The notes under the pieces: generated by a model
What the model saw: only the letters and a program-made list of their open reading frames with translations
What the model was told of the DNA's origin: nothing
Database searches by the model: none
Shown here: positions 1-64,000 of the stretch, one piece after another
Numbering within the stretch: the first letter of the stretch is position 1
Layout of the letters: every line of letters starts with the position of its first letter
Made by a program: the position numbers and the translations under genes
Source: a virus
Strand: one strand, 5' to 3'
DNA length: 64,000 nt
Virus record (IMG/VR): IMGVR_UViG_3300006076_000003
Location: 22,602 to 86,601 of that record

Positions 1-511
1 CTATTGATCTTTCATTATCTAAATCTGAAATAACAAGTCCATTAGACTGTGTTTCACCATGAAATGTTTCTTTAAGTGGAAATAGATAGATATTATTAAT
101 AATATTTGCACCTCTATCGATTAATTCTACAATTGAACTTGTTATAGATACTTTAGGGTTTGTTCTACCTCCACTATAAAGTTTTCTATTTGTTATTTTA
201 AGTTTTAAATACTGTATAACTTCCATATTAGCAGCATAATATGTCATAGTCACATTATTTTTAAAATAATTCCAAAACATCAACGTTTCTAAGTTACCTA
301 CATGATCATCGTGTATATGACTTATAAACACATGTTTTATTTGTTTAATATGAAAATCCGTAGTTGTCTTTTCTAACTGAATTAATCTTTGCATTATATT
401 AAAACCACAATCAAATAGTAAATATTCATTTTTACTAACTTCAATTAAAAAACTACTATTTGTTGATAGTGGATCTAATCCACCACCATTACCTAACTGT
501 ATAAACTTCAT
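1..511 (-). CDS. Metallo-beta-lactamase-fold hydrolase, RNase Z/ElaC-like (runs off window)
   Basis: Manual translation MKFIQLGNGGGLDPLSTNSSFLI...LLFDCG...VFISHIHDDHVGNL; HxHxDH motif; not in ORF track because truncated. Confidence 0.85.
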   Translation of the reverse strand, partial: MKFIQLGNGGGLDPLSTNSSFLIEVSKNEYLLFDCGFNIMQRLIQLEKTTTDFHIKQIKHVFISHIHDDHVGNLETLMFWNYFKNNVTMTYYAANMEVIQYLKLKITNRKLYSGGRTNPKVSITSSIVELIDRGANIINNIYLFPLKETFHGETQSNGLVISDLDNERSI

Positions 512-514
512 TTG

Positions 515-733
515 TTATCCTTTACATTTAATTATTTTATATCGATATGGTAGGTCTATTTGTTTTTCACCTTCTACAAATTTTATTGCTTCAAATAGAT
601 TATCAAATACACATAAGCTAAGTCCTATGTTTTTTATTTTATTCTTAACTACCCATTGATGACCAATAGTCAAATAGTAAACTCTAACTTTAGTAGTCTC
701 AATAGCTTTAGCAGCTGCTATTATATAACTCAT
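515..733 (-). CDS. Hypothetical early protein
   Basis: 72 aa ORF coupled to neighbours, RBS upstream. Confidence 0.6.
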   Translation of the reverse strand: MSYIIAAAKAIETTKVRVYYLTIGHQWVVKNKIKNIGLSLCVFDNLFEAIKFVEGEKQIDLPYRYKIIKCKG

Positions 734-912
734 TTTTTACCTTTCATTAAAAAAACAATTGTTACTGGCCAAAGCAATAAGACAATTTGCCAAATAAGCA
801 ATATTTGTATTAACCGTCCTATAGATTTGTTGCGAATTAAAACAACAAGTTTAGGAGCAGTTAATACATAACCCACAAAATAACCAGCTAAGTACGCTTG
901 TTCGACGAACAT
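730..912 (-). CDS. Small membrane protein
   Basis: 60 aa, two hydrophobic segments, overlaps adjacent genes. Confidence 0.55.
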   Translation of the reverse strand: MFVEQAYLAGYFVGYVLTAPKLVVLIRNKSIGRLIQILLIWQIVLLLWPVTIVFLMKGKK

Positions 913-1037
913 GCAATAATCTGTGGATTGTAGCCTTTTGCTTTAAAGGCTTCAAACATGGAAAATGCAATGTACTCATCAGAGTACATCACAGTTTGCT
1001 GTCTACGCTTTGGGTGCTGATAAATTATCTTTACCAT
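888..1037 (-). CDS. Small hypothetical protein (49 aa)
   Basis: Manual translation MVKIIYQHPKRRQQTVMYSDEYIAFSMFEAFKAKGYNPQII...; GGAGAG RBS upstream. Confidence 0.6.
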   Translation of the reverse strand: MVKIIYQHPKRRQQTVMYSDEYIAFSMFEAFKAKGYNPQIIACSSNKRT

Positions 1038-1383
1038 TTGTCTCTCCTTCAATTAAACTAAGTTTTGCTTTTGCTTTAGCAAGTCTTTTTTGAATTCTTG
1101 CTTGTTCTTGCATTTTAAAAACTTGCTCCTCTAACAGGTCAAGTTCTGACTTTTCAGTTGCTTTAGCAAACAATTTTTTAACATTTTCAAAACTAACATT
1201 ATGTACAACAAAATAGGTAGTACCTGTTGTCTTTTTAGTTAATTCTGAACCTGATGCCATTAGATAAGCACCAGATGTTGAAAAATCATCACGAGGTGTA
1301 AGCCCAAGTTCCTCACATTTTTCTTCAATAGCATCTGCTGCTCTATACAGTTGTTTAATTAATGGGGCATTTCTTAATGACAT
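1003..1383 (-). CDS. Hypothetical early protein with C-terminal coiled coil
   Basis: 126 aa ORF, AAGGAG RBS. Confidence 0.7.
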   Translation of the reverse strand: MSLRNAPLIKQLYRAADAIEEKCEELGLTPRDDFSTSGAYLMASGSELTKKTTGTTYFVVHNVSFENVKKLFAKATEKSELDLLEEQVFKMQEQARIQKRLAKAKAKLSLIEGETNGKDNLSAPKA

Positions 1384-1715
1384 TTAATCTCCTTTATTTT
1401 AATACCAATATCTTTTTTTATTGTATATAGATCATCACTTGGTTTAGTCAACTCATAAATAGACCCAACAAAAGTTACATAGCGTAATTGTTTGATGTTG
1501 TATTTTTTTATGAGCTTTTTATCTTTAACCCAAATGTGATCAATTTCATAATCCACACCATCTATTTTGATGTGTGTAAATAGCATGGAGTCCTTGGCAG
1601 CATTACAGCTGCTACCGTTTTTTATATATTTAGCCGTAAACAACAACTTTTTATCTAATAGATTGTTGTTTTTTAAAAACGTTAGACGGTCTGATTGCTG
1701 TATTCTCATTTCCAT
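1374..1715 (-). CDS. Hypothetical early protein
   Basis: ORF 1374-1730; likely start at MEMRIQ after GGAGG. Confidence 0.65.
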   Translation of the reverse strand: MEMRIQQSDRLTFLKNNNLLDKKLLFTAKYIKNGSSCNAAKDSMLFTHIKIDGVDYEIDHIWVKDKKLIKKYNIKQLRYVTFVGSIYELTKPSDDLYTIKKDIGIKIKEIKCH

Positions 1716-1936
1716 GATACCCTCCCCCAACCATGCGGCGAGTCGAAATTAGGGTACCCTTGGAATGCTGTCTCTGTGGACAGCAAAAATTCCTCGGTAT
1801 TGCTGTAATAAGGCTCATCTGCCCAACCCTCAAATGGTACCTCTTGTTGCTGTGATTCAATACAACAATCTTGGCTTACATATTCTTCCGCTTCAATTGC
1901 ATTTGCTAATTCTTCAAGTTCTTTAATTAATAACAT
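1706..1936 (-). CDS. Acidic hypothetical early protein
   Basis: 76 aa, AGGAGAG RBS. Confidence 0.65.
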   Translation of the reverse strand: MLLIKELEELANAIEAEEYVSQDCCIESQQQEVPFEGWADEPYYSNTEEFLLSTETAFQGYPNFDSPHGWGRVSWK

Positions 1937-1978
1937 AATACGCTCTCCTGTAATTAAATTTTTATTCTTAACTAAAGT

Positions 1979-2131
1979 CTATAATTTGACTTTAATTATT
2001 GCTGGGCGGTTTTCATGTTTATCCGCCGCAGCTTTTGCTGACTCATAATCAGCATATATTAGTCTTTCGACTAACTTCTCAGTTGAGTCAAAGTACGACT
2101 CTTCACCCCATTCTAAAATGTAAACATACAT
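1979..2131 (-). CDS. Hypothetical early protein (start revised to MYVYIL)
   Basis: AAGGAG RBS immediately upstream of 2131. Confidence 0.65.
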   Translation of the reverse strand: MYVYILEWGEESYFDSTEKLVERLIYADYESAKAAADKHENRPAIIKVKL

Positions 2132-2153
2132 TTTTTCTCCTTTAATTAAATTT

Positions 2154-2246
2154 TTATTCCTGCCAACCGCACGCTTGGCAGTAGCTGTTTGTAACCCAAT
2201 GTCCACACATAGGACAATCGCCTGTGTAAAATTTTGTAATTTGCAT
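2154..2246 (-). CDS. 30-aa zinc-ribbon microprotein
   Basis: MQITKFYTGDCPMCGHWVTNSYCQACGWQE; two CxxC motifs; AAGGAG RBS. Confidence 0.65.
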   Translation of the reverse strand: MQITKFYTGDCPMCGHWVTNSYCQACGWQE

Positions 2247-2257
2247 ATTTACTCCTT

Positions 2258-2326
2258 TTAGCTTGTATATGCTATTAAAATAATAGCAAGTATTACAGCA
2301 AAATCTAATAACATTGCTATGGCCAT
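2258..2326 (-). CDS. 22-aa hydrophobic peptide
   Basis: MAIAMLLDFAVILAIILIAYTS; AAGGA RBS; fills gap in operon. Confidence 0.45.
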   Translation of the reverse strand: MAIAMLLDFAVILAIILIAYTS

Positions 2327-2329
2327 TTT

Positions 2330-2470
2330 TTATCCTTTCACCATAGCTTGATATATTGATACTTCAAATTGAAATGGGCTCCCTAAAGGTTTCCATCCCA
2401 TAGCAATATGCTCTCTAACAAATTCCTCTAAAAGGTCAATTGTGTGACCTTGCAAAATTCTATAGCTCAT
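2330..2470 (-). CDS. DUF1737-like small protein (46 aa)
   Basis: MSYRILQ...LEEFVREHIAMGWKPLGSP...YQAMVK matches the GW.P.G...YQAM pattern of DUF1737. Confidence 0.7.
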   Translation of the reverse strand: MSYRILQGHTIDLLEEFVREHIAMGWKPLGSPFQFEVSIYQAMVKG

Positions 2471-2495
2471 AATATTATAATCCTACAATTAATAT

Positions 2496-2521
2496 AGCAG
2501 TTTAAAGTCTTGCTTAGGACT
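2496..2521 (-). ncRNA. Pseudoknot motif A, copy 1
   Basis: Minus strand AGUC-CUAAGCAA-GACU-UUAAAC-UGCU. Confidence 0.7.
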
Positions 2522-2526
2522 GAGTA

Positions 2527-2880
2527 TTAGTTGCAGATGAATCCAGGTACACTTACAATGTTGCCTTTAGCATCTCTTGTTGCATTGTTAGTATCTGGTG
2601 CCACTAAGTCTTGACGCTCAGGGAATGCAGCAAGGATCATAGCACTAACAATTAAAATTTTGTTAGGTTGTGGTTCAGGTAAGTTGTGGCCAGTGACCAC
2701 TTGACGGGAGACTGTGAACATATCTATGTCCCCCACGATTTGATTTTCTTTTTCAAGGCGAGCCTCATTACCTGATGGCTCATAAGTGGTTGTACCCCAG
2801 CCGTTTTTTAATGTAATTGCATGTGGAGTCCAATTCTCCACTACTAATTCTGTATAATTCATTAAAGTATCCTCAATCAT
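2527..2880 (-). CDS. Conserved phage protein (N.TPH.I ... RDAKG.I family)
   Basis: NWTPHAITL...LPEPQPNKILIVS...RQDLVAPDT...RDAKGNI pattern seen in many phage hypotheticals. Confidence 0.75.
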   Translation of the reverse strand: MIEDTLMNYTELVVENWTPHAITLKNGWGTTTYEPSGNEARLEKENQIVGDIDMFTVSRQVVTGHNLPEPQPNKILIVSAMILAAFPERQDLVAPDTNNATRDAKGNIVSVPGFICN

Positions 2881-2919
2881 TTTATTCTCCTAAAATTAGA
2901 TTTTTTGACCTATAGGGTA

Positions 2920-2952
2920 GGCCTCCTTAGGTCTGTGCCTGAGGGGCTTTTT
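2920..2952. terminator. GC-rich hairpin, candidate terminator or regulatory stem
   Basis: gcctccttagg-tctgtg-cctgaggggc followed by T-run on plus strand. Confidence 0.45.
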
Positions 2953-3122
2953 ATATAAGTCTTAATTAAATCTTAATTTATTTATTAAAACTTAATTAAA
3001 ACTTAATAGAAATAATCAAAATAGTTGTTATGACTGTATAAGTTTTAAACTTTAAAGTTGTATAAAAAATATACAGTCTATTTTTGAGGTTTGTGGGTTT
3101 GTTGGTTTTGTTTAGAGGGCTG

Positions 3123-3440
3123 TTAGAGGTCTGGAAGGAGCTCCAAATGCTCCTCCCTACCGCTATTTTCCACGTATAGCTCCTCATAAATTTTGTCGTA
3201 AATCCCCTCTTTCCCAAGAGACGATAACTCTCGTAAATGTGTGAGGTACCACTCTTGTCCACCTATATAATCCAAGTAACTACCGCCTTCAGCTTTAGCT
3301 TTTGCTTTAGACTGCTTAATTATCAATTTTTCTAAAGCTTTATCACTCATCTTTGGAGTGATTTTTAATTCCTTTATTTTGCCTATTACTGCCTTAGTGC
3401 GTTTAAACACTAAGCCAGCAATCTCTTGCTTGTAATGCAT
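3123..3440 (-). CDS. Hypothetical early protein (start revised to MHYKQE)
   Basis: AAGGAG RBS before 3440. Confidence 0.65.
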   Translation of the reverse strand: MHYKQEIAGLVFKRTKAVIGKIKELKITPKMSDKALEKLIIKQSKAKAKAEGGSYLDYIGGQEWYLTHLRELSSLGKEGIYDKIYEELYVENSGREEHLELLPDL

Positions 3441-3745
3441 TTCTGCTCCTTTAATTAATAAATTCAATTAACCGAGGCCCCGTACGAGGTAATAGATAGA
3501 GTGTCGACACTATAAGTAGATATTGTTTATTTGTTAAAAAATAACAAATAAAAACAAAAGTAATATATGCTCTTTAAAAAACAGGCTACTCAAAGGTAGT
3601 TCCTAAGGAGAGCATATAAAACTCAATGCTGCTTTCCGTAGAAAACAGCAGTGAATTTTAAATTAAACTTAGACCAGCCCAAATGTCTATTTTTTCAAGT
3701 TTGGGCAGTCGTCCCAAAATTAAAAAATTAGGACACATACTCTTT

Positions 3746-3984
3746 ATGACCTTTTCGTGGTCATGTGGTGTAACCTAAGGGTTACACACCACTGCCCACA
3801 ACGCAAAATTAAGGTTATGGTCATTTCGTGGTCAAATTTCGTGGTCAAAATTTAACTCAAAAAACCCATGAAATAAGGCTTTGTCACTTTCATGGTCATT
3901 TCGTGGTCAAATTTCGTGGTCAAATTTCGTGGTCAAAATGGTTGACCATGAAACCTCTTGTGGTCAAATAAAATGACCACGAAA
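3746..3984. repeat. Iteron-like array of TTTCRTGGTCA (about 9 direct and 2 inverted copies)
   Basis: Direct copies at about 3753, 3815, 3824, 3837, 3888, 3899, 3912, 3925, 3957; inverted TGACCAYGAAA at 3943 and 3974; AT-rich tract follows. Confidence 0.9.
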
Positions 3985-4019
3985 ATGTTAAATATTTAAT
4001 ATTAGTTTAAAATTAAATG

Positions 4020-4050
4020 TGTATAATACACACATATAAATACTAAGGAG
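4020..4050 (+). promoter_or_regulatory. Sigma70-type -10 box and RBS for the RHH-RepA operon
   Basis: TATAAT at 4022-4027, AAGGAG at 4045-4050. Confidence 0.6.
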
Positions 4051-4056
4051 CAAGTG

Positions 4057-4227
4057 ATGAGAAAAAACATATGGTTCTCAAAATATCAACAAGAGATAAT
4101 GAGAGGGATAAAACAGTTTACAGATAACGTAAAAGAGACTGATTCAGAAATAATCAGAAAATCAATGGAATACTACCTACAGTATTTAAAAGATAACAAA
4201 ATGGAGAAAGTGAATGATGAAAAATAA
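4057..4227 (+). CDS. CopG/ribbon-helix-helix DNA-binding protein (56 aa)
   Basis: Manual translation MRKNIWFSKYQQEIMRGIKQFTDNVKETDSEIIRKSMEYYL; beta strand then SEIIR..YL RHH signature; overlaps repA start. Confidence 0.7.
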   Translation: MRKNIWFSKYQQEIMRGIKQFTDNVKETDSEIIRKSMEYYLQYLKDNKMEKVNDEK

Positions 4228-5197
4228 CACAGAGGTAATAGAATTTGAAAAGTACTTTAACAAGGTACCTGATGAATTAATAACACCAGATTGGCTATAT
4301 AAAAACCTTATTGAGAAAAATTCATTAAACGTTATGTTTGGTGCAACAGGATCTATGAAAAGTTTTGTTATTTTAGATATGCTATTGCATATAACAAATA
4401 ATAAAGATTGGCAAAACTTTAAATTAAAAGAGCAAGATGTTGTTGCTCTATATGTTGCTGGGGAAGGACAGACTGGTCTAAACCTTAGAATAAAAGCAGC
4501 ATGTAATAAACATGAATTAAATCATGACAATTTGTTAATAAGCAAAACACCTGTTGATTTAATGAATGAGGGACATATTAACAAATTAATAGCAGCAATT
4601 AAGAGTATAGATAAACATGTTTTTATCATATTTGATACACTAAACAGAAACTTTAGTGGTGATGAAAATAGCAGCAAAGATATGGCTGTTGTATGGCAGA
4701 ATGTAACAAGATTAACAAAAGTTAATGCTACTGTTATGATAATTCACCATACAGGACATGGTGTTTCAAATAGAGCAAGAGGTAGTTCATCTATAAGAGC
4801 AGCAATGGATGGTGAGTTTGGTGTAGAACTCAATAAGGAAACAAAAGTTATAACTGTTTCAAATACCAAAGCTAAAAACACTGAAGAAGCAGATGCTATT
4901 ACTTTAACATATGAAAAAGTTATATTAGGAAAAGATGAAGACGATGATGACATTACCTCATTAGCATTGTTACCTTATATTGATGAGGACAGCAATGATA
5001 CAGAAGAAGTATTAATAAATACTGCTGAACTCATCAAAGATAAATTACCTATGAGTCATAAAGACATTAACAAATTGATTGCTGATGTTTTTAATAAGGC
5101 AGAGGAGACAGTTAGAAAAAGCATAAAACCAAAGGTCTATGCTTATCTAAAAGATAAATATAACATCCAGTCCGCTAAATCTGGCTGGGTGTTATGA
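4214..5197 (+). CDS. RepA-like SF4 helicase (AAA_25 family)
   Basis: Walker A GATGSMKS, YVAGEG, Walker B IIFDTL, DENS, IIHHTG, ARGSSSI..AMD. Confidence 0.9.
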   Translation: MMKNNTEVIEFEKYFNKVPDELITPDWLYKNLIEKNSLNVMFGATGSMKSFVILDMLLHITNNKDWQNFKLKEQDVVALYVAGEGQTGLNLRIKAACNKHELNHDNLLISKTPVDLMNEGHINKLIAAIKSIDKHVFIIFDTLNRNFSGDENSSKDMAVVWQNVTRLTKVNATVMIIHHTGHGVSNRARGSSSIRAAMDGEFGVELNKETKVITVSNTKAKNTEEADAITLTYEKVILGKDEDDDDITSLALLPYIDEDSNDTEEVLINTAELIKDKLPMSHKDINKLIADVFNKAEETVRKSIKPKVYAYLKDKYNIQSAKSGWVL

Positions 5198-5212
5198 TAC
5201 CATGTTATCTCT

Positions 5213-5237
5213 GAGAAAGAGGTTAAACCTCTTCCTC
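5213..5237. terminator. Hairpin between convergent repA and RNAP genes
   Basis: aagaggt-taa-acctctt. Confidence 0.5.
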
Positions 5238-7324
5238 TATGCTTGCATAAAGTTATCTCCTATAATTAATTTAGTCTCTTGTTTATCAGGTCGTAGACTT
5301 GCGACCTCTTCTGCTGTTAATTTGTCACGGCTCATAGATTTTAATGCCATTAACATTGCTTCCTGCTCCCAAGCATCCAGTAAATCTTGTTTTCCTACTC
5401 GAAGCAATCCTTCCTGAAGCATTCCACATGCCCCATCATTATCGTGTATAAATATTGCTGACCCACCAAGTTCAGCAACATAATCTATTTTAGCTCTAAC
5501 AGCTACAGCATCATCTGCATGTGTTGCATTTGCTAAAGCTCCACTCATTTTAACTTTAGATTCAACATCTTGTTTATCGCCTCTTCCTTTGATTACTGAG
5601 ACTGCTGGCACATATTTACCATTGTTTAAGATAAATAGCAATGGCATATGTCTAACAATACTCATAGACTTTAGGTTGTCATAACCCAACTTTTCATTGA
5701 ACGATCTTCCTTCCTCATCACTTGAGATGTAGAATACCTTAGATTGGTATCCTTCTAAATAAGCAATTGATCTGGCTGGAAAACCATCCCTTGTCATGAT
5801 GTTTAACTCTGAGTACTCATTGTTATAAAATGAGTTCCCTATCTTGTTATACAGGTGGAATAATTCACCTGTATCTCCATATACTTCTTTAACAATCTTG
5901 AGATATACCTCCTCTGTTAGATTTATTTCCTCACTATGTGCTTCTAAGAAGTACTGTTCAGCCTTCTTAACAGCAGATTTAGGTGATACCCCAGCAGTAA
6001 TTGATTGTGATACTGCTTTCTTGATATCATCCCTTGTTGCTGATAGATTTGTTATTTTATTAAATGCTTTAGTAAGCTCCTTGTGTGGATCCATAACTGA
6101 TTTGTAGTCAAGTAGATTACATATTCTTAAAGCTTTACGCTCTTTACTAAGTCCAGCAGCAAACCTTATTGCTCCTGAGTTGGTGTAATCTGTGAACAGG
6201 TATGTTGCATTTGGTGTGCCACTTAAGTAATCATAATATGCTTGTACTACTCGCTTATGATAAAGCTCCTCTAAATAGCCATTAGCCGATTTTAAAAATT
6301 TGCTAATGTTTTTATCAACATCCTTTTCAAACTCTGCTATTGCATTGTTTGGGTTCAACCTTTTAAGAGTTGACATAATTACAAATACAATATATTTGTA
6401 ATCTAACTCATTTAATACTCTAGGCTTAAAACTCTCCCACATATATTTACCTATCTTTGTTTGTGGGTTTAATAAAGGATTTGGTGATGTATAATAAACC
6501 CTTCCCCTGTAATCATATGCTGTCTCTATAAACAAGGGAAAGTTTCCACTTTCTTGTTTATTTTTTAATTCTACCAATGCTTTAATATACCTTTTGTAAT
6601 TTTGTTTTAATTTGTCTAACCTATCTTTGATTAGCAATCTCCTTTCAAGATTGCTGTATTTTCTTGTTTTAGATAAAAATTTGCCTTCTTTAACAGCTAT
6701 ATATTCTTTGCTGGTCAGCAAATATTTATACAGCTTTTTAATCTCTACATCATTTACAAGACGATGTTGCATCTTGTTAGCATTTGCTAAAGTCTTTTTA
6801 GCAGCACTATTAAGTTTACGTGCTGGCATACCTGCTTTACCTGCTACTTTAGTTTTAGGCTTTTGTGGTGAAAATGTTACACCACTAGTAGCATCTTTAA
6901 GAGCTACTTCAATACTAGGGTCCCCAATAAACTTTTCAATCTTTTGGTACTGCTTGTTACGACTTCTATACACTTCAACTCTTTTATTTGGACCTACTTT
7001 CATATAAGCATTTAGCACTGCTGCTGCAATGCTTAACTTTGCATGTTCCCTCCAGTGAGGGTTGAAATCTCCTAAGCCTCTTGAGTTTAGCCTATAAGAC
7101 AGTGCAGCAACTGCGTTATGCAGTTCAGTTTCTCTTAGATTTTCTAAGAAAGATAGGATATCTTTCTTATAGCCTCCTTTGAAAAAGATATCATAGGCAG
7201 CTACCATTGCTGCCCATTTTTCGTCTTTACCTTCTAAAGTCTTTAGAACTTTTAAATCTTCAAGAGATTTTTTGCTTTCTTTTAATTCAATATACACTTT
7301 TCTATAGATTGTTTCAGTTTTCAT
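5237..7324 (-). CDS. Single-subunit T7/N4-type DNA-directed RNA polymerase (RNAP II equivalent, unsplit)
   Basis: YDYRGRVYY, motif A DYTNSG, motif B RDDIKK, ANATHADDA, motif C IHD. Confidence 0.88.
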   Translation of the reverse strand: MKTETIYRKVYIELKESKKSLEDLKVLKTLEGKDEKWAAMVAAYDIFFKGGYKKDILSFLENLRETELHNAVAALSYRLNSRGLGDFNPHWREHAKLSIAAAVLNAYMKVGPNKRVEVYRSRNKQYQKIEKFIGDPSIEVALKDATSGVTFSPQKPKTKVAGKAGMPARKLNSAAKKTLANANKMQHRLVNDVEIKKLYKYLLTSKEYIAVKEGKFLSKTRKYSNLERRLLIKDRLDKLKQNYKRYIKALVELKNKQESGNFPLFIETAYDYRGRVYYTSPNPLLNPQTKIGKYMWESFKPRVLNELDYKYIVFVIMSTLKRLNPNNAIAEFEKDVDKNISKFLKSANGYLEELYHKRVVQAYYDYLSGTPNATYLFTDYTNSGAIRFAAGLSKERKALRICNLLDYKSVMDPHKELTKAFNKITNLSATRDDIKKAVSQSITAGVSPKSAVKKAEQYFLEAHSEEINLTEEVYLKIVKEVYGDTGELFHLYNKIGNSFYNNEYSELNIMTRDGFPARSIAYLEGYQSKVFYISSDEEGRSFNEKLGYDNLKSMSIVRHMPLLFILNNGKYVPAVSVIKGRGDKQDVESKVKMSGALANATHADDAVAVRAKIDYVAELGGSAIFIHDNDGACGMLQEGLLRVGKQDLLDAWEQEAMLMALKSMSRDKLTAEEVASLRPDKQETKLIIGDNFMQA

Positions 7325-7358
7325 TTTGAACTCCTATAATTAATTTTTTTTTGTTCAA

Positions 7359-7472
7359 CGTACCTTTGTTTAAGCAGTTGGTCTGCTCTTGTTAACTAAC
7401 AACTAACCCACCATTAAGTACTCCATTGAGTACTTAAGGATGAGTGAACAGTTTATAGTCTTGTTCAGGACT
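7359..7472 (-). ncRNA. Structured intergenic cassette: pseudoknot A copy 2, long stem, hairpin/pseudoknot B
   Basis: 7446-7472 motif A; 7406-7445 17-bp stem; 7359-7387 motif B; whole cassette repeated at 8029-8148 with compensatory changes. Confidence 0.75.
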
Positions 7473-7488
7473 AAGGCAGATCTTAGAG

Positions 7489-7998
7489 CTATTCAATCCT
7501 AAAATCTACCATGGGAACTTCTAATCCCTTAGCAGCTAATGCTGCTAAGGTTAATATTCCTTCTTTGGCAATCCCCTTCCTTTCATATTCCCTTATTTCA
7601 AGTGTTGTCTCTCTATCAATTATTTGTTGTACAAATTCTCTATATAATAGAGAGACTATTAAGTATTTGGATATATCCTCCTGTATCCTACTATACTTTG
7701 ATTCTACTTTAGTTTGTAGGACTATTTTATCTCTTTTAATCTCTAATAGGGAAATTGATATGTCTGCATACATGTCTTTATTATTAATTCCTGCTTTTGT
7801 GATTCTTTCCTCAGGAGCCTCTGACTCCCAACCAAATACTCTACGTTCTCCTTTTACCCATCCTTTACTTATAAGCCAATACTTAAATGTATGGTTATTC
7901 AAAACTTCAGACATTTCTGCGTACTCTTTGTATGCTTCTCTATTTGCAAGGCCACCTAATTTTTTGTGTCCGTAAAATTCAATTGTTAAAGTTTTCAT
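7489..7998 (-). CDS. Hypothetical early protein
   Basis: 169 aa, AAGGAG RBS. Confidence 0.75.
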   Translation of the reverse strand: MKTLTIEFYGHKKLGGLANREAYKEYAEMSEVLNNHTFKYWLISKGWVKGERRVFGWESEAPEERITKAGINNKDMYADISISLLEIKRDKIVLQTKVESKYSRIQEDISKYLIVSLLYREFVQQIIDRETTLEIREYERKGIAKEGILTLAALAAKGLEVPMVDFRIE

Positions 7999-8028
7999 AA
8001 TGTTCTCCTTAAATTAATTTATTATGAG

Positions 8029-8148
8029 CGTACCTTTTTAAAAGAGTTGGTCTCTTTTCTATTGAACAATTAAACTAACTACCCACCATTAAACATTCCT
8101 AAGAATGTTTAAAGATAGGTAAGCAGTTTTACAACATGCTTAGGTTGT
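8029..8148 (-). ncRNA. Structured intergenic cassette: pseudoknot A copy 3, long stem, hairpin/pseudoknot B
   Basis: 8120-8148 motif A; 8080-8121 stem; 8029-8058 motif B. Confidence 0.75.
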
Positions 8149-8153
8149 TGTTT

Positions 8154-8495
8154 TTATTTTTGTTTTTCAATCTCCTTTTTTAATTTTGCTAGTTTAAGCT
8201 CTCTTCTGAGAGCTTCCTCTTCCTCACGAGCTGTCTTCTCTTCTTCGCTCTCCTCTAACAGAGTAGAGAACCACTCTGCTGAGTTTTTAATATGTGTTGG
8301 TGTATTACCAACAAACTCAATTGTTCTATAAGTAGCCTCTGCAGTCAATGCTGCAGTTTTAGAAATTGACGCAGTAGAGTAAACTACCGCATCGTTTAAG
8401 TCAGCTAAAGGAGTTAATCCTTTATCTGCACAATTAGACTCTACTGAGTCAACTAAATCTTCAATAAACCATTTTGCTTTTGTGAATACTTTCAT
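8154..8495 (-). CDS. First early gene, hypothetical with C-terminal coiled coil (start revised to MKVFTK)
   Basis: AAGGAG RBS before 8495; the upstream extension in the ORF track crosses non-coding elements. Confidence 0.7.
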   Translation of the reverse strand: MKVFTKAKWFIEDLVDSVESNCADKGLTPLADLNDAVVYSTASISKTAALTAEATYRTIEFVGNTPTHIKNSAEWFSTLLEESEEEKTAREEEEALRRELKLAKLKKEIEKQK

Positions 8496-8516
8496 TGTAT
8501 TCTCCTTTAAATAAAT

Positions 8517-8544
8517 TAGCAGTTTTACTACTTGCTTAGGTAAA
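8517..8544 (-). ncRNA. Pseudoknot motif A, copy 4
   Basis: Minus strand UUAC-CUAAGCAA-GUAG-UAAAAC-UGCU. Confidence 0.65.
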
Positions 8545-8545
8545 A

Positions 8546-8959
8546 TTAGGTACTTCAACCACCATAGGGGGGGGGTATCCCCACTTGATTGGCGTTGGAT
8601 GCACCTAACTACACACCTCACTAAAAAGAAAGAAAAAACACCTATCACCAAACCTAAAAACTGCACACTGCAAACAATTTAACATCACATGCTAAAAAAT
8701 TTTTATTTTTATTACTACTACTATTATTATTAAGTTATAAAAAGAAATATATAAGTATTTAAAGAAAAGCCCCAGCGGCTCAGCTAAAAGGACGGGTGGG
8801 GTGTTAGGCAATTTTGTTATTGTTATGCTATAATCTACCAAAACTTAAAAATAGGCTTAAAAGTTATGTTATATTATATAGACTTTTTTTGTTTGCACTG
8901 CAATTCAACAAACAAATGCATACTAAAAGACAACATTATAAAATGTCCTTTATGCAACA
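8546..8959. other. Divergent non-coding region; probable genome terminus / terminal-repeat region
   Basis: Strand switch between first early gene and terS/terL, where N4 has its ends; G9 tract at 8567-8575; TGCTATAAT at about 8826-8834. Confidence 0.55.
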
Positions 8960-9865
8960 ATGTTATATATGAAAAAGGAAAAAACAATGGCAGAAAAAAA
9001 GAAGAAAAAAGAACCCCAATATGGGACGCCAGCAAGTAGGCGTGAGAAATATGAAAACAGAATTAAAGAACAAGTTGCTTTATATAAGCCACAGATTAGT
9101 CAATTAGGTAAAGTAGCATTATCAGATAAACCTGTTGATGTTGAAGAATTACATAAAAGGTTCCCTCGTTATAAGAAGTTAATCAACCCTGAACATTCAC
9201 GTTTGCTAAATGAGTTTATGAAAGAAAAAGATTTCAATATACAAATGTTTATGGATGAACTTGTTTATTACCAAGATGTTATGGGAGAAACTAAAACAAG
9301 TATGAAGAACTATATACTTGCTGTAAGATATGTTAGCTTTCTCCCTGTTTATAAATACAATAAGACACAAACATTTAAACGTGTGTTTCCAAATAATCCT
9401 AATGTACGCAAGTGTGAAGCTTGGCTTGCTGAAGATGGTAATAAAAGAGAAGATTGTATAGATTGTAAATTTGTTTCTGCAGAGGCATCAAAATATTCTA
9501 ATTCACCACTTGTACAAAAATTAATTGCTTTAAGTATGATGCCACTTGACTATATGTTAATGGGTGATCGTATTAAAATGTTAAATGTCCTAACTAAAGA
9601 AGCAATGACTGCTAAAACAAGTAGAGATAGAATTGCTGCTGCTGATAAATTCTTAACACATACAAAAACTATTGAAACAAATAAAATTACTATGGAAGAT
9701 AAAACAGGTAAAGAAATACAAAACAGTTTGCAGTCTATATTAGAAGAGAAACTTGCTGAATCTGTTAAGATGCAAAAACAAATGTTAGCTCAAGGTATGG
9801 GTATTGATGAAGTACAGAAGTTAGGGATAGAAATAACAGATGCTGAGGTAATAGAAGATGAGTGA
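8960..9865 (+). CDS. N4 gp69-like protein, putative terminase small subunit
   Basis: Directly upstream of terL; YILAVRYVS...ASKY..LVQK...AADKFLTH pattern. Confidence 0.7.
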   Translation: MLYMKKEKTMAEKKKKKEPQYGTPASRREKYENRIKEQVALYKPQISQLGKVALSDKPVDVEELHKRFPRYKKLINPEHSRLLNEFMKEKDFNIQMFMDELVYYQDVMGETKTSMKNYILAVRYVSFLPVYKYNKTQTFKRVFPNNPNVRKCEAWLAEDGNKREDCIDCKFVSAEASKYSNSPLVQKLIALSMMPLDYMLMGDRIKMLNVLTKEAMTAKTSRDRIAAADKFLTHTKTIETNKITMEDKTGKEIQNSLQSILEEKLAESVKMQKQMLAQGMGIDEVQKLGIEITDAEVIEDE

Positions 9866-11576
9866 ATATGAATATGTGCCTACACCATTTGATGCACACT
9901 TAGCTTTAGAAACAATTGATTATTCATTCCCGAATTATACACCAAGTGATGATGCTTTAGAATTTTTTAATTTAATGCGATTAGTAGAAGGTAAAGACTT
10001 TGAATACAATACACCTTTATTCCACTACTTTATAATTGATGCTATTTTTGGTCATGTCAAAGCAGAGAACTTCCCATATTCTGATGAAGTTAAAAAAACA
10101 ATACACCTCAATCAACGCCGTATAGCAATTGTTGCTACACGGGGGGGAGCTAAGAGTTCTGTTGTTACAAAGTTCTTACCTCTATATCTTGCTATTAAAG
10201 GTAGAATGCCTAAGAATAAACAAAAGATAAGATTTGTTATTGGTATTGCTGCTTCTGCAGAAGGTGGTGCAAGAGTTATTAGTAAAGCATTAGGTGCTAT
10301 GATTAATGAGTCTGAGTTTTGTCAAGAGTACTTTGAATCAATTCGTATTACAGAGTCAGAAGTAGAGCTTGTTAGAAAAGGTAAAGGTAGTGCTAAAAAT
10401 AGAACATTCCTCATGAGAAACATGGGATGGGCTGGAGGAATACGTGGTATCAGGGATTCCTATGGTGAAAGACCTGATATGGCATTACTAGATGACATCA
10501 TTCCCAACTCTGCTGCTGCTCATTCTGAAACACAGATGGATCAACTAAATACTATCGTACAATCTGATATTTTAAATGCTTTAATTGGTGGTAACAAAGG
10601 TTATGTTATATCTGTTGCTACACCATTCACAGAAAATGATGTTGTCTGGAAAACATTAACAAGTGGTGTTTATACTCCTTTGATATTCCCCATTTGTGAA
10701 AAGATTGATGAACATATGACACCTGATGAAATTGTTAGTATATGGCCTGCTATGCACCCCCCTCAAGCAATTTATGAGCAATACATTGCTGCTAAAATGA
10801 GTGGTAACTTACAATCATTTATGCAAGAACGTATGTTACGTATCACAAGTGAAGAAGATAGATTAATACCAGAACATATGCTATCTTGGTATGACAATAG
10901 AAATTTAATACTAAAAAATATACACAATTTTACTGTTATCATTACAACAGACTTTACTGCAGGTAATACTAAAAAAGGTGATTATTCAGGTATTGCTGTT
11001 TGGGCTATAAATGTTAATGATGATAAATTTTTAGTAGATTTGTTTTTACAAAAATGTACTATACAAGAACAATATGATGCTTTGTTTAATTTTGTACAAA
11101 AGTGGGGTACTGCTGGTACTACATTAGAAGTTGGTGTTGAGATAGATGGGCAACAACAATTAAACATTAATAGACTTGAAGCAATGATGATAGAGCGTAA
11201 TGTATGGTTTAGATTTGCAAGACAAAAAGGTAAACCTGCTTCACAAACTGGTATTAGAACAAGTGGTATGAAAAATAAGTTAGAAAGATTAAGAGCAACT
11301 ATACCAGATTTTGAAATGCATAGGATAAAGTTCCCAAGAGAATTACAAGATACAGCAGAAATGAAAGAATTATTGAGTGAAATTCGTAAAACAAATACAT
11401 CAATTATAACAAGTGTACATGATGATGGTTTAGATCTAATATCACAATTAATGTTAATTGATTATCCTAAAGCAAGTACTTCTATAAGTAGTCCTGATAC
11501 AATAGAAGGTTGGGACATTGACTCACTATCAAATGAAAATGATGAGGAGTATAGTAGAAGTTCAGTAATATTTTGA
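9858..11576 (+). CDS. terL: Terminase large subunit (N4 gp68-like)
   Basis: RGGAKS Walker A, GIRG..RPD.ALLDD Walker B, FMQE, TTDF, DYS, HDDGLD nuclease motifs. Confidence 0.95.
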   Translation: MSEYEYVPTPFDAHLALETIDYSFPNYTPSDDALEFFNLMRLVEGKDFEYNTPLFHYFIIDAIFGHVKAENFPYSDEVKKTIHLNQRRIAIVATRGGAKSSVVTKFLPLYLAIKGRMPKNKQKIRFVIGIAASAEGGARVISKALGAMINESEFCQEYFESIRITESEVELVRKGKGSAKNRTFLMRNMGWAGGIRGIRDSYGERPDMALLDDIIPNSAAAHSETQMDQLNTIVQSDILNALIGGNKGYVISVATPFTENDVVWKTLTSGVYTPLIFPICEKIDEHMTPDEIVSIWPAMHPPQAIYEQYIAAKMSGNLQSFMQERMLRITSEEDRLIPEHMLSWYDNRNLILKNIHNFTVIITTDFTAGNTKKGDYSGIAVWAINVNDDKFLVDLFLQKCTIQEQYDALFNFVQKWGTAGTTLEVGVEIDGQQQLNINRLEAMMIERNVWFRFARQKGKPASQTGIRTSGMKNKLERLRATIPDFEMHRIKFPRELQDTAEMKELLSEIRKTNTSIITSVHDDGLDLISQLMLIDYPKASTSISSPDTIEGWDIDSLSNENDEEYSRSSVIF

Positions 11577-11583
11577 TAATCCT

Positions 11584-11600
11584 AAAAATTTTTGTATAAT
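11584..11600 (+). promoter_or_regulatory. Host sigma70-type late promoter -10
   Basis: aaaaatttttgTATAAT in intergenic gap; similar intergenic TATAAT at about 22495, 27786 and 35153. Confidence 0.55.
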
Positions 11601-11632
11601 AGCTCTAAACTAATATGTTGGAGTTATGATTA

Positions 11633-12259
11633 ATGACATTAAATGAATTAATTACAATTCTTAAGAAATCTGAGTTAAAACAGCTTTCAATTGTGGACGA
11701 TAATGAAGCAATTGTTGGTTTGATTAATTTAGGTTTAATAGAGTTGTATAAACGTTTTCCTATAAAAACAAGAGAATTTTTAATTACTCCAGACGGTACA
11801 ACAACTACATTTACATTACCTGCTGATTGTATGTGGATTCTACAAGCATTTAGAGAGGCAGATAGTAATGAAAATAAACCAATAAATTTACCCATTAATG
11901 ATGATGAAAATCCTTTAAGTATTAATACTATTAGTTGGAATGAGGTTCAAATACCTTTAGCTGTTAAAGATGTAACAATTAGTATAATATACTCAGCAGC
12001 ACCAGTGCTATTTGTGTATGATGCCAATGACAATAGTTACTTAGATATTGAAATACCTTTACCAATGCAAATGATTGAGCCTTTGGTAGAATTTGTTGGT
12101 TATAAAGCAAATGCTACTGTATCAGATCCAACAAATATGGAAGATGATGTAAGATATAGAAGATTTGAAGCAAGCTGTGAAAGAGTTACATTGTTTAGTA
12201 TGTATAACACACAAGGACTTCAATTAACAAATAAATTCTACAATAGGGGATTTGCATAA
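11633..12259 (+). CDS. Head-tail adaptor (N4 gp67-like)
   Basis: INLGLIELYKRF, INDDENPLSI, C-terminal F.NRGF; synteny after terL. Confidence 0.8.
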   Translation: MTLNELITILKKSELKQLSIVDDNEAIVGLINLGLIELYKRFPIKTREFLITPDGTTTTFTLPADCMWILQAFREADSNENKPINLPINDDENPLSINTISWNEVQIPLAVKDVTISIIYSAAPVLFVYDANDNSYLDIEIPLPMQMIEPLVEFVGYKANATVSDPTNMEDDVRYRRFEASCERVTLFSMYNTQGLQLTNKFYNRGFA

Positions 12260-12657
12260 TGTATGCTTCAAGTTTAAATGCTAATGGCTTGCTTAGTAAA
12301 GAAATGCGTGATTTAGAGTCTAAGTATGATGTTATTAAAGCTGTTAAAGATAAATTACCAGATATTGATAAAATTAACTCTGAAGATATCGATGGGTTAA
12401 TAAATTCTTTAAATGATGCTAAAGACTTTACAGGTATTAATGTTGTTGCTGGTGATTCAGCTTCATTTGATCCTGATACTAAAACAATTACAGTTCCTAC
12501 TATTAAAGGTGATACTGGGCCTCAAGGACAAGCTGGTATAAATGGTAAAGATGGGATTGATGGTAGAAATGGCCTTGATGGTAAAACACCAATAATTGCC
12601 TTCAGTTATAATGCCACTACTGGTGATTTAGAATATGAGGTAACAGGATATGAATAA
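12259..12657 (+). CDS. Collagen-repeat tail/fibre protein
   Basis: Gly-X-Y run GDTGPQGQAGINGKDGIDGRNGLDGK. Confidence 0.75.
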   Translation: MYASSLNANGLLSKEMRDLESKYDVIKAVKDKLPDIDKINSEDIDGLINSLNDAKDFTGINVVAGDSASFDPDTKTITVPTIKGDTGPQGQAGINGKDGIDGRNGLDGKTPIIAFSYNATTGDLEYEVTGYE

Positions 12658-13970
12658 TGGCTAAACAAGCAATTACAAATTTAGATGATGTTGTAACTAC
12701 TTCAGTCAATAATAATGCAAAATTTGGTGAGAAGATGGCAGAAATTAATGATGCCAAGACTGATGTAATTAATACTGCTGACCAAAAGAAATTAGAAATA
12801 GAGGCATCTGGTAATGATGCTGTTGCACAAGCAACTGCAAAGGCAGATGAAGCTAATGCTTCTGCTCAAGAAGCTAATGATAAGCTAATACAAACTACTG
12901 ATTTAAGAGATGCTGTTGCTACTGATAGACTTGCTGTCTTACAAGCAAAAGCTGATACATTGACTGCACAAGATCAAACTAATATTTATAAAAATGATGT
13001 TGTTGATAAATATACTAAAATAGTTGCTATCGAGAGTAATGTAGAATCTATTGAAGATAATGTTGAAGCAATTAATTTAGAAGTAATACGTAATCGTGAT
13101 AGAGCTGAGAATGCTACTACATTAGTAACAACTAAGTATTTAGGCTCATTTGACACAGCTCCTACCAAAGACTATTATAATAACCCAATAAACGAAGGTG
13201 CTTTATATTGGGATAACACAACAGATAATTTAATGTTGTTTAGAAATAATGTATGGGTTGGACTTGATTTATCATCTGTACTACAAATTAAAAACAATTT
13301 AGCAGATTTAACTGATAAACAAGCAGCAAGAGATGTATTAGAGGTAGAAACAAGTAATCAATTAAACGATAGAGATACTGCTAATAGAGATAGAGCAAAT
13401 CATACTGGTACTCAAGATTATTCTACAATTACTGAAACAGACGATGTTAAACATTATGTTACTGCTGACAAAACAAAAGTAGACCATATAACTGTTGATA
13501 ATGAGGTTGATTTAGATAATGTTGTTGATAGAATTAGCACTATTGAAGATATGAAAGATACTGATGTTGATTTAGCAGCAAATAGTGATGATAAATATGC
13601 TACTCAAAAAGCAATTAAATCTTATGTTGATACTCAAATTGCTAACACAGTAGCAAGTGAAATGTCCTATAAAGGTGGTTATGATGCTGACGCTAATTCA
13701 CCAAATTTAGATGATAATCCTGATACAGGTACTATTGCTAAAGGTGACATGTATACTGTAACTGTTGCTGGTGTATTTTACTCAATTGATGTTGCAGTCG
13801 GTGATGTATTAATTGCTAATGTAGATGATGCTGATAGTGAATCTGATTGGACTATTGTTAATAGAAATATACTTGAAGTGGCTACTGAAATAAATGTTGA
13901 TACAAGCGGTAATCTAACTGAAGCAAATGTGCAAGCTGAGTTAGAAAAAATTGAAAAAGGAGATTGGTAA
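12657..13970 (+). CDS. Tail fibre protein
   Basis: Coiled-coil N-terminus, YLG...GALYW, NNLADL, RANHTGTQ, YKGGYDA..N.P fibre motifs. Confidence 0.8.
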   Translation: MAKQAITNLDDVVTTSVNNNAKFGEKMAEINDAKTDVINTADQKKLEIEASGNDAVAQATAKADEANASAQEANDKLIQTTDLRDAVATDRLAVLQAKADTLTAQDQTNIYKNDVVDKYTKIVAIESNVESIEDNVEAINLEVIRNRDRAENATTLVTTKYLGSFDTAPTKDYYNNPINEGALYWDNTTDNLMLFRNNVWVGLDLSSVLQIKNNLADLTDKQAARDVLEVETSNQLNDRDTANRDRANHTGTQDYSTITETDDVKHYVTADKTKVDHITVDNEVDLDNVVDRISTIEDMKDTDVDLAANSDDKYATQKAIKSYVDTQIANTVASEMSYKGGYDADANSPNLDDNPDTGTIAKGDMYTVTVAGVFYSIDVAVGDVLIANVDDADSESDWTIVNRNILEVATEINVDTSGNLTEANVQAELEKIEKGDW

Positions 13971-14377
13971 TGGCTGGTATAGCTAAAGTAGTACCAAGTG
14001 GTTCAAAACCATCACAACCTCTATTAGAAAAAGAGATTGGTTATGATACAGATGGTAATGAATTATATATTGGTAGCGGAAGTGGTACAGCAGATGGTAA
14101 CACAGATGCTATTGATGCTAATGAAGTAAGAGTTACGAGAAATAAAGAATTAAATGAGTTAACTGATAGAGTTGAAGATTTAAAAACAGAGTCAGCATCT
14201 GCCACTGCTGATGGTGATGAAACAACCATTGATATTAAAAATAGAGATAACTCACCTTTATCAATTTATTTAAATGGTATTTTAAATAATGAAACTTTAA
14301 AAAGTAGAACAACAACATCAGTTACTGTTAATACAAGTGATGGTGATGAAGTTTATGTTGTTGCACATAATGGATAG
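13970..14377 (+). CDS. Small tail-fibre-associated protein (Mtd N-terminal-like)
   Basis: LLEKEIGYDTDGNELYIG motif; coupled start. Confidence 0.65.
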   Translation: MAGIAKVVPSGSKPSQPLLEKEIGYDTDGNELYIGSGSGTADGNTDAIDANEVRVTRNKELNELTDRVEDLKTESASATADGDETTIDIKNRDNSPLSIYLNGILNNETLKSRTTTSVTVNTSDGDEVYVVAHNG

Positions 14378-14385
14378 GAGATAAT

Positions 14386-17300
14386 ATGGGATTTGTTCGT
14401 AAGCCAATTTATGAGTTTAAAGATGAAACAAGCACAGGTTTAGATAAAGTACCAAATGGTAGTAAAGTTGTACTTAAAGACAGTGGTAAAGAATTTATTA
14501 AAAATGATGTTAATAAAATAATTACACCTTCACATACTGTTGCTGAAGTACTGTATGGATCATCTACAAAAGATTTATTATTTAATGAACAGTATAACAA
14601 ATTAAAAGAATTTGTAAGTGCTAATTATAACGGTATAAGTGGATTTGTTGATAAAGAGGTAGATTTAGAAATTAGTGAAACAAATGCAATAGTGGGGTTA
14701 AAAAATAGATTTGCTAAATTTGGTGATGAGATTGTTGATTTGTATGGACCAGAGTTGGTTACTAATGGTGACTTTAGTGATGGACCTACTGGATGGACTT
14801 TACCTGAAAATGTTATATTGGATAATGAAAAATTATATGTCTATAACGCTGCACATGGTGCTAATATTGACAGTACTGCTCAACTAATTGCCGGAAAAAC
14901 TTATCTCGTTAAGTTCAATCTCCTTAATATAACGGGCGGTGGTATTACTTTTTATACATATGGTGGTGCATCTGACAAACAAGGGACAAAGTATTCTTCT
15001 GAAGGTGAAATTGAGATTATTTGTAATGTTACGCAATCTGGAACTTTAAGATTGCAAGTTGATGCTGTTAATTTTGGTACTCCTAATATGTATTTGGATA
15101 AAGTTTCAGTCCGTGAAATTAAATCAATAGACCTAACACCCCAAATTCCAGAAGTTCAAACTATTGGTTCTACATCATTAACAGTAACTAATTCTACAAT
15201 TTCTCACCATCCAGTTAGACAAGTAGATACTATATCTGCTATTGATGTGCAAGATAGTACTGATTATACAGTTACAATTGCTGGAACTGATTACACATAT
15301 ACAAGTGACTCAGATGCTACATTAACTGAAATTCAAGATGGAATTATAGCTGCTTTACCAAGTTCTTGTACGGGTTCAGTAAGTGGAGATGATGTAGTTG
15401 TAAGTGCGGCAACAGTTTGTGATGGGTATGATATTTCAGTTTCTTCAAATATGACACTAACTAATACAACTGCAAATGTTGATTGTATTAATGTTGACTC
15501 AGTTGTTGGAACTAATGCTATTATACCTGCACACAACAACGGACACCAAACTAAAATTATTGCAAGAGTTAAATCTTCAACCAATGGTATGGAAGTACAG
15601 ATTTTAGATAAGTCTGATAGTAACAATGTTATTAGAACACAATCATTAGATGCTTTTGAAAATGATAAAACATTAACATTTTGGGTACCAAGTAATGCTG
15701 ATGGTTATGAAGTTAAAGCTATTAAAAGAGTTAATGACGGTGCTGGAGATGAAAGTGTTGTAGTTAGTGCTTTTGGCTTTGAAGATTTAGTTACTACTGA
15801 TTTAGTAGAGTCTGGAGATTATGCTGTAATTGATAAAGAAGAATTAGTTGTTAACGGAACTTTTGATGTTAATGTTGATGGATGGACTATAGTAGGAGAA
15901 AATTGTTCTTTTTCACAAGAGAATGGAAAAGCTAAAGTAGTTGTAGGTTCAGAGGGAGATGGGGATTATAATGGTTTTAAAGGTATATTCTCTGTAAAAG
16001 AAAATACAAAATACCTTATAAAAATTAGTTGCGAGACTAATAAAGAAATCTATACACATATAAGGTTTTTTAATGATGATGGTGCTACGGTTTCACCAGA
16101 TGCTTCTTTTATACCTACAATAACTGAAAATGCTGTTTTACAAAAGACTATTATTATACCTAGTGGTGCTACTAAGATAAGGATACAACCACAAACAAAT
16201 CATAGTTATGATTTTACTTTTTATATTGACAACATCTCCGTAACACCAGTCAACGACATTTTTAGAGCAACAGAAGATATTCCAGCTGGTACATCAGTTT
16301 ATGACAGTAGATTTGAGACAAGAGAATACATCAGTAACCAAAACTTAGTTACTCTTAAAAAAGAAAACAATGTTGTATCAATGCACAGTGAAGTATTGTT
16401 TGAAGACGCTTATCCAGAAACTACACAAAAACAAATGATGTTAGCTAATGGTTTTGTTGAGAAAGAAGTTGGTTTATACACTAAAGATGGTGCTGAACAC
16501 TTGGTTGTTGGGTTGTGGCAAGGATTGAATAAAGGTGCTTATCACGAAATCTTTAATAAATTTGGCACTGTACTTAGTGCAAGAGTTATAAATAATTTAG
16601 TAGCTTCAAGAGAAAATTGGTACAGTAGTTATATACCAACTTTTAACAGTATTAAAGATACATTTGGACCTATTAAAGTTTGGCATAATATAGCTAACCC
16701 AACTATTAATTATAGATGGAAGGATACCTATTTAACTGGTTCAATACTAAATGGATTAAGTGGTAGACCAGACGCAAAATTCTACGACGTAGTTTACAAA
16801 AACGACTTCATAAAAAAATTTAATAGCATTCAACCTGATACAGTACAAGATAAACAAAAACGTAGTAATGCGATTAAGAATGGTACTTATGAAGGTGTTA
16901 GTGGGTTAGTTAGTACAACTCAAATTATACTTAATTTAATGTCAAGTGGTATAGATTCTAATAATAATTATTGGTATTTTGATGATATGCTTAATGATAT
17001 AAATTATAAATTAGATATATCTATACCTGATACATCAAGTTCAAAATATTTATCCTCTTATTTATCAGTAAAGGAACGTGTATTTGTATTAATAAATGAT
17101 TCTGTCTATACTGATATACGATTTTATAATAAAGTTATGTATATAGATTGTGACAGTACCGCAACTGAAAATCAAAAAGTAACTATATTATATACAAACG
17201 AACTTCCAATTCTCTCAACAACCTCACACCTAACAACAGACTTAATAGGTGACCCTTCACCTTTCTCAGCTACAAGTGGAATAGATATTGTTTTAACAGG

Positions 17301-17523
17301 TGACGGACAAGATGTAGCTGATGGACAAATAGTTTGGCAACCAAGTGATGGATTTGCTTATAAAAATATTTCTGGAGATACAATTACAGGTGTAACTGAT
17401 GGAGATATTACAAGTCCTGGTAGTTGGCAAAGAATGTTTAAAGGATACCCGTCTTCATGGATTTCAAGATTAGCCTCTGGATTACCTCTTATTGGTATAA
17501 ATGTAAATCTCGTTGAAAATTAA
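14386..17523 (+). CDS. Tail/receptor-binding protein, N-terminal part (two CBM-like domains)
   Basis: ELVTNGDFS and ELVVNGTFD carbohydrate-binding-like starts; NKGAYH..FN.FG, SGRPDAKFYD motifs. Confidence 0.8.
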   Translation: MGFVRKPIYEFKDETSTGLDKVPNGSKVVLKDSGKEFIKNDVNKIITPSHTVAEVLYGSSTKDLLFNEQYNKLKEFVSANYNGISGFVDKEVDLEISETNAIVGLKNRFAKFGDEIVDLYGPELVTNGDFSDGPTGWTLPENVILDNEKLYVYNAAHGANIDSTAQLIAGKTYLVKFNLLNITGGGITFYTYGGASDKQGTKYSSEGEIEIICNVTQSGTLRLQVDAVNFGTPNMYLDKVSVREIKSIDLTPQIPEVQTIGSTSLTVTNSTISHHPVRQVDTISAIDVQDSTDYTVTIAGTDYTYTSDSDATLTEIQDGIIAALPSSCTGSVSGDDVVVSAATVCDGYDISVSSNMTLTNTTANVDCINVDSVVGTNAIIPAHNNGHQTKIIARVKSSTNGMEVQILDKSDSNNVIRTQSLDAFENDKTLTFWVPSNADGYEVKAIKRVNDGAGDESVVVSAFGFEDLVTTDLVESGDYAVIDKEELVVNGTFDVNVDGWTIVGENCSFSQENGKAKVVVGSEGDGDYNGFKGIFSVKENTKYLIKISCETNKEIYTHIRFFNDDGATVSPDASFIPTITENAVLQKTIIIPSGATKIRIQPQTNHSYDFTFYIDNISVTPVNDIFRATEDIPAGTSVYDSRFETREYISNQNLVTLKKENNVVSMHSEVLFEDAYPETTQKQMMLANGFVEKEVGLYTKDGAEHLVVGLWQGLNKGAYHEIFNKFGTVLSARVINNLVASRENWYSSYIPTFNSIKDTFGPIKVWHNIANPTINYRWKDTYLTGSILNGLSGRPDAKFYDVVYKNDFIKKFNSIQPDTVQDKQKRSNAIKNGTYEGVSGLVSTTQIILNLMSSGIDSNNNYWYFDDMLNDINYKLDISIPDTSSSKYLSSYLSVKERVFVLINDSVYTDIRFYNKVMYIDCDSTATENQKVTILYTNELPILSTTSHLTTDLIGDPSPFSATSGIDIVLTGDGQDVADGQIVWQPSDGFAYKNISGDTITGVTDGDITSPGSWQRMFKGYPSSWISRLASGLPLIGINVNLVEN

Positions 17524-17536
17524 AGGGGTATATGCT

Positions 17537-18313
17537 ATGTCAGATATAACACAAAAACAATTAAAGGAAAAATACACTTATAACCCAGATACTGGGTTAT
17601 TCTATACTAACAAAGACTGGGGTAAATTTAAAAAAGGCACAGCAGTAGGTTATATACATAAAAATGGTTATATAATTGTAGATGTAATTGTTAAAGGTAG
17701 GACCAAAAAGTATAAAGCTCATAGATTAGCATGGTTATACATGTATGGTAAATTTCCAAACAAAGACCTTGTGATTGATCATATAAATCAAATTAGAACT
17801 GATAATAGAATTATTAATTTACGTGTTGTTAATAAATCTATGAATCGTAGAAATTGTTCCACTAATAGTTTAAATACAAGTGGTGTTACAGGAGTGACGT
17901 ATCAAAAGGATAGAAATAGATGGTATGCGTATATTAAGATTAATGGAAAAATGAAAAGTTTAGGGAGACATAAAACTTTTGAAGAAGCTGTCATAGCGAG
18001 AAAGGAGGCTGAACGCGTACTGGGCTTCTCTGCTAATCATGGTAGCCCACGCAAAGTTGTTGATGCTATATCCTGGACTGAACAGATTAAAGAAAATGCA
18101 AATTACACTTGCAGTATTTGTGGTAGTAAAGATAGTATAGTTGCACATCATTTACAATCTATTGATATAGAACGACCTGAAACATATAAGTTACGTTATG
18201 ATATAGATAACGGAGTATGTTTGTGTAGCGATTGCCATATTAAATTCCACAAGGAATATGGATATGGTAACAATACTACAGAACAATTTAATGAATATAT
18301 AAGGAGCAAATAA
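17537..18313 (+). CDS. Homing endonuclease HNH-AP2-HNH
   Basis: AHRLAW..IDHINQIRTDNRIINLR (HNH), NTSGVTGV..WYAYI..SLG..EEA..AR (AP2), CSIC..HH..NGVCLCSDCH.KFH (second HNH). Confidence 0.9.
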   Translation: MSDITQKQLKEKYTYNPDTGLFYTNKDWGKFKKGTAVGYIHKNGYIIVDVIVKGRTKKYKAHRLAWLYMYGKFPNKDLVIDHINQIRTDNRIINLRVVNKSMNRRNCSTNSLNTSGVTGVTYQKDRNRWYAYIKINGKMKSLGRHKTFEEAVIARKEAERVLGFSANHGSPRKVVDAISWTEQIKENANYTCSICGSKDSIVAHHLQSIDIERPETYKLRYDIDNGVCLCSDCHIKFHKEYGYGNNTTEQFNEYIRSK

Positions 18314-19218
18314 TGGCAAGTGGAGATTCACTAATACCAAATGGAGTAATAGATTCATTTAAATTATCAAATAAAGCGATAACAATACACAATGGAGTTA
18401 GAACAACTAATGCTGGGGAAAGCTATACCTCGTTTATACCGACAAACAGTATGGTCAGTAATAATGTGACAATGCCAGATGAACCTTCAAATAATGTAAT
18501 TCTTATTAGTTACACAGCTTCAAACACACCTCTAACACAATCTACACCAAAACCAATAGATTATGTTGAAGGGAAAGTAACATTTAGCAATAGCCACTCA
18601 ATTTATAGAGCTGGTAACATAACTAATATGTTAGGTAAAGTTGCAGTGGGTGATGGTGAGATTGATTTTGAGAGTAATCAAGTAAATAATTTATTGTTAG
18701 ATGAAAACGGTAGTATAGTTACTAATCCTTCTCACATAGCGCCTCAGCTTAGTTCAAGTAGCTCACCAGCAAGTAAATCATTTTACACAACAGCTGTTGA
18801 AGATGATAGTGTATTTGACCAAGTGTTTGTGCAAGAAATGGTTTGGGATTTTGATGTTGACTCTGGATATTATGATGCAGTAAATGTTGGAAGTAGCGAT
18901 GATAAACATGACTATACAAGTGGTACACTTTATCGATGGGACAGTGGAGCTTTGGACGGTAGATCTGGATTTGCTTTAAAAGATTTTACAGATTTTGCAA
19001 TAACTGGAGTGAACAATAGAACACTTATACACGAAAATGGTATAGATTACATTGTAGATTCTTCTAATAGTAAAGATTTTAGATTATGGAATGGTACAGG
19101 TTTTGGTGATACAGGTAAATTTGACAGTCTAACAAACGGTGTAACAACTGACTTAAACAACAAACAATGTAAAACAGTTGTAGCAAGTGCAGAAACACAA
19201 TTTAGGAGTATTCAATGA
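18313..19218 (+). CDS. Tail/receptor-binding protein, C-terminal part
   Basis: Starts GDSLIPNG..SFKLSNKA; ends G.GFGD.GKF...TTDLN; RBS lies inside the HNH gene's end. Confidence 0.75.
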   Translation: MASGDSLIPNGVIDSFKLSNKAITIHNGVRTTNAGESYTSFIPTNSMVSNNVTMPDEPSNNVILISYTASNTPLTQSTPKPIDYVEGKVTFSNSHSIYRAGNITNMLGKVAVGDGEIDFESNQVNNLLLDENGSIVTNPSHIAPQLSSSSSPASKSFYTTAVEDDSVFDQVFVQEMVWDFDVDSGYYDAVNVGSSDDKHDYTSGTLYRWDSGALDGRSGFALKDFTDFAITGVNNRTLIHENGIDYIVDSSNSKDFRLWNGTGFGDTGKFDSLTNGVTTDLNNKQCKTVVASAETQFRSIQ

Positions 19219-19973
19219 ATAATGTAGAACAACGATTAGAACACCAATTAAAAAATGGTAGAGTAGAGTTAGCGAAAGCTACTCTACAAGAAAAATATAG
19301 CATTGAAACCAAAGATGCTTGGTTAGCTGAAATGCAAAAAGAGTATAATGAGATTTTTCCAGAATTCAGAGAACCAACTCAAGAAGAAATTGATGAACAA
19401 TACGAAAAAGTTAAAGATCAAATTGCAAAAGAAGATTTTGAACCAGAATTAATAAAAATTGACTATTCAGATGACCCAAACTACAAAACATTTGATGAAT
19501 GGTTAAGCGAGACAAAAGTTGTAAAAGAAGCAGTATTGGATGAAGAGGGAAATATTCTTGAACCTGAAGTTACAGAATTAGTTCGACCTTATGTTGAACC
19601 AAAAGGTAAAATTGAAAAAGAAGTTGAATATTATATTGAACATTCTGAGCTATATAAAAACTTTTTAAAACAACAAAAGATTAAAAAACTAAATGAACTC
19701 AAAATAACATCCAACAGTGTAGCTTATGATGCAAATGGTAAAGCAATTGGTAATATGAGTGCAGTAGTTAGTTTGGCTAATGCTAAATTTAATGCCTCAC
19801 TAGCAAATGGTATAGCACCAGATGTGGCGTATAGAGTAATTTATAAAGATAAAAAGATAGGTTGGAAAAATGCTAATAATGATATTTCTATGGTACAAGT
19901 AGAAAGTATAGTTGAAGCACTTGAAAAATCTATGTATGAAATTGCTAAAGTTGTAGGTGTTGCTGAAAAATGA
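19215..19973 (+). CDS. Tail fibre assembly/chaperone (DUF4376-like C-terminus)
   Basis: YDANGKAIGNM...WKNANN pattern; follows fibre gene. Confidence 0.6.
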   Translation: MNNVEQRLEHQLKNGRVELAKATLQEKYSIETKDAWLAEMQKEYNEIFPEFREPTQEEIDEQYEKVKDQIAKEDFEPELIKIDYSDDPNYKTFDEWLSETKVVKEAVLDEEGNILEPEVTELVRPYVEPKGKIEKEVEYYIEHSELYKNFLKQQKIKKLNELKITSNSVAYDANGKAIGNMSAVVSLANAKFNASLANGIAPDVAYRVIYKDKKIGWKNANNDISMVQVESIVEALEKSMYEIAKVVGVAEK

Positions 19974-20422
19974 TTAGCATAGCATTTTATAAAGGAAAAG
20001 GTGATTGGACAGATAAACTAATTCGATGGTGGACTAAAAGTCCTTACAGTCATGTAGAATTAGTGATTGGTGACCCAAAAGATGGTGATTGGATAAGTAC
20101 AAGTCCAAGAACAATGAGACTTGAAAAAAGGCATATCAATTATAAACCTGAAAATTGGGACGTTATACAAATTAATGAAGAAATTTGTGACTTAAATGTA
20201 TATAGAGTGCAAAAACTATATATTAAATATAAACTTGTTTCTTATGACTGGTTCGGGATATTTTTTAGTCAAATAATACCACTCAATAAAGATAACAAAA
20301 ATAAGTTATTTTGCAGTGAATGGGTGATGACTTGTTTATTAGTCAAAGACCCAAATAAGTACAGTCCTGGAGATGTCTACCAATACTGTAAAGACAAAAA
20401 TTATTTTAAAGGAAAATTATGA
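19970..20422 (+). CDS. Permuted papain-like (YiiX/NlpC-P60) protein
   Basis: IRWWTKSPYSHVEL...YDWFG...FCSEW...SPGD. Confidence 0.75.
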   Translation: MISIAFYKGKGDWTDKLIRWWTKSPYSHVELVIGDPKDGDWISTSPRTMRLEKRHINYKPENWDVIQINEEICDLNVYRVQKLYIKYKLVSYDWFGIFFSQIIPLNKDNKNKLFCSEWVMTCLLVKDPNKYSPGDVYQYCKDKNYFKGKL

Positions 20423-20709
20423 GAAATATTATTGATTTCTTTAAACAAACTGATAAACAAAAACATGCAGTATTTAGTTTTTTATTGACTTTAGCAACAT
20501 TTTTTATTCTTAATGTTTTTACAGTTTCAATTAATTACTCAGTAATATTTAGTTTTTTAGCTGTGTCATTAATTGGGTTTAGTAAAGAAATTTGGGATTA
20601 TTACGGATGGTTTAATCATAAAGGAACTGCTGATGTATACGATTTAATAGCAGATTTAATAGGTACTTTATTGGCTGAGTTAATTTTGATTATAACATTT
20701 GTTATCTAA
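20419..20709 (+). CDS. VanZ/DUF2279-like membrane protein
   Basis: DKQKH...KEIWD...DLIADLIG with transmembrane helices. Confidence 0.65.
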   Translation: MRNIIDFFKQTDKQKHAVFSFLLTLATFFILNVFTVSINYSVIFSFLAVSLIGFSKEIWDYYGWFNHKGTADVYDLIADLIGTLLAELILIITFVI

Positions 20710-20721
20710 AAAGGAAAATAT

Positions 20722-20947
20722 AATGACAAAAGAACAACTTTTAAATAAAGAACGGTTAGAAGTTAATGAAAAACTTGAAAATCTAACCAAAAAATTGGAT
20801 TTTACAGATGCTAAAATCACTGAATTGATAAATATTTTTCGCGAAGCTAAGATTAAAAGACTTTTAACTTGCCCAGAAAAAGTTGAAGATTTAGAGCAAC
20901 GTGTTAAAGCTTTGGAAGAAAGATTATTGAATGGAACAAACACTTAG
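20722..20947 (+). CDS. Coiled-coil hypothetical protein
   Basis: ORF 20699-20947; likely start MTKEQ after AAGGA (start coordinate approximate). Confidence 0.6.
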
Positions 20948-21335
20948 TTATGATGCTTTATTCTACATAGGAAGTTCTGTTATTACTTTGGTAATGGCAG
21001 CTACCTATGTAAAATTCAAACAGCAAGATTTAGACGAAAAAGTTAAACAAAATTCTAAGAACTTAGCAGAGTTAACAACCTTTATGCAAAATAAAAGACC
21101 TATGTTAGACCATTTTAACAAGATAGAAAATGCTTTTGGTAAAAAGATTGATGAACATTCTAATGGAATAACAACTCTCAAAGAAAAAATATCCCAAACA
21201 ATATCTTACAAAGAAGTCTAAGAAGATTTTGTTAAAAGGAATGAACTTCAATTACACCTTGAAAAGATTGAAGTTGAATATAAAGCTCTCGGTAGATATA
21301 TAAAACGACTTGAAAGGATGCTAAATGACAGCTAA
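20931..21335 (+). pseudogene. TM + coiled-coil lysis-region gene interrupted by an in-frame TAA at 21219-21221
   Basis: Frame continues EDFVKRNELQLHLEKIEVEYKALGRYIKRLERMLNDS to TAA at 21335, overlapping the next start. Confidence 0.6.
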
Positions 21336-21528
21336 AGAAAAGTCCAAACAACGCAGTATATTCTTTTGGGTAAGTGTTAGTTATATACTTTTAATGACAA
21401 CTGTATTATTTATCTTTCAAATTTTAGATTATAAGGTAAATGATTTTCTTCCTATATTTGCTAATACAACAGCGTTCTTGGGAAGTTTAGGTATAACTAA
21501 CTATTTAACAACTCCAAAGGATACATAA
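21325..21528 (+). CDS. Putative holin
   Basis: 67 aa, two TM segments, basic N-terminus, in lysis cluster. Confidence 0.6.
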   Translation: MTAKEKSKQRSIFFWVSVSYILLMTTVLFIFQILDYKVNDFLPIFANTTAFLGSLGITNYLTTPKDT

Positions 21529-21806
21529 TGCACAACTTTGATATGAATGGTGATGACAGAATTACTATTTTTGATTTATTGAAGTGGTTGTGGTTTGAAA
21601 TTAGACACGGAAATTTTTTCGTAATTTCTTTTATTTTATTCTTAGTTTATTATTTTGGTATTCCATTTTATAAACAAATTACAACCAAACAAGTAAAAAT
21701 AGAACAGAACACTAAAAAACTTCAAGAAGAACTTGATCAATTAAAAGATAAAATGGTAAATATGCAGAATAGGAGGTACGGAGTTGTTGGAACTACTACT
21801 TTCTAG
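21528..21806 (+). CDS. TM + coiled-coil protein (i-spanin-like)
   Basis: One TM then coiled coil; N-terminal DMNGDDRITIFD. Confidence 0.5.
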   Translation: MHNFDMNGDDRITIFDLLKWLWFEIRHGNFFVISFILFLVYYFGIPFYKQITTKQVKIEQNTKKLQEELDQLKDKMVNMQNRRYGVVGTTTF

Positions 21807-22107
21807 TATAATTTTATTTGGTGGTGGATATGCTTATAGATTTTATACAGAACCAAAAGTTGAGTGTAAATCTATAAAATTCGATTATCCAAAGTATTTA
21901 ACAAAAAGAGAACATGCTCAAACAGATTGTTTTGAAGGTTTTGATGCAGGACAGATAAATATATGTAAAATACCTTATCCAAGAGCAATTGTAAATTTAA
22001 AAGAGTATGAATCTGGTGTTCAAGAATGTAATCAATTAAGAGTCTATCTACGTTCTTGTGTAAACACAATTGATAAGTATAATAAAAATAAGGAAATATT
22101 AAAATGA
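21784..22107 (+). CDS. Membrane-anchored Cys-rich protein (spanin-like)
   Basis: N-terminal hydrophobic segment, 5 Cys, directly before endolysin. Confidence 0.45.
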   Translation: MLELLLSSIILFGGGYAYRFYTEPKVECKSIKFDYPKYLTKREHAQTDCFEGFDAGQINICKIPYPRAIVNLKEYESGVQECNQLRVYLRSCVNTIDKYNKNKEILK

Positions 22108-22499
22108 ATATGATTAACTCTATTAAAATTGAAGAAGGTTTTAGTGGTTTACCATACGATGATACTGAAGGTATTTTAACAATTGGGTATGGGACTAAAT
22201 TACCACTAACAGAAATAGAAGGTGAGATGCTATTAAGGCATCGCCTATCAATTATAGAAGCAAGTTTATCTACAAGACAACCTATATATAATACTTTACC
22301 TGAAGAAGCAAAGGAAGTGCTACTTAGTATGGCCTATCAACTAGGTGTTAATGGTGTATTAAAGTTTAAGCGTATGTGGAAAAATTTAAAAAATTATGAT
22401 TATGAAGCTGCAGCATATGAAATGTTAGATAGCAAGTGGGCTATACAAACACCAAATAGAGCTAATAGATTAGCAGATAGAATGCGAAATGTGGTATAA
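22104..22499 (+). CDS. Endolysin, T4-type lysozyme (GH24)
   Basis: EEG...YDDTEG..TIGYG catalytic E/D/T; AAYEMLDSKWAIQTPNRANRL. Confidence 0.92.
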   Translation: MNMINSIKIEEGFSGLPYDDTEGILTIGYGTKLPLTEIEGEMLLRHRLSIIEASLSTRQPIYNTLPEEAKEVLLSMAYQLGVNGVLKFKRMWKNLKNYDYEAAAYEMLDSKWAIQTPNRANRLADRMRNVV

Positions 22500-22529
22500 T
22501 GCAAAAAACTATTGTAAAGAGAATGTTAA

Positions 22530-24500
22530 ATGCAAATAAATAAAAATCAAATATTAACATCCTTAAAAGCCGATTTAGCTAATTCTAAAACATTTCATGA
22601 TGAATGGAGAATTAAGGTTGATAAGTATAAACGTGAAACTTATGCTAAACCGTATGGAAATGAGAGAAAAGGTAAATCACGTATTGTAAGTGCTGATATA
22701 AAAAGGCAACTTGAAAGTATGATACCTTCTATCATTGATCCATTTGTATCATCACCAGAAGTATTTAAATGCTATCCAGTTACTTTTGAAGACACAGAAG
22801 CAGCAAGGCAAAATGAATTATTGCTAAACACACAATTCGTTAGGAAATTTAATCGATACAACTTCATTAATAAAGCTTGTAGAGTACTTGCTACTGAAGG
22901 TACAGTAGTTATACAAACTGGTTGGGAAACTGTTGAAAAACAAGTTAAAGATATTGTTGAAATTATTGAAGTTTTGCCTGATGGTACTGAATATATTACT
23001 GAAAAAGAAGTGATGCGTACTGTCAAAGTAAAAAATCAACCAACAGCAATAATTCGCAGAAATGAAGATATATTCTTTGATCCTACTGCAATGGATGAAC
23101 AGGATAAAATGCAATTTGTTATTGTACGCTATGAAGCAGATTACAGCACATTGAAAAAAGAAGGAAAGTATAAAAATTTAGAAAAAGCATTTATGCCTGA
23201 TCCTAATTGGGATGGTAGTTATATACCTGAAGATACAACATATTTTAAATTTAAAGATAAAGCAAGAAAAAAAGCAGTTGTGTATGAATACTGGGGTAAG
23301 TACGATATTAACAATGATGGTATTGTAGAGAATATTGTTTGTACTTGGATTGGTGATACAATCATTAGATTAGAAGATAATCCATATCCAAATGGTGAAT
23401 TACCATTTATTATTGTACCATTTAGCACTATACCATTTCAATTGCCTGGTGAAGCTTTAGCAGAAAATATAGGCGATAATCAAAAAGTTAAAACAGCATT
23501 GATTAGAGGTACAATTGACAATCTTGCTGCAAGTAACAATGGACAAATTGGTATTAGACAAGGTGCTTTAAACCCAATTAATAAAAAAAGATTTTTAAGT
23601 GGTGATAATTTTGAATATGCTGGTACAGTAAACGACTTTTGGCAAGGTAACTATAATCAAATACCAAGTAGTGTATTTAATGTTATGTCATTGATGAATG
23701 CTGAGATTGAAAGTCAAACAGGGGTACGTTCTGCTGGAGCATTAGCTGGTAATGGTGCTTTAGGTGAAACAGCAACAGCAGCAAAAGGAGCAATGGATGT
23801 TTATGCTATGCGAACATTAAATATTGTTCGTAATATTGCAGAAAATTTAATGAAACCACTTGCACGTAAATGGATGGCTTACAACTCTGAATTTTTAGAA
23901 CCAGAAGAGGTTGTTAGAGTAACAAATAGTCAATTTGTACCTGTAAGGCGTGATGACTTATCTGGTAGAGTTGATATTGATATAACAATTAATACAGCAG
24001 AAGATAATGCTGCACGTAGACAAGAACTGTCATTCTTATTGCAAACACTTGGTAATACTATCCCATTTGAAATGACACAGCAAATACTTGCAGAAATTGT
24101 TAAACTTAGTAAAAATCCTAAATTAGAAAAAGAAATAAAAGAATTTCAACCACCTAAAGATCCATTACAAGACGCTCTTAAACAATTAGAAATAACAAAA
24201 ATACAATTAGAAAATGAACGATTAAAAGCTGAAATAGCAGATAAATATGCAAGAGTAGATGAAAATAAAGTAGATGTAGAATTAAAATTACGCAAAGCAG
24301 AAGTAGAAGCTGCTAAAGCAAGAAAACTTAATAAAGATGCTGATAAAACTGAATTAGATGTTATAGATAAAAATTATGGTTTTAAAGCACAATTTGAAGC
24401 AGAAGAAAAAGAAAGAGAAAGACAACACCAAGTTGAAATGGCTAAGATTCAGGCTATGCTTGGTGGACCAAATGAACAAATAGGAGTAACAGAAAAATGA
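22530..24500 (+). CDS. Portal protein (N4 gp59-like)
   Basis: KGKSRIV..DIKRQ, PVTFED..AARQNELLLNTQF, VYEYWG.YDINNDG, EEVVRVTN. Confidence 0.95.
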   Translation: MQINKNQILTSLKADLANSKTFHDEWRIKVDKYKRETYAKPYGNERKGKSRIVSADIKRQLESMIPSIIDPFVSSPEVFKCYPVTFEDTEAARQNELLLNTQFVRKFNRYNFINKACRVLATEGTVVIQTGWETVEKQVKDIVEIIEVLPDGTEYITEKEVMRTVKVKNQPTAIIRRNEDIFFDPTAMDEQDKMQFVIVRYEADYSTLKKEGKYKNLEKAFMPDPNWDGSYIPEDTTYFKFKDKARKKAVVYEYWGKYDINNDGIVENIVCTWIGDTIIRLEDNPYPNGELPFIIVPFSTIPFQLPGEALAENIGDNQKVKTALIRGTIDNLAASNNGQIGIRQGALNPINKKRFLSGDNFEYAGTVNDFWQGNYNQIPSSVFNVMSLMNAEIESQTGVRSAGALAGNGALGETATAAKGAMDVYAMRTLNIVRNIAENLMKPLARKWMAYNSEFLEPEEVVRVTNSQFVPVRRDDLSGRVDIDITINTAEDNAARRQELSFLLQTLGNTIPFEMTQQILAEIVKLSKNPKLEKEIKEFQPPKDPLQDALKQLEITKIQLENERLKAEIADKYARVDENKVDVELKLRKAEVEAAKARKLNKDADKTELDVIDKNYGFKAQFEAEEKERERQHQVEMAKIQAMLGGPNEQIGVTEK

Positions 24501-24889
24501 ATCCATACTTAGACCCAAATACAACAATAGTTGAAGCTGCCACTAATCAGGAGCTTGGTAAAAATTATAGAATGGCTAAAGAACGCCAATTAGGTGCTAA
24601 ACAATATAGAGATGCTTTAGCTCAAAAAGCAATTGCAGCTCAACAAGCAGAACAACAACAACTAGCTCAACAGTCAGCATTTGCACAACAACAGCAGCAG
24701 CAACCACAACAACCTGTTGGTATAGGACATGTATCACAAGAAGCCATTCAAAAGTGGATTGATGAACAGATTGCTAAAGGTGTACCAATTCAAACTATTA
24801 AACAGCAATTAGCTCAAATATTAGGGCAAGCTGATGGTACTGCACAGGTGAACCCACAATCAGCATCAGCATTTAGTCAGACTGTTTAA
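24497..24889 (+). CDS. Gln-rich hypothetical protein
   Basis: 130 aa with poly-Q tract. Confidence 0.65.
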   Translation: MNPYLDPNTTIVEAATNQELGKNYRMAKERQLGAKQYRDALAQKAIAAQQAEQQQLAQQSAFAQQQQQQPQQPVGIGHVSQEAIQKWIDEQIAKGVPIQTIKQQLAQILGQADGTAQVNPQSASAFSQTV

Positions 24890-24897
24890 GTATCTAT

Positions 24898-24930
24898 TAA
24901 GCTTTAGGAAGATAAAATTCCTTAAGCTTA
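24898..24930 (+). terminator. Intergenic hairpin
   Basis: taagctttaggaa-gataaaa-ttccttaagctta. Confidence 0.5.
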
Positions 24931-24961
24931 CTTTAAAGCTAAATAATTATAAAGGAATCGA

Positions 24962-25276
24962 ATGAATTCGAATAACCAAAACATATCACTTAATGCAGAG
25001 TTAGAAACAACTTCAAATGAGTATTGGGTAGAGCAATATGAAGCTCTTCAAAGACTTAAAGAAAATCCTGATTTTCAAAAAGTAATTTTAGAAGGTTACT
25101 TTAAAGATAAAGCTATTGCAAGTACAAGTATGTTAGCAACAGAATATGTTCGTCAAACAGGTACTCGTGGAGTAGTTGTGGAAGAACTTATTGCTATTAG
25201 CCATCTTGAGAATAGATTTCATACTATTGAAAATCTTGGTGCTCCTGTTGAAGAAGAAGAATTAGAGGAAGCATAA
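24962..25276 (+). CDS. N4 gp58-like protein
   Basis: ALQRLKENPDFQKVILEGYF; synteny. Confidence 0.75.
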   Translation: MNSNNQNISLNAELETTSNEYWVEQYEALQRLKENPDFQKVILEGYFKDKAIASTSMLATEYVRQTGTRGVVVEELIAISHLENRFHTIENLGAPVEEEELEEA

Positions 25277-25277
25277 T

Positions 25278-26477
25278 ATGCCAAATACTATTACTGAAGA
25301 TGAACTCTATGATATGAGTGATGAAGAATTAGAAGCTTTAAGAAAACAAACGGCAGAACAAGAAGTTGATGTTGAACCATCTACAGAAGTTCAGCCTGAA
25401 CCTTCTGCTGATGAGCAAGGAGAAGTTGTTCAACAAGAAAGTGTGGAAGAAAACAATGTTGATTTGGAACAACCTATTGAAAATGAGGATTCCAAAGAAA
25501 CTATTGAAACTGACAATCCTACACAGGAATTAGAAAATAAAATTGATGAACAACAAAAAGAACCTGTTGAACAGACTCAGGAACAAGAAGAACAACCTGA
25601 AAAATCTGAACAACAATTAAGTTCAAAACGAAAATTTAAAGCTGTCGGTAAAGAATTTGAATTTACTGATGATGAGATACTGCAACAATTTCCAACAGTA
25701 TTTGCTCAAGCCATGGATTATAGGCGTAAAACACAAGCTATTGCTCCTTGGCGTAAGACAATAGATGCTATTGAAACTGCAGGATTAAGTCACGATGATA
25801 TTAATTTAGCTATCGATGTTTTAAAAGGTAATAAAGACGCAATTACTGAAGTGCTTAAAAAACATGAGATTGATACAATGGCTATTGATCCAGATACACA
25901 TCAAGGGTATAAACCAAATGATTATGGTAGAGATCCATCAGTAATTGAAGTTGAAAACACTATTAAAGAATTATCTGAAGATCCTGACTTTATGAAAACT
26001 GAAAAAGTTTTAGGACAAGAGTGGGATGATAAATCAATGCAAGAAATTTATCAAAATCCAGAGTATATCAGATACATTCATGAAGATATTAAAAATGGTG
26101 TTTATGATAGACTTGCTCCTGAGGCACAAAAGTTAAAAGTTTTTGATGGTGGTAGAAAATCTGATATAGAATACTATCAAGAAGCTGTACGACTAGATGC
26201 ACTACGTGCTCAAGAACAACAATTAAAAATAACTGCTGAAGAATCTATTCGTAAGCAAGAAGAGGCTCAAAGAGCTGAACAAGAGCGTATAGCAAAAATT
26301 AAAGCAGCTGAAGAAGCACGTAGAAGAGAGCAAGAATTGGATGAAAAACGTAAGGCTGCTACTATTAATACACAAGCAAGTAATGGTAGTAAAGTTACAG
26401 ATTACTTAGATGCTTTAGATGATGATGAAGGCTTTAAAGCATTCTATGCTAAAGCAATGGGTATTAACTTAGAATAA
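25278..26477 (+). CDS. N4 gp57-like acidic protein (scaffold / 'tape measure')
   Basis: FKAVGKE, DYRRKTQ, WDDKS; directly upstream of capsid. Confidence 0.8.
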   Translation: MPNTITEDELYDMSDEELEALRKQTAEQEVDVEPSTEVQPEPSADEQGEVVQQESVEENNVDLEQPIENEDSKETIETDNPTQELENKIDEQQKEPVEQTQEQEEQPEKSEQQLSSKRKFKAVGKEFEFTDDEILQQFPTVFAQAMDYRRKTQAIAPWRKTIDAIETAGLSHDDINLAIDVLKGNKDAITEVLKKHEIDTMAIDPDTHQGYKPNDYGRDPSVIEVENTIKELSEDPDFMKTEKVLGQEWDDKSMQEIYQNPEYIRYIHEDIKNGVYDRLAPEAQKLKVFDGGRKSDIEYYQEAVRLDALRAQEQQLKITAEESIRKQEEAQRAEQERIAKIKAAEEARRREQELDEKRKAATINTQASNGSKVTDYLDALDDDEGFKAFYAKAMGINLE

Positions 26478-26497
26478 AATAATAAAGGTAAACCACA

Positions 26498-27709
26498 ATG
26501 GCAACAAATATTTATGGTAATGGTACAAACTCAAGTCCTGGAGAAAACGTCAATAAGCACTATTATGACCGTGCTGGAATTGAAGCAGCAAATGCTGTAT
26601 CTGTATACTCTCAATTTATTGATAGAAAATCTATCCCACAAAAAACTGGTAAGGTTTTTAAAATTAGTAAATGGCAAAAACTATACGATTTAGCAACAAA
26701 TGATCCTGATTTTCAAAAGAAAGGATACCTTGGTAAACGTGATTTAGCAACAGTATCTGCTAAACTTGCTCAAACTGATGGAACTGGTGCAGCACTTACA
26801 GAAGGTGTTGGAGCTATTAATCAAGTAACACCAACTAAAGTAACAGTTGAAACTGAACTTGCACGTTATGGTTATATGATTAAGTACTCTGATGAAATTG
26901 AACTTTTTTACAACGATGATATTCAAATCAAATATCGTGAGGCACTTGGTGATTTAATGAACCAAACTTATGAAGATTTGATTCAAACAGATATGCTAAA
27001 TGGTGCTGGTGTTGTAATTAATGCTGGTGGTGATATCACTAAAGATCAAATTGGTGATGGTATTGGTACTGATGATTCAGGTGCAGAAGCTTATAAAGTA
27101 AGTTTTGACTTAATCCGTAAAGGTGTTAAAGCACTTGTTAGAAATAGAGCACAACGTAATACTGAGATGGTAACAGGTTCTACAAAAATTGGTACTAAAC
27201 CAATTAATAAAGCATTCTATGCTATCGTTGGACCAGAAGTAAAATATGACCTTGAAACAATTACACGTGGTTCAAATGCTGCAGAAGAATTTGCTTATAT
27301 CCCTGCTTATACTTATGCTTTTGCTGGTAACCTTGCACAAGGTGAAATTGGTTCTATGCACGATGTAAGATTTATTGAATCTGAGGGTGCTATGGTTGAA
27401 ACTGGTGCTGGTGCTGAAGTGCCAGATGGATATGCAGGACAATTAGCATTTACGGGTGCTGCTTCTGGCGATGATGGTACTCGTGGACACTTTGATATTT
27501 TCCCAATCCTTTTTCCAACTAAAGGTGCATTTGCTTCATTAAGTTTAAAAGGTAAAGGTAAAATTACATTCCATTCTGGGGCTCCTGAAGATACAAACTT
27601 AATTAACCCACATGGAACTGAAGGTTTCTTTAGTGCTAATATGTTCTATGCTGGTCTTGTATTACAACCAGAACGTCTTCTTAGAATTAACGTAGTAGCA
27701 ACTGCTTAA
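26498..27709 (+). CDS. Major capsid protein (N4 gp56 family)
   Basis: LTEG.GAINQV, ED.IQ.D.L, MVTGS.KI.T, GEIG...VRFI, DIFPILF. Confidence 0.95.
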   Translation: MATNIYGNGTNSSPGENVNKHYYDRAGIEAANAVSVYSQFIDRKSIPQKTGKVFKISKWQKLYDLATNDPDFQKKGYLGKRDLATVSAKLAQTDGTGAALTEGVGAINQVTPTKVTVETELARYGYMIKYSDEIELFYNDDIQIKYREALGDLMNQTYEDLIQTDMLNGAGVVINAGGDITKDQIGDGIGTDDSGAEAYKVSFDLIRKGVKALVRNRAQRNTEMVTGSTKIGTKPINKAFYAIVGPEVKYDLETITRGSNAAEEFAYIPAYTYAFAGNLAQGEIGSMHDVRFIESEGAMVETGAGAEVPDGYAGQLAFTGAASGDDGTRGHFDIFPILFPTKGAFASLSLKGKGKITFHSGAPEDTNLINPHGTEGFFSANMFYAGLVLQPERLLRINVVATA

Positions 27710-27715
27710 TTTATT

Positions 27716-27743
27716 TAACTATCCAACTATTGTTGGGTAGTTA
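27716..27743 (+). terminator. Hairpin after capsid gene
   Basis: taactatccaac-tatt-gttgggtagtta. Confidence 0.6.
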
Positions 27744-27823
27744 TACTGCATTATATATCTATTTGTATATTTAAAAAATTTTATGTATAATACTCACAAT
27801 ACAAAAACAATAAAGGAAAATTA

Positions 27824-28288
27824 ATGGTCACTTTTGAAGAATTAAAAGGTATAGCCGACTCTATGGGAATTTCTTATAGCCCAAATATTAAATTTGAAAC
27901 ACTCTGTAAGAGAGTAGAAGATGCACAAGGTTTTGCTTTTGAAGATGATGAAGCACAAACTGAAAATGAAAATTTAACAGAAGATACAGTAGAAAAGCCT
28001 AAAAAAGCTAAAAAAACAGTGCAAGAAATTATCAAAGAAAATGAACGTAAAAATAAGCAAACAAAAATTGTAAGAATTACAATGGTTGATAAAAGAGAAG
28101 CAAGCACTGCAACTAACGCATTCTTCTCTAATGGTAATATTCAAATGGATATTCCATTAGATACTTTTGTCGAAATGCCTGTTGTTCTTATTAAACAAGC
28201 AGAAGATGCAAAAGCAGTTATTCATGTTAAAGTTGGTGATAAAACTCAGAAAAAATTAGTTAAAAAATACGTTGTAGAATACAAATAA
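27824..28288 (+). CDS. N4 gp55-like protein
   Basis: ELK..AD.MGISYSPNI..ETL N-terminus; synteny. Confidence 0.75.
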   Translation: MVTFEELKGIADSMGISYSPNIKFETLCKRVEDAQGFAFEDDEAQTENENLTEDTVEKPKKAKKTVQEIIKENERKNKQTKIVRITMVDKREASTATNAFFSNGNIQMDIPLDTFVEMPVVLIKQAEDAKAVIHVKVGDKTQKKLVKKYVVEYK

Positions 28289-28297
28289 AACTAAATC

Positions 28298-28335
28298 TAT
28301 ATTAGAGCACACATTTTGCTGTGTGTTCATATATA
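28298..28335 (+). terminator. Intergenic hairpin
   Basis: gagcacaca-ttttgc-tgtgtgttc. Confidence 0.45.
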
Positions 28336-28363
28336 AATTTGTAATTACCAAAGGTGAATAATT

Positions 28364-29038
28364 ATGGCTGAAATTTTATTAACTGATTTAACTAATGGTT
28401 CATTAGATAGCAATAACGATTGGAATGGTGATGGTATATTTGATGTACTTATAAATGCAGTAAATAAAAATATTGAAGGCCAATTTAAAAACGGCCGTAT
28501 AACAGGTAATACGTATGCTAATGTTTATCTTGGCAGTATGCAAAGTGCTATGGCAGAAAGCTTTCAATTTTTATTAAATAAAAAAATGATGGAAGCGGAA
28601 ATCGATTTAAAAGTAAAAGAACTTGATAAACTTAACTCTGACATAGCTTTAACTGACACACAAAAGAGTGAGTTAGAAGCAAATGGAGCTAAAGATAGGG
28701 ATATTAAAGAAAGACAGATGGCTGAAGAAGAAGCTACTGGAGCTAAAAATAGAGACATTTTAGATGTGGAAAAAAATACTAAAGATTATCAACTTAATAA
28801 TATTTTACCTAAAGAACTTGATAAACTTAATTCTGATATAGCTTTAACTGATACACAAAAAAGTGAGTTAGAGAATCAAAGTACACTTACACTTGCAAAT
28901 GTAGGTAGAGTTAAATTAACAACGGATGCAGAATATGCAAAAGCACAAAAAGAAATTGATTTACTTGAAAGTAATATCACTAAATCACAACAAGAAATTA
29001 CATTAATAAAACAAAAAATAATTGGGCGGGCTCACTAA
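28364..29038 (+). CDS. N4 gp54-like structural protein
   Basis: GDGIFDVL...QFKNGRITG..YANVY...FLL. Confidence 0.8.
   Translation: MAEILLTDLTNGSLDSNNDWNGDGIFDVLINAVNKNIEGQFKNGRITGNTYANVYLGSMQSAMAESFQFLLNKKMMEAEIDLKVKELDKLNSDIALTDTQKSELEANGAKDRDIKERQMAEEEATGAKNRDILDVEKNTKDYQLNNILPKELDKLNSDIALTDTQKSELENQSTLTLANVGRVKLTTDAEYAKAQKEIDLLESNITKSQQEITLIKQKIIGRAH
28616..28872 (+). repeat. 62-bp intragenic direct repeat (28616-28677 and 28811-28872)
   Basis: Both encode KELDKLNSDIALTDTQKSELE; 4 synonymous differences. Confidence 0.9.
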
Positions 29039-29042
29039 CTAA

Positions 29043-29309
29043 ATGGCTGATGAAATTAAAGATAATATTACTGATTGGGTTAATGATATAACAGATGGTG
29101 ATATTAATACTTGGCTAGATAATGTTACAAGTGATTTAAACACAACTGTATTAGGTCAAGTTGTTGACGATAACTATGAAGAGATAAAAAATTTAGTTAA
29201 AAACCAATTAGGAATAATTGAAGATGATAACAATAATACAGTTTCAGTAGATAAGAACTATGGTGAAGTGTATACAGATTACAACAAATTAACTGATGGA
29301 GATTGGTAA
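29043..29309 (+). CDS. Acidic hypothetical structural protein
   Basis: 88 aa, ends DGDW. Confidence 0.65.
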   Translation: MADEIKDNITDWVNDITDGDINTWLDNVTSDLNTTVLGQVVDDNYEEIKNLVKNQLGIIEDDNNNTVSVDKNYGEVYTDYNKLTDGDW

Positions 29310-29311
29310 AT

Positions 29312-29566
29312 ATGGCAATTAACACAACAGAAATCCAACGTGTTTATAATAGTTTTTTTAATACACAAAAGGGTAAACTTGATACACTATACACAGATAA
29401 AGTGATTGATGCTGAAACATATAATACTATGATTATTGAAGCAACTAATAGATCATTAGAATTAGCAATTAATGCAGTTACTAGGCAAGAAGAAGTGAAA
29501 GTAAATCTATACAAAGATAAACAATTGTTAAGTCTTCCTGCAGACTTTTTAGCGGAGACAATATAA
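29312..29566 (+). CDS. Small structural protein, resembles gp54 N-terminal helical domain
   Basis: ORF 29303-29566; likely start MAINTT. Confidence 0.6.
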   Translation: MAINTTEIQRVYNSFFNTQKGKLDTLYTDKVIDAETYNTMIIEATNRSLELAINAVTRQEEVKVNLYKDKQLLSLPADFLAETI

Positions 29567-29943
29567 TGGCAAAATTTAAATTACCTATTGGAGAAGATTT
29601 CAAGTTTAGTGTAGTTATATATCAAGACGATACATTTCTAATACAGCCACTTACTGATGATGATGGTAATTCAATAGTTGATGAAGCTACATTTGAATTA
29701 ATTAACCCGCAAGATAATAGTGTATTATTTACAGTTACAGCAGATACTATTAGTAATGGAGATGAAAAGTTATTTTTTAATATACAAGCATCAGATACTG
29801 ATAATTTAACAACTTCAACAGGTACTTTAGGTTCTTGGTACTATACAAAACCTAAATATAAAGGTAAAATCAAAGTTAAATTTACAGATGCAAGCAAAGT
29901 GACTGATAAATTAGTTTTAATTGATAAAGTGTATATGGTGTAA
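29566..29943 (+). CDS. Beta-rich (BppU-like) tail protein
   Basis: 125 aa, GEDFKF.V..Y; precedes the long fibre gene. Confidence 0.5.
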   Translation: MAKFKLPIGEDFKFSVVIYQDDTFLIQPLTDDDGNSIVDEATFELINPQDNSVLFTVTADTISNGDEKLFFNIQASDTDNLTTSTGTLGSWYYTKPKYKGKIKVKFTDASKVTDKLVLIDKVYMV

Positions 29944-29947
29944 TTAA

Positions 29948-32900
29948 ATGAGTTTTGAACTAACGAAATCAAATATAAAAGTAGCAAAAAATAATGATGT
30001 AGATGTAATAACAAAAGATTACGTTCTATCAAACGCAACAATTTATTCTAATACATTAAAAGGTGGTATACCAGAATGGTTAGACACTGCAATAACTGCT
30101 GCGATATCAAATGGTACTGTTTCCCTAAGTGAAGCGATAGCAGATTTAAATTCAACTATTGATGCTTTGCAAACAGGTATATCACAATCAATACAATCAA
30201 TACAAAGTGATGTAGAATCAACAAATACTCTAATAACTACTGTAAAAAGTGAACTTAATGACAATATAGCAGCTGTTGCTGATATTGCTAATTCAAAAGT
30301 AACTGAGTCAGAAGCAAGATCTATATCTGAACAAATTGTCGGTTCAAAGTTTAGAGTAGGTAATGAAGATGAAGCAGAAGCTTGGGCTACAAGTCTTACT
30401 GAGTCTTATGCGTCACAAAATCTTGCATATGCACAAACAGTTGATAATATTATAGCAGTACAAAATGACCAACAAATAACACTTAGTGATGTTAATAAAG
30501 TTATTGCAGGGCAATTCCAATTCTGGGGTGGTGAAGATCCAATTACAGTTGGTTGTATAATTTACACAACAGATGATAATGTTCCTGATTGGGGGAATAA
30601 CACAACAACAGATTCATATCTTGATAATGGTGATGGTACTACAAGCCCTTACCAATTGTGGCAATATTTAGGTAAAGGACTTGGTTCTTCTACAAACAAT
30701 TGGCGAAAAATTGATAACATAAATGGTACCTTAGGTGTTGCAAAAAGTCTAGCAACAGATGGCGATGGTAATATCACAGGTTGGGCATATGCTTCTGGTA
30801 GTGGTGGTGAGTCTGAATTTGCTATTCACGCAGACCACTTCTATATTAGTAATTCAGATAACTCAGCAAGACCATTTAATATTGACTCAGATGGTATTCA
30901 TTTTGTAGGTAAAGTTACATTTAGTTCTATAACGGATAGACAAGAATATATTGTAGATCCTATAAATGATTTACAAGATAACAAAGCTACTGTATTTAGG
31001 ACATCTACTGAACCTACCGTTAATGATAATAATTTATCAGTTAATGATTTATGGATACCACCTTCTGATGTTGATGATTATAAAGCTAATGAGATATACC
31101 AATGTACTGATATAGATCCTGTTACATTTGTAAATCTTACAACTATAAATGAAGCTATTAGTAATGTTCAAGTTAATTTACAAAATCAAGTTGATTCGAA
31201 AATAGACATGTACTACCAAGATAATCCACCATATGACAATGCTTCTGAAGAAAATGCTTTAAATGATAGTAGAGTTGGAGATTATTGGTATTGTGGAGCT
31301 ACTTCTGATGATTACACAAAAGGTATAGTTTATAAGTACACAAAAAATAATTCTGACTATACTTGGGAAGTATCACAAGATGTGTCACATGAAGTATTTG
31401 ATATTGCTGATAGTAAAAGAACAATATATAGTAATGCTACTGATGATACACCTAACGGAGAAGTTAATGACTTATGGATACCTCTATCTGGGGATACCGT
31501 TACATTAGATGGTGTTGATATTATTAAGACAAAAGTATATATTTTTTCACCTGACTCTAAATGGATAGTCGCTACTGACTATACTAATAATGACTATGCT
31601 GAAAGTATAGTTAATGGTAATACTCAAATAGATTTAGCACAACATTTAGACTCTTTAGGCTGGGAACAGCGAATTAGTGACTCTGAAGATGCTTTGAGTA
31701 CCCATACAGCAGAAATTGCTGGTTTAGAAGAAACAAATGATGGAGTTGTAAATTCATTTTACCAAACAACTGCTCCTGATTCTGATGTATCAAGCTATGG
31801 GGATTGGTGGGTTGATACTGATGCATCGCCATTAAAAGCTTATAGATATGAAGATTCAGATGGTAAAAATGTTAATACCTTAGACTGGCGTGATAATTCA
31901 GATAGTATTTTAGGCAGAGCATACATCTCGGCTCAAAATGCTCAAGCTACTGCTGATGGTAAGATTGTCTCATTCTTTCAAAATGATGTACCTACTGCTG
32001 AAGGTGTAGGTGATTTATGGGTTGATACTGATGACAATAATAAAACTTATAGAGCTGCTTCAATAGGAGCTAATGAAATAAAAAGTGGTGAATGGGAACC
32101 TATAACTGATAGTAGTGCTTTAAATAACTTTATTTCTACAACTTATACTAATGACCAAATTAATATTGGTAATCAATTAGATAATAAAGCTGAAGCTTAT
32201 TTTCAAAATACTGAACCTTATGCTGCTTCTGATGGACAACCTTCACAAGATGCGGATACTTGGTATAACTCTGATAATGGTGAGTTAAAAGTATTTAGAT
32301 ATGATGCTGATAATCCTGAATGGGTTTTAATTACTGACCCTAAAGCTATTAGTGCTTATCAAGCGGCTCAAAATGCTCAAGCTACTGCTGATGGTAAGAT
32401 TGTCTCTTATACTGGTTCATCAGAACCTACAAATTACTCAGTTGGGGATGTATGGTTACAAGGTTCAAGTGGGGATATATATGTTTGTCAAACAGCTCAT
32501 GATACTTTTAGAAGCTCAGATTGGTTAATTGCTTCAAAGTATACTGACGATACAACTGCCTTAAATGCACAAAACTTAGCAAATGTTGCTTTACAGCAGT
32601 TACCAACTATCGCTATTAAAGCAAATGCTAATGCAAATAATTTAGATGCAGCTAATGGAGAATGTGCTATCTTTGGGTACAACTCAAATGGGGAGATATC
32701 CCATAGTAATATAAGTATATTATTTAATGGTCAAAGAGTAAATTTAGAAGTACAACCTAATAGAGATTTATTTGTAAATACTATTGACACATTTGGTTAT
32801 ATACTCTATATAAGAGATAAGGATGTACTAAAGTACAAAGATGGTGATAACTTAGCTGATGGGGATAGAAATTTTTGGGTTGTGACATATGATAAAGTAA

Positions 32901-35149
32901 GGGGTTGGTTATATGACAATAATTCATATTTAGCACCTTGTAGTGACTACGTTGATTTCTCTACTCTCACAGAGGGTTATGACTATATGTTAGTAGGTGA
33001 CATCAGAACTGGTTATTTAGCAAATCAAGCTCAAGTTGATGCCTATATTGATGGTGGTGGCGATGATTCAGTAAAAGTTGGTGATTATGTTAATGACTGG
33101 ACAACTGAAGCTAATGTATACCAAGAAGCAATAACTTTTGATAGTGTTGAAAATCATTTTGATAAGATGGAAATATTAAAAAACGGTGGTGTTGATTCAC
33201 TATTTAGTAGAGCTTGGAAAGACCCGTTTAATGAAGATAGTTGGACTGTAACGGACAATAATGAAGGAACTATTGCTATTCAAAAAGGATACAATGTATC
33301 AGTAAGCAGTGATGACCAAGACTCACATGACTCTTGGGCAATAAGCACTAAAAAATTTAAGTACGACCCAAATAGCTTATATAAAATAACATTTAAAGGT
33401 TATACAGAAACAGATGGCACACATAACTTTTATGCTGGTGTTATGGGGTTTGCTGCAGATGGAACAACTAAAGTAAATGTTGCTGGTTCTGATGCAAGTG
33501 ATAATCAACACTATATAGCAGCACATAGTGAAGATTTAGTAGATGGTCAACACTTTGAATTTACTGGATACTTTAAAGGTATTGGTACAAGTGATGATTA
33601 CCATTATGATACTGATATATTATATCCATCACCACTAAATTCTGCTGTTGTGTACTTTTCACCAATGGTTGTTGCTGGATATGATGCTGATGTTAATCAA
33701 ACAACATACCTAACAGATGTTCAGGTTGAGATAGTCTCAACAGCTACTATTCAACATGCTTATTCCAATTCACCAAAATTAGATATTAAAATAAACCATG
33801 AAAATTATACTGATAGCGGTACTGGAGAAGCGTATATATATGGTATAAGTGAAGTTGGTAGACCAATTGAAACTGGTTCTGGTGGATATGTTTTATATAG
33901 TAATGAGAAATTGTATATATCAAACCAAAAAATGTATACCAATCTAAAGAATAAAAATGGTTATATTTGTTTTAGAAGAAGTGGGTTTCCTAATGTTGCT
34001 GATAAAACAGTACAAATCGTATTTGCTTACCCTAAATCAAATACTGTATCACAGTGGTACTATGATGCTAATTCAGATACACCAGTATTATTTGATTTTA
34101 CAGATGCAGATTTCTCTGATATTTATGTAATAGGGGAAATGGTTACTTGTGAAACATCAAATGATTGTATTAAGAGTGCCTCTATATGGTTACAAGCTAA
34201 AAAAATAGAAGAAATACATAGGATTGCTAAACAATTTAGTACTGGAACAACAGAAATTAATGGTGATGTAATTACAACAGGAACTATAAAATCAGATAAA
34301 ATGGCAGTAGGACAATCAATTGTATCTGCTAATTTCAACCCACATTCTTCTGATGATGTATCAGACACACCAACAGAAGCAGACTATTATGATGCAATAG
34401 ATGATAGTGTAACACCTGCTGGTTTTAGATTAAAAGCTGGAGCAACTGGAACTTACTCAGACCCGAATATCTATGGTGGTGCTATTAGGGGTAGTAAAAT
34501 ATATTCATCATTATTTATGAATATTAATACCTATGATAAGCCATACTTAAAAAATTTTAGTGGGCATATTCATCCAGGAGCATTTGATGGAGATGCTATA
34601 ACAAGTCTTACTATAAATACGTATATTGTCGATGCTGATCAAAATGGAGATATTGAAAATGGTATTTCACCAACTTACTCATCTAATACAGGTAAGTGTG
34701 AAATTATAACTAATGCCCCATGGTACTATTCCTATAATATAGTTAAAGGACGAACAGCAATTGACAATGATCAAAATTGTGAAGTAAAAATACAATTATT
34801 TAGATATGAAAACATAGATAATACTGGTGATATAAATGTTGTAGCAACATATACATATAAACATAATATAGGTGATGACACGATTGACCAATACTTTACA
34901 ATGACAAATTTAAATATTGTTTTTAGAATTATTATATACTATGATTCTGGAGCGGATTCAGTTATGTATTACCTATATTATATAAATTCTGGAATGATGT
35001 ATGGTATGGCTGGAAACGACTCAAAATATCAAGGTGCATACCAAATATTTATATCAGCTCATTTTACTGATAGTGATGGTAATGACTTAGATGATGGTGA
35101 TACGAATAATTTTATTTCAAACAGATATACAATTGTAACAAATCCGTAA
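29948..35149 (+). CDS. Large tail fibre / tip protein with DUF1983-like domain and repeated GD.W modules
   Basis: Coiled coil, GNITGW...SEFAIHADHF..PF, repeated P....GDLW.D modules, TEINGDVITTGTI. Confidence 0.85.
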   Translation: MSFELTKSNIKVAKNNDVDVITKDYVLSNATIYSNTLKGGIPEWLDTAITAAISNGTVSLSEAIADLNSTIDALQTGISQSIQSIQSDVESTNTLITTVKSELNDNIAAVADIANSKVTESEARSISEQIVGSKFRVGNEDEAEAWATSLTESYASQNLAYAQTVDNIIAVQNDQQITLSDVNKVIAGQFQFWGGEDPITVGCIIYTTDDNVPDWGNNTTTDSYLDNGDGTTSPYQLWQYLGKGLGSSTNNWRKIDNINGTLGVAKSLATDGDGNITGWAYASGSGGESEFAIHADHFYISNSDNSARPFNIDSDGIHFVGKVTFSSITDRQEYIVDPINDLQDNKATVFRTSTEPTVNDNNLSVNDLWIPPSDVDDYKANEIYQCTDIDPVTFVNLTTINEAISNVQVNLQNQVDSKIDMYYQDNPPYDNASEENALNDSRVGDYWYCGATSDDYTKGIVYKYTKNNSDYTWEVSQDVSHEVFDIADSKRTIYSNATDDTPNGEVNDLWIPLSGDTVTLDGVDIIKTKVYIFSPDSKWIVATDYTNNDYAESIVNGNTQIDLAQHLDSLGWEQRISDSEDALSTHTAEIAGLEETNDGVVNSFYQTTAPDSDVSSYGDWWVDTDASPLKAYRYEDSDGKNVNTLDWRDNSDSILGRAYISAQNAQATADGKIVSFFQNDVPTAEGVGDLWVDTDDNNKTYRAASIGANEIKSGEWEPITDSSALNNFISTTYTNDQINIGNQLDNKAEAYFQNTEPYAASDGQPSQDADTWYNSDNGELKVFRYDADNPEWVLITDPKAISAYQAAQNAQATADGKIVSYTGSSEPTNYSVGDVWLQGSSGDIYVCQTAHDTFRSSDWLIASKYTDDTTALNAQNLANVALQQLPTIAIKANANANNLDAANGECAIFGYNSNGEISHSNISILFNGQRVNLEVQPNRDLFVNTIDTFGYILYIRDKDVLKYKDGDNLADGDRNFWVVTYDKVRGWLYDNNSYLAPCSDYVDFSTLTEGYDYMLVGDIRTGYLANQAQVDAYIDGGGDDSVKVGDYVNDWTTEANVYQEAITFDSVENHFDKMEILKNGGVDSLFSRAWKDPFNEDSWTVTDNNEGTIAIQKGYNVSVSSDDQDSHDSWAISTKKFKYDPNSLYKITFKGYTETDGTHNFYAGVMGFAADGTTKVNVAGSDASDNQHYIAAHSEDLVDGQHFEFTGYFKGIGTSDDYHYDTDILYPSPLNSAVVYFSPMVVAGYDADVNQTTYLTDVQVEIVSTATIQHAYSNSPKLDIKINHENYTDSGTGEAYIYGISEVGRPIETGSGGYVLYSNEKLYISNQKMYTNLKNKNGYICFRRSGFPNVADKTVQIVFAYPKSNTVSQWYYDANSDTPVLFDFTDADFSDIYVIGEMVTCETSNDCIKSASIWLQAKKIEEIHRIAKQFSTGTTEINGDVITTGTIKSDKMAVGQSIVSANFNPHSSDDVSDTPTEADYYDAIDDSVTPAGFRLKAGATGTYSDPNIYGGAIRGSKIYSSLFMNINTYDKPYLKNFSGHIHPGAFDGDAITSLTINTYIVDADQNGDIENGISPTYSSNTGKCEIITNAPWYYSYNIVKGRTAIDNDQNCEVKIQLFRYENIDNTGDINVVATYTYKHNIGDDTIDQYFTMTNLNIVFRIIIYYDSGADSVMYYLYYINSGMMYGMAGNDSKYQGAYQIFISAHFTDSDGNDLDDGDTNNFISNRYTIVTNP
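31929..32406 (+). repeat. 43-bp identical direct repeat (31929-31971 and 32364-32406)
   Basis: cggctcaaaatgctcaagctactgctgatggtaagattgtctc twice, 435 bp apart, same frame. Confidence 0.9.
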
Positions 35150-35187
35150 TGATATAATATTAATAATAAATGTAAAGGAAAATATAA

Positions 35188-36411
35188 ATGGCAACAGAAA
35201 TAGTATATGAAGAAGTCCCAAAGTTAGATTATATAGATAGATATAAAGAATTAATGGAAGTATCATTAAGTGATGAAAGTGCTTTTTTAGCGGCTAAAGA
35301 AATTATTGAAGATTTAGTTAGCTCTAATGAATTAACAGCAAGAGAAAAAGCAGAAATTGTATCCAAGACAGTTGGTGATATTGCTACGTCTATAACAACA
35401 AATGCTATGCAACTTGCATACCAAGCATCAGTAGAAGAACGCAATGCTAAATATGTTGTAACTAAACTTAGAGAAGATATGCTATTAGCAAAGGGAAATG
35501 CTGATAGAATGGATAAAGAAGTTGAATTAGTACAAGCTCAAAAAGACCAAATTGCAGCAGAAATTATAGCTGCACATGTTAGAAAACAAGAAGTGCAGTT
35601 AAAAATGTTAAGTGAGTATGGTTTAACAAGTATTCCTTCACCAACAGATAACATAGATGCTGCAAATGCTACTGTAAAAGGCAACAATAGTATATATGCT
35701 AAAAAAATAAATTTAGAAGATGCAACAATATATGATAAATGGGCTACAACATATAGACAAAATGGGCATTTATGGTTCAATAGTAATGGTGAAGTATTGA
35801 CATCAGTAGTCGATGCTGGGGACCCAAATGATGAGTTAACAAAAGGACTTATATATAATCAATCAAGAGTAGCTGTAAGACAGTATAATGGCTTTGATGA
35901 TAATATGAGACAACATGTTGTTAATGCATCATCAAGTATGGTGTCAATGATGCTAGCAAATAGTGATGCAGTAGATGCTTCTAAGATTGTTGACGCTTAT
36001 CAAAAATGGTCAACTGGTGTTGAATATCTTAATAATAGAGGCTCAACAGAAGCTCTGCCAGAACTTGCTATTACACTTGTTAATTATGATGAATTTACTG
36101 ATGATGCTATTAGTAATCCCTCAAGTGATGGAATATCAATTGGTGGTTTTTGTACTAATTTCCCAGCTGGAGCAAATATCTATATAAACTTAGTTAAAGT
36201 AGATACAGATGATACAATATTAGATACAGTTTATGACACATCAGAAGTACCTGGTATTGTTGCAATTGATGGTACTTGGACTGCTAAAACACATATACTT
36301 TATAATAAAGCATCAAGTATAAGTAATGGAGATTGGAAAATTGTTGTGTCTATTAAGGATAATTATCTAAGAACAGTAAAAGCATATACAGAGAAACGAA
36401 CTAAAAGCTAA
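35188..36411 (+). CDS. Structural protein, gp54-like helical region plus Ig-like C-terminus
   Basis: Coiled coil, RQYNGFDDN; C-terminal DGTWT...GDWKIVVSIKD. Confidence 0.65.
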   Translation: MATEIVYEEVPKLDYIDRYKELMEVSLSDESAFLAAKEIIEDLVSSNELTAREKAEIVSKTVGDIATSITTNAMQLAYQASVEERNAKYVVTKLREDMLLAKGNADRMDKEVELVQAQKDQIAAEIIAAHVRKQEVQLKMLSEYGLTSIPSPTDNIDAANATVKGNNSIYAKKINLEDATIYDKWATTYRQNGHLWFNSNGEVLTSVVDAGDPNDELTKGLIYNQSRVAVRQYNGFDDNMRQHVVNASSSMVSMMLANSDAVDASKIVDAYQKWSTGVEYLNNRGSTEALPELAITLVNYDEFTDDAISNPSSDGISIGGFCTNFPAGANIYINLVKVDTDDTILDTVYDTSEVPGIVAIDGTWTAKTHILYNKASSISNGDWKIVVSIKDNYLRTVKAYTEKRTKS

Positions 36412-38189
36412 TGTATAAAACTTATGACTTTGTTCAACCTCAAATAATGGGTTGGACAACAAGAAATAATTTTGTTAATTTAATACTAAATAAATGGCCT
36501 ACTGTAACAAAGCAGAGTACAAAATGTGATGGTAATGATATAGTACCAGCAGAAGAAGCATTAGTATTTGATAATGTTTTAATATCACACGAAGGTAACT
36601 TTATATCGGATAATGCTAAACTTTTAAAACCATTTGGTATTGATGAGAAATTTGTAAAAGATAAAAAGAAAGAATTTAAAAAAGGTAACATCAAAGATGT
36701 ATATGCCAAATTTTCTAAGCGTGACTTATCTAAAACAAATACATTCATAGAAGACTTAGATTTAATAGCAGAATATTTAAATAACTTTATATCTAATTGG
36801 GATCCATACAATACTTATTTACATAGAAAAATAACATTTGAACAATCTGCAAGATTAATGAATAAGTGTGATAATTGGAGTCATCATTCACCAATACAGA
36901 ATAGGATTGAATTAAGTGAATTATTTTATTACAATGATAATGATATTGTTGATTATATTAAATATATTGATGTGTTATTATATACACCAATTGACGCTAA
37001 TTACAATGTACAAGTAATATACCCAGATACAGAAGTTGATAAAGAAGTAGTTGGACTTGCAACACTACTATCTATTCTTGATACTGACAAAGAGGTATTT
37101 TTTGGTGATGTTAATTTACTTCAAACAGTAATAAATAATGCTAAAGAGTATGGTTTAATTGGTGATATACAATCAGCATACTACTGTGGTAAGGACACTT
37201 ACCAAAGAATATATACTGAATTAGAAATTGCTAAATTTATTTGGACATTTACAGAACCAAACTTAGATGCTAATTCAAAAATTGTAAGAAGATTAGCAAA
37301 TCTATTACAAAATCCAAATAAGTTAATAATAGATCCAGCAATATCTGATAATGATAATCCAGGATTAGTATTTAAAGATGTCCTTGATAAAACAAAAGCA
37401 GAAATAACAGCATTAGGAGAAAGTAAGTTAGAAAACTATATATTTAAATACGAACTTGCAACTAATATTGCTGGAGTTTGTGCTAATGATAATAACAAAA
37501 ATGGTAGAACATATTTGAGATTTGATGTAATGCAAAGTATAGCTCTAAGTGATAAAAAACTATTTACAAAAATAATAACTAATTCCTTTTCAATAGATTA
37601 TACAAGACATAAAGAAACACTATTACAAAAAATAGCTAATTTTATTGTTACAGGACTTGCTGTTGCACTTGCGGCTGTAACAAACGGTGCTTCACTTATG
37701 GTAGCTAAATTAATATTTAGTGTTGAACAAATTGCTTTTCAAAAATTAGGTATGTACAAAGAAGCATTTTATTCTGACCAATTTGTAGAAATTATTGATA
37801 TATACTCTAATATAATAGCAGGTATTAACTTAGTAAATCAAGTAAATGATGTTTCAATTGATGCTTTAGTAGATGCATTAAAAAATGAATTTAAATCTTT
37901 AAAGTTTAGCATTAAGTCATTACCAGATTATATACACTATGCTTCTATTGGGTATAACTACTATGAAACAAATAAATTAAAACATACAATACAAAAAGTT
38001 GAGAAGAAACAGCAACAACTAAATGATTTAGTTGAGCGTACTAATATACATAACAGCGTTAAAAGCTTTGATATTATAGAGAAAAGAAGATATAATAACT
38101 ATTATGCAGAGCAATTAGATCAATTAGACAGTTCATTTTATACTATGACAGGCGGTTCAATAGATAACATGACAAACAAATATTACTAA
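36411..38189 (+). CDS. Structural protein (N4 gp53-like position) with TM segment
   Basis: IANFIVTGLAVALAAVTNG hydrophobic stretch; synteny. Confidence 0.65.
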   Translation: MYKTYDFVQPQIMGWTTRNNFVNLILNKWPTVTKQSTKCDGNDIVPAEEALVFDNVLISHEGNFISDNAKLLKPFGIDEKFVKDKKKEFKKGNIKDVYAKFSKRDLSKTNTFIEDLDLIAEYLNNFISNWDPYNTYLHRKITFEQSARLMNKCDNWSHHSPIQNRIELSELFYYNDNDIVDYIKYIDVLLYTPIDANYNVQVIYPDTEVDKEVVGLATLLSILDTDKEVFFGDVNLLQTVINNAKEYGLIGDIQSAYYCGKDTYQRIYTELEIAKFIWTFTEPNLDANSKIVRRLANLLQNPNKLIIDPAISDNDNPGLVFKDVLDKTKAEITALGESKLENYIFKYELATNIAGVCANDNNKNGRTYLRFDVMQSIALSDKKLFTKIITNSFSIDYTRHKETLLQKIANFIVTGLAVALAAVTNGASLMVAKLIFSVEQIAFQKLGMYKEAFYSDQFVEIIDIYSNIIAGINLVNQVNDVSIDALVDALKNEFKSLKFSIKSLPDYIHYASIGYNYYETNKLKHTIQKVEKKQQQLNDLVERTNIHNSVKSFDIIEKRRYNNYYAEQLDQLDSSFYTMTGGSIDNMTNKYY

Positions 38190-38206
38190 ACGGAGGAATA
38201 TATTAA

Positions 38207-38755
38207 ATGGAAAAAAATAGTGCGTTTAACTTAACTTTAGATAACTCATTAAATCAAACACCATATGTTTCAAATGAAGACGTCGTACTAAAGAAATTAT
38301 TTGACGATAGGAATAAAGATTTTAATGAAAGTGCTTTTAGTAGATATCTTAGAATGGGTAAAATTCATACTATTAATGGTCTTAGAGATACACAGGATTG
38401 GGCATCACAATATTTTAAAGACTTAGGACACGATGTTGGTGAAACAGCAGGAACTATTAAAGATGGTGTAGTTGATAATGTTATTAACCCAATAGGTAGT
38501 GCATTTGGAGGTGATTTTACTAATAGTAAAAAAGGTTGGTTTGATGAAATGACACCAGAAGAAAAAAATAAATTTAGATTGGGACTTGGTGGATTTGGTT
38601 TAGGATTAATGGGTGCAATTGACAAACATAATCAAACAAAAGCATTAACGGATTATTATGGTCATATGAATGGAAATTTAGATGCTCAAACAGCTAAAGT
38701 AAATGACCATATCGCACATAACAAAGAAATAAGATCTGCATTTGCAAGGATATAA
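38207..38755 (+). CDS. Ejection protein (N4 gp52-like)
   Basis: LGLGGFGLGLMG glycine-rich hydrophobic motif; no Cys. Confidence 0.6.
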   Translation: MEKNSAFNLTLDNSLNQTPYVSNEDVVLKKLFDDRNKDFNESAFSRYLRMGKIHTINGLRDTQDWASQYFKDLGHDVGETAGTIKDGVVDNVINPIGSAFGGDFTNSKKGWFDEMTPEEKNKFRLGLGGFGLGLMGAIDKHNQTKALTDYYGHMNGNLDAQTAKVNDHIAHNKEIRSAFARI

Positions 38756-38758
38756 TAT

Positions 38759-40456
38759 ATGAATAACTCTAACCCATTTTATAATGCACTATCACAATAT
38801 GATAGTTACCTTAAAGAAAAAGGTTTAAGAGAAGCTTTTAACTCAACACCAAAACAAACTAATCCATTTGATTATGATGGAATTGGTGCAGAAGTAAATG
38901 ATGCTTATGAAAAATTAGCTCAACAAGATGCTAAATATAATACTTATGGACCAAGTGATAAAGTACTAAAACTAAACAAAGTTATACAAAGATTTTATAA
39001 TGTAAATAAAGACAGATATTCTAATGAAGATTTTGATAATTATAGAAAACAAACAATTAGTAATTTAGTACAAAAAGGTTATGGTATTGATGATGCTAAT
39101 AAAATATGGAGCACAATAGCAGAACAGAAATTTGGTGATAAGTACACAGATAAACAAGCAGCATTAGATAAACAAAATGCAATTAATGTCTTTAAAGCAA
39201 AATATCCAGGTAATTTGTTAACAAAACTTGTTGGCTCAGGTAGTTCTACTAAAGGTACAAAAGATTATAAAGTTGTCACTAAAGATAATAACTTTGATGC
39301 AGCCTCACTTAAAGAATGGTTATTAGATCCTAAAACACAACATTTAACAGGAGCTACATCTCATGTACCATTTAGTGATGTAGGATTAGCACATTATATC
39401 AGTAATCATTATGGTGGTATACCTGTGGATAATGCTAATTTTATTACTTCTGCTATTCAAGGCCTAAACGAAAAATTGCATGAGAAAGGATTACCTCCTG
39501 TAAATACCCAAACAGCAAAAAATTTATTACTCTCTGCAACTAATACTGGTAAAAAAGGTTATGGAGAATTTAATGGAATAATGTCAAATACATTCAAAGA
39601 GGAAATTAAAACACCTGAAGACCTCTCATTAAGACTTTTAAAAATAATGAATGCTGAAGGATTAAGCAATAATACCAGTGAAAGGAGTCGTAAAAATGCT
39701 GCATCACAAGCTGCAGCAGTTAATAGTTTATTACATAACACACAATATAAAAAAGATTATTCTACCTTAGAAAAAAGATTAAAAGATATTGACAGTAAAA
39801 TAGGAAGTAGGCGTAAAGTTGGTTTTGTTGGTTTAAATGATATCAACAAAATATATGATGGTACTTTTGATAAATTAGATACACCTGAAACACAACCAAA
39901 AGAACAAACTACAAATAAATCAGAAAATACAGCAATATCTGAGATCATTGCAAAAATGGAAAAAGATAAAAAAGATAGAGCAAATGACCCTATGCCTAAA
40001 GATTTAACAGGACAAACAATTTATAATCTATTAGCTCAACTACATAAAAAGAATGGTGAAGATAATATCCCAATTAGATTACCTAAATTTAAAACACAAG
40101 AACAAAAAGTTAACTATGCTAATTTCTTAAAACAACAATTAGGTATACCATCTCAGCCAGAGATTAATTTTAAGACACCTGCAGATGGACAACCAATTCC
40201 AGTTATTAAAGATGAATCAACATCATCTATAAATAATAGTAATAAGCATTTATTTAAAAGTCAAGTTAACAATACAGTTAAAAAATTAATTAATAACTTA
40301 CCACCAGAAGAAAAAGCTAAAGTTAAAGCAATTGCTGAAAATCAAGGAACTTCTATGGTAAGAGCATATAGAATATATGTTTCTACATTAAAAAATGAAT
40401 CAAAAATACCAGCAAGTGATGTTGGAGATCTTGTTGTACTAGGAGGTAAAGGATGA
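38759..40456 (+). CDS. Ejection protein (N4 gp51-like position)
   Basis: 565 aa, no Cys, precedes vRNAP. Confidence 0.6.
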   Translation: MNNSNPFYNALSQYDSYLKEKGLREAFNSTPKQTNPFDYDGIGAEVNDAYEKLAQQDAKYNTYGPSDKVLKLNKVIQRFYNVNKDRYSNEDFDNYRKQTISNLVQKGYGIDDANKIWSTIAEQKFGDKYTDKQAALDKQNAINVFKAKYPGNLLTKLVGSGSSTKGTKDYKVVTKDNNFDAASLKEWLLDPKTQHLTGATSHVPFSDVGLAHYISNHYGGIPVDNANFITSAIQGLNEKLHEKGLPPVNTQTAKNLLLSATNTGKKGYGEFNGIMSNTFKEEIKTPEDLSLRLLKIMNAEGLSNNTSERSRKNAASQAAAVNSLLHNTQYKKDYSTLEKRLKDIDSKIGSRRKVGFVGLNDINKIYDGTFDKLDTPETQPKEQTTNKSENTAISEIIAKMEKDKKDRANDPMPKDLTGQTIYNLLAQLHKKNGEDNIPIRLPKFKTQEQKVNYANFLKQQLGIPSQPEINFKTPADGQPIPVIKDESTSSINNSNKHLFKSQVNNTVKKLINNLPPEEKAKVKAIAENQGTSMVRAYRIYVSTLKNESKIPASDVGDLVVLGGKG

Positions 40457-43400
40457 ATACACTAGATGATTTAACACACGAATATCTAAGTTCCCTTAGT
40501 CCTGAAAGTTCTTCATTACCTGAAGAACCAACAGGTTATGCTACTCCTCAATTAAACAAACCTGCAGTTGTTAATACACCATCAGGATACACTGATGCTG
40601 AAATTAACGCAATGATTGCTGATAGAAATAAAGACATAGCACCAGAATCAGATTACATGGATGAGATACAAGCATCTTTATATAGAGGTGCACAATTAAT
40701 AGGTAGGGGTGGAGCTGATGCATTAAGTTGGGGTGCAGATAAATTAGGTATACCACAAGCTTCTAAATTCTTAGACTCTATTGACTGGAAGTCAGATGAT
40801 GAGATAAATGATGCAGTTGGGTATGATCCATCAGCAGCTGAATTAGCCTACCAAAAACAAAAAGATGCTTATAAAGCTTTTACAAAAAATGTTGATTTAA
40901 GTTCTGGTTGGGATTTAGTTACAAGTACAGCAAATACTTTGCCACATATGTTAGCTGACAATGCTGATATTATAGCAACATTAGCACCTAATCCTTTAGG
41001 ACCTGAAGCATATATTGCTGGTAAATTTGCATCTGGAGCTGAAAAGGCAGCACAAGCTGCAGAAGCTGCTAAATTAGCAAATAGCTCTAAAGCACTTGAC
41101 CGTATTAAAGCAGTTGGTCAAGCTCCTAAAACACAAGTTGGAGTTACAAGTAAATTAGTGCAACCTGAAGCACAAACACTAAGTAAATTTGCTAAATCTC
41201 CATTATCACATGATGAAATTGCTATGGCAAGACAAGCAATCTTAAAAGATGCACAACAATTTAAAAAAGCTAAAAATGCTGAGATTGAATCAAATTTAAA
41301 ACTTGCTGATAGACTAAGAACAGTAAACAACTATGTACCTATAAATAAACGTTCAATATTATATGGCTCTGGAATGGCAGCAGAAAATAATAGAAAATTT
41401 GCTGAAAACAATGATGGTGAAGGTAGAGATTTATTAACAAACATAGCTGATGCAGTAGCAGAAACAGCATTATTAGGTGCAACATTACGTGCTGGAAAAG
41501 ATGCAGTAGGACTTGGTAGTGGAGCTAAAGAAGCTGTTAAGAATATATTTACAGACACTGCAAAATCCGTAGAACATGCTATGGCAAATGGTGCAAAAGA
41601 TGAGATAAAATCATCAGTAGCAAATAGTGCAGCACAAGTTGCTAAGCTATTTGGTGAAGGTGCAGCAGTAAACTATACTCAAGAGTGGTTACAAATATTA
41701 GGACAACAACTAAACTCTAAAGATAAGGGTGACTTAATGTCAGTCATATCTGATAAAAAGAATCAAGATAAAGCAAATATTGCAGCAATATCTGGTGCCG
41801 CATTAGCTGGAGCTCCTAAAGTAGCATATCATGCAGCAAAAGTACCTTTAAACATTGGTACAAGTGCTATATCTGCTGGTGTTAAAAAAGTTAAAGACAG
41901 AGTAGCAGAAAAAGCTAAAGCAGCTAGCCTTGCTGTTCTACCTGCTGAAGAGCGTGAAAGACTACATGCTCAACATGTAGCACGTAAAAAAGCACAAGAA
42001 AGTGAAATTAAGTTACATGAAAAAGCTTTAGAAGATATTGCTAAAGCTGAAACTTTTGAAGATTTACAAAATATAAAAGATGCAGCAGTACAGGAAAAAG
42101 TAAATGATATTATTGATGATCACTTTGGTTCTAAAACACTACATAAGCAAATCAATGAAGCAAAAACTGTTGATGACTTAAAGGGTATATCTGATGTTAT
42201 TGATACTAAGGTAAATCAAAAACTAAAAGAAAATTCTGAATACAGTTTGGATAAACTAAAGCAAGACTTGATTTATGAAAATAGACAAGATCACTTAACA
42301 AAAAACCAAAAAGGTAATGCTGATAGTATTAGAAATGCTACAACAGTTGATGAATTAAACAACATTGCTGGATTAAACAAACAACAAAAAGGTGCTGTAT
42401 TTGCTCAAGAGAAAAATATATTTAGACCTGATGCAGAAATAGATATTGGTGAAGGACAAACAGTACAAGGTAAAATAATTGATACAAGTCCAGATGGTAC
42501 TAAACATCAAGTTAAATATATTGATCCTCAAACTAAAGAAGCTAAAACTAAGACAGTTACAAATGATAAAGTAACACCATTATCAGCTGATAAAGTTGAT
42601 TTAACACATCATAATGAAAGACTTAATAAGTTAAAAAATTATTTGCTTAAAGTTGAGAAAGAAAGCAATCCAAGCATAACAGATAAGCTAAATAGTAATG
42701 TGGAAAGTATTAAAAATTATGCAATTGCACAACATAAAGGAGCTATTGCAACTAAAAAACTTTGGATCGAAAAGCAAAGAGCATCTGATTATCTTGGTGC
42801 AGCATTTGATAGTTCTAAACGAGGCTTTAAAGCTATGAGTGAAAAAATATCACCTGAGACAAGAGAAGCAATAGCAAATACTTTAGGAACAGCAAAACAA
42901 TTAACAAATGATACTATTAATACAATGGTTGATCTGGCTAAAGAACCTGAAAAGTCTGCAGTTAGAGGTATGTTTACTGACTTACTTAATGGTAGAATGA
43001 ATGAAAGACTTTATGACTTATCCGATAAACAACTTGATGAACTATCACCTAAATTAGCAGGTAATAAAAAAGCACAAGATATTGTTTATATGATTAAGAA
43101 AAACAGAAATAAAGCTAAAAAAGAATTTGGATTAGATACTGAAGAAGCATCTAAAGGAGGATTTTTAGGTAAATTAGATGCTATGACAAATTCACCTATT
43201 GCTTATAAACTGTATGGATTAATGTCAGCAGGTGTGGATAAAATTAAAGATACAGCAACACTTAATAAAGTAAAAGATACATTTGATAGCATTACAGAAG
43301 AAGATGTTAAAAATATGGATAAGGAAGAAAAACAAGTTTATGACACAGTAGCTAAAGATATTGAAATAGCAAAACAAAACTTACAGAATAAAAAAGATGA

Positions 43401-44016
43401 AGTTATAAATGCTAAAGAAAAAGATTTAAACACCAAAGCTGAAGACAGTAAAAAAGTAGTTACTGATTACTTTACTGAACATTTACCTGAAAACTCTGAA
43501 ATAGCAAAAGTACTTACAAATCCTGAAGAACATAAAGATTATAAACAAGCAGTTGAAAAAGATGTTAAACAATTAGTAGAAAACAATGATTTAAATAGTC
43601 TAAAAGAACTATATAGAGTTGCTCATGCTGTAAATTCACGAAACATGCTAAACGGTAGTATAGCTGACTTATCAAAAGAAATTGAAAATGCAATAGTACC
43701 AATAGATGAAGATGCTGAATTAAGTGATTATGCAATCATTAAACATAGTAAAGATGGTATAACAGATGAAACATATAACCAAGTAGCTGATTTAATAAAT
43801 ACAGCAAGTGAAGATGCAACACATGAACTAAGTAATGAGATGCTATCAAAATTTGCTAAACAAGCACAAGAACTCCACGATGAATCTGAAAAATATTCTG
43901 CTCTTAAAGCTAAATTAGATACAATTCAAATAACAGAACCAAAAGAGTTAGAAAAAGCTATGAAAGATATTGAAAAAATAGCTAAAGAATTAAACATTGA
44001 TATATGTAAAATATAA
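40453..44016 (+). CDS. Virion RNAP N-terminal part / large ejection protein
   Basis: Ala/Gly-rich, GEGAAVNYTQE..Q, ISGAALAG; single Cys at position -3. Confidence 0.7.
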   Translation: MNTLDDLTHEYLSSLSPESSSLPEEPTGYATPQLNKPAVVNTPSGYTDAEINAMIADRNKDIAPESDYMDEIQASLYRGAQLIGRGGADALSWGADKLGIPQASKFLDSIDWKSDDEINDAVGYDPSAAELAYQKQKDAYKAFTKNVDLSSGWDLVTSTANTLPHMLADNADIIATLAPNPLGPEAYIAGKFASGAEKAAQAAEAAKLANSSKALDRIKAVGQAPKTQVGVTSKLVQPEAQTLSKFAKSPLSHDEIAMARQAILKDAQQFKKAKNAEIESNLKLADRLRTVNNYVPINKRSILYGSGMAAENNRKFAENNDGEGRDLLTNIADAVAETALLGATLRAGKDAVGLGSGAKEAVKNIFTDTAKSVEHAMANGAKDEIKSSVANSAAQVAKLFGEGAAVNYTQEWLQILGQQLNSKDKGDLMSVISDKKNQDKANIAAISGAALAGAPKVAYHAAKVPLNIGTSAISAGVKKVKDRVAEKAKAASLAVLPAEERERLHAQHVARKKAQESEIKLHEKALEDIAKAETFEDLQNIKDAAVQEKVNDIIDDHFGSKTLHKQINEAKTVDDLKGISDVIDTKVNQKLKENSEYSLDKLKQDLIYENRQDHLTKNQKGNADSIRNATTVDELNNIAGLNKQQKGAVFAQEKNIFRPDAEIDIGEGQTVQGKIIDTSPDGTKHQVKYIDPQTKEAKTKTVTNDKVTPLSADKVDLTHHNERLNKLKNYLLKVEKESNPSITDKLNSNVESIKNYAIAQHKGAIATKKLWIEKQRASDYLGAAFDSSKRGFKAMSEKISPETREAIANTLGTAKQLTNDTINTMVDLAKEPEKSAVRGMFTDLLNGRMNERLYDLSDKQLDELSPKLAGNKKAQDIVYMIKKNRNKAKKEFGLDTEEASKGGFLGKLDAMTNSPIAYKLYGLMSAGVDKIKDTATLNKVKDTFDSITEEDVKNMDKEEKQVYDTVAKDIEIAKQNLQNKKDEVINAKEKDLNTKAEDSKKVVTDYFTEHLPENSEIAKVLTNPEEHKDYKQAVEKDVKQLVENNDLNSLKELYRVAHAVNSRNMLNGSIADLSKEIENAIVPIDEDAELSDYAIIKHSKDGITDETYNQVADLINTASEDATHELSNEMLSKFAKQAQELHDESEKYSALKAKLDTIQITEPKELEKAMKDIEKIAKELNIDICKI

Positions 44017-44030
44017 GGGAGATTATTTAA

Positions 44031-47000
44031 ATGAGTAAATGTATACCATTAGAAGACTTGGCAGGTCTACTTGAAAAAGTAGATGTGTCTAAATTCAGCA
44101 ATGATGGAAAACTTGCTAATAAAGACTTCAGATTTGAAACAAAAGATATACCATTTTCTGCAATACTTAACACATTACAAGATGGTAAAGGTGAATTTGG
44201 TGATACATCAATTATTGATAGAATGGGTAATTTAGGTTATAAACTAAATTGGGTGAGAGAAAGATTATCTAAGCCAGATGCCTTAAATACTATACCTGAA
44301 GAACTTAGAGAAACAGAAAATGAAAGAGGTTTACTAAGAACAATAGCATTAACTGAAGTGATTGATTCATCAAGAGGTGAAGCATTTAAAGTAAATAAAT
44401 ATAATGCTGATTTAAAAAAAGTAAGTGATAGCTATGGAAATGCTACTGAAATAAGAATGCCTTTTGCACGTGTAGCAGCAGTCATAGGTAGAAAAATAAT
44501 GCAAAGTAGAACAGGACTTGTATTTGGTGAAGGTGATGCAACTAAAGCATCAGCAGCTAAGATAGAACAAGCTTATCAAACAATTGGTGAAGCTGCATTA
44601 AAAGATTTAGAAAAAGCTGGTTTTATTAAATTACATGATAAAGCAAGTGTAATAAATGACTTTGCATTTACTAATGAAGATGGTATAACAAGAATTGCTG
44701 CACAAGACCCTAAAACACGCTATACAACAATGAAAGCTGTATCATTAAATGTTTCAAAAGATAGTAGATTTAGAAAACTCTATGGTGATGAATTATTTGA
44801 TAGTTATGTTAAAGATATAATGGATACCACAGGTGACGAAGATTTAAAGTCCTTCATAGATGAAGTAAATGAATTAGATGAAAATGATATTAAATCTTAC
44901 GAACTAAAAGAACAGTATAATAAATTAAGAAACTTTAATGCTTATATAGCAGGTGTTAATAGAGTAGCAATACCTACAACATTTGTAGATGTTAAAACTG
45001 AAGCACCAGATAGTATAGAAAATGACAGAGATGTTATGGAAAGAGCTACTGATGAGTATAAAGAAGGAGTTAAATCATTAAATGAGACAAAACAGCATGT
45101 AAAAAAACCAATACTTAACTTCCTTAAAGATTTAGCAGAAGTCTATAAATCTGAGAAAAAACCTTTAAAATCTTTAGTTAGATACTTAGTTGGTAACAAC
45201 ATTAGTACAAAAGATAAGCAGCAATTTGAGGAAGTGTTAAACAGCATATTTGGTTTATACAGCAAAGATATACATACATCTTACTCAAAAGCATCTATTG
45301 CTGGTAAAAACACATCAATCTTATCACCGCTTGAAGATATGTTAGGACATATTGATAGTATTACAGATGAAAAAGGTGAACCTAAATATTTCCACAATAC
45401 ATCACATATTGGAGCAAATGGACGTGAGTATTATGATTCAGCATACCTAAGTATTCAAGCTAATAAAATTGTAAGAGATATTATTAGTGTTGGAGATAAA
45501 GAAGATAAAACATTTAACATTCATAAAGATAAAGAAGCATATAATCAATTTATAACTTACCTAATGGATGCTTTACCAAGTAAATTAACAGAAGGTAAAG
45601 ATGAAACGGCAATCTTACAAATGTTAAAAGGTGAAGATAAATCAGATAAAACTTTTGAATACTTGTTAAGTAAAGTAGATACTTTAACAGCAGACAAAGC
45701 AGATATTGCTGATAGATTAATAGCATTAGGGGAAATAAATGCTAACCTAAAAGGTAAAGACCAAGTTAAAAATCCTTCATTTATGCATAATGCCTCTGTA
45801 CTATTGGCTGTAAAAGATTTAAGAAAAGCAGTAGAAGGTGATGGAACACTTACAACAGATTTTCTTGCTGACCCAGATGCAACAGCAAATGGTGCTACAC
45901 TTAAATTAGCAGAAGCTGCAAGAGATGCAAATAATGAAAAAGCAAGGGAAATATTAGGAGCCGTTGGAGTTATTGGAGATAATAAACAAGTAAGTGATGT
46001 TTACAATTATGTAAATAAATTTATTTTAGAGCCATCCATAACTAAAGCATTAGAGTCTAAGGACACTCCAGAAGAAAGCAAAAATGCACCAGATGGTGTC
46101 ATAACATTTAGTAAAAAAACAAGAGGATTTGATAAAGCTAATGCAACATTAATGCAAAAGATTATCAAATATGTATATGAAGATAATATGCGTGAATTTG
46201 CTAAACTACCAACTATGACATTAATCTATGGACAGGGGGAACATGCCTCAAAACTAACAATAGCAAAAGGCGTAGCTACTAAGATGGGTGTAATGTTTCA
46301 CGGCATTAAAAGTAAAAAAGAATTAACAGAAGCACATAAATTTGTGTTAGATTTATTAGGTGAAGATAAGGATAAATTAGATGCTATACACTTAACAGAA
46401 AAAGATGTAGCAACATTAACAAATAAATTCAAAGATAGTATAGCAGCAAATGTACAGCATTTAATGAAAGATGCTTTTTATAAAAAAGGTTCTGGAGCAT
46501 TAGCAGATTTTAAAGAGGTATCAACAGATTTATTTAATTTAGCACAAGAGCTGCATAAAAAAGGTAAGGACAATCCTAAATTTAATGAAAGAATTAAGGA
46601 ACAAAAAAACAAAGTTCTATTGTTAAAAACGCAGCTAAAAGAAGAAAAAGCTAAAGCAAAAAGAAATAGAAGACGAAAAAAATTAAAACTTGACAAAACT
46701 AATTTTGAAAAAGAAGATGTAAAAGGAATGTCAGAAAAGCTTGAGAAAGAAAGAAGCAAGTTACGAAATATGCTTTATATGAAAGAGCATTTAATGATGT
46801 TACCTCCTCACGTAAATGATGCAAAAGTATTACCGAGAAACCCATACATTGGCTTTAAGTTAGAAAAACAATTTAATGTCTATGACCCTAAAACAGGCAC
46901 TATCACAAATAAACCATTACCAACTCAAACAGTGTTTGATGTAAGTGCAACACATATGGTAGATAGTTACAATCAAGTAGCATCTGGCGGACATTATCTT

Positions 47001-50000
47001 AACTTATTTGATGCTAAATTCTTGAACCCAAAATATGCAGCACAAGCAGTTAAAGATTATTCAGAACAAATGAGCAATAACATAAATAACTTTAGTAAAA
47101 TTGAATCATTGCATAAAACATTAGAAGTATACAATGACATATTTTTTGATAAAGACAGCAAAGAACATAAACAATTTGCTAATCGTATTGCAGCAATTAA
47201 AAATAAATTTAATGGTAAATTAGAAGTAAATAAAGAAGCTGGAGTATTATTTGGTGAGAAAGTTATAGAAGATACAGTAGATCCTAATACTAAAAAAGCA
47301 ACATTGGATAATAATACTAAGAGTGAAGTGTCTATTACTACATTTAAATCTAAAAAATTAAGTGTAGAAAAGGCAAAAGAAAAAATTGATAATCTAAAAC
47401 AAGATATTAAAAATAACAATGTAGTTACGTACGATCTTGAAACTGATGGATTAATTAGCAAAGATGGAAAAACAATACCTAATGTAATACAAATAGGTTA
47501 TAAAGATGGAAACAAAGATATAAAAACAGTACATATAAAATTTCCTTCAAAAGAAGCATATAATAAATATGTTAATGGTATGGAATCTGAAAAAATTAGA
47601 AATAGTAAATTATTTAAAGAAGTTAGTAAAGGTTATAAAGAGTGGCAAGATAACGCAATATCTATCGATGAAGCATTAAAAATGTTTAATGATGTAGCTA
47701 AAAACAAAAAAACATTAACATTTAATGGTAATGGATTCGATAATGTCATTATGCAATCTTTATTTAATGAGCATAATTTAGACATAACACCATTTAAAGA
47801 TAGTAATACATATGATATAAGAGAAATAGATTTAGGACTTAATAATTATGATACTTTTAAAGGTACATTAGAAGATAAAGTAAATGAATATGACTTAAGT
47901 TCTAAAGAAAATCAAGAAAATTTACATAATGCAGATTTTGATGTAGATATGACTTATAAATTAGCAAATGCATTAATTGACGTAAAAGATTTAAATAGTG
48001 AATTAAATAAACTTGCTAAAGAAACTGATTCACCTATAATCAACACTTTTGTTACACTGCAAGGAAAAACAAAAACTAAGATGCGTAGTGGTGAGAATAG
48101 TAAATTTAGTAGTAAACAAAATACAATTTATATTGCAGGTCCTTTAGATAAAACTGTTGTAGAACATGAGATATTACATAGCTTTACAACACTATGGATT
48201 AAAGATAACAAAAATGATTCATCTTATAAATACTTGCAAAAAGCACTGCCTAAACTAAGAGAATTGAACATTGCTGAATTAAAAGATATATTAGCTAATG
48301 ATGATGAAACAGCAATAGCTGAGTTAATAAGTACAATGGGTAGTAATATGGAACTGGCTAAAAAAGTCTATAAAACTATTGATAGCAGCAAAACAATATT
48401 ACCAGCTACAAGACTAAGAAATGTTATCAACAAAGCAATAAAAGCAATTATAAAATGGGTTGGTAGTGAAAAAGCTTTAGAAAGATTAGAAAAAGAAGGC
48501 TTAAATACAGAAGATTTAGCAAATGCTATTAACACAGCAATTGGAAAGAGTATCAATGATGTACAAAATAGAGCAACAAACTTTAATAAAGAGGTTAAAG
48601 CAGTAGATAAAACATATAATTTTATGGGTGGTGTTGGAAAGATACATGAAGCAATAGAGGATAAAGTTGAAAAAATTAATGCTTTATCTGTGAGAGTTAT
48701 AACAGAGCCAGTAGAGCACAAAGCTGAAGTAATAACTAAAAATGTTGATAGAATATTATCAGAAAAGTATCCTACATATTTTAGAGCTAAAGAATATGCT
48801 ATTGGAGTATATAACAGTTCTGAAGCACTGCAACAACTTATGCAGTATATTGCTACACCAGAAAAGTTAATTAGCAGAAAAAATGAGGTATTAACATTAT
48901 CGAATAAACTTAACAAAGAAACAACTGATAGAACAAATGAAGCATTAAATAATATACACCACTTAACAAGAGATTTTAGTAAAAATGAAAAACAAGTACT
49001 TGGCAACATAACAACAAAAATACCATTACATTATATTTATGCATTTGCACCAGATTTAAAAGACTTTAGTGGAAAAATAAAAGAATTAGAAAGTAACCTT
49101 AACAAAGATGGTTTAAGAAATGTAGATAATATTGTAAGTTTATGGGTGGATGGGGTAGTAAAAGATACTAATTTATACTCACTAGAAGATACTTATGGAA
49201 CAAGTGACTTAGCTAACAATATTAAATTATTAGCAGCACTTAAAGCTTTAGAAAAAGTTGATAAAAACTTTGAGTTATCAACAAAAATAATGGATAAACA
49301 TTTAGACTTATATAGAACAATTAAAGACCATTCAATGGCTTTATATCTTACACACAAAGACATTTTAGCTAATACACCAAGTAAAATAGCAATGAAAGAT
49401 GTACAAGTTGTACCACACTACAACAAACTTATACATAAAAAAGTATTTAGCTACAAAGATAGAGATAAGATGCAATATAGTGATAAAAATGGTTGGAATA
49501 TAATACAACAACCTACAAAAGACGGCAAAATTGGTATAGCATATAAAGAGATTATTGATACACAGTCAGCTGAAGGTACTGGTGTAGAACTACAACTACC
49601 TGAAACAGATATTACTGTACCTGAGAAGTATATAAACAATGGATATGTTGATGTACATAATAACAACATTGTACATACAGCAGATGGTTATAAATTGATA
49701 TTAACAGCAGAACAAGAAAAGCAAATTGGCATATTGGAAACACCAGCAGAAAGTCTTGTTAGATCTACCAATAACATGATACATCTTAAAGAAACAGAAG
49801 TTATAAGAGATAGATTAGCAGAAAAAGCATTTACTGCTGAGTTAACTAATGACAGTACTAAAGAAATAGCAAATGAGATACAATCTAAAGTAATTGATCA
49901 TCCTTGGTTCTTAAAAGTACCAGATGACATTAACTATGCTGACTTAGCAAATAGCACAGATCCTAACATGCGATTAATACATGCACATTATAAACCAATA

Positions 50001-51197
50001 CAACGTAAAATGTCTAAAGTTGGTGGCTTTGATAAAAAAGTTACTTGGGTTAGAAAAGATGTAGCACATTGGCTTGTAGGATTTAATAAAGGACCTTTAT
50101 TTAAAAGCAAGTTAGGACAACAAATATCAAGAATAACAAAAAATATAGTGTCATTAGCAAAAATTAATATGGCTATTGCTAACCCTATGAAGCTAGTAAA
50201 AGATGCAGCATCATCTGTTAATCAGCTTATTATAATGGGAGTGCCTGCAACATATATAGCAAAAACATCTAAAGACTTTTTTAATGATTTAAAAGAATTT
50301 AAAAGAGTACAAACAAAAATAGCAGCATTGCAACTAAAACATTATGCCGACCCTAACAATGAAGCAATAACTAAAAATATAGCAAAATTAAATGAGCAAT
50401 TAAAAGATAATAGCGTAGCTAAAGCATCAGAACATGGCTTTGTTAACTCACTTAGCTCAGATGTAGTAAGTCATAATGCACAAACAAGATATGGTTTAAC
50501 AGCAGATGTAGATAATGTACTAAAAAAAGTATTTACAAAAGATGGAGAAACAGCAAATAAGTTAGGTGAACAAATATTAAAACTTAGCAAATTTGGTGGA
50601 TGGAATGGTATAACAGCATTAGATAGAGTAGCAGATTATGTTGAAGTAATACCTGGAATGGAAGGCAAATTAGAAGGTGTTCATACAGTAATGCAAGAAC
50701 TTAACAATGTTAGAACAGAAGAAGATGTTGTTAGTATGATGCGTCAATGGACCCTATCGCCTAACTCTGAATTTGTAAAAGCAGGTATTGAAGTAAATGA
50801 CTTTATAGATGCATCATCTAAATATACATACTTTAAGTACTTAACTGAAGAAAAAGGTTATACAGAAGAAGAAGCAGTTACTGAAGTAATGAAAGCTGTA
50901 CCAGATTATAAAGAAGTTATGCCATCATCAATGAAATTAGCATCTGACTATGGTATATTGATGTTCCCTTCTTACTGGACAAGAATACAACGTGCTATTT
51001 ATATGATGGGTAGATATAGACCAGCATCTTTAATTGCTGAAATAACAGCTGCAGATATATTTGATTTATCACATTTATCAGGATTAACAATCTTAGATAG
51101 CAATATTTATGATAAAACATTAGATATGGGTGGTGCAATACATACACCTCTACAAGCAGCTAAATCAGGATTTATCTACCCTACTCATTTGATCTGA
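44031..51197 (+). CDS. Virion-associated RNA polymerase with DEDDh exonuclease and HExxH domains
   Basis: NGREYY, motif A DPDATANG, motif B REFAKLPTMTLIYGQG, motif C LFDA; YDLET/FNGNGFD/HNADFD; HEILH. Confidence 0.9.
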   Translation: MSKCIPLEDLAGLLEKVDVSKFSNDGKLANKDFRFETKDIPFSAILNTLQDGKGEFGDTSIIDRMGNLGYKLNWVRERLSKPDALNTIPEELRETENERGLLRTIALTEVIDSSRGEAFKVNKYNADLKKVSDSYGNATEIRMPFARVAAVIGRKIMQSRTGLVFGEGDATKASAAKIEQAYQTIGEAALKDLEKAGFIKLHDKASVINDFAFTNEDGITRIAAQDPKTRYTTMKAVSLNVSKDSRFRKLYGDELFDSYVKDIMDTTGDEDLKSFIDEVNELDENDIKSYELKEQYNKLRNFNAYIAGVNRVAIPTTFVDVKTEAPDSIENDRDVMERATDEYKEGVKSLNETKQHVKKPILNFLKDLAEVYKSEKKPLKSLVRYLVGNNISTKDKQQFEEVLNSIFGLYSKDIHTSYSKASIAGKNTSILSPLEDMLGHIDSITDEKGEPKYFHNTSHIGANGREYYDSAYLSIQANKIVRDIISVGDKEDKTFNIHKDKEAYNQFITYLMDALPSKLTEGKDETAILQMLKGEDKSDKTFEYLLSKVDTLTADKADIADRLIALGEINANLKGKDQVKNPSFMHNASVLLAVKDLRKAVEGDGTLTTDFLADPDATANGATLKLAEAARDANNEKAREILGAVGVIGDNKQVSDVYNYVNKFILEPSITKALESKDTPEESKNAPDGVITFSKKTRGFDKANATLMQKIIKYVYEDNMREFAKLPTMTLIYGQGEHASKLTIAKGVATKMGVMFHGIKSKKELTEAHKFVLDLLGEDKDKLDAIHLTEKDVATLTNKFKDSIAANVQHLMKDAFYKKGSGALADFKEVSTDLFNLAQELHKKGKDNPKFNERIKEQKNKVLLLKTQLKEEKAKAKRNRRRKKLKLDKTNFEKEDVKGMSEKLEKERSKLRNMLYMKEHLMMLPPHVNDAKVLPRNPYIGFKLEKQFNVYDPKTGTITNKPLPTQTVFDVSATHMVDSYNQVASGGHYLNLFDAKFLNPKYAAQAVKDYSEQMSNNINNFSKIESLHKTLEVYNDIFFDKDSKEHKQFANRIAAIKNKFNGKLEVNKEAGVLFGEKVIEDTVDPNTKKATLDNNTKSEVSITTFKSKKLSVEKAKEKIDNLKQDIKNNNVVTYDLETDGLISKDGKTIPNVIQIGYKDGNKDIKTVHIKFPSKEAYNKYVNGMESEKIRNSKLFKEVSKGYKEWQDNAISIDEALKMFNDVAKNKKTLTFNGNGFDNVIMQSLFNEHNLDITPFKDSNTYDIREIDLGLNNYDTFKGTLEDKVNEYDLSSKENQENLHNADFDVDMTYKLANALIDVKDLNSELNKLAKETDSPIINTFVTLQGKTKTKMRSGENSKFSSKQNTIYIAGPLDKTVVEHEILHSFTTLWIKDNKNDSSYKYLQKALPKLRELNIAELKDILANDDETAIAELISTMGSNMELAKKVYKTIDSSKTILPATRLRNVINKAIKAIIKWVGSEKALERLEKEGLNTEDLANAINTAIGKSINDVQNRATNFNKEVKAVDKTYNFMGGVGKIHEAIEDKVEKINALSVRVITEPVEHKAEVITKNVDRILSEKYPTYFRAKEYAIGVYNSSEALQQLMQYIATPEKLISRKNEVLTLSNKLNKETTDRTNEALNNIHHLTRDFSKNEKQVLGNITTKIPLHYIYAFAPDLKDFSGKIKELESNLNKDGLRNVDNIVSLWVDGVVKDTNLYSLEDTYGTSDLANNIKLLAALKALEKVDKNFELSTKIMDKHLDLYRTIKDHSMALYLTHKDILANTPSKIAMKDVQVVPHYNKLIHKKVFSYKDRDKMQYSDKNGWNIIQQPTKDGKIGIAYKEIIDTQSAEGTGVELQLPETDITVPEKYINNGYVDVHNNNIVHTADGYKLILTAEQEKQIGILETPAESLVRSTNNMIHLKETEVIRDRLAEKAFTAELTNDSTKEIANEIQSKVIDHPWFLKVPDDINYADLANSTDPNMRLIHAHYKPIQRKMSKVGGFDKKVTWVRKDVAHWLVGFNKGPLFKSKLGQQISRITKNIVSLAKINMAIANPMKLVKDAASSVNQLIIMGVPATYIAKTSKDFFNDLKEFKRVQTKIAALQLKHYADPNNEAITKNIAKLNEQLKDNSVAKASEHGFVNSLSSDVVSHNAQTRYGLTADVDNVLKKVFTKDGETANKLGEQILKLSKFGGWNGITALDRVADYVEVIPGMEGKLEGVHTVMQELNNVRTEEDVVSMMRQWTLSPNSEFVKAGIEVNDFIDASSKYTYFKYLTEEKGYTEEEAVTEVMKAVPDYKEVMPSSMKLASDYGILMFPSYWTRIQRAIYMMGRYRPASLIAEITAADIFDLSHLSGLTILDSNIYDKTLDMGGAIHTPLQAAKSGFIYPTHLI

Positions 51198-52745
51198 TAA
51201 TATCTTTTTAAATGTGTTTCTACTTACAGCAGGTAATTCCTGCTGTTCACAGAATAGCAAGTATTGCTTAAAACTTACATTATCATCTGCTTGTTTTATG
51301 AAGTCTAAAACACCTTGCCTTTTTTGTACTGTTTTAGCAGATACTGCTCTACCTACTGCTTTACCAATAGCTTTACCAATAGCTTTTCCTTTTGCTCTAC
51401 CCACAGCCTTTCCTTTGGCTTTACCAATTCTTTTACCTTTTGTTGTTGCTCTATATATACCAGCAATATTGTTATATTGTTTAAATGACTTAATGTTAAC
51501 AAAAGACACCTCAGTAGATGACATAAAAGTAGGGTCATAAGTTGTTAACTTATCTAATAATGCTTGTTCTGTCCAATTATTAACAACTAATATACATTCT
51601 GTTGGTGACTTTCTAAATCTACCAAATACTTGTAAAGTATTAGCAGTAATTATGTCACCAAAAGCATATATTTTGCTATTAGCATATGTTTTTGTAATTG
51701 ATATAGCACGAGCAGATGATTGATTAACAGCAATAATACTATTGTCATCAAAAGCGTCAGGATGTAAGTTGCTTTCCTTATCATTATTTATGATAGATAA
51801 TTTAGCATATCCTTGCAACTCTACTAAATAAGCACCATTGTTTGTTACTTCTACTCGCAAATTCTCTTTTCGACTATAAATCATAGCATCTACTTGTTTT
51901 AATGCTCTTATAGTATCAGTTTTCCAAGCATATGGATTATATAGCAACACCTTAGCAGAACCATCAGTTGGCAATCCTCTAATTATTGCTTCTTTTAGTT
52001 GGCTGTAATTTAATACATCATCTAACACATTAACAATTGTTAATTTTGTTATACTAAGATTGCTTTTTAAATCAACATGTTTATATATTGTTAACTCATC
52101 TAACAATTCAGTATCTGCCATAATAGCAATGTTATATTGTATTTCTTCTCTTATAGGCTCAAACTTATTAGCAGATATAGCAATAATATCAGCATTTGTT
52201 TTTGTAAGCAATGACAAAGTAGCCATAGTCATTTCAAATATGTTATATCTATATTTATCAACCTCTAATGCTATTTGTTGTTTATTGATAATACCCTGTG
52301 TTTGGAAGAAGTCTACCTCATCTATTAGTATTAAGTCAAACCTACTAAATGCTGCCTCTAATACTTGCTTATAAAATTTTAACTTATGTATTTTACTAAA
52401 TTCAGTACCAGTCTCTTTTGCTATTCTTTCACGTAGTTTACGTTCTTCTTTAACATACTCATCTACAATTTGTGCTAAATATGTTATATAAAACTTGCTA
52501 CTATTAAGATCAATCTTGCCTTTTTCTGTTAATTTTATATAACGTTTTATACGCTCATCATTGATATACTCTGCTTTTGCTATTATATAAGGCGTTAAAA
52601 CTAATACTTTTTTGCCTTGTTGCAAATATTTTAATGCTAAATCTTTACTTGCTGTTGTTTTACCAGACCCCATTGGAGCTATAAAATAATTTATTTTATG
52701 TTTGACGATATCTTGACTTAAAATCTCAGATGTGATATAATTCAT
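51165..52745 (-). CDS. SF2 (DExD) helicase-like protein, candidate origin-binding protein
   Basis: APMGSGKT, LILIDEVD, ISAN, QVFGRFR; C-terminal G-K/R-A-x repeats and HTH-like end. Confidence 0.8.
   Translation of the reverse strand: MNYITSEILSQDIVKHKINYFIAPMGSGKTTASKDLALKYLQQGKKVLVLTPYIIAKAEYINDERIKRYIKLTEKGKIDLNSSKFYITYLAQIVDEYVKEERKLRERIAKETGTEFSKIHKLKFYKQVLEAAFSRFDLILIDEVDFFQTQGIINKQQIALEVDKYRYNIFEMTMATLSLLTKTNADIIAISANKFEPIREEIQYNIAIMADTELLDELTIYKHVDLKSNLSITKLTIVNVLDDVLNYSQLKEAIIRGLPTDGSAKVLLYNPYAWKTDTIRALKQVDAMIYSRKENLRVEVTNNGAYLVELQGYAKLSIINNDKESNLHPDAFDDNSIIAVNQSSARAISITKTYANSKIYAFGDIITANTLQVFGRFRKSPTECILVVNNWTEQALLDKLTTYDPTFMSSTEVSFVNIKSFKQYNNIAGIYRATTKGKRIGKAKGKAVGRAKGKAIGKAIGKAVGRAVSAKTVQKRQGVLDFIKQADDNVSFKQYLLFCEQQELPAVSRNTFKKILSDQMSRVDKS
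51345..51440 (-). repeat. 12-nt tandem repeats encoding GKAK/GKAV/GRAK/GKAI
   Basis: GKRIGKAKGKAVGRAKGKAIGKAIGKAVGRAV. Confidence 0.8.
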
Positions 52746-52778
52746 GTCAATTCCTTCTTGAATTTTTATGTTAACTTA

Positions 52779-52931
52779 AAAAGTGTCAAAAACTTTTTGT
52801 TATATTTTTTATACATATTAATATAACAAAAAAATTGACATTTTTATAAAATTTACAAGGTGTCAAAAGTTTTTTTTTGTTATATTTCCTATATATAATA
52901 ATATAACAAAAAAAAATAATTGACACTTTTT
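52779..52931. repeat. Two tandem long inverted repeats (52779-52845 and 52857-52931)
   Basis: Each unit GTGTCAA..TTTTTGTTATATT-spacer-AATATAACAAAAA..TTGACA. Confidence 0.85.
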
Positions 52932-52943
52932 AAATATGCTCAA

Positions 52944-52972
52944 ATTATAGCTAATTTAATAAGCTAAGTCAA
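52944..52972 (-). promoter_or_regulatory. Sigma70 promoter for the helicase gene
   Basis: Minus strand TTGACT-17 bp-TATAAT. Confidence 0.75.
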
Positions 52973-53041
52973 GCGGTTCTTAATGCCATCAAGGATCGTT
53001 TGATTTAACTTATTCTTTACTCGAAAGCTTTTCCTTCTAAA

Positions 53042-53070
53042 GAACTCAAAGGTTATTTAGCCTTGAGTTC
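53042..53070 (-). terminator. Hairpin ending the DNA-metabolism operon
   Basis: gaactcaaagg...ccttgagttc at the last stop codon. Confidence 0.5.
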
Positions 53071-53230
53071 AGCTTTTGAATGATGTATAAGCAATAATGC
53101 CTACTAAAGATAGCAATAACACTGGTATAATTATATAAGACATATAAAATGTAACAAATAATACAACACCAAATAAAATAACAAATAATGCTGACTGTCC
53201 AATAGCAATTAAATTATCAAAAATACTCAT
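53069..53230 (-). CDS. Small membrane protein (start revised to MSIFDN)
   Basis: Two TM segments; coupled to upstream stop. Confidence 0.6.
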   Translation of the reverse strand: MSIFDNLIAIGQSALFVILFGVVLFVTFYMSYIIIPVLLLSLVGIIAYTSFKS

Positions 53231-53454
53231 TAGTAATACCTTCTGCCAAGTGGCTGTTCTACTAAATACCAAGCAATAACTGCTGCTATTGTTAGTGCTA
53301 TTGTTAAACCTTCTACAGTTTTGCCTAAAATTAAAATCAATAAAACAGCACTTAATATACTTGCTAAACCTGACAGTCTGTTCATTGTGCTAAACTGTAT
53401 ACTAATTGCTGTTACGGCTGCTATTGCCATTATAAATGCTACTATTAACATCAT
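53230..53454 (-). CDS. Small membrane protein
   Basis: 74 aa, three hydrophobic segments. Confidence 0.6.
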   Translation of the reverse strand: MMLIVAFIMAIAAVTAISIQFSTMNRLSGLASILSAVLLILILGKTVEGLTIALTIAAVIAWYLVEQPLGRRYY

Positions 53455-53651
53455 TCCAATCCTTTATTTATGTTTTCCCAAAATTTGATATCTTTAACAA
53501 GTCTATCAACTTCTTTTGTAGATCTATCTTTATAATCTTTAGCAAGTTCTTCTTTTAACAACTTGCTTAAAATTACAACTCGTTCTGTAATAATATAGTG
53601 AGGTATTGGCGTTACTGCCAATCCCCTATAAACTTCTTCATTAGTTCTCAC
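53451..53651 (-). CDS. Hypothetical protein
   Basis: 66 aa coupled ORF. Confidence 0.65.
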   Translation of the reverse strand: MRTNEEVYRGLAVTPIPHYIITERVVILSKLLKEELAKDYKDRSTKEVDRLVKDIKFWENINKGLE

Positions 53652-54072
53652 AGGCTTCCAATTTTTGTTTTAGTTTTGTAATTAGTTCATTTAGTGTTTC
53701 ACTAATATTTTTACACTTGCTAAAATCTGCTGTATAAGGCTTTACAGACTTATCTTTTTGCCATTTTTCTTTATTTGCTAAATCAGGTTCTAAGCTCCAT
53801 CTTGCTTTCTGCTGTGGGTCTTGCTTTCTACTGCTAATTTCTTTAACTACTTCAGACATAACTTTATTTACGTCATATCCTTCTAACATTAATTCATTAA
53901 CAGAGAACACAATAATATCTGCTATTGCATCTATTCTACCACTCTCATCCATATTTGTTTTTGCTATAAAATATTCTTCTAATTCTTCCTCAATATTTTC
54001 TACATATTTTCCAGAAGGTTTAGTAATTTTTCTATCTCTTAACCATTTCTTTAACTCTAAAACCCAACTCAT
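53641..54072 (-). CDS. MazG-like / PRA-PH NTP pyrophosphohydrolase
   Basis: IEEELEEY...IDAIADIIVF...EV.KEI.SR. Confidence 0.8.
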   Translation of the reverse strand: MSWVLELKKWLRDRKITKPSGKYVENIEEELEEYFIAKTNMDESGRIDAIADIIVFSVNELMLEGYDVNKVMSEVVKEISSRKQDPQQKARWSLEPDLANKEKWQKDKSVKPYTADFSKCKNISETLNELITKLKQKLEACEN

Positions 54073-54089
54073 ACTAATCCTTTTAAAAT

Positions 54090-54875
54090 TTATTTACACA
54101 TACAACCAATAGGGTATTCTTCTTCTAAATAATTTGTTGGTTTACCTTTTTGCTCGTATGCTTTAAATTTCTCTTCTAACTGCTTATAGGTATAATCTTT
54201 AAACAAATATACTCCAGCACCTTCTCGTTCATATCTTTTTTGTGTTTCTACAATATATTCCCACTGTTCAGGATATATTTTATAGATCTTATATAAACTT
54301 GTTAGTGATTGTTTTGGACAATTAAAACAACCTGTCCTATGAAATGTATTGTATAGTGGATTATGTAATCCTCTTTTTACCATTTCTTTTGCAATATAAT
54401 CTTCTGTTATTTTCCAGTCAAATAAAGGATAGATCTCATTATTTGCTTTAATTCTTTTTGGTTCATTATATGCAATTCCTACATACACATATACATTTGA
54501 GTTATGATATTTATCTTTAATATGTCTATTAAATGGATATACTTTCAACTCTCTAGTACACCAACTCATTCCCATATGGAATGGAAATCCTCTTTTTTTA
54601 CCTTTGAATTGTCCTTTTGTAAATGGTGTTTCAGCAAATTTATCCCATATCTCTTTACCTTTTCCATAGTTAAGTAATGTAATTTTTACATCATGATATT
54701 TAGCTTCCCAATATTTTTTTACTTTTTCTATGTACTCATACATTATTGGAAATTCGTGTCCAGTATCACAAAAAACTATTTCATCAAGTTTTTCATTTCT
54801 TTTTAATAGTTCATCTATCATATATGTACTATCTTTTCCACCAGACCAAGAAGCCACATATATATCTTTTTTCAT
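54090..54875 (-). CDS. PAPS-reductase-family (PP-loop) protein
   Basis: SWSGGKDS, FCDTGHEF, WCTRELK, RTGCFNCP. Confidence 0.9.
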   Translation of the reverse strand: MKKDIYVASWSGGKDSTYMIDELLKRNEKLDEIVFCDTGHEFPIMYEYIEKVKKYWEAKYHDVKITLLNYGKGKEIWDKFAETPFTKGQFKGKKRGFPFHMGMSWCTRELKVYPFNRHIKDKYHNSNVYVYVGIAYNEPKRIKANNEIYPLFDWKITEDYIAKEMVKRGLHNPLYNTFHRTGCFNCPKQSLTSLYKIYKIYPEQWEYIVETQKRYEREGAGVYLFKDYTYKQLEEKFKAYEQKGKPTNYLEEEYPIGCMCK

Positions 54876-54878
54876 TTT

Positions 54879-55493
54879 CTACCTTTTGTTATTTTCAACA
54901 TAATCACTAAAAACGTGAGGGAATTTATCTGCTAATAATACCGCTATCTCGTTAGCTACTGCTCTAATCTCCCATTGAGCGTGTTTATCTGTTCTAAGCT
55001 TAATGAACTGTGTCCACATTTGCAAATTACCAGAAACGTATAGGTCTGTTGTTATTGCTCTTGTTAAAGCATATCTTGCGTCTTCTTTTTTAACACCTAA
55101 ATCAATAAGATTGTTATATGCAGATTTGCTATATTCATTAATAAGTCTAAAAGCTTCTAAAGCATTAGCTTTTTTACCTTCATCAAGATAATCACATGGT
55201 GGTATAACAAAATCTCTATCACTTTGATTTACATATCTTTGACTTTCCCATAAATGGCTATCACTGTCAAGGATATCAGCAAAGCTTGTTCTTAATGTTT
55301 GAACAGCTGTGATTGTTGATATATCTTCTATTTTAATAACTGCAAAGCCAAATCTAAAAGTTGCTAAATGTTTATGCTCTTTTAGTTTAGTTATTAGCTC
55401 TAAGTTTTTAGGTTTTGAGTTATAGCAGATAGCAGATGATGTTGCTATCATTTCCTCTGTTCTATTGTTCCAATCTTCTAATGTTACTTTCAT
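54879..55493 (-). CDS. thyX: Flavin-dependent thymidylate synthase
   Basis: ESQRYV, GVKKEDARY, N...W..FIKLR..KHAQWEIR. Confidence 0.85.
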   Translation of the reverse strand: MKVTLEDWNNRTEEMIATSSAICYNSKPKNLELITKLKEHKHLATFRFGFAVIKIEDISTITAVQTLRTSFADILDSDSHLWESQRYVNQSDRDFVIPPCDYLDEGKKANALEAFRLINEYSKSAYNNLIDLGVKKEDARYALTRAITTDLYVSGNLQMWTQFIKLRTDKHAQWEIRAVANEIAVLLADKFPHVFSDYVENNKR

Positions 55494-55579
55494 TCTATGC
55501 TTTCCTTCTGATTTAATCTTTTATGCAAATATACTAAAATTGCAATATATGCTGTTATTGAATATAAAATTAGTTCCAT
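55490..55579 (-). CDS. 29-aa membrane peptide
   Basis: MELILYSITAYIAILVYLHKRLNQKESIE; overlaps thyX start. Confidence 0.45.
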   Translation of the reverse strand: MELILYSITAYIAILVYLHKRLNQKESIE

Positions 55580-55584
55580 ATTTG

Positions 55585-55788
55585 TTAACCTTTAAATATT
55601 AAAGCATCAATTTTATAAAATATAAAAGCACCTATAATTTGTATTGCCAATAGATGATAATGTGCTTGATATTTGCTCTTACAACAATCTAATTTAATTA
55701 GTAGCATTAATGGGAACATTAATACTACTGTAGATATTAACCATCTGCCTAAGTATATTACAAAATTAAATGTAAAATAATCAGTCAT
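55585..55788 (-). CDS. Small membrane protein
   Basis: YLGRWLIST..M.P...QIIGAFIFY.ID. Confidence 0.65.
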   Translation of the reverse strand: MTDYFTFNFVIYLGRWLISTVVLMFPLMLLIKLDCCKSKYQAHYHLLAIQIIGAFIFYKIDALIFKG

Positions 55789-56278
55789 TTACTTTAATAT
55801 ACTCTACTTTTGTGTCAATTGCTTCTTTTTGTTTAGCAATCTCTTCTTCTAATAACTTAGCATAACCTGCTATATCTCTTGCATTATCTACTAATAGTGG
55901 ATTACCTGTTGCTATTCTTGATAACTTATGTAAGATCATTTCAATAGCTTCATTCATAGTGTCAGTAAATAACTCAAATTGACCGTGTGTTATTACTGCT
56001 TCATTAAATGTTGCTTTTAACAATTGTGACAATTCTGCTATATTGCTAAATTCACCATAAACTTTACCACGCTCTTCAGTAACATCTTGTTTTTTATCTT
56101 TTGCATCTTCCATAGCTTTAGCTTTTGCTGCTTCAATAAACTCTTCGTGATTGTCTAATCTATAGTACATTTCTCTAATAAACTCTTTTGTTAGTTCACC
56201 ACCTTTTTCCACTAATCCATTTTCTTCTAAAAACTTATCTATTTTTCTGATTTCTTTTTTAAATGTTTTAAATTGCAT
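55781..56278 (-). CDS. DUF6378-like protein
   Basis: ERGKVYGEF...EAIEMILHKLSRI..GNP...DIAGYAKL. Confidence 0.75.
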   Translation of the reverse strand: MQFKTFKKEIRKIDKFLEENGLVEKGGELTKEFIREMYYRLDNHEEFIEAAKAKAMEDAKDKKQDVTEERGKVYGEFSNIAELSQLLKATFNEAVITHGQFELFTDTMNEAIEMILHKLSRIATGNPLLVDNARDIAGYAKLLEEEIAKQKEAIDTKVEYIKVND

Positions 56279-56559
56279 ACTTTACTTCTCCCTTTTAAGT
56301 ATTTTAATCTGTCTGATATGTCAAATTTAACATATTGTTTATCTTGAGTCTCAAATTGACCACCAAAATATGCTTTACCTTTTCTGCCTTTACGTAGTTT
56401 TAGTCTAAAAGTACCAAAGTTTTTTATTTGCACAACTTTTTCCTTTGGTAAATCTTCCATTAAAACGTCAATAAAAGCAGTTAGCATATTATATGCTACA
56501 CGCTGAGGCACACCTGCCTTAGCTGCTATTCTATTAGCAAAAGTAAGTTTATTCAACAT
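56239..56559 (-). CDS. HU/IHF family DNA-binding protein
   Basis: MLNK..F..RIA.KAG...VQIKNFGTF....RKGR.G. Confidence 0.85.
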   Translation of the reverse strand: MLNKLTFANRIAAKAGVPQRVAYNMLTAFIDVLMEDLPKEKVVQIKNFGTFRLKLRKGRKGKAYFGGQFETQDKQYVKFDISDRLKYLKGRSKVCNLKHLKKKSEK

Positions 56560-56767
56560 CTAACAATCCTATCATATCTGGCTGTGCTTCCATATATTGC
56601 TGTTTTGCTACTGCATTACCGTCTTTAGATGCAAGCTTAGCTATTAATTTCTTAATAGCTTGTTCTTTTACTTCAATACTTGCATCTGATGTTTTATACT
56701 CTTCAATTTTCTTTTTAATTTCTTGTTCATCTAACATTAAGGTTTCCTTAACCGTCACAAGATTCAC
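56549..56767 (-). CDS. Hypothetical protein
   Basis: 72 aa coupled ORF. Confidence 0.6.
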   Translation of the reverse strand: MNLVTVKETLMLDEQEIKKKIEEYKTSDASIEVKEQAIKKLIAKLASKDGNAVAKQQYMEAQPDMIGLLDVE

Positions 56768-58481
56768 AAGTTGGTGCTTCTACCTTAACCTTAGTAGCAC
56801 CATTCAATGTTCTAACATAGTATAATCCTTTAATATAAGGATCAACTAGAGCTTTCATATGAAGTTCTGAAACATATTCTTCTTTTACATCATGTGGGAA
56901 GTATAGATTTAAAGATTGTCCTTGATCAATGTACTTCTGACGTTGTGATGCCATTCTTAAAATGTTTTCTTGATTGATCTCAAAAGCTGTTCTGAATACA
57001 TCTTTTTCTTCCTGTGTTAACCAATCTTCTGCTTGCACAGAACCTTGATCTTCAGAAATACGTTTCATTGTTTCTTCATTGTACACTCCACGTTCTTTCA
57101 TCAACTTAAGTAATGTTGGATTTATGCGATATACAGTACCACCTGCTGTATCTTGTTCAAAAGCATTTGCTAATGTAGGTGATATACCATCAGATACCCC
57201 ACCCATAATCACAGCTGTACTCATTGTTGGTGCTATTGCAATTCTATGTGAGAATCGTTCACCGTAACCTTTTAGATACTCAGGCTCACCAAGTTCTGAT
57301 GCTAACCATCTTGATACTGCATGTGTTTTTTCATCTAATTGCTTAAATAACATTTGATTAAACATAGTTGATTGTAGATCACCAAATACCCATTGCTTTT
57401 GTTGATAATATGTTGATAGTCCCATAACACCAAGACCAATAGCTCTCCAAGCTTCTGTAAATTTTACTACTTTTTCAAAGCCAACTTCTTGTCTTGCTTT
57501 TATTAACATATCTTCAATTACAGCATCTAAAAATACAGTTGCTATCTCTATAGCTTTTGTGTCTTTCCACTCATCATATTTAGACACATTCATAGATGCC
57601 AACACACAAGTAAATGAATGTTCTTCATCTGCTGCTAGTTGAACCTCATTGCATAAATTCGAACCTTTTACAGTAACACCTTTATCTTTGTACCATTTAG
57701 GATTAGCTCTATTTACTTTATCTAAAAATTCAAGATAACCTTTACCTTTTATCAGTTTAGCTCTTAAAAGACGTTTCCATCTTCTATCTGCTTCTTCAGG
57801 GTCTTTCTTAATTAATTCAAGAAAATCATCAGTTATATTCCATCCAATATTCCATCCAGCATCATCTGCTATAATTTGATCTACTACTTCATCAAAATCA
57901 GGATGTAAAATATCTAAGTACATACCAGCAGAACCTCTACGATTATTTCCCTGACTAACTTTATGCATAGTTCTAACAACATCATCTGCAAAATGCATTA
58001 CTCCATCTGCTATTCCACCAGTAGATATTGGTGCACCACGATGTCTTATAGCATCTAAAGTTACAGAAGTCCCATAACCTCTTTGAGTCAATTGAGCCAT
58101 TTCTGTGAGAGTTACATAAAATGATCTTATGCTATCTTCAACAATTCCACCACTACAAGATATTGGATGTCCTCTATTATTACCCATATTTGCTAAAATC
58201 GGTGATGATGGTGATAACCAACCTTTCCACATTACATCAAAGAATGCTTCTTTCCAGTTTGGGTATCCATAAGATAGAGGAATAGATACTTTTGTTAATT
58301 CTGCTGCTCTATTTGCTATTCTTTTATACATGTCATAAGGTGTTTCACTTACATCAGTATAGTTTTTTTGTTTAATTAATTGATATCCTGCAGTAGTATA
58401 CCAATCAGGTGCTTTACCAATACGTTGCAGATGTTTACGCTCTATTGAAAATTGCTCATATTGTGTTAATTTTTTACTCAT
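56748..58481 (-). CDS. nrdA: Ribonucleotide reductase class I alpha subunit (no ATP cone)
   Basis: PISC, RRGS, SNLCNE, CVLAS, AIAPT.S, DQGQSLN, KGLYY, C-terminal CESC. Confidence 0.95.
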   Translation of the reverse strand: MSKKLTQYEQFSIERKHLQRIGKAPDWYTTAGYQLIKQKNYTDVSETPYDMYKRIANRAAELTKVSIPLSYGYPNWKEAFFDVMWKGWLSPSSPILANMGNNRGHPISCSGGIVEDSIRSFYVTLTEMAQLTQRGYGTSVTLDAIRHRGAPISTGGIADGVMHFADDVVRTMHKVSQGNNRRGSAGMYLDILHPDFDEVVDQIIADDAGWNIGWNITDDFLELIKKDPEEADRRWKRLLRAKLIKGKGYLEFLDKVNRANPKWYKDKGVTVKGSNLCNEVQLAADEEHSFTCVLASMNVSKYDEWKDTKAIEIATVFLDAVIEDMLIKARQEVGFEKVVKFTEAWRAIGLGVMGLSTYYQQKQWVFGDLQSTMFNQMLFKQLDEKTHAVSRWLASELGEPEYLKGYGERFSHRIAIAPTMSTAVIMGGVSDGISPTLANAFEQDTAGGTVYRINPTLLKLMKERGVYNEETMKRISEDQGSVQAEDWLTQEEKDVFRTAFEINQENILRMASQRQKYIDQGQSLNLYFPHDVKEEYVSELHMKALVDPYIKGLYYVRTLNGATKVKVEAPTCESCDG

Positions 58482-59535
58482 TTATACCCTCCTCTATCAA
58501 ATGTAGGTAAGGCTTAAGACTTAAGTTTTCAACCTTCCAATTGCGTCTATACTGATTAGTTCCTGCAACAAAGAAATCATGCATTTTAATAGATGTAGCA
58601 CCTTTATAAAACCATTCAGGAATAACATTATCTTTATCAACTAATTTAAATAAAGGAATTGATGGTTCCAAAGATAGTATCACTTCATTAGCCCTATGAA
58701 TAACAAATGCTATTAGATTGTCTTTAGAGATATCATTAATATACTCAACATCATTAAATAAGTATCTGATTATGGCTATTTCATGATTTAATACTTCTTC
58801 TAGTACTTCTCTTTGCTTATCTAATAGTTGTTCTTTATATGCCTCAAATTTACCTTTAGGCATAGTTTCCTTTAGCTCAGTCATATAAACTTTATATAAT
58901 GCACCAGCATATAATCCATGTATAGTCTCATCTGAAATTACAAAGTCAACACCTGTTAAAGTATTTTGTATTAAATTATATCCATTAGCTTTAAATGACT
59001 TTAGCATAGCAAAATTACTAAATAATAATACCTGCTCTATTACTGATACAGTAAATAATGATAATGCATAATCCTTATTTAAATTTGTAGTAATATCATT
59101 TAGTAATCTTAATTTATTTTTGAGTACTGCTACTGTTTGTTGATTTTTAGCAATCAACTCAGGTTCTATTGCTAAAACATCATTCATCTTTTGGTAAAAA
59201 AACGCATGTACTGATTTTTCCATTGCTGATATTTGAGCACAAGCACCTTCAATTTCAGAATGTGGAAACCATTTTGCAATTTGTTCCCATACTTCACCTA
59301 CTTTTTGTTCTATTTCAACAAACAGTTGTAAAGTTAGTGACACCAATTGAAATTGATACTTATCCATCTTAGTCTTAAAATCAGTTAGATCATTTTCCAC
59401 AGGAATTTCCTGTGCAGTCCAATATATATCTTGTTGTTTTTCTCTGAATTGATTGGCAATTGGGTAATAGTACAAACCAAACATTGTGTTTGGTGTTGTA
59501 AGCCTCATTTGTTTATGGTATTTTGTTAAGTCCAT
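58474..59535 (-). CDS. nrdB: Ribonucleotide reductase class I beta subunit
   Basis: W..EI...D, E..VH..FY, E.VLLFS.F, DETIH, DFF. Confidence 0.93.
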   Translation of the reverse strand: MDLTKYHKQMRLTTPNTMFGLYYYPIANQFREKQQDIYWTAQEIPVENDLTDFKTKMDKYQFQLVSLTLQLFVEIEQKVGEVWEQIAKWFPHSEIEGACAQISAMEKSVHAFFYQKMNDVLAIEPELIAKNQQTVAVLKNKLRLLNDITTNLNKDYALSLFTVSVIEQVLLFSNFAMLKSFKANGYNLIQNTLTGVDFVISDETIHGLYAGALYKVYMTELKETMPKGKFEAYKEQLLDKQREVLEEVLNHEIAIIRYLFNDVEYINDISKDNLIAFVIHRANEVILSLEPSIPLFKLVDKDNVIPEWFYKGATSIKMHDFFVAGTNQYRRNWKVENLSLKPYLHLIEEGINE

Positions 59536-59549
59536 AATAACAAATCTTT

Positions 59550-59822
59550 CTATTTAACCAAAGCTTTTCTAAAGTTTTTTGATAGTTTTACTTTAATAAA
59601 TCTACCACCTTTAACTTTAACATCTTTTTTACCTAATAGGTCTTTAACAGTATCTGGTTTTTCTTCTACAACAAATGTTGCTAAACCAAGTAGTGTAATT
59701 TTATCATCTGTATTTAAGCTATCTGCAACTACGTCTTTAAATACATTAAGCACTGCTTTTACATCTTTTATATTTACATTTGCTGTTTTTGCTAGTTTTT
59801 TAGTAAATTCTGTTTGTGTCAT
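59550..59822 (-). CDS. HU family DNA-binding protein (second copy)
   Basis: MTQTEF.K.LA...ITLLGLATF.V...K.SK.FR..L. Confidence 0.8.
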   Translation of the reverse strand: MTQTEFTKKLAKTANVNIKDVKAVLNVFKDVVADSLNTDDKITLLGLATFVVEEKPDTVKDLLGKKDVKVKGGRFIKVKLSKNFRKALVK

Positions 59823-59824
59823 TT

Positions 59825-61297
59825 TTATTCCTTTTTAATTAAGCTATCTAATAAGATGCTACCTTCAATAGCATATCTAGCTCTTGTTAGAGCAACCATA
59901 TATAAATTAAATTCTTGTAAAACTTCATCATCTGCTTGTATATCAGTGTAAGACCAATCAGTATATTTCATTATTGCTATATCCATTGATGGGTCCAATA
60001 TTACTTTATCCATTGTTAGACCTTTGCTAACATGAGCAGTCATTACTGTGATATTAGCTTCTGAATGCTTCATATCATCAGCATGTTTTACAAGGTCGAT
60101 AATTTTATCTCTACCATACTTAATAACTGTTAAAATTGCTGCACTAATGTTCTCATCATCAACAAATTCTTTGCGTAAGTAACCAATTAATGTTGTATTT
60201 GCTTGTAAATTGCTATTACTACCCCATTCATCAATAACATCTTGTAAATGTTGTAAATCAGGATCCATCTGTCTAAAACCAGGTTTAGCATATGCTATTG
60301 CAAGTGGTAGTTTAAACATTTGTTTTACTTTAGCTTTATGAATTAACTTAAATGGAACTCCATCTTCTTTAAATTCAAGCATTTTGTTAATTACTGCATT
60401 ATTAGTTCTACAAATATACCCAGTAGTTTTAATTTTTTCTTCTTTATATTCCATACCTCTAAATACTGTTTTTACATCACAGTATCTTCTATATAGCATT
60501 TCTATATATGGTGCTAATTTATTAGATACTCTAAAAGATTGTGTTAAATTTAGATTACATCCCATGCCTTCATATTCTTTGAAAGCATTTATACAACCCA
60601 TCCAACCATGTATTGCTTGTCTATGATCTCCAAGTAGTATCTTTTGTTTAGCAGGATATAATTTTGTTACATCAAACATTATTTGTGTTAAGTCATTAAC
60701 TTCATCAACAATTAATGTATCAATAGGTTCTAATTTAACTTTACCTCTTAGTAATTGAATATGAAAAAGTTTTAAGTAAAAACCATGTGTAATCCTCATC
60801 TCACCCTTGTACATAGCTGATAATACCTGCTTTGCTAACTCAACATACGGTATAGGTACTCTTTTAGGAAAGCTCTCTGCCCATTCTTCAACAGTTGTAT
60901 ATGGTGAGCTACAAAATGATTCTACTGCATAAAGAACATCAGATGTTTTACCAAAAGGTATTTTACGAGCTATATTTTGTGGGATATCTTTCCAAGTTAA
61001 CCAACCAGCAATATCTTTCCTTAAATTGCTACCTTTAACCATATATTGGTAAGCAAGTGAGTGTATTGTAGAAACTTGAGCAGTATGCTTAAATCCTTCT
61101 TTTGCTTCTGCAGCATTAGCATTACCAAATACTAAATATCTAATTTTGTGATTTTTGTTATTTTTAACAAGTCTTTTAGCTGTTTCAATCGCTGAAGTGC
61201 TCTTAGCCGCACCTGCGATAGCATTAACAAGTATCAATGGTTCACCTGCTAATGCTGTTTCAAACAGCTTTTCTTGTTCAGATGACCATTGATACAT
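59825..61297 (-). CDS. UvrD/Rep-like SF1 helicase
   Basis: AIAGAAKS, TIHSLA, VDEVND, GDHRQAI, LTQSFR, TAHVSKGL, VALTRAR. Confidence 0.9.
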   Translation of the reverse strand: MYQWSSEQEKLFETALAGEPLILVNAIAGAAKSTSAIETAKRLVKNNKNHKIRYLVFGNANAAEAKEGFKHTAQVSTIHSLAYQYMVKGSNLRKDIAGWLTWKDIPQNIARKIPFGKTSDVLYAVESFCSSPYTTVEEWAESFPKRVPIPYVELAKQVLSAMYKGEMRITHGFYLKLFHIQLLRGKVKLEPIDTLIVDEVNDLTQIMFDVTKLYPAKQKILLGDHRQAIHGWMGCINAFKEYEGMGCNLNLTQSFRVSNKLAPYIEMLYRRYCDVKTVFRGMEYKEEKIKTTGYICRTNNAVINKMLEFKEDGVPFKLIHKAKVKQMFKLPLAIAYAKPGFRQMDPDLQHLQDVIDEWGSNSNLQANTTLIGYLRKEFVDDENISAAILTVIKYGRDKIIDLVKHADDMKHSEANITVMTAHVSKGLTMDKVILDPSMDIAIMKYTDWSYTDIQADDEVLQEFNLYMVALTRARYAIEGSILLDSLIKKE

Positions 61298-61313
61298 GCA
61301 ACTCCTTTAATGC

Positions 61314-62096
61314 TTATTCAAATGGATCATCTTCATCTGCTTCTGTTGTACCAAAATCATCTTGTTCAGTTGGAGTTGGCACTTTGTTATCACCTTTTAC
61401 AAGTTTTAACTCTTGTAAACATACTTTATTGTTTTTATTTTTATACTCAATTTCTGGGTTATCAATAGCATATTTAACTGCTTCATTTAATGCTACTGTT
61501 TCTGTTGCATTATTTTTAACTTCTGCAATACTAAATCCTTCTTTAGTAAAGAATGCATTAGTGTTTAGTTTTTGATTTCTCCAAGCTCTGTCACCTTTAG
61601 CATCTAACGTGATGTAATAACTTGTTACACCAGTAAATTGTTTACCAATAAGTTCAGTCCATTTTTCAATAGGTTTTGGTCCTGCTTTAGGGAATTGTTT
61701 TGTATCAGATACGACACCTTTACCAAACTCATCTGGATTAAGTCCACAAGCAACCCATAAGTTTTTAATTTGACCAATAGCTTTGATGTTATCATACGTA
61801 GCACCTTCTTGGTCTAAATATGTTTTAACACCATTAACAAAGTATTCACCAGCTTGTACAACACCATCTTTTTTGCTTACTTTATTTTGTAAGAACAATG
61901 TTGCATCTACTGTTTTACCTTCAGCATCTTCTGCTACTAACACAAATCTTGGCATATTGTCTTGTTCACCAATCTCATATGCTTCTACAATTGTTAATAA
62001 ATGTGCACCAGGCTTGTTAATTTTGATACCTGTTTGACCTAATCTACTTCTTTCTTTTTCACCCATATTTGCAACAGACGTGTTAATAAAACTCAT
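61314..62096 (-). CDS. Single-stranded DNA-binding protein (N4 gp45-like)
   Basis: Beta-rich, acidic tail EADEDDPFE, follows AAA gene as in N4. Confidence 0.7.
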   Translation of the reverse strand: MSFINTSVANMGEKERSRLGQTGIKINKPGAHLLTIVEAYEIGEQDNMPRFVLVAEDAEGKTVDATLFLQNKVSKKDGVVQAGEYFVNGVKTYLDQEGATYDNIKAIGQIKNLWVACGLNPDEFGKGVVSDTKQFPKAGPKPIEKWTELIGKQFTGVTSYYITLDAKGDRAWRNQKLNTNAFFTKEGFSIAEVKNNATETVALNEAVKYAIDNPEIEYKNKNNKVCLQELKLVKGDNKVPTPTEQDDFGTTEADEDDPFE

Positions 62097-62175
62097 TATT
62101 TATTCCTTTTTATTTTTAATTTTTTGGTTGCACTTACATTAGCAAATATTGCTATTTACTAAATGGCAAATGTTT

Positions 62176-62901
62176 TTAATCCTCAATAACAGGTACTTCT
62201 TTTTTACCTGCTAAAACTAGTTCTAAATCATCAAGACTTGTTCTTTTAAATTTAAAACAACCTTCTTTTAGTTTTGTTTTTGTTGTATTCATTTCATTAA
62301 ATACATCAGCTTCAAACCAAAATGCTCTATCTGCCATATATGCTTCTACCACGGTAGAGAATGATTCTTCAATTATGTTAGTATGCTCTTTACCTTTGGT
62401 AGTAACATAACGTTTAGTACCATTAACACCAATTCGAGGCGGGTAGTGTGCCATAACATAAATAAATTTACCATAAGTTATTGTTGCAACTTTTGTGGAC
62501 TCTAAAATTCTTGTAATAGCATTGTTATATGATGACCAAACATCGAAGCCCGAATAATGTTCCATTGCCCATCTATTAATTAATTTAGTCATTAATGTAA
62601 ATGTATCAACTATTACTCTATCAACTTTATCAGATGCTGCTGCTTTTAACAGATTTGACTCAATTTTATCAATCATATCAATATCAGATACTTTAAAAGC
62701 TTGGTACACTTTTAAAAACTTGCTATCATCTTCTGATATTGCTTTATTATCAAAGTTAAAGATAACAGTTCTTGCTTTTTCCTCATCTGACAAATTGGCA
62801 ATTGCTGTACTTTTACCAGATGATGTTTCACCAACCATCAAAACAGGGTAATGACTTGTTAACTTTTTACGTTCTGTTAAGTCCACATCTTTTAATACCA
62901 T
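62176..62901 (-). CDS. AAA ATPase (N4 gp44 / Sak4-like)
   Basis: GETSSGKS, IVDTFT, GFDVW..Y, MAH, IEESFSTV. Confidence 0.85.
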   Translation of the reverse strand: MVLKDVDLTERKKLTSHYPVLMVGETSSGKSTAIANLSDEEKARTVIFNFDNKAISEDDSKFLKVYQAFKVSDIDMIDKIESNLLKAAASDKVDRVIVDTFTLMTKLINRWAMEHYSGFDVWSSYNNAITRILESTKVATITYGKFIYVMAHYPPRIGVNGTKRYVTTKGKEHTNIIEESFSTVVEAYMADRAFWFEADVFNEMNTTKTKLKEGCFKFKRTSLDDLELVLAGKKEVPVIED

Positions 62902-62902
62902 A

Positions 62903-63289
62903 TTACTCTCCTTCTAAAATTAAATTTTTAAACCACTTTTGCCAATTAAAAAAATAATAGGCAAATGGTTTTTGTTTTTTGGGTATATATTTGTATTCAC
63001 TTAGTATTGCTAAGATGTTGCTACTTTGCTCACTGCTGTACTCTTTACTCATATATACCAACTCTATATTTAATTGCCATATATGTCTTGCTGCTTTAAC
63101 AACTTCATCACTATCTAAACCAATATTAACAGGTAGTATAAATGCTACTTTGCTATTTTTAATTTTATAAACATAAAATTTTTTGTTTGATTTATCAACA
63201 GTTAATTGACCTTGCAGTATTTGTATATACCAATTAGTTAACTCTTCTTCTAAATAAAAATCATCAGGTAATCTTGCTACTTCATACAT
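62903..63289 (-). CDS. Hypothetical protein
   Basis: 128 aa coupled ORF. Confidence 0.6.
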   Translation of the reverse strand: MYEVARLPDDFYLEEELTNWYIQILQGQLTVDKSNKKFYVYKIKNSKVAFILPVNIGLDSDEVVKAARHIWQLNIELVYMSKEYSSEQSSNILAILSEYKYIPKKQKPFAYYFFNWQKWFKNLILEGE

Positions 63290-63315
63290 AATGCAATAGT
63301 AACAAGATTTAGCTT

Positions 63316-64000
63316 TTAGTCTTCTAATTTATCTAAAAGTCTTATAGGTTTGTAGGTATTTGTTAAATGTAACGGTGGCACATCATCAAATTCAGCCCAT
63401 CCTTCTTTTAACCCTTTACGTACATAACGAGCAAAATGTGATGCTACTTCTACTGGCAACCTACCTTCTTTTTTAACTTTATCAACATAACCTTGTTTAA
63501 CAACAAACTTTAGTAATATTTGTCTATACTTATCTCGTGTCTCAGGATCTGCTAATGTTTGCATATCTTCTTCTAAATGCTTTTTCTTTAAAGTTTTTAA
63601 ATCACGATACTGCTTATCAGACTCTTTTACTACATCAAGTAATGCTGTTACATCTTTGATAGTTTCTTTACTATCACCTTCTTTGTCACTATCTTTCCAA
63701 GTTATAGGTTCTTTTAGCTTTTCACCATTTTTAAGTCTATCCCAATAAAATTGCAATTCTGCTATTCTTTCTGTGGATAAATGATTATCAACTAAGAAAT
63801 ATGGATTTATCATATATTGGTACTTGTTTAACTTATGAATAAGGTCTAAATCTACCATATCTTTAAGAACTTGTTGTACATTACGTTCTGAGGCATTTGT
63901 TCGTTTTGAGTACCACTTAGAAAATACAGTAATTTTTACAATAACGCAATAATTTCTGCATTTTTTATAAAACCACCACTTTAAAAAGCGATATAGATAT
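63316..64000 (-). CDS. RepL-like winged-helix protein (5' end outside window)
   Basis: Frame stays open upstream of 63858 to the window edge: ...NASERNVQQVLKDMVDLDLIHKLNKYQYMINPY. Confidence 0.6.
   Translation of the reverse strand, partial: YLYRFLKWWFYKKCRNYCVIVKITVFSKWYSKRTNASERNVQQVLKDMVDLDLIHKLNKYQYMINPYFLVDNHLSTERIAELQFYWDRLKNGEKLKEPITWKDSDKEGDSKETIKDVTALLDVVKESDKQYRDLKTLKKKHLEEDMQTLADPETRDKYRQILLKFVVKQGYVDKVKKEGRLPVEVASHFARYVRKGLKEGWAEFDDVPPLHLTNTYKPIRLLDKLED

What the first reader, a model, noticed from the sequence alone, without database searches (positions are those of the whole stretch)
2496..8544. Four dispersed ~27-nt H-type pseudoknots with covariation in both stems, confined to the early region
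Seen on the minus (mRNA) strand: AGUC-CUAAGCAA-GACU-UUAAAC-UGCU (2496-2521); AGUC-CUGAACAA-GACU-AUAAAC-UGUUCA (7445-7472); ACAAC-CUAAGCAU-GUUGU-AAAAC-UGCUUA (8120-8148); UUAC-CUAAGCAA-GUAG-UAAAAC-UGCU (8517-8544). Stem 1 changes sequence but keeps pairing. Stem 2 covaries (AAGCA/UGCUU vs GAACA/UGUUC). CU and AAAC are invariant. Three copies lie 5-16 nt after a stop codon and two lie just before an RBS. Inference: a functional RNA element. Candidates are an exoribonuclease block (e.g. against RNase J), a small ligand- or protein-binding aptamer, or a decoy for type III toxins, whose ToxI antitoxins are pseudoknots of similar size.
Basis: partly seen in the sequence, partly recalled or inferred. 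Interest (0 to 1): 0.8.

Follow-up and report, generated by a model that had tools for sequence, protein, structure and literature searches.

The report
Coremin-like RNA pseudoknot between phage genes
The four repeats are real copies of a fixed 27-base RNA pseudoknot that very many unrelated phages place a few bases after stop codons; it is in no RNA catalogue searched, closely resembles the plant-virus 'coremin' RNA that stops RNA-degrading enzymes and ribosomes, and its job in phages is untested.

Summary
Observation confirmed. Exactly four copies lie on the minus strand (2495-2521, 7446-7472, 8121-8147, 8517-8543), and there are no others in the 86.6-kb virus record. They belong to a large family with fixed geometry: NNWC-CU-RAGCA-H-GWNN-NWAAAC-UGCUY. 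I found it in more than 100 viral contigs, in prophage-like stretches of many bacterial phyla, and in cultured phages of Staphylococcus, Clostridium, Geobacillus, cyanobacteria, Roseobacter and Moraxella. Both stems covary: 88.7% of cells pair against 68.2% when shuffled, 0 of 500 shuffles as high. Loops CU and AAAC are nearly invariant. Copies are intergenic, co-oriented with genes, and peak 5-7 nt after a stop codon. No Rfam family matches. The closest known element is the coremin / xrRNA-WCC motif of eukaryotic RNA viruses. It has the same C-G closing pair, and G-W-N-N-N-W-A-A-A-C-U is in register. However, the loop consensus differs and the required second hairpin is not conserved. Best reading (0.45): a compact roadblock for 5'-to-3' moving machinery (ribosomes, RNase J, scanning RNase E) at cistron borders. 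RNase J alone cannot be the target, because some hosts lack it. The toxin-decoy idea has no support. "Early region only" holds for this genome, not for the family. Earlier agents of this scan reported the same family repeatedly.

The parts
8517..8543 (-). Pseudoknot copy E4: UUAC-CU-AAGCA-A-GUAG-UAAAAC-UGCUA. First element of the leftward operon, with no upstream gene. It ends 13 nt before the AAGGAG of the gene that starts at 8495.
8121..8147 (-). Pseudoknot copy E3: CAAC-CU-AAGCA-U-GUUG-UAAAAC-UGCUU. It lies 6 nt after the TAA at 8156-8154.
7446..7472 (-). Pseudoknot copy E2: AGUC-CU-GAACA-A-GACU-AUAAAC-UGUUC. Stem 2 carries two compensatory changes. It lies 16 nt after the TAG at 7491-7489 and upstream of the 695-aa RNA-polymerase-like gene.
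2495..2521 (-). Pseudoknot copy E1: AGUC-CU-AAGCA-A-GACU-UUAAAC-UGCUA. It lies 5 nt after the TAA at 2529-2527.
8089..8112 (-). 10-bp hairpin 8 nt after E3. This is a local companion seen only in the E2/E3 duplicated unit; whether it plays the part of coremin's second hairpin is not known.
   Evidence: read from the sequence
7414..7437 (-). 10-bp hairpin 8 nt after E2, homologous to 8089-8112. The arms differ in sequence but still pair.
   Evidence: read from the sequence
8042..8056 (-). 5-bp hairpin AAGAG-ACCAA-CUCUU in the E3 unit (local companion).
7373..7387 (-). 5-bp hairpin AGCAG-ACCAA-CUGCU in the E2 unit (local companion). Its stem differs from the E3 copy but still pairs.

Best explanation
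The four elements are members of a pan-phage, uncatalogued cis-acting RNA: a fixed 27-nt H-type pseudoknot. It has a 4-bp stem 1 closed by an invariant C-G pair, loop 1 CU, a 5-bp stem 2, one junction base, and loop 3 NWAAAC. It is built like the coremin / Watson-Crick-coremin exoribonuclease-resistant RNAs of eukaryotic RNA viruses.

Inferred mechanism. The knot folds in the untranslated gap right after a stop codon. It sits as close as a terminating ribosome allows without unwinding it. There it acts as a compact, direction-dependent roadblock to machinery that moves 5' to 3' along the message. Such machinery includes 5'-to-3' exonuclease (RNase J where present), 5'-end-dependent scanning by RNase E, and post-termination or read-through ribosomes. 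The cistron behind the knot thereby becomes a separately stable and separately translated unit.

What is shown: the fold, its conservation, its placement and its likeness to coremin. What is inferred: the roadblock function and its targets.
For: (1) Fold.
- Selection by loop letters only gave 283 hits in 1.92 Mb against 18 on reversed sequence.
- Of the 85 hits that were not scan seeds, 59 have 5 of 5 stem-2 pairs and 60 have all 3 free stem-1 pairs.
- On 150 of those 283 rows (all 85 non-seeds plus a random 65 of 198 seeds; 140 distinct), 88.7% of cells pair against 68.2% shuffled (0 of 500 as high) and 27.5-39.0% when slid. 7 of 9 pairs change on both sides.

(2) Fixed geometry and near-invariant loops.
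- Loop 3 is 6 nt in 186 of 191.
- CU in 171 of 183 and AAAC in 168 of 176 when the other loop is used for selection.

(3) RNA-level placement.
- 112 of 191 copies have same-strand ORFs on both sides, against 6 with both opposite.
- 179 of 191 lie outside ORFs of 100 aa or more.

(4) Anchoring to stop codons.
- A stop triplet lies exactly 5 nt upstream in 63 of 250, 6 nt in 39 and 7 nt in 34. Offsets 1-3 and 8-19 give 10-26 each.
- The same spacing is seen in annotated phages CRP-13, S-EIVl, GR1 and Melnitz.
- The next ORF start is a median 124 nt away.

(5) Likeness to coremin.
- The papers give GUCCGAAGACGUUAAACUAC, a C-G loop-closing pair, a U-A second pair and essential A16-A20 of the spacer.
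- They also describe a Watson-Crick variant that pairs loop with spacer, and report stalling of Xrn1 and of scanning ribosomes and stimulation of -1 frameshifting (passages and one Results section read).
- The phage G13-W-N-N-N-W-A-A-A-C-U23 is in register with coremin G9..U19.

(6) A folded xrRNA blocks bacterial RNase J1 as a general mechanical block (PMC5760640, passages).

(7) Recurrent downstream genes are abundant-protein genes.
- Head scaffolding families match at least 4 of 141 downstream ORFs and 3 of 10 chosen prophage neighbours.
- SSB follows the copy in S-EIVl.
Against: (a) Coremin needs a second hairpin right after the spacer for Xrn1 resistance. In the phage family a hairpin of 4 bp or more starting 0-4 nt after the knot occurs in 115 of 250, against 40% in shuffles; for 5 bp or more it is 27% against 19%. 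So this hairpin is not a family feature.

(b) The loop is CURAGCAH, not YGAD / YGNNAD.

(c) The helices are short and A-U rich. Pair 3-14 is A-U or U-A in 172 of 183. That looks more like an aptamer than a structure selected for brute strength.

(d) Frameshifter pseudoknots of similar size do not stall Xrn1 (PMC10321173), so shape alone does not predict resistance.

(e) RNase J was not found in 3 of 4 genomes that hold a copy (two are MAGs and may be incomplete).

(f) The element is anchored to the upstream stop, not to the downstream start. That fits an upstream-acting role equally well.

(g) No RNA-end, probing or expression data of any kind were available.
Confidence: 0.45

Rival explanations
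1. Aptamer. The knot is a specific binding site for a universally conserved partner. Candidates are a small ligand (a riboswitch-like sensor in the style of preQ1-I), RNA polymerase (a put-like processive antiterminator acting in cis), or the ribosome.
For: - The junction and loop letters are near-invariant (C4-G13, C5, U6, A11-U23, AAAC) while the stems are weak and A-U rich. This is the pattern of small aptamers.
- It occurs in phages of many phyla, so the partner would have to be universal.
- It must stay untranslated. From recall, the same holds for lambda nut and HK022 put sites.
- Some copies sit just before hairpins or T-rich runs: 48 of 191 have at least 6 T in the next 10 nt.
Against: - Neighbouring genes are of all kinds with no metabolic theme: ribonucleotide reductase, DNA polymerase, thymidylate synthase, scaffold, SSB, endolysin, HNH.
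- No conserved expression platform follows, and no 6-mer was strongly enriched downstream.
- The junction base 12 is variable (U 93, A 72, C 15, G 3).
- No Rfam riboswitch matches.
- Antitermination is pure inference.
Confidence: 0.2
2. 3'-end element. The knot protects the upstream cistron from 3'-to-5' exonucleases, or acts as a weak terminator or attenuator, much as terminator hairpins and REP elements do.
For: - It is anchored 5-7 nt after stop codons, with a variable distance to the next gene.
- A T-rich tail follows 48 of 191 copies.
- In Geobacillus phage GR1 it follows the last lysis gene, and in B166 it is followed by UUUUAUUAUG.
Against: - In CRP-13, S-EIVl and Melnitz the whole gap from stop to next start is about 46-54 nt with no U tract, so the knot lies inside an operon.
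- E4 in this window has no upstream gene.
- Tandem copies occur without ORFs between them in L097 and L081.
- A 4+5-bp A-U-rich knot is a poor terminator hairpin.
Confidence: 0.12
3. Recoding signal. The knot makes some ribosomes read through or shift frame at the stop codon, producing C-terminally extended proteins.
For: The 5-7-nt spacing from the stop equals the spacing of frameshift stimulators from the A-site codon (recalled). The coremin motif itself stimulates -1 frameshifting (PMC10321173).
Against: - In this window the extensions are short and unrelated: read-through gives 19, 1 and 14 codons, -1 gives 12, 28 and 4, and +1 gives 3, 17 and 7.
- No base preference is seen in the codon before the stop.
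- E4 and the tandem copies have no upstream ORF.
Confidence: 0.06
4. Decoy for type III toxin-antitoxin endoribonucleases (ToxN / AbiQ class).
For: Only the general likeness in size and pseudoknot fold, plus an A-rich loop that could resemble a ToxN cleavage site (recalled).
Against: - Copies are dispersed single units, not tandem arrays.
- The same invariant letters recur in phages of Firmicutes, cyanobacteria, Proteobacteria and candidate phyla, whereas antitoxin RNAs are family-specific (recalled).
- I did not search for ToxN-like genes, so their presence is not tested.
Confidence: 0.03
5. DNA-level signal, such as a hairpin promoter for the phage's own single-subunit RNA polymerase or a replication signal.
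For: This phage encodes a divergent single-subunit RNA polymerase. N4 virion polymerase uses hairpin promoters (recalled). The element has a fixed length, like T7-type promoters.
Against: - The family occurs in more than 100 viral contigs, while a scan of the same viral collection found no relative of this polymerase.
- It also occurs in temperate Staphylococcus phages, which from recall rely on host RNA polymerase; I did not check B166 for a polymerase gene.
- Covariation of two interleaved helices with 2-nt and 6-nt loops fits an RNA pseudoknot, not a protein site on duplex DNA.
Confidence: 0.03

Closest known systems
Coremin motif (xrRNA-C) of beny-, cucumo- and other eukaryotic RNA viruses (PMC6546385: abstract and part 1 of Results read; PMC10520033: outline and passages)
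   Same: - A short 5' hairpin of 3-4 bp with a C-G loop-closing pair and an A-U/U-A second pair.
- The loop starts with a pyrimidine and ends with A plus a variable base.
- The stretch after the closing G reads G-W-N-N-N-W-A-A-A-C-U, in the same register as coremin G9-A-C-G-U-U-A-A-A-C-U19.
- It lies in untranslated or intergenic RNA, sometimes in several copies per genome.
   Different: - The loop is 8 nt, CURAGCAH, with U where coremin needs G.
- Letters after ..AAACU are a Watson-Crick stem 2, not the fixed AC.
- The second hairpin that coremin needs for Xrn1 resistance is not conserved.
- The hosts are bacteria, which have no Xrn1.
- Resistance to any nuclease is untested.
Watson-Crick coremin (xrRNA-WCC) found by a frameshifting screen and in a picorna-like virus (PMC10321173: passages)
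   Same: An antiparallel Watson-Crick stem 2 forms between the hairpin-1 loop and the spacer, giving an H-type pseudoknot on the coremin scaffold. The first loop base is needed beyond mere bridging.
   Different: Stem 2 there is 3 bp, with C18 of AAAC paired. In the phage family stem 2 is 5 bp and starts after the C, and loop 1 has 2 nt. The natural example there is still followed by a 4-bp second hairpin.
Luteovirus-type -1 frameshifter pseudoknots (BWYV, PLRV), as described in PMC10321173
   Same: A compact H-type knot of comparable dimensions, with an A-rich loop crossing stem 1 and a C as the first base of loop 1. The 5-7-nt spacing from the A-site codon is also alike.
   Different: There is no slippery heptamer, no overlapping reading frame and no conserved extension. 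The stems are A-U rich.
preQ1-I riboswitch aptamer (Rfam RF00522)
   Same: A very small H-type pseudoknot with an A-rich tail in the stem-1 groove, a weak stem 2 and conserved loops (architecture recalled).
   Different: The loop lengths and letters differ. There is no Rfam match at E up to 10 and no link to queuosine genes.
Rfam RF03003 GP20-b motif (named by earlier finding e1-5908510)
   Same: A candidate cis-RNA upstream of phage scaffold (GP20) genes, which is one recurrent context of the knot.
   Different: No match to it, or to any family overlapping a knot, at E up to 1 in 10 loci. Three of these have a scaffold gene shown downstream (L146, L161, L170), and B166 has an unnamed gene before its capsid gene. 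I did not see its consensus.

Membership tests
Coremin motif / xrRNA-C | 5' hairpin of 3-4 bp with a C-G loop-closing pair (G-C abolishes the function, U-A is tolerated) | tested here: met
   C4-G13 in 173 of 183 hits selected by geometry plus AAAC. Pair 3-14 is A-U or U-A in 172 of 183. The requirement is from PMC6546385.
Coremin motif / xrRNA-C | Hairpin-1 loop consensus YGAD (4 nt) or YGNNAD (6 nt) | tested here: not met
   The loop is 8 nt, C-U-R-A-G-C-A-H. The first base Y and the last two A-H agree, but the second base is U, not G.
Coremin motif / xrRNA-C | Conserved 10-nt spacer GUUAAACUAC with essential A16 A17 C18 U19 A20 | tested here: inconclusive
   W-A-A-A-C-U is present in register (AAAC in 168 of 176; U23 in 185 of 186). 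The following A-C is replaced by stem-2 letters (G24 in 177 of 186).
Coremin motif / xrRNA-C | Second hairpin of at least 4 bp directly after the spacer, needed for Xrn1 resistance | tested here: not met
   115 of 250 against 40% in shuffles; for 5 bp or more, 27% against 19%. In this window E2 and E3 do have a 10-bp hairpin 8 nt downstream; E1 and E4 do not.
Coremin motif / xrRNA-C | Stalls a 5'-to-3' exoribonuclease in vitro | not testable with these tools
   No assay was possible, and no RNA run was listed for this DNA.
xrRNA-WCC | Antiparallel Watson-Crick stem 2 between the hairpin-1 loop and the spacer | tested here: met
   5-bp stem 2. 59 of 85 non-seed hits pair 5 of 5. 4 of 5 pairs show changes on both sides.
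-1 PRF / read-through stimulator pseudoknots | Slippery site or leaky stop, with a conserved extension reading frame | tested here: not met
   Extensions in the window run from 1 to 28 codons. No base bias is seen before the stop.
preQ1-I riboswitch (RF00522) and any other Rfam family | Match to the covariance model | tested here: not met
   0 matches at gathering score in 64 kb. 8 chance-level matches at E up to 10 over 2300-8800. 7 matches at E up to 1 in 10 loci, none over a knot.
Type III antitoxin RNA (ToxI class) | Tandem array of repeats next to a toxN-like gene | tested here: not met
   There are four dispersed single copies 396-4,951 nt apart. The presence of a toxN-like gene was not tested.

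The most novel reading that the evidence does not exclude
The phage knot and the coremin motif of plant, fungal and invertebrate RNA viruses are one fold, shared or convergent. This would make it the first exoribonuclease- and ribosome-resistant RNA class of the prokaryotic world. It would be a 27-nt, protein-free, one-way barrier that phages of most bacterial phyla use to cut polycistronic messages into separately stable, separately translated units, working on whatever 5'-to-3' machinery the host has.
Probability: 0.3. Interest if true: 0.85.

Novelty: new variant of a known kind. Interest (0 to 1): 0.7.

Why it matters
If the reading holds, one of the smallest natural RNA folds would be a widespread post-transcriptional control device of phages, and the xrRNA principle would extend from eukaryotic RNA viruses to DNA phages. 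That would make cistron-level control of message stability and translation in phage operons directly testable, using a 27-nt element in tractable systems such as Staphylococcus, Geobacillus and Roseobacter phages. It would also give synthetic biology a tiny insulator or stabiliser part. The family deserves a curated covariance model whatever its function, because it occurs in cultured phages without any annotation beneath it.

Within this scan the family has been reported before. This window therefore adds an instance rather than a first sighting: a hydrothermal-vent phage that carries its own divergent single-subunit RNA polymerase.

Tried and rejected
- Rfam: nothing at gathering score or at permissive thresholds. 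The weak mir-4662 and freshwater-2 rows over E3 and E4 are chance-level.
- Relatives of the window by DNA: no match in the phage collection. Relatives of two multi-copy contigs: only a short 66% match to a mycobacteriophage hypothetical gene, or nothing.
- Relatives of the 695-aa polymerase in viral contigs: none.
- A conserved second motif downstream of the knot: no 6-mer stood out. GGTGGGTWAGTT is not enriched in the window.
- Sigma-70 promoter scan: at shuffle level, 41 against 41.4.
- Promoter for the phage polymerase, MotA-box or boxA likeness, tRNA anticodon-arm mimicry and pistol-ribozyme likeness were each considered from recall. I dropped them because the covariation, the loop lengths or the lack of an Rfam match do not fit.
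- Link to one neighbouring gene family: none.
- Host link to RNase J: not upheld. Taxon scans were too sparse to use: Enterobacterales 5 of 301 genomes against 3 control hits, Bacilli 11 of 301 against 3.
- Expression data: no RNA holder listed.
- Literature: the sequence words gave only unrelated papers. 'xrRNA' with 'bacteriophage', and 'RNase J / pseudoknot / phage / exoribonuclease-resistant', gave no listed title or abstract about a phage element of this kind. The word 'phage' occurs 0 times in PMC10321173 and PMC10520033. Only these five searches back the statement that I found it nowhere in print. Subscription journals and supplementary files were not seen and may hold more variants.
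- No covariance model was built. My own descriptor scans and the count of structure pairs were used instead.

Full report
THE OBSERVATION.
On the minus strand the window holds four 27-nt elements at 8517-8543 (E4), 8121-8147 (E3), 7446-7472 (E2) and 2495-2521 (E1). The pattern CCTRARCA-N7-AAACTG matches these four exactly and nothing else closely. With two mismatches allowed there are 6 matches against 2.25 expected, and 8 of 100 shuffles reach 6. The window alone is therefore only suggestive.

The window is bases 22602-86601 of an 86,601-nt virus record estimated 97% complete. That record holds the same four copies and no more. The backwards control gives 0, and a looser scan adds one hit at control level.

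Stem 1 is AGUC/GACU twice, CAAC/GUUG, and UUAC/GUAG. Stem 2 is AAGCA/UGCUU in E3 and GAACA/UGUUC in E2, and has four pairs plus an A-A mismatch in E1 and E4. E1, E3 and E2 lie 5, 6 and 16 nt after a stop codon. E4 precedes the first gene of the leftward operon by 13 nt before its AAGGAG.

A LARGE FAMILY.
Of the 120 matches in them, 116 have at least three consecutive stem-1 pairs counted from the loop (35 with five, 48 with four, 33 with three), with many different stem sequences.

There 63 of 122 matches have at least three pairs and 59 have two or fewer, as expected when about half are chance matches in so large a collection. The paired ones lie in Clostridium, Streptococcus, Lactobacillaceae, Helicobacter, Moraxella, Capnocytophaga, Bacteroidales, candidate-phyla and a few archaeal MAG contigs. 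Where I looked, they sit next to phage scaffold or GIY-YIG genes.

Four 35-36-nt queries against GenBank phages found the element in:
- Clostridium phage phiCT19406B
- Roseobacter phages CRP-6 and CRP-13
- Lentibacter ICBM2
- Microcystis Ma-LMM01 and its relatives
- Planktothrix PaV-LD
- Nostoc NMeng1
- Synechococcus S-EIVl
- Acaryochloris A-HIS1
- Cylindrospermopsis phages
- many Staphylococcus aureus siphoviruses
- Geobacillus GR1, Anoxybacillus A403 and D6E
- Moraxella Mcat phages
- Methylophilales Melnitz
- Lactobacillus prophage Lj965

These come; one search gave only partial matches. No enterobacterial, Pseudomonas or mycobacterial phage is among the names shown, but such short BLAST queries see only copies with a similar stem 1.

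THE FOLD.
To avoid circularity I selected hits by loop letters only (C4 C5 U6, G13, A19-C22, U23) in all 243 sources held, 1.92 Mb. This gave 283 hits against 18 on reversed sequence. Of the 85 hits that do not match the scan pattern, so that stem 2 was free, 59 pair 5 of 5 and 7 pair 4 of 5. Among them:

| Stem 2 | Hits |
|---|---|
| GAGCA/UGCUC | 25 |
| GAGUA/UGCUC | 7 |
| GAACA/UGUUC | 3 |
| GAAUA/UAUUC | 2 |
| AGGCA/UGCCU | 2 |
| GGGUA/UACCC | 2 |
| GAUCA/UGAUC, GGGCA/UGCCC, AGACA/UGUCU, GGAUA/UAUCU, GGUCA/UGACC | 1 each |

Of the same 85, 60 have all three free stem-1 pairs.

I then took 150 of the 283 rows: all 85 non-seeds plus a random 65 of the 198 seeds, including the expected background rows. 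On these the pseudoknot ((((..[[[[[.))))......]]]]] has 88.7% of cells paired against 68.2% in shuffles (0 of 500 as high) and 27.5-39.0% when the partner is slid by 1-3 columns. 7 of 9 pairs change on both sides, and the covariation score is 0.537 against 0.189. Pair 4-13 is C-G by selection in that set. In a set selected by geometry plus AAAC it is C-G in 173 of 183.

The geometry is fixed, with loop 3 of 6 nt in 186 of 191. A fifth stem-1 pair occurs in only 67 of 191, which is chance level, so stem 1 has four pairs, and the outermost pair fails in 38 of 140 rows. Loop 1 is CU in 171 of 183 (CC in 5). Loop 3 ends AAAC in 168 of 176. Pair 3-14 is A-U or U-A in 172 of 183. The junction base 12 is U, A or C.

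The family consensus is N N W C | C U | R A G C A | H | G W N N | N W A A A C | U G C U Y.

WHERE IT SITS.
Of 191 non-redundant copies with enough flank, 112 have ORFs of 100 aa or more on the same strand on both sides, and 6 have both on the opposite strand. 179 lie outside such ORFs.

The distance from the end of the upstream same-strand ORF (60 aa or more) to stem 1 is 5 nt in 22, 6 in 14, 7 in 6, 8 in 4 and 9 in 8 of 121 (median 16). The next ORF start is a median 124 nt away. Counted without ORF calls, a stop triplet stands exactly 5 nt before the knot in 63 of 250 members (TAA 47, TAG 11, TGA 5), 6 nt in 39 and 7 nt in 34. Offsets 1-3 and 8-19 give 10-26 each.

Annotated phages show the same spacing:
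- CRP-13: reductase TAA, 5 nt, knot, 14 nt, glutaredoxin ATG.
- Melnitz: TAG, 5 nt, knot.
- S-EIVl and GR1: 6 nt.
- B166: 9 nt.

Copies can stand in tandem with no ORF between them (L097, L081), and one stands 4 nt before a tRNA-like sequence in L061, read by eye. Neighbouring genes are of every kind. Upstream are ribonucleotide reductase, DNA polymerase, thymidylate synthase and minor head protein. Downstream are head scaffolding protein (at least 4 of 141), PhoH, SSB, HNH and endolysin. The element is therefore a general intercistronic RNA signal. It has to stay untranslated, and it is pushed as close to the preceding stop as a terminating ribosome allows. The figure of about 11-12 nt from the P site to the ribosomal helicase is recalled.

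COMPARISON WITH KNOWN RNAS.
Rfam 15 has no match. There are 0 at gathering score in the window and eight chance-level rows at E up to 10 over 2300-8800. In ten loci with copies, seven matches at E up to 1 were found, none over a knot. Three of those loci have a scaffold gene shown downstream (L146, L161, L170), plus B166.

Earlier notes of this scan pointed to the coremin motif, so I read the papers. PMC6546385 (abstract and first part of Results) defines coremin as follows:
- a 3-4-bp hairpin with a YGAD loop;
- a C-G loop-closing pair, where G-C abolishes function and U-A is tolerated;
- a U-A second pair;
- a 10-nt spacer whose A16-A20 are essential;

PMC10520033 (outline and passages) gives the 20-nt word GUCCGAAGACGUUAAACUAC and the YGNNAD hexaloop rule, and reports function of longer loops and stalling of scanning ribosomes. 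PMC10321173 (passages) shows three things: coremin stimulates -1 frameshifting, a Watson-Crick variant pairs loop with spacer, and ordinary frameshifter knots do not stall Xrn1.

Laid side by side, coremin G9-A-C-G-U-U-A-A-A-C-U19 and the phage G13-W-N-N-N-W-A-A-A-C-U23 are in exact register. The C-G closing pair and the W-W second pair agree. The loops both begin with a pyrimidine and end with A plus a variable base.

Three differences stand out. The second loop base is U rather than G. Stem 2 is a canonical 5-bp helix. A following hairpin is not a family feature: 46% against 40% in shuffles, and 27% against 19% for 5 bp or more. In this window E2 and E3 do carry a 10-bp hairpin 8 nt downstream.

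I therefore class the element as working like, and probably folded like, a Watson-Crick coremin. I do not class it as a proven member.

FUNCTION.
The best-supported reading is a compact directional roadblock at cistron borders. A folded xrRNA stops bacterial RNase J1 as a general mechanical block (PMC5760640, passages). Coremin stops both an exonuclease and ribosomes.

Against a pure RNase J story, TIGR00649 over its cut-off was found in the Helicobacter genome but not in the Moraxella MAG, Capnocytophaga gingivalis or the Bacteroidales MAG that hold copies. It was also absent from the Pantoea control. MAGs may be incomplete.

If the roadblock idea is right, the target must be whatever moves 5' to 3' in a given host: ribosomes everywhere, RNase J in some, and 5'-end scanning RNase E in others (the last is recalled). 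The weak, A-U-rich helices and the invariant junction letters keep an aptamer reading alive (0.2). The anchoring to the upstream stop keeps a 3'-end protection reading alive (0.12). Recoding is unlikely, because extensions in the window are 1-28 codons. The toxin decoy and a DNA-level promoter have little or nothing for them. No expression data could be had.

THIS WINDOW.
All four copies lie in the leftward gene block from about 8,900 down to 1. That block holds a 695-aa divergent single-subunit RNA polymerase and small genes of unknown function. The iteron array and an AAA_25 helicase/primase-like gene on the + strand lie within the same span. 'Early region' is therefore plausible here.

E2 and E3 are embedded in a duplicated unit of about 150 nt with two further hairpins whose stems differ but still pair. 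That unit is local to this phage.

NOVELTY.
The family is absent from Rfam 15 and from the papers my five searches reached. Earlier agents of this same scan have already noted it many times: 273 notes hold the words 'coremin pseudoknot', in at least 219 genomes. Those notes are not independent evidence, but my counts agree with them.

Noticed in passing
window 3744-3984: At least nine copies of an iteron-like direct repeat TTTCGTGGTCA(A), some in inverted orientation nearby. They lie just upstream of the AAA_25 helicase/primase-like gene at 4214-5197 (+). Probably the replication origin.
   Followed up: partly
window 5237-7324 (-): A 695-aa protein with no Pfam hit. It matches PHROG RNA-polymerase families (phrog_2051, E 1.4e-7; phrog_414 over the DYRGRVYY stretch) and, weakly, phage N4 RNAP2 (6dt7_B, E 0.028). 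Only four relatives at 40-54% identity turned up among 5.8 billion proteins. Looks like a very divergent, short single-subunit RNA polymerase.
   Followed up: partly
window 7325-7500 and 7995-8165 (-): The intergenic regions holding E2 and E3 are a duplicated unit of about 150 nt. Its order is: knot, 8 nt, 10-bp hairpin, AUGGUGGGU, a 5-bp hairpin with an ACCAA loop (AAGAG/CUCUU against AGCAG/CUGCU), AAAGGUACG, then the RBS. AUGGUGGUU also stands about 20 nt before E4.
   Followed up: partly
window about 8563-8571 (-): A run of nine C in the leader upstream of E4.
   Followed up: no
L246 157-205 (Methylophilales phage Melnitz-1): A glutamine riboswitch aptamer match (52.8 bits; gathering score 35) directly after the phage's annotated tmRNA gene.
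   Followed up: no
L061, minus strand near 3669-3695: One knot copy ends 4 nt before what reads by eye as a tRNA gene. I did not check it with ARAGORN.
   Followed up: no
window 2-511 (-): A metallo-beta-lactamase-fold protein with a sub-threshold match to the anti-Pycsar Apyc1 family (23.9 bits; cut-off 50).
   Followed up: no

Follow-up and report, generated by a model that had tools for sequence, protein, structure and literature searches.

Analysis of a 64,000-nt stretch of DNA (hereafter the window; positions 22,602 to 86,601 of IMG/VR record IMGVR_UViG_3300006076_000003), which belongs to an 86.6-kb N4-like podophage, revealed that the giant N4-type virion RNA polymerase (vRNAP) of this phage is encoded as two proteins, whose only cysteines sit at the two chain ends that face each other. 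Comparison with related loci showed that 16 of 16 such gene breaks in 15 distinct loci have a Cys on both facing termini, so that the two pieces are probably tied by a disulfide bond into one thread for injection, though no experiment shows this bond in any split vRNAP. The features of the window are summarized in Table 1.

Table 1. Features of the split vRNAP region, with positions counted from the first nucleotide of the window
Position	Strand	Feature	Cys content or sequence detail
38207..38755	+	182-aa protein, probably a small N4 gp52-like ejection protein	no Cys
38759..40456	+	565-aa protein at the position of N4 gp51 (periplasmic-tunnel ejection protein)	no Cys
40453..44016	+	ORF C, 1187 aa, positional equivalent of the vRNAP N-terminal domain plus linker	one Cys (residue 1185); ends ...NIDICKI*; stop TAA at 44014-44016
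44005..44007	+	Cys1185 codon, third residue from the C-terminus of ORF C	TGT
44017..44030	+	14-nt spacer with ribosome-binding site	GGGAG at 44017-44021, nine nt before the ATG at 44031
44031..51197		ORF D, 2388 aa, polymerase plus C-terminal module	one Cys (residue 4); begins MSKCIP
44031..47213	+	Polymerase module of ORF D (residues 1-1061), T7/N4-type single-subunit RNA polymerase	
44040..44042	+	Cys4 codon of ORF D	TGT
48030..51197	+	C-terminal domain of ORF D (about residues 1334-2388), homologous to the N4 gp50 C-terminal domain	

The initial annotation, which had noted by eye a single Cys at each of the abutting termini and none in the two upstream proteins, was exact in this respect. 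The other 45 non-overlapping ORFs of at least 100 aa in the window hold 88 Cys in 14,436 aa (0.61%), which predicts about 26 Cys in the four proteins, while only 2 are seen (Poisson P about 1.4e-9). Placing one Cys at random in the last 6 of 1187 residues and one in the first 9 of 2388 residues has a probability of about 1.9e-5. The background given in that annotation also holds, since N4 gp50 has 3500 aa and no Cys, and gp51 and gp52 have none either.

Direct searches of the four proteins against Pfam and PHROGs, and by phmmer and hmmsearch against PDB sequences, gave nothing useful, so that homology had to be shown by profile comparison. Using hhalign, the C-terminal domain of ORF D was matched to N4 gp50 residues 2104-3500 (Prob 96.5%, E 8.6e-10, 288 columns), and BLASTP analysis revealed similarity to the C-terminus of the phCDa vRNAP (E 3.5e-4). 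The polymerase module, delimited by a profile match (1-955 to residues 1-1061), was colinear with N4 mini-vRNAP (N4 residues 998-2103; Prob 78%, E 1.7e-5, 361 columns), aligning motif A (DPDATANG) and motif B (REFAKLPTMTLIYGQG), and revealed invariant residues D616, R721, K725, Y733, and D994, in agreement with a T7-like single-subunit RNA polymerase module with motifs A, B, and C. While ORF D itself had no Pfam hit, its homologs P0154 and P0011 hit PF00940 at 28.3 and 21.2 bits, respectively, against a cut-off of 22. An AlphaFold2 model of the polymerase module was poor (mean pLDDT 48), and Foldseek against PDB found no match at E <= 0.001; the weak top rows, namely mitochondrial, N4, and T7 RNA polymerases at E 0.15–0.3, were not counted as evidence. 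In contrast, ORF C showed no significant match to N4 residues 1-1000 (Prob 1.1%, E 0.047), and only its position, its size, and its lack of other Cys agree with the N-terminal domain. The family of the 182-aa protein matched N4 gp52 (Prob 80%, E 1.5e-5, 55 columns), while the family of the 565-aa protein revealed no similarity to gp51 (Prob 0.6%), so that its assignment rests on position and size only. Gene order, i.e., small protein, medium protein, and vRNAP, follows that of N4 and phCDa.

In the profile alignment, columns 311-706 of the ORF D family fall on residues 318-706 of N4 mini-vRNAP, so that residue 1 of ORF D corresponds to about N4 residue 1000. N4 vRNAP consists of three folded units joined by linkers at residues 907-1006 and 2102-2123, the former being a roughly 100-residue low-complexity linker (PMC13434306). 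Thus, the suggestion of the initial annotation that the break lies at the boundary of the N-terminal domain and the polymerase is supported, though its wording that the gene "was split" is unproven, because the phylogenetic tree described below cannot tell splitting from fusion.

For comparison, we analyzed related loci with their gene context (designated L002 to L024). A break between the N-terminal domain and the polymerase with its C-terminal domain was found in eight distinct loci (the window, L002, L004, L005, L007, L014, and Alteromonas phages PT11-V19 and R22Y), and a second type of break, between the polymerase and the C-terminal domain, in six loci (AD45-P1, L013, L016, L017, L018, and L019), while L015 is organized in three parts and has 4 Cys at its 4 facing ends. 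Here, L006 (a duplicate of L004) and L012 (again the AD45-P1 genome) are not additional loci, and L003 and L021 are end-cut fragments. Seven unsplit vRNAPs, namely those of N4, phCDa, L020, L022, L023, and L024 and fragment L021, have no Cys. The two natural break sites fall at the two linkers of N4 vRNAP. ORF C is homologous to the upstream partners in L002 (32% identity), L004, L005, and L007, and in an alignment of seven sequences C1185 is one of 13 invariant columns, while the last 150 or so columns are otherwise variable and gappy. Likewise, C4 of ORF D is invariant in three alignments. Word-based protein searches gave few hits, i.e., four relatives of ORF D, none for ORF C, and none new of the C-terminal-domain-only kind. 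Searches with tblastn against phages resulted in no match for ORF C and, with two polymerase-only proteins as queries, in no cultured phage with a three-part split.

A library-wide profile search resulted in 209 hits, of which 150 representatives were classified by architecture, using our own thresholds of at least 500 residues before the module for a fused N-terminal domain and at least 800 after it for a fused C-terminal domain. All 105 of 105 proteins that begin at the polymerase module have a Cys in their first 9 residues, while 0 of 33 with a fused N-terminal domain do. Of the proteins with a fused N-terminal domain that end within about 700 residues (estimated) after the module, 22 of 23 have a Cys in their last 9 residues. 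Furthermore, 18 of 23 polymerase-only proteins have a Cys at both ends, and 10 of 10 unsplit proteins have none in 28,856 aa. The five polymerase-only representatives lacking a C-terminal Cys (P0064, P0065, P0070, P0075, and P0115) all sit on contigs of 4.5–11.2 kb and nest among fused relatives, and one is labelled "partial" by NCBI, so that truncation is likely but unproven. Only 7 internal Cys occur in the ~268,000 residues of the 138 rows whose N-terminal state could be assigned (four architecture classes plus the 11 N-terminal fragments). A few proteins carry an extra internal Cys, namely P0042, P0057, P0070, P0078, P0104, P0116, and the C-terminal piece of L019.

On a tree of 128 of the 150 rows, from which 22 fragments with incomplete modules had been dropped, the state of the C-terminal junction changes at least 11 times, and break and terminal Cys go together in 9 of 9 independent pairs (p 0.004). 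These data contradict the view that the pattern is a by-product without protein-level function, arising from nucleotide constraints of coupled gene junctions, from shared descent alone, or, for the window, from an assembly error. Though the genes are tightly coupled, with gaps and overlaps from -8 to +26 nt across the loci, and many of the proteins are related by descent, junction geometries differ between loci, and the Cys persist at 22–30% identity while the flanking residues vary. In L015, the polymerase gene and the C-terminal-domain gene lie 7 kb apart, yet both keep their Cys. Moreover, the split recurs in more than 70 clusters at 50% identity, the two ORFs of the window lie in different frames with a ribosome-binding site between them, which also rules out in-frame read-through, and the split of phage AD45 was confirmed by PCR, resequencing, and gels (PMC3821669). 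We therefore consider this explanation very unlikely.

Strict pairing at the junctions shows only that both Cys are needed together, not which chemistry they use, so that a contact other than a disulfide, e.g., a jointly bound metal ion or a transient docking or assembly signal for co-packaging, was considered as well. Such a contact could act earlier than a disulfide, since particles assemble in a reducing cytoplasm. However, two thiols alone are a poor metal site, and no His, Cys, Asp, or Glu is conserved next to either Cys. In the one solved case with the same signature the two Cys form a disulfide: in cyanopodophage A4 (Anabaena phage A-4L), gp27 (1717 aa) has its only Cys at residue 1715 and gp26 (1114 aa), encoded by the next gene, has its only Cys at residue 5, and cryo-EM shows these two in a disulfide in the virion (PMC12002296). 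No sequence relationship of gp27 and gp26 to the vRNAP pieces was detected (hhalign Prob 0.2% and 0.1%), nor was a polymerase module, and as far as we found, the bond is treated there as one stabilizing contact and not as a rule linked to gene breaks. A contact of another chemistry thus seems unlikely. Also unlikely is that each Cys bonds to something other than its neighbor, e.g., to a second copy of the same piece or to the portal or another virion protein. N4 packs 4 +/- 1 copies per virion (PMC13434306), so that pairing of like with like is sterically conceivable, and the portal of the window has 3 Cys. Yet a Cys appears on one side of a break only when one appears on the other (16 of 16 junctions), and a partner outside the vRNAP would not explain why unsplit proteins need no Cys. 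A split intein was rejected, since only 0–5 residues follow the C-terminal Cys and only 2–6 precede the N-terminal Cys, leaving no room for the intein fragments that would be expected at these positions.

Altogether, the most likely explanation, which we hold with reasonable though not full confidence, is that the ejected proteins are kept free of cysteine except for one Cys at each facing chain end, and that these two Cys form an inter-chain disulfide inside the mature particle, standing in for the missing peptide bond of the flexible linker that joins these domains in phage N4. Because the Cys lie so close to the chain ends, the linked product is almost unbranched and could leave through the narrow tail channel as one "beads-on-a-string" thread, N-terminal module first; N4 vRNAP is proposed to thread through a tail tube of about 35 A as beads on a string (PMC13434306). 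That the bond exists in this family, that its purpose is threading and ordered ejection, and that reduction in the cytoplasm later separates the modules, as the initial annotation had suggested, are inferences. Prediction of a complex of ORF D residues 1-420 with ORF C residues 1068-1187 gave no verdict (score 0.01) and counts neither for nor against binding. Against a disulfide speaks that particles assemble in a reducing cytoplasm, and no thioredoxin or glutaredoxin family match was found in the 86.6-kb record, while a search for Erv1 was uninformative, as its control gave no match anywhere. In addition, the only sequencing run containing this DNA is a hydrothermal-vent metagenome, a habitat that may be poorly oxidizing.

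With respect to known systems, N4 gp50 and other Schitoviridae vRNAPs, e.g., of Pseudomonas phages DEV (gp71) and phCDa (gp07), share the plan of N-terminal module (here by position and size only), T7-like polymerase, and large C-terminal domain, but are one chain of about 3400–3500 aa with no Cys at all (PMC11445570), while here the two pieces sum up to 3575 aa. The closest cultured relatives, Alteromonas phages vB_AmeP_PT11-V19 and vB_AmeP-R22Y, whose host is a marine gammaproteobacterium, revealed about 26% identity to the 2388-aa protein, the same split, and the same Cys pair (1000 aa with C997 and 2082 aa with C6; 1008 aa with C1004 and 2083 aa with C6, respectively). The R22Y paper calls the 2083-aa protein the vRNAP, and we found no mention of the split or the Cys in it (PMC11705849). 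In Alteromonas phages AltAD45-P1 to P4, the vRNAP is also made as two polypeptides (PMC3821669), each with one Cys at the facing ends by our count (2495 aa with C2493 and 1409 aa with C4), though the break is at the other linker. The authors saw two separate bands on gels, for which we found no conditions given, and read the Cys as a sign that the protein is not injected, without proposing a disulfide. Our literature searches found no paper that states the rule or proposes disulfide-joined split vRNAPs.

A wider reading, which is possible but rather less likely than not, is that terminal-cysteine clasps are a general, repeatedly evolved device of podophage ejection machinery, by which giant ejected proteins encoded in pieces are oxidized end to end in the particle into one pseudo-linear polymer that threads through the tail in a fixed order, before the reducing cytoplasm of the host cuts the clasps. 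In split-vRNAP phages, this would act as a redox switch that frees the polymerase from its membrane-anchoring N-terminal module and, where the second break exists, also from its autoinhibitory C-terminal domain.

How a protein of about 380 kDa leaves a phage head through a channel of 30–45 A is an open question in the N4 field (PMC13434306, PMC13492108). Natural breaks at the two inter-domain linkers, each flanked by a Cys pair so close to the chain ends that the linked product stays almost unbranched, argue that chain continuity and near-linearity are under selection, which is what a threading, beads-on-a-string model predicts. If the inferred bond exists, our analysis also corrects the earlier reading that Cys in the AD45 protein means "not injected" and refines the accepted rule that ejection proteins lack Cys: they lack it except where a peptide bond has been replaced. 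If the bond is cut in the cytoplasm, it would be a redox-triggered release of an injected enzyme.

A script count of the residues revealed exactly one Cys in the 1187-aa protein (C1185, in the C-terminal sequence NIDICKI) and one in the 2388-aa protein (C4, in the N-terminal sequence MSKCIP), while none was found in the 182-aa and 565-aa ORFs just upstream. The two large ORFs are in different frames and are separated by fourteen nucleotides, which contain GGGAG nine nt before the ATG. The other 45 non-overlapping ORFs of the window hold 0.61% Cys, so that about 26 Cys would be predicted in these four proteins, whereas 2 are seen (P about 1e-9). The chance that two lone Cys fall in those terminal positions is about 2e-5. 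Two further proteins of the window, the major head protein (403 aa) and a 437-aa protein, also lack Cys, while a 1733-aa protein harbors 11. Thus, the statement of the initial annotation that the only Cys of the split virion RNA polymerase (vRNAP) sit at the abutting termini is confirmed.

Features of the window and of the compared loci
Sequence	Coordinates	Strand	Feature
Window	12657-13970		437-aa protein
Window	26498-27709		Major head protein (403 aa)
Window	29948-35149		1733-aa protein
Window	40453..44016		ORF of the 1187-aa protein
Window	44031..51197		ORF of the 2388-aa protein
Window	about 47004-47015		Polymerase motif C (residues 992-995 of the 2388-aa protein)
Window	47421-47980		Insert after motif C (residues about 1130-1320 of the 2388-aa protein)
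L015 (three-part locus)	13414-19734		Three unrelated genes (996, 554 and 413 aa) between the polymerase gene and the gene for its C-terminal domain
L027 (Anabaena phage A-4L)	16766-25269	minus	gp27 and gp26
L011 (AD45-P1)	6624-18348		vRNAP region

The IMG/VR virus record that includes the window has a size of 86,601 bp, is judged 97% complete, and carries a terminase, an SU10-type portal, and a major head protein. None of the four proteins revealed direct hits to Pfam, PHROGs, or PDB sequences. By tblastn, the 2388-aa protein is about 26% identical to the "RNA polymerase" of Alteromonas phages PT11-V19 and R22Y, which are described as Schitoviridae relatives with a 2083-aa vRNAP (PMC11705849). 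A profile of its C-terminal 1055 residues matches residues 2104-3500 of N4 gp50 (hhalign Prob 96.5%, E 8.6e-10), and a profile of its first 1060 or so residues matches N4 mini-vRNAP (residues 998-2103; Prob 78%, E 1.7e-5). The latter match is colinear (columns 311-706 on 318-706) and aligns motifs A and B, so that the protein starts at about N4 residue 1000, and homologues reach Pfam PF00940. Motif C reads LFD or LYD in the window and in the homologous locus L002, where the other relatives and T7-type enzymes have HD, although the Asp (D994) is invariant. In addition, the window's protein carries an insert after motif C with a DnaQ-like ExoI motif (VVTYDLETDGL), for which the Pfam family Rv2179c-like 3'-5' exoribonuclease scored only below the cut-off (E 0.002, residues 1205-1270). 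This insert is absent from the 46%-identical L002 homologue and from the other relatives in the same alignment. The 182-aa family resembles N4 gp52 (Prob 80%), while the 565-aa and 1187-aa families show no detectable similarity to gp51 or to the N4 N-terminal domain, respectively. Their assignment rests on order, size, and lack of Cys, which match N4 and phage phCDa.

Since the initial annotation had proposed that the conservation of the terminal Cys pair in homologous split vRNAPs be tested, we examined every locus that could be retrieved (some designated L002 to L024). Seven of these displayed the same split between the N-terminal module and the polymerase plus C-terminal domain, with exactly one Cys in each protein, namely L002 (1147 aa, C1145, followed by 2224 aa, C3), L004 (1019 aa, C1017; 2103 aa, C3), L005 (1062 aa, C1060; 2010 aa, C5), L007 (987 aa, C985; 2068 aa, C4), L014 (920 aa, C918; 2035 aa, C4), PT11-V19 (1000 aa, C997; 2082 aa, C6), and R22Y (1008 aa, C1004; 2083 aa, C6). 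A second kind of split, between the N-terminal module plus polymerase and the C-terminal domain, showed the same signature at the other boundary in AD45-P1 (2495 aa, C2493; 1409 aa, C4), L013 (2802 aa, with Cys as the last residue; 1394 aa, C4), L016 (2197 aa, C2196; 960 aa, C3), L017 (2331 aa, C2331; 968 aa, C5), L018 (2169 aa, C2168; 999 aa, C3), and L019 (2122 aa, C2121; 1703 aa, C3, plus one extra Cys at 273). Locus L015 is split in three, consisting of a 910-aa protein with C908, a 998-aa protein with C3 and C995, and a C-terminal domain with C9. Here, three unrelated Cys-containing genes sit between the last two pieces, and the pieces of one vRNAP therefore need not be adjacent genes. 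In contrast, the unsplit vRNAPs of N4, phCDa, L020, L022, L023, and L024 and the fragment L021 have no Cys. In total, 16 of 16 junctions carry a Cys on both facing ends.

To extend this comparison, an HMM of the polymerase module was run against 1.84 billion representatives and resulted in 209 hits at E <= 1e-3, of which the best 150 were examined. Among these, 105 of 105 proteins that begin at the module have a Cys in their first 9 residues, while 0 of 33 proteins with a fused N-terminal domain do. Of the proteins with a fused N-terminal domain that end within about 700 residues (estimated) after the module, 22 of 23 have a Cys in their last 9 residues, the exception ending inside the module. 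A Cys at both ends was found in 18 of 23 polymerase-only proteins. The other five are likely, though not proven, to be truncated, since one is labelled "partial" by NCBI, all are on contigs of 4.5-11.2 kb, and all nest among fused relatives. Moreover, 10 of 10 unsplit proteins have 0 Cys in 28,856 aa, and only 7 internal Cys were counted in the ~268,000 residues of the 138 rows whose N-terminal state could be assigned (four architecture classes plus the 11 N-terminal fragments). The N-terminal Cys sits at position 3 to 7, and zero to five residues follow the C-terminal Cys.

On a FastTree phylogeny of 128 polymerase cores, the C-terminal junction changes state at least 11 times and the N-terminal junction at least twice. 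In independent pairs, break and terminal Cys go the same way 9 times and the opposite way 0 times (p 0.004); with the six doubtful rows kept, the counts are 9 the same way, 0 opposite, and 5 with no difference. As the tree is unrooted, splitting cannot be told from fusion. Altogether, the interpretation of the initial annotation that the two pieces may be rejoined by an inter-chain disulfide is supported by every computational test available, though the chemistry itself remains untested.

It was already known that vRNAP and its companion ejection proteins avoid Cys (PMC11445570), that AD45 phages have a two-piece vRNAP, and that one disulfide links two ejection proteins of cyanophage A4. However, in the literature searched, which did not include supplements and subscription journals, we found no paper stating the rule that every break in a vRNAP is flanked by a Cys pair and that unbroken chains have none, or reading this as disulfide stitching. 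The authors of the AD45 study saw two bands on gels of unstated conditions and read the Cys as meaning "not injected" (PMC3821669). While that paper states that ORF127 has two Cys, we count one Cys in each of the two ORFs, and the GenBank record marks the whole vRNAP region of AD45-P1 as a "potential frameshift" misc_feature without CDS.

Published work on N4 describes three folded units joined by a roughly 100-residue low-complexity linker (907-1006) and a 23-residue linker (2102-2123), and proposes beads-on-a-string passage through a tail tube about 35 A wide, an autoinhibitory C-terminal domain, and 4 +/- 1 copies per particle (PMC13434306; PMC13492108). The two natural break sites coincide with these two linkers, and the C-terminal stretch of the 1187-aa family is variable and gappy up to the invariant Cys. 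The simplest reading, which remains an inference as no data show the bond in a split vRNAP, when it forms, or that it is reduced after injection, is that a disulfide replaces the peptide bond in the linker. In this regard, the phage record, whose only known source is a hydrothermal-vent metagenome, revealed no thioredoxin or glutaredoxin family match. On that reading, the Cys are held at the extreme ends so that the joined chain remains nearly unbranched and can thread. Direct precedent exists in cyanophage A-4L, in which gp27 (1717 aa) has its only Cys at 1715 and the product of the next gene, gp26 (1114 aa), has its only Cys at 5, while gp29 has none and gp28 has two, close together near its C-terminus (1036 and 1039). 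Cryo-EM shows exactly these residues of gp27 and gp26 disulfide-bonded in the virion (PMC12002296). Since these proteins are not detectably related to the vRNAP, the device seems to have arisen more than once.

Follow-up and report, generated by a model that had tools for sequence, protein, structure and literature searches.

Why would a 3'-5' exonuclease sit in the same polypeptide as the RNA polymerase of an N4-type phage? The question is raised by a gene of an uncultured virus (IMG/VR record IMGVR_UViG_3300006076_000003; contig class in IMG/VR, linear; no terminal repeats found on the contig), of which positions 22,602 to 86,601 were analysed; this stretch of 64,000 nucleotides is referred to as the window. 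All motifs quoted in an initial annotation fall within one uninterrupted ORF of the virion RNA polymerase (vRNAP) gene, and the domain order along its 2388 aa is Pol core, linker, DEDDh exonuclease, HExxH (MPTase-like) region and helical CTD (Table 1). We regard the identity of both domains, polymerase and exonuclease, as nearly certain.

Table 1 Features of the vRNAP gene and the ORF upstream of it. Positions are those of the window; aa, amino acid positions in the 2388-aa protein. Assignments of polymerase motifs are presumptive.
Feature	Position	Strand	Basis or remark
Candidate split-off N-terminal (ejection) part, 1187-aa ORF	40453..44016	+	Position only
vRNAP gene	44031..51197	+	Single uninterrupted ORF, 2388 aa
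Pol domain, aa 1 to ~1085, N4/T7-type right-hand fold	44031..47285	+	AF2 model and Foldseek
GANGREYY, candidate T/DxxGR motif	45411..45434	+	G461, N463, R465, Y467 invariant
DPDATANG, motif A	45870..45893	+	D616 invariant
REFAKLPTMTLIYGQG, motif B	46191..46238	+	R721, K725, Y733 invariant
LNLFDAK, motif C, aa 990-996	46998..47018	+	D994 invariant
N-terminal linker, aa ~1078-1124	47262..47402	+	Low complexity, then one helix
DEDDh (DnaQ-like) 3'-5' exonuclease domain, aa ~1125-1331	47403..48023	+	Profiles and AF2 fold
ExoI, VTYDLETDG, aa 1132-1140	47424..47450	+	D1135, E1137
ExoII, TFNGNGFD, aa 1230-1237	47718..47741	+	D1237
ExoIII, LHNADFD, aa 1298-1304	47922..47942	+	H1299, D1304; H-x4-D
CTD start, HExxH (zincin/MPTase-like) region	48033..48530	+	Invariant residues; likeness to N4
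HEILH, aa 1379-1383	48165..48179	+	Within HExxH region
E1431	48321..48323	+	Downstream Glu of HExxH region
C-terminal region, aa 1986-2373	49986..51149	+	Homologous to N4 gp50 aa 3125-3490

The 2388-aa product belongs to the N4-type single-subunit RNA polymerases. Residues 1-1090 fold as such an enzyme in an AF2 model of modest quality (pLDDT 58.8), for which the top seven rows of a Foldseek search of the PDB are all N4 mini-vRNAP/gp50 (E 8.3e-6 to 9.9e-5; best row 3c2p_B, E 8.3e-6, prob 1.00); T7 and yeast mitochondrial RNAPs rank next, and 14 rows reach E <= 0.001. At the sequence level the Pol domain is below HMMER and hhalign significance against the N4 Pol; the hhalign matches to the N4 motif B and TxxGR regions are collinear but weak, with REFAKLPTMTLIYGQG aligned to N4 RGIAKNPLTITIYGSG (E 0.01) and GANGREYY opposite the N4 TRVGR stretch (E 0.014). 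The catalytic motifs (T/DxxGR, A, B, C) are used here as we understand them to be defined; GANGREYY is what we take to be the T/DxxGR motif named in the N4 literature, and DPDATANG, assigned by eye, is presumably motif A. Residues R465, D616, R721/K725/Y733 and D994 are invariant in 7/7 relatives. The distant relative P0008 reads VVVHDE, by eye, at the presumed motif C.

The T7-like Pol fold and a homologous extreme C-terminus are shared with N4 gp50 (PDB 2PO4, 3C2P, 9PNQ/9PNR/9PNT); for the latter, hhalign of profile A3 against the N4 gp50 C-terminus gave a probability of 90% and E 1.6e-6 over 323 aligned columns. The ORF is 25-27% identical to proteins annotated as 'RNA polymerase' in the Alteromonas phages PT11-V19 and R22Y. 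Portal and major-head genes precede the vRNAP gene on the same strand, a late/structural gene context that is also that of N4 gp50. Location and homology make it very probable that the protein, like its N4 counterpart, is a virion component and is injected along with the DNA; the uncultured N4-type phage most likely carries this giant RNA polymerase in its particle.

The layout differs from that of N4 gp50, which is one 3500-aa chain. Here the vRNAP ORF starts at the Pol domain, in contrast to the canonical ~3500-aa single polypeptide with an N-terminal ejection domain, and a separate 1187-aa ORF ends 14 nt before its start; the protein is thus an N4-type vRNAP relative of split layout and not a canonical gp50. 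The upstream ORF matched no PHROG family at E <= 0.001, gave only NUP120_helical in Pfam, below cut-off (E 0.0018, 19 bits vs 27.7), and aligned with the ORF at the same position in an Alteromonas phage at a BLASTP E of only 0.044. Two N4-like phages have been reported with split vRNAPs (PMC10654107).

On profile matches and a predicted structure, aa ~1125-1331 is a DEDDh/DnaQ-like exonuclease domain, and the reading of it in the initial annotation, a DEDDh domain with apparently intact catalytic residues, holds. Matches to PHROG 192 'DNA polymerase exonuclease subunit' (E 8.4e-10) and PADLOC 'DEDDh' (E 5.3e-7, 138/139 profile positions) were judged without curated cut-offs. Pfam matches remained below cut-off (RNase_T, 16.3 bits vs 24; Rv2179c-like, 21.7 vs 27; RNase_H_2, 20.9 vs 22), as did the NCBIfam epsilon subfamily (17.5 bits vs 186), and a three-sequence profile searched against PDB sequences found no DEDD exonuclease below E 1 (RNase T at E 1.3-2).

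The DEDDh fold that the initial annotation expected on modelling was returned by AF2, with a DnaQ-like topology in the order b1-b2-b3-aA-b4-aB-b5-aC (mean pLDDT 69 from an input alignment of only three sequences; pLDDT < 50 at 65/246 residues). Compared with 48,161 chains by VIA-align, the model gave 31 with Z >= 8, headed by a S. aureus DinG chain (residues 2-178; 11.8), Cap18 (11.0) and RNase T (10.8), with ExoI at 10.6 and epsilon at 10.5; among the 19 best rows (Z 11.8-9.0), 17 are named exonucleases or exonuclease-bearing chains, and the remaining titles are 'DNA polymerase with inhibitor' and 'putative uncharacterized protein'. Foldseek against the PDB gave no row at E <= 0.001 for this model (best 1.8e-3), and the listed rows are all DEDD nucleases. 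Five BFVD rows reached E <= 0.001, the named ones being viral exonucleases or exonuclease fusions, and the nearest ESM Atlas clusters, taken as a lead only, are viral stand-alone RNase_T-family exonucleases of 225-301 aa (score 0.92).

The fold and the D-E-D-H-D set are those of stand-alone phage exonucleases (PHROG 192), Pol III epsilon, DinG, ExoI, RNase T and Cas2-DEDDh; unlike the stand-alone and cellular enzymes, the domain is embedded in a 2388-aa polymerase and has a helical insert after strand 3, where E1187, N1191, S1192 and W1205 are invariant in an IR-NSK..W block (three members). D1135 and E1137 lie on predicted strand 1 (model residues 32-39), and a weak hhalign alignment (E 0.095) places D1237, H1299 and D1304 opposite D103, H162 and D167 of E. 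coli epsilon. ExoI was originally put about 135 aa after motif C; it does lie downstream, with D1135 141 residues past D994.

The five catalytic residues (D36, E38, D138, H200 and D205 of the domain alignment) are invariant in all three domain-bearing proteins, which are only 31-38% identical across the domain; such invariance is not expected without selection on catalysis. The predicted nuclease is quite probably catalytically active by a two-metal mechanism, in which D1135/E1137/D1237/D1304 would support hydrolysis of the 3'-terminal nucleotide and H1299 would be the general base. The same invariance opposes a catalytically silent domain that only spaces Pol from the CTD or offers a docking site between them, which we hold to be quite improbable. 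That idea draws on relative P0003, in which the same linker is filled by a different insert of similar size, coiled-coil-like, so that the site appears to tolerate any filler, and on the existence of DEDD-like pseudo-nucleases, Exuperantia, Maelstrom and ESRP1 being among the fold matches (Z 7-9).

The initial annotation described the exonuclease as fused inside the virion RNA polymerase. It is on the same chain as the N4-type Pol fold, but in the Pol-CTD linker and not in the catalytic core. The last block common to all relatives is GVLFGEK (aa 1071-1077), directly after which the N-terminal linker starts; AF2 places a helix at model residues 13-28, with low pLDDT ahead of it, and the flanks of the exonuclease are stretches of low model confidence or absent in relatives. 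N4 gp50 is likewise described as a modular protein, its parts strung like 'beads on a string' on flexible linkers (excerpts of PMC13492108). Where N4 has a short flexible linker (~residues 2104-2123), the present protein has ~250 residues; a complete DnaQ-like DEDDh domain replaces the short flexible Pol-CTD linker, directly ahead of the HExxH peptidase-like module.

The HEILH noted after the exonuclease motifs was correctly read and is in the same ORF. An HExxH region follows Pol both here and in N4 gp50, with the exonuclease in between only here. H1379, E1380, H1383 and E1431 are invariant in 7/7 relatives; in the parts of the sources available, the N4 gp50 HExxH region (aa 2130-2448) is grouped with zincin metallopeptidases (PMC5512222) and the N4 CTD subdomain C1 bears HExxH (PMC13434306). 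Judged from its sequence, the HEILH region is presumably the zincin-like peptidase module known from N4-like RNAPs (PMC5512222, main text).

An exonuclease in this linker is rare among N4-type vRNAPs. In a phmmer search of 1,835,955,588 representative proteins (E <= 0.001) the domain matched only itself and two others, and all three proteins/clusters are vRNAP relatives: P0008, a full-length relative, and P0007, a fragment starting at the end of the Pol domain, carry it at the identical site. The domain has diverged so far that phmmer found no free-standing relative at this threshold in the 1.84 billion representatives. In a sample of 57 N4-like vRNAPs from GenBank, no member carries an insert at the Pol-CTD junction, and together with the three clusters this shows that the fusion is not common.

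Among eight relatives the domain is absent in five. A maximum-likelihood tree (eight rows, one a fragment; midpoint root; long-branch warning for P0008) has two label changes and fits an exonuclease-bearing ancestor with two losses, and identity between the two clades is 30-32% in the exonuclease domain, not below that of the flanks (22-24%). One old capture followed by two losses fits this tree, which marks the domain as accessory; it is probably a module captured once from a stand-alone phage DnaQ-like exonuclease gene, kept by some lineages and lost by others, with RNA synthesis independent of it.

The best profile and fold matches are DNA-type enzymes (PHROG 192, PADLOC Cas2-type DEDDh, the S. 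aureus DinG chain, ExoI, epsilon), and with these as the nearest relatives single-stranded DNA may be its substrate. This DNA preference is weak, since a switch between DNA and RNA comes easily to DEDDh enzymes and the best fold matches also include RNase T and REXO2. The N4 virion holds 4 +/- 1 vRNAP copies and the enzyme is anchored at the ejectosome (excerpts of PMC13434306). If the present phage is alike, few polymerase molecules would enter the cell and remain at the entry channel, which makes local action the most likely mode. The nuclease may then act locally on single-stranded 3'-OH ends of entering phage DNA, for instance on a 3' tail or on single strands that become exposed close to the hairpin promoters. 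Taken by itself, this local action is a tentative proposal; the full statement, of both domains and a local role on the 3' ends of entering DNA, is put forward slightly more firmly, and still falls short of an even chance.

A more drastic action on the same DNA was proposed in the initial annotation, namely long resection of the entering genome end, by which single-stranded hairpin promoters would be exposed. The N4 vRNAP does use such promoters (excerpts of PMC13492108), and a 3'-5' DNA exonuclease would arrive together with the first DNA. The 3'-terminal strand at a DNA end is, however, the template of an inward-moving polymerase, which reads 3' to 5', so that its resection would destroy template and promoters alike, as follows from strand polarity if early transcription runs inward as in N4. 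N4 moreover extrudes its promoters without such a domain, and relatives have lost it twice; we consider long resection very improbable.

An action on RNA is suggested by the tether itself, since the exonuclease is covalently held ~50 residues past the end of Pol, and by RNase T, REXO2, ISG20, 3'hExo and coronavirus ExoN among the fold matches (Z 9-11). It would trim or proofread the 3' ends of RNAs made by the polymerase to which it is joined: misincorporated or backtracked 3' nucleotides would be taken off, or early transcripts that read through would be shortened as far as a structured barrier. Against this transcript-directed role stand at least two losses of the domain and the lack of a junction insert in N4 and in 57/57 sampled GenBank N4-like enzymes, from which it follows that the polymerase does not need the exonuclease; the two losses among relatives argue in particular against obligatory proofreading. 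The best profile matches are also DNA-type, and the exonuclease appears to sit on flexible linkers and not to be packed against the palm as it is in proofreading family A DNA polymerases. We judge a role on transcripts unlikely. Equally doubtful is the broader form, in which exonuclease and injected RNAP work as partners and 3' ends are edited or trimmed, be it those of the transcripts or of the single-stranded template at the entry channel; if true, it would be the first T7/N4-type RNAP with built-in 3'-end editing or trimming.

Klenow and T7 DNA polymerase likewise combine, on a single chain, a DEDD exonuclease with a right-hand polymerase of this fold class; in them the exonuclease is packed on the polymerase and the primer terminus is common to both. 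The present protein differs from proofreading family A polymerases in that the exonuclease is of DEDDh type, C-terminal of an RNA polymerase, on apparently flexible linkers and dispensable in relatives. T7/N4-type single-subunit RNA polymerases are, to our knowledge, textbook enzymes without any nuclease, and full-text literature searches found no published description of an exonuclease-N4-type vRNAP fusion, in line with the initial remark that T7/N4-type RNAPs are not described with a proofreading exonuclease. The word 'exonuclease' is absent from the passages searched in the two N4 gp50 structure papers of 2026, and no nuclease is mentioned there (PMC13492108, PMC13434306). In T. brucei POLIB an exonuclease is inserted in the thumb (excerpts of PMC9731263).

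The patchy presence and absence of the domain is typical of arms-race modules, and Cap18 (CBASS-associated), Cas2-DEDDh and REXO2 (a dinucleotidase) are close fold or profile matches. On these grounds the exonuclease might, in the manner of the ART, BECR-RNase and lysozyme domains of other N4-like RNAPs, be a free-acting counter-defence or takeover effector that attacks host or rival nucleic acids or linear oligonucleotide signals, for example defence-system DNA or RNA with free 3' ends, perhaps after release by the HExxH peptidase next door. The roughly four N4 vRNAP copies staying at the membrane channel suit a local role rather than bulk degradation (excerpts of PMC13434306), and N4 gp50 is reportedly packaged unprocessed (PMC5512222, main text). 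In the main text of the same survey of polyvalent proteins, 'DnaQ', 'DEDD' and 'RNase H' are absent, 'RNase T' occurs once and 'exonuclease' only in a reference title. A freely acting effector is accordingly an unlikely reading in our view.

With RNAP, DEDDh exonuclease and HExxH region all in one chain, the protein falls within the polyvalent proteins as these are defined in the main text of PMC5512222. It resembles the polyvalent N4-like RNAPs described there, which combine an RNAP, a zincin-like MPTase hub and lineage-specific enzymatic domains and are delivered with DNA; the extra domains named are lysozyme/transglycosylase, PBECR1 (BECR) RNase and ART (Iyer, Burroughs, Anand, de Souza, Aravind 2017, PMC5512222, main text). 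Variable effector domains being already known on N4-like RNAPs, a further one is less surprising, but the DnaQ/DEDD exonuclease carried here is without mention in that main text. It would be a new type of cargo for the polyvalent-protein idea, with the Pol-CTD linker marked as a cargo insertion site. That a conserved, intact-looking exonuclease is carried on the enzyme expected to reach the cell before any other points to an unrecognised early step: the ends of the entering DNA might be processed, the first transcripts edited or trimmed, or nucleic acids of host defence removed. The module is small (~200 aa) and easy to express, and thus directly testable at the bench.

All strings quoted in the initial annotation were found inside a single uninterrupted ORF of the window, the vRNAP gene (Table). 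This gene forms the end of a plus-strand block that starts with the genes for the portal (PHROG 1216, E 6e-167) and the major head protein (PHROG 1357, E 3e-76). Two minus-strand ORFs that overlap it are attributed to the AT-richness of the DNA (genome G+C content, 30.4%). The vRNAP ORF begins at the polymerase (Pol) domain, and 14 nt 5' of its start ends an ORF of 1187 aa; the vRNAP seems to be split into these two genes. No link was found between the 1187-aa ORF and the N-terminal domain of gp50, the vRNAP of coliphage N4: the ORF has no recognisable family, and its counterpart in an Alteromonas phage, an ORF of ~1000 aa directly 5' of the vRNAP gene, matches it only at E 0.044 (BLASTP).

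Table. Features of the vRNAP gene and its surroundings. Residues are numbered on the window vRNAP.
Feature	Residues	Window position
1187-aa ORF		40453-44016
vRNAP ORF	2388 aa	44031-51197 (+)
Motif C-like LNLFDAK	990-996	46998-47018
End of last common Pol block, GVLFGEK	1071-1077	
Minus-strand ORF		47057-47461 (-)
Pol-CTD linker, place of the P0003 insert		47262-48030
Exo segment		47421-47980
ExoI VTYDLETDG	1132-1140	47424-47450
Helical insert after strand 3	~1174-1212	47640-47700
ExoII TFNGNGFD	1230-1237	47718-47741
ExoIII LHNADFD	1298-1304	47922-47942
Start of next common block, PIINTF	1335	
HEILH	1379-1383	48165-48179
E1431	1431	48321-48323
Minus-strand ORF		48368-49009 (-)
Nucleotide metabolism genes		53641-55493 (-)

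Relatives among GenBank phages are two Alteromonas podophages only (25-27% identity), in one of which the gene is annotated 'RNA polymerase'. Sequence methods alone were nearly blind to the identity of the vRNAP. With the whole protein, no PHROG family was matched at E <= 0.01 and no Pfam polymerase family at E <= 1; searches against PDB sequences gave chance rows only, both for the whole protein (phmmer/hmmsearch; an oxidoreductase, E 0.21) and for a 7-sequence profile (RIPK1, E 0.09). For this reason aa 1-1090 were folded with an alignment of five database relatives (pLDDT 58.8). In a Foldseek search of the PDB with this model, 14 rows reached E <= 0.001. Rows 1-7 were all N4 mini-vRNAP or full-length gp50 (3c2p_B, E 8.3e-6; 3c46, 3c3l, 9pnq, 2po4, 9pnr), with T7 RNAP and yeast mitochondrial RNAP coming after them. 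When seven relatives were combined into a profile, hhalign matched it to the last ~370 residues of gp50 (aa 3125-3490; probability 90%, E 1.6e-6); within Pol, hhalign matches were weak but collinear at N4 motif B (E 0.01) and TxxGR (E 0.014). Six residues (R465, D616, R721, K725, Y733, D994) are invariant in 7/7 relatives. From the N4 rows obtained with the predicted model, the gp50 C-terminal match, the invariant residues and the head-gene block, we conclude that the protein is a relative of N4-type vRNAPs; it is presumably packaged in the virion.

In this clade motif C is LNLFDAK; in the distant 2304-aa vRNAP relative P0008 it seems, by eye, to be VVVHDE. The Asp alone is invariant. T7 has an H-D pair at this motif.

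Between the last Pol block common to the relatives and the next common block, which leads into HExxH, lies the exonuclease (exo) domain (aa ~1125-1331). [quoted passage not shown] Flanked in the same way, the exo domain takes the place of linker 2. HEILH does follow ExoIII, as in the motif series of the initial annotation, and is not a new element: it corresponds to a known peptidase-like module, the N4 HExxH region having been unified with zincin metallopeptidases by Iyer et al. (PMC5512222). H1379, E1380, H1383 and E1431 are invariant in 7/7 sequences, and by sequence HEILH and E1431, where the CTD begins, have the appearance of an intact metal site of the zincin type, as in the MPTase of N4 gp50 (PMC5512222). 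An unrelated coiled-coil-like insert of ~130-170 residues occupies the same linker in P0003, the closest full-sequence relative; given this different insert at the same site, the Pol-CTD linker appears to be an insertion hot spot.

The exo domain is a DEDDh module, intact-looking and with a conserved active site. It was matched by PHROG 192 'DNA polymerase exonuclease subunit' (E 8.4e-10) and by the PADLOC model 'DEDDh' (E 5.3e-7, 138/139 profile positions covered), the latter also matching P0008 (E 3.2e-8); for Pfam RNase_T, Rv2179c-like and RNase_H_2 and the NCBIfam epsilon subfamily it stayed under every cut-off. The DEDDh fold claimed in the initial annotation, with structure prediction proposed as a check, was borne out by an AF2 model (3-sequence alignment; pLDDT 69, core 80-93), in which the order of strands and helices is that of the DnaQ fold. 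In VIA-align, 31 of 48,161 representative chains reached Z >= 8 with the model, the best being S. aureus DinG (residues 2-178), 11.8; a DNA polymerase chain, 11.5; Cap18, 11.0; RNase T, 10.8; ExoI, 10.6; epsilon, 10.5; Cas2-DEDDh, 10.3; T4 DexA, 10.3. In Foldseek against the PDB all rows had E > 0.001 (best 1.8e-3), yet those listed are DEDD nucleases throughout. Five BFVD rows reached E <= 0.001; the neighbours that carry a name are viral exonucleases, either stand-alone or fused to a helicase, and no RNA-type polymerase is among them. In the ESM Atlas the nearest clusters (score 0.91-0.92), a lead only, consist of viral proteins of the RNase_T family, 225-301 aa long. A weak hhalign alignment with E. 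coli epsilon (E 0.095) placed D1237 on D103 and H1299/D1304 on H162/D167.

Against PDB sequences, the domain alone gave chance rows only (RPN9, E 0.05), and a 3-sequence profile reached RNase T only at E 1.3-2; iota toxin component Ib, obtained with this profile at E 0.04-0.07, is clearly spurious. Pfam RNase_T and DNA_pol_A_exo1 found nothing at E <= 1 in the phage's own genome; as the exo domain itself was missed, it must be strongly divergent. No paralogue of the domain was found in the phage genome by tblastn (next match E 6.6). The family A DNA polymerase of this genome (L004 1396-4116, outside the window; 906 aa; PHROG 23226, E 3e-81) was likewise matched by neither DNA_pol_A_exo1 nor RNase_T in this Pfam search (E <= 1).

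Of 1,835,955,588 representatives, phmmer with the exo domain retrieved three at E <= 0.001: the query itself, P0007 (E 1e-12; a 937-aa fragment from the end of Pol onward, with the domain at the same place) and P0008 (E 3.5e-4; domain at 973-1169). D-E-D-H-D is invariant in all three at only 31-38% identity; that the domain is a silent spacer is judged very improbable. The domain is absent from five relatives (P0003-P0006 and the Alteromonas phage protein) and is dispensable in relatives. A gene annotated 'exonuclease' near the vRNAP gene of the Alteromonas phage encodes an AAA_24 ATPase, not a free-standing counterpart.

A helical insert specific to this family follows strand 3 of the domain. 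E1187, N1191, S1192 and W1205, within its IR-NSK..W block, are invariant in 3/3 members, and P0007 has ~45 extra residues here. The insert could be an element for substrate binding or docking.

Further searches widened this distribution by no protein: a word-indexed search of long proteins with the domain returned the query only (1/1779 candidates); a profile of the three domains against proteins of 472-2000 aa returned P0007 only (1/8000 scored); ExoI/ExoII peptide pattern scans gave 597 pattern matches in IMG/VR and 596 in JGI metagenome contigs, 0 confirmed in either. By tblastn against 50,697 GenBank phage records, the window domain matched three records, all at E >= 0.3 and none a polymerase, and the P0008 domain matched none at E <= 0.1. 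A survey of Schitoviridae vRNAPs, proposed in the initial annotation, was made at this one junction by tblastn of gp50 aa 1950-2450 against GenBank phages (226 records matched; 60 listed by spread sampling). Among these listed matches 57/60 cross the linker, and none of the 57 spans more than ~12 nt beyond the query span, i.e. no linker insert was seen in them.

A maximum-likelihood tree of the CTD stretch common to the relatives (8 rows, one a fragment; midpoint root; long P0008 branch; P0002, window protein) has two clades with 100/100 support each: (P0008,(P0006, Alteromonas phage)) and (P0002,(P0007,(P0003,P0004,P0005))). As the exo-bearing rows branch earliest in each clade and two label changes are needed, the topology fits a common ancestor that bore the exo domain, which was then lost twice. 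The three exo domains are each other's sole detectable relatives (phmmer, E <= 0.001) and between clades are no more diverged than their flanks (30-32% vs 22-24% identity); one ancient capture is the simplest reading. The G+C content of the exo segment is 23.9%, vs ~30% in the Pol and CTD parts. Recent acquisition was rejected as the cause, the domain being common to two deep clades; the low value probably reflects a Lys/Asn/Asp-rich make-up.

The exonuclease is probably active, and it would travel with the polymerase. The N4 virion holds 4 +/- 1 vRNAP copies and the enzyme remains at the ejectosome (PMC13434306); because of these few, retained copies, local action in cis on 3' ends where the genome enters would, by analogy, be more plausible than bulk degradation. 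Since its closest relatives by profile and by fold are of the DNA type, we rank first, tentatively and at somewhat below an even chance, that the domain would trim the 3' ends of single-stranded DNA in the incoming genome; trimming or proofreading of transcripts is considered unlikely, and a free counter-defence effector unlikely to the same degree. Long resection of the genome end is the least probable reading, hardly to be expected from polarity, because, with an N4-like gene layout, inward transcription would use as its template the strand whose 3' end lies at the terminus that enters.

In the literature, searched largely by title and start of abstract, no report was found that links vRNAP or Schitoviridae to a polymerase-borne exonuclease domain of the DnaQ/DEDD type. 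Variable effector domains (ART, BECR-type RNase, lysozyme) are established in N4-like RNAPs (PMC5512222) and split vRNAP genes are already known (PMC10654107), so that the exo-bearing vRNAP is a variant within this background; the exonuclease cargo itself would be new.

Downstream of the vRNAP gene, nucleotide metabolism is represented by a PAPS-reductase-like protein, a ThyX thymidylate synthase and a MazG/PRA-PH-like pyrophosphohydrolase.
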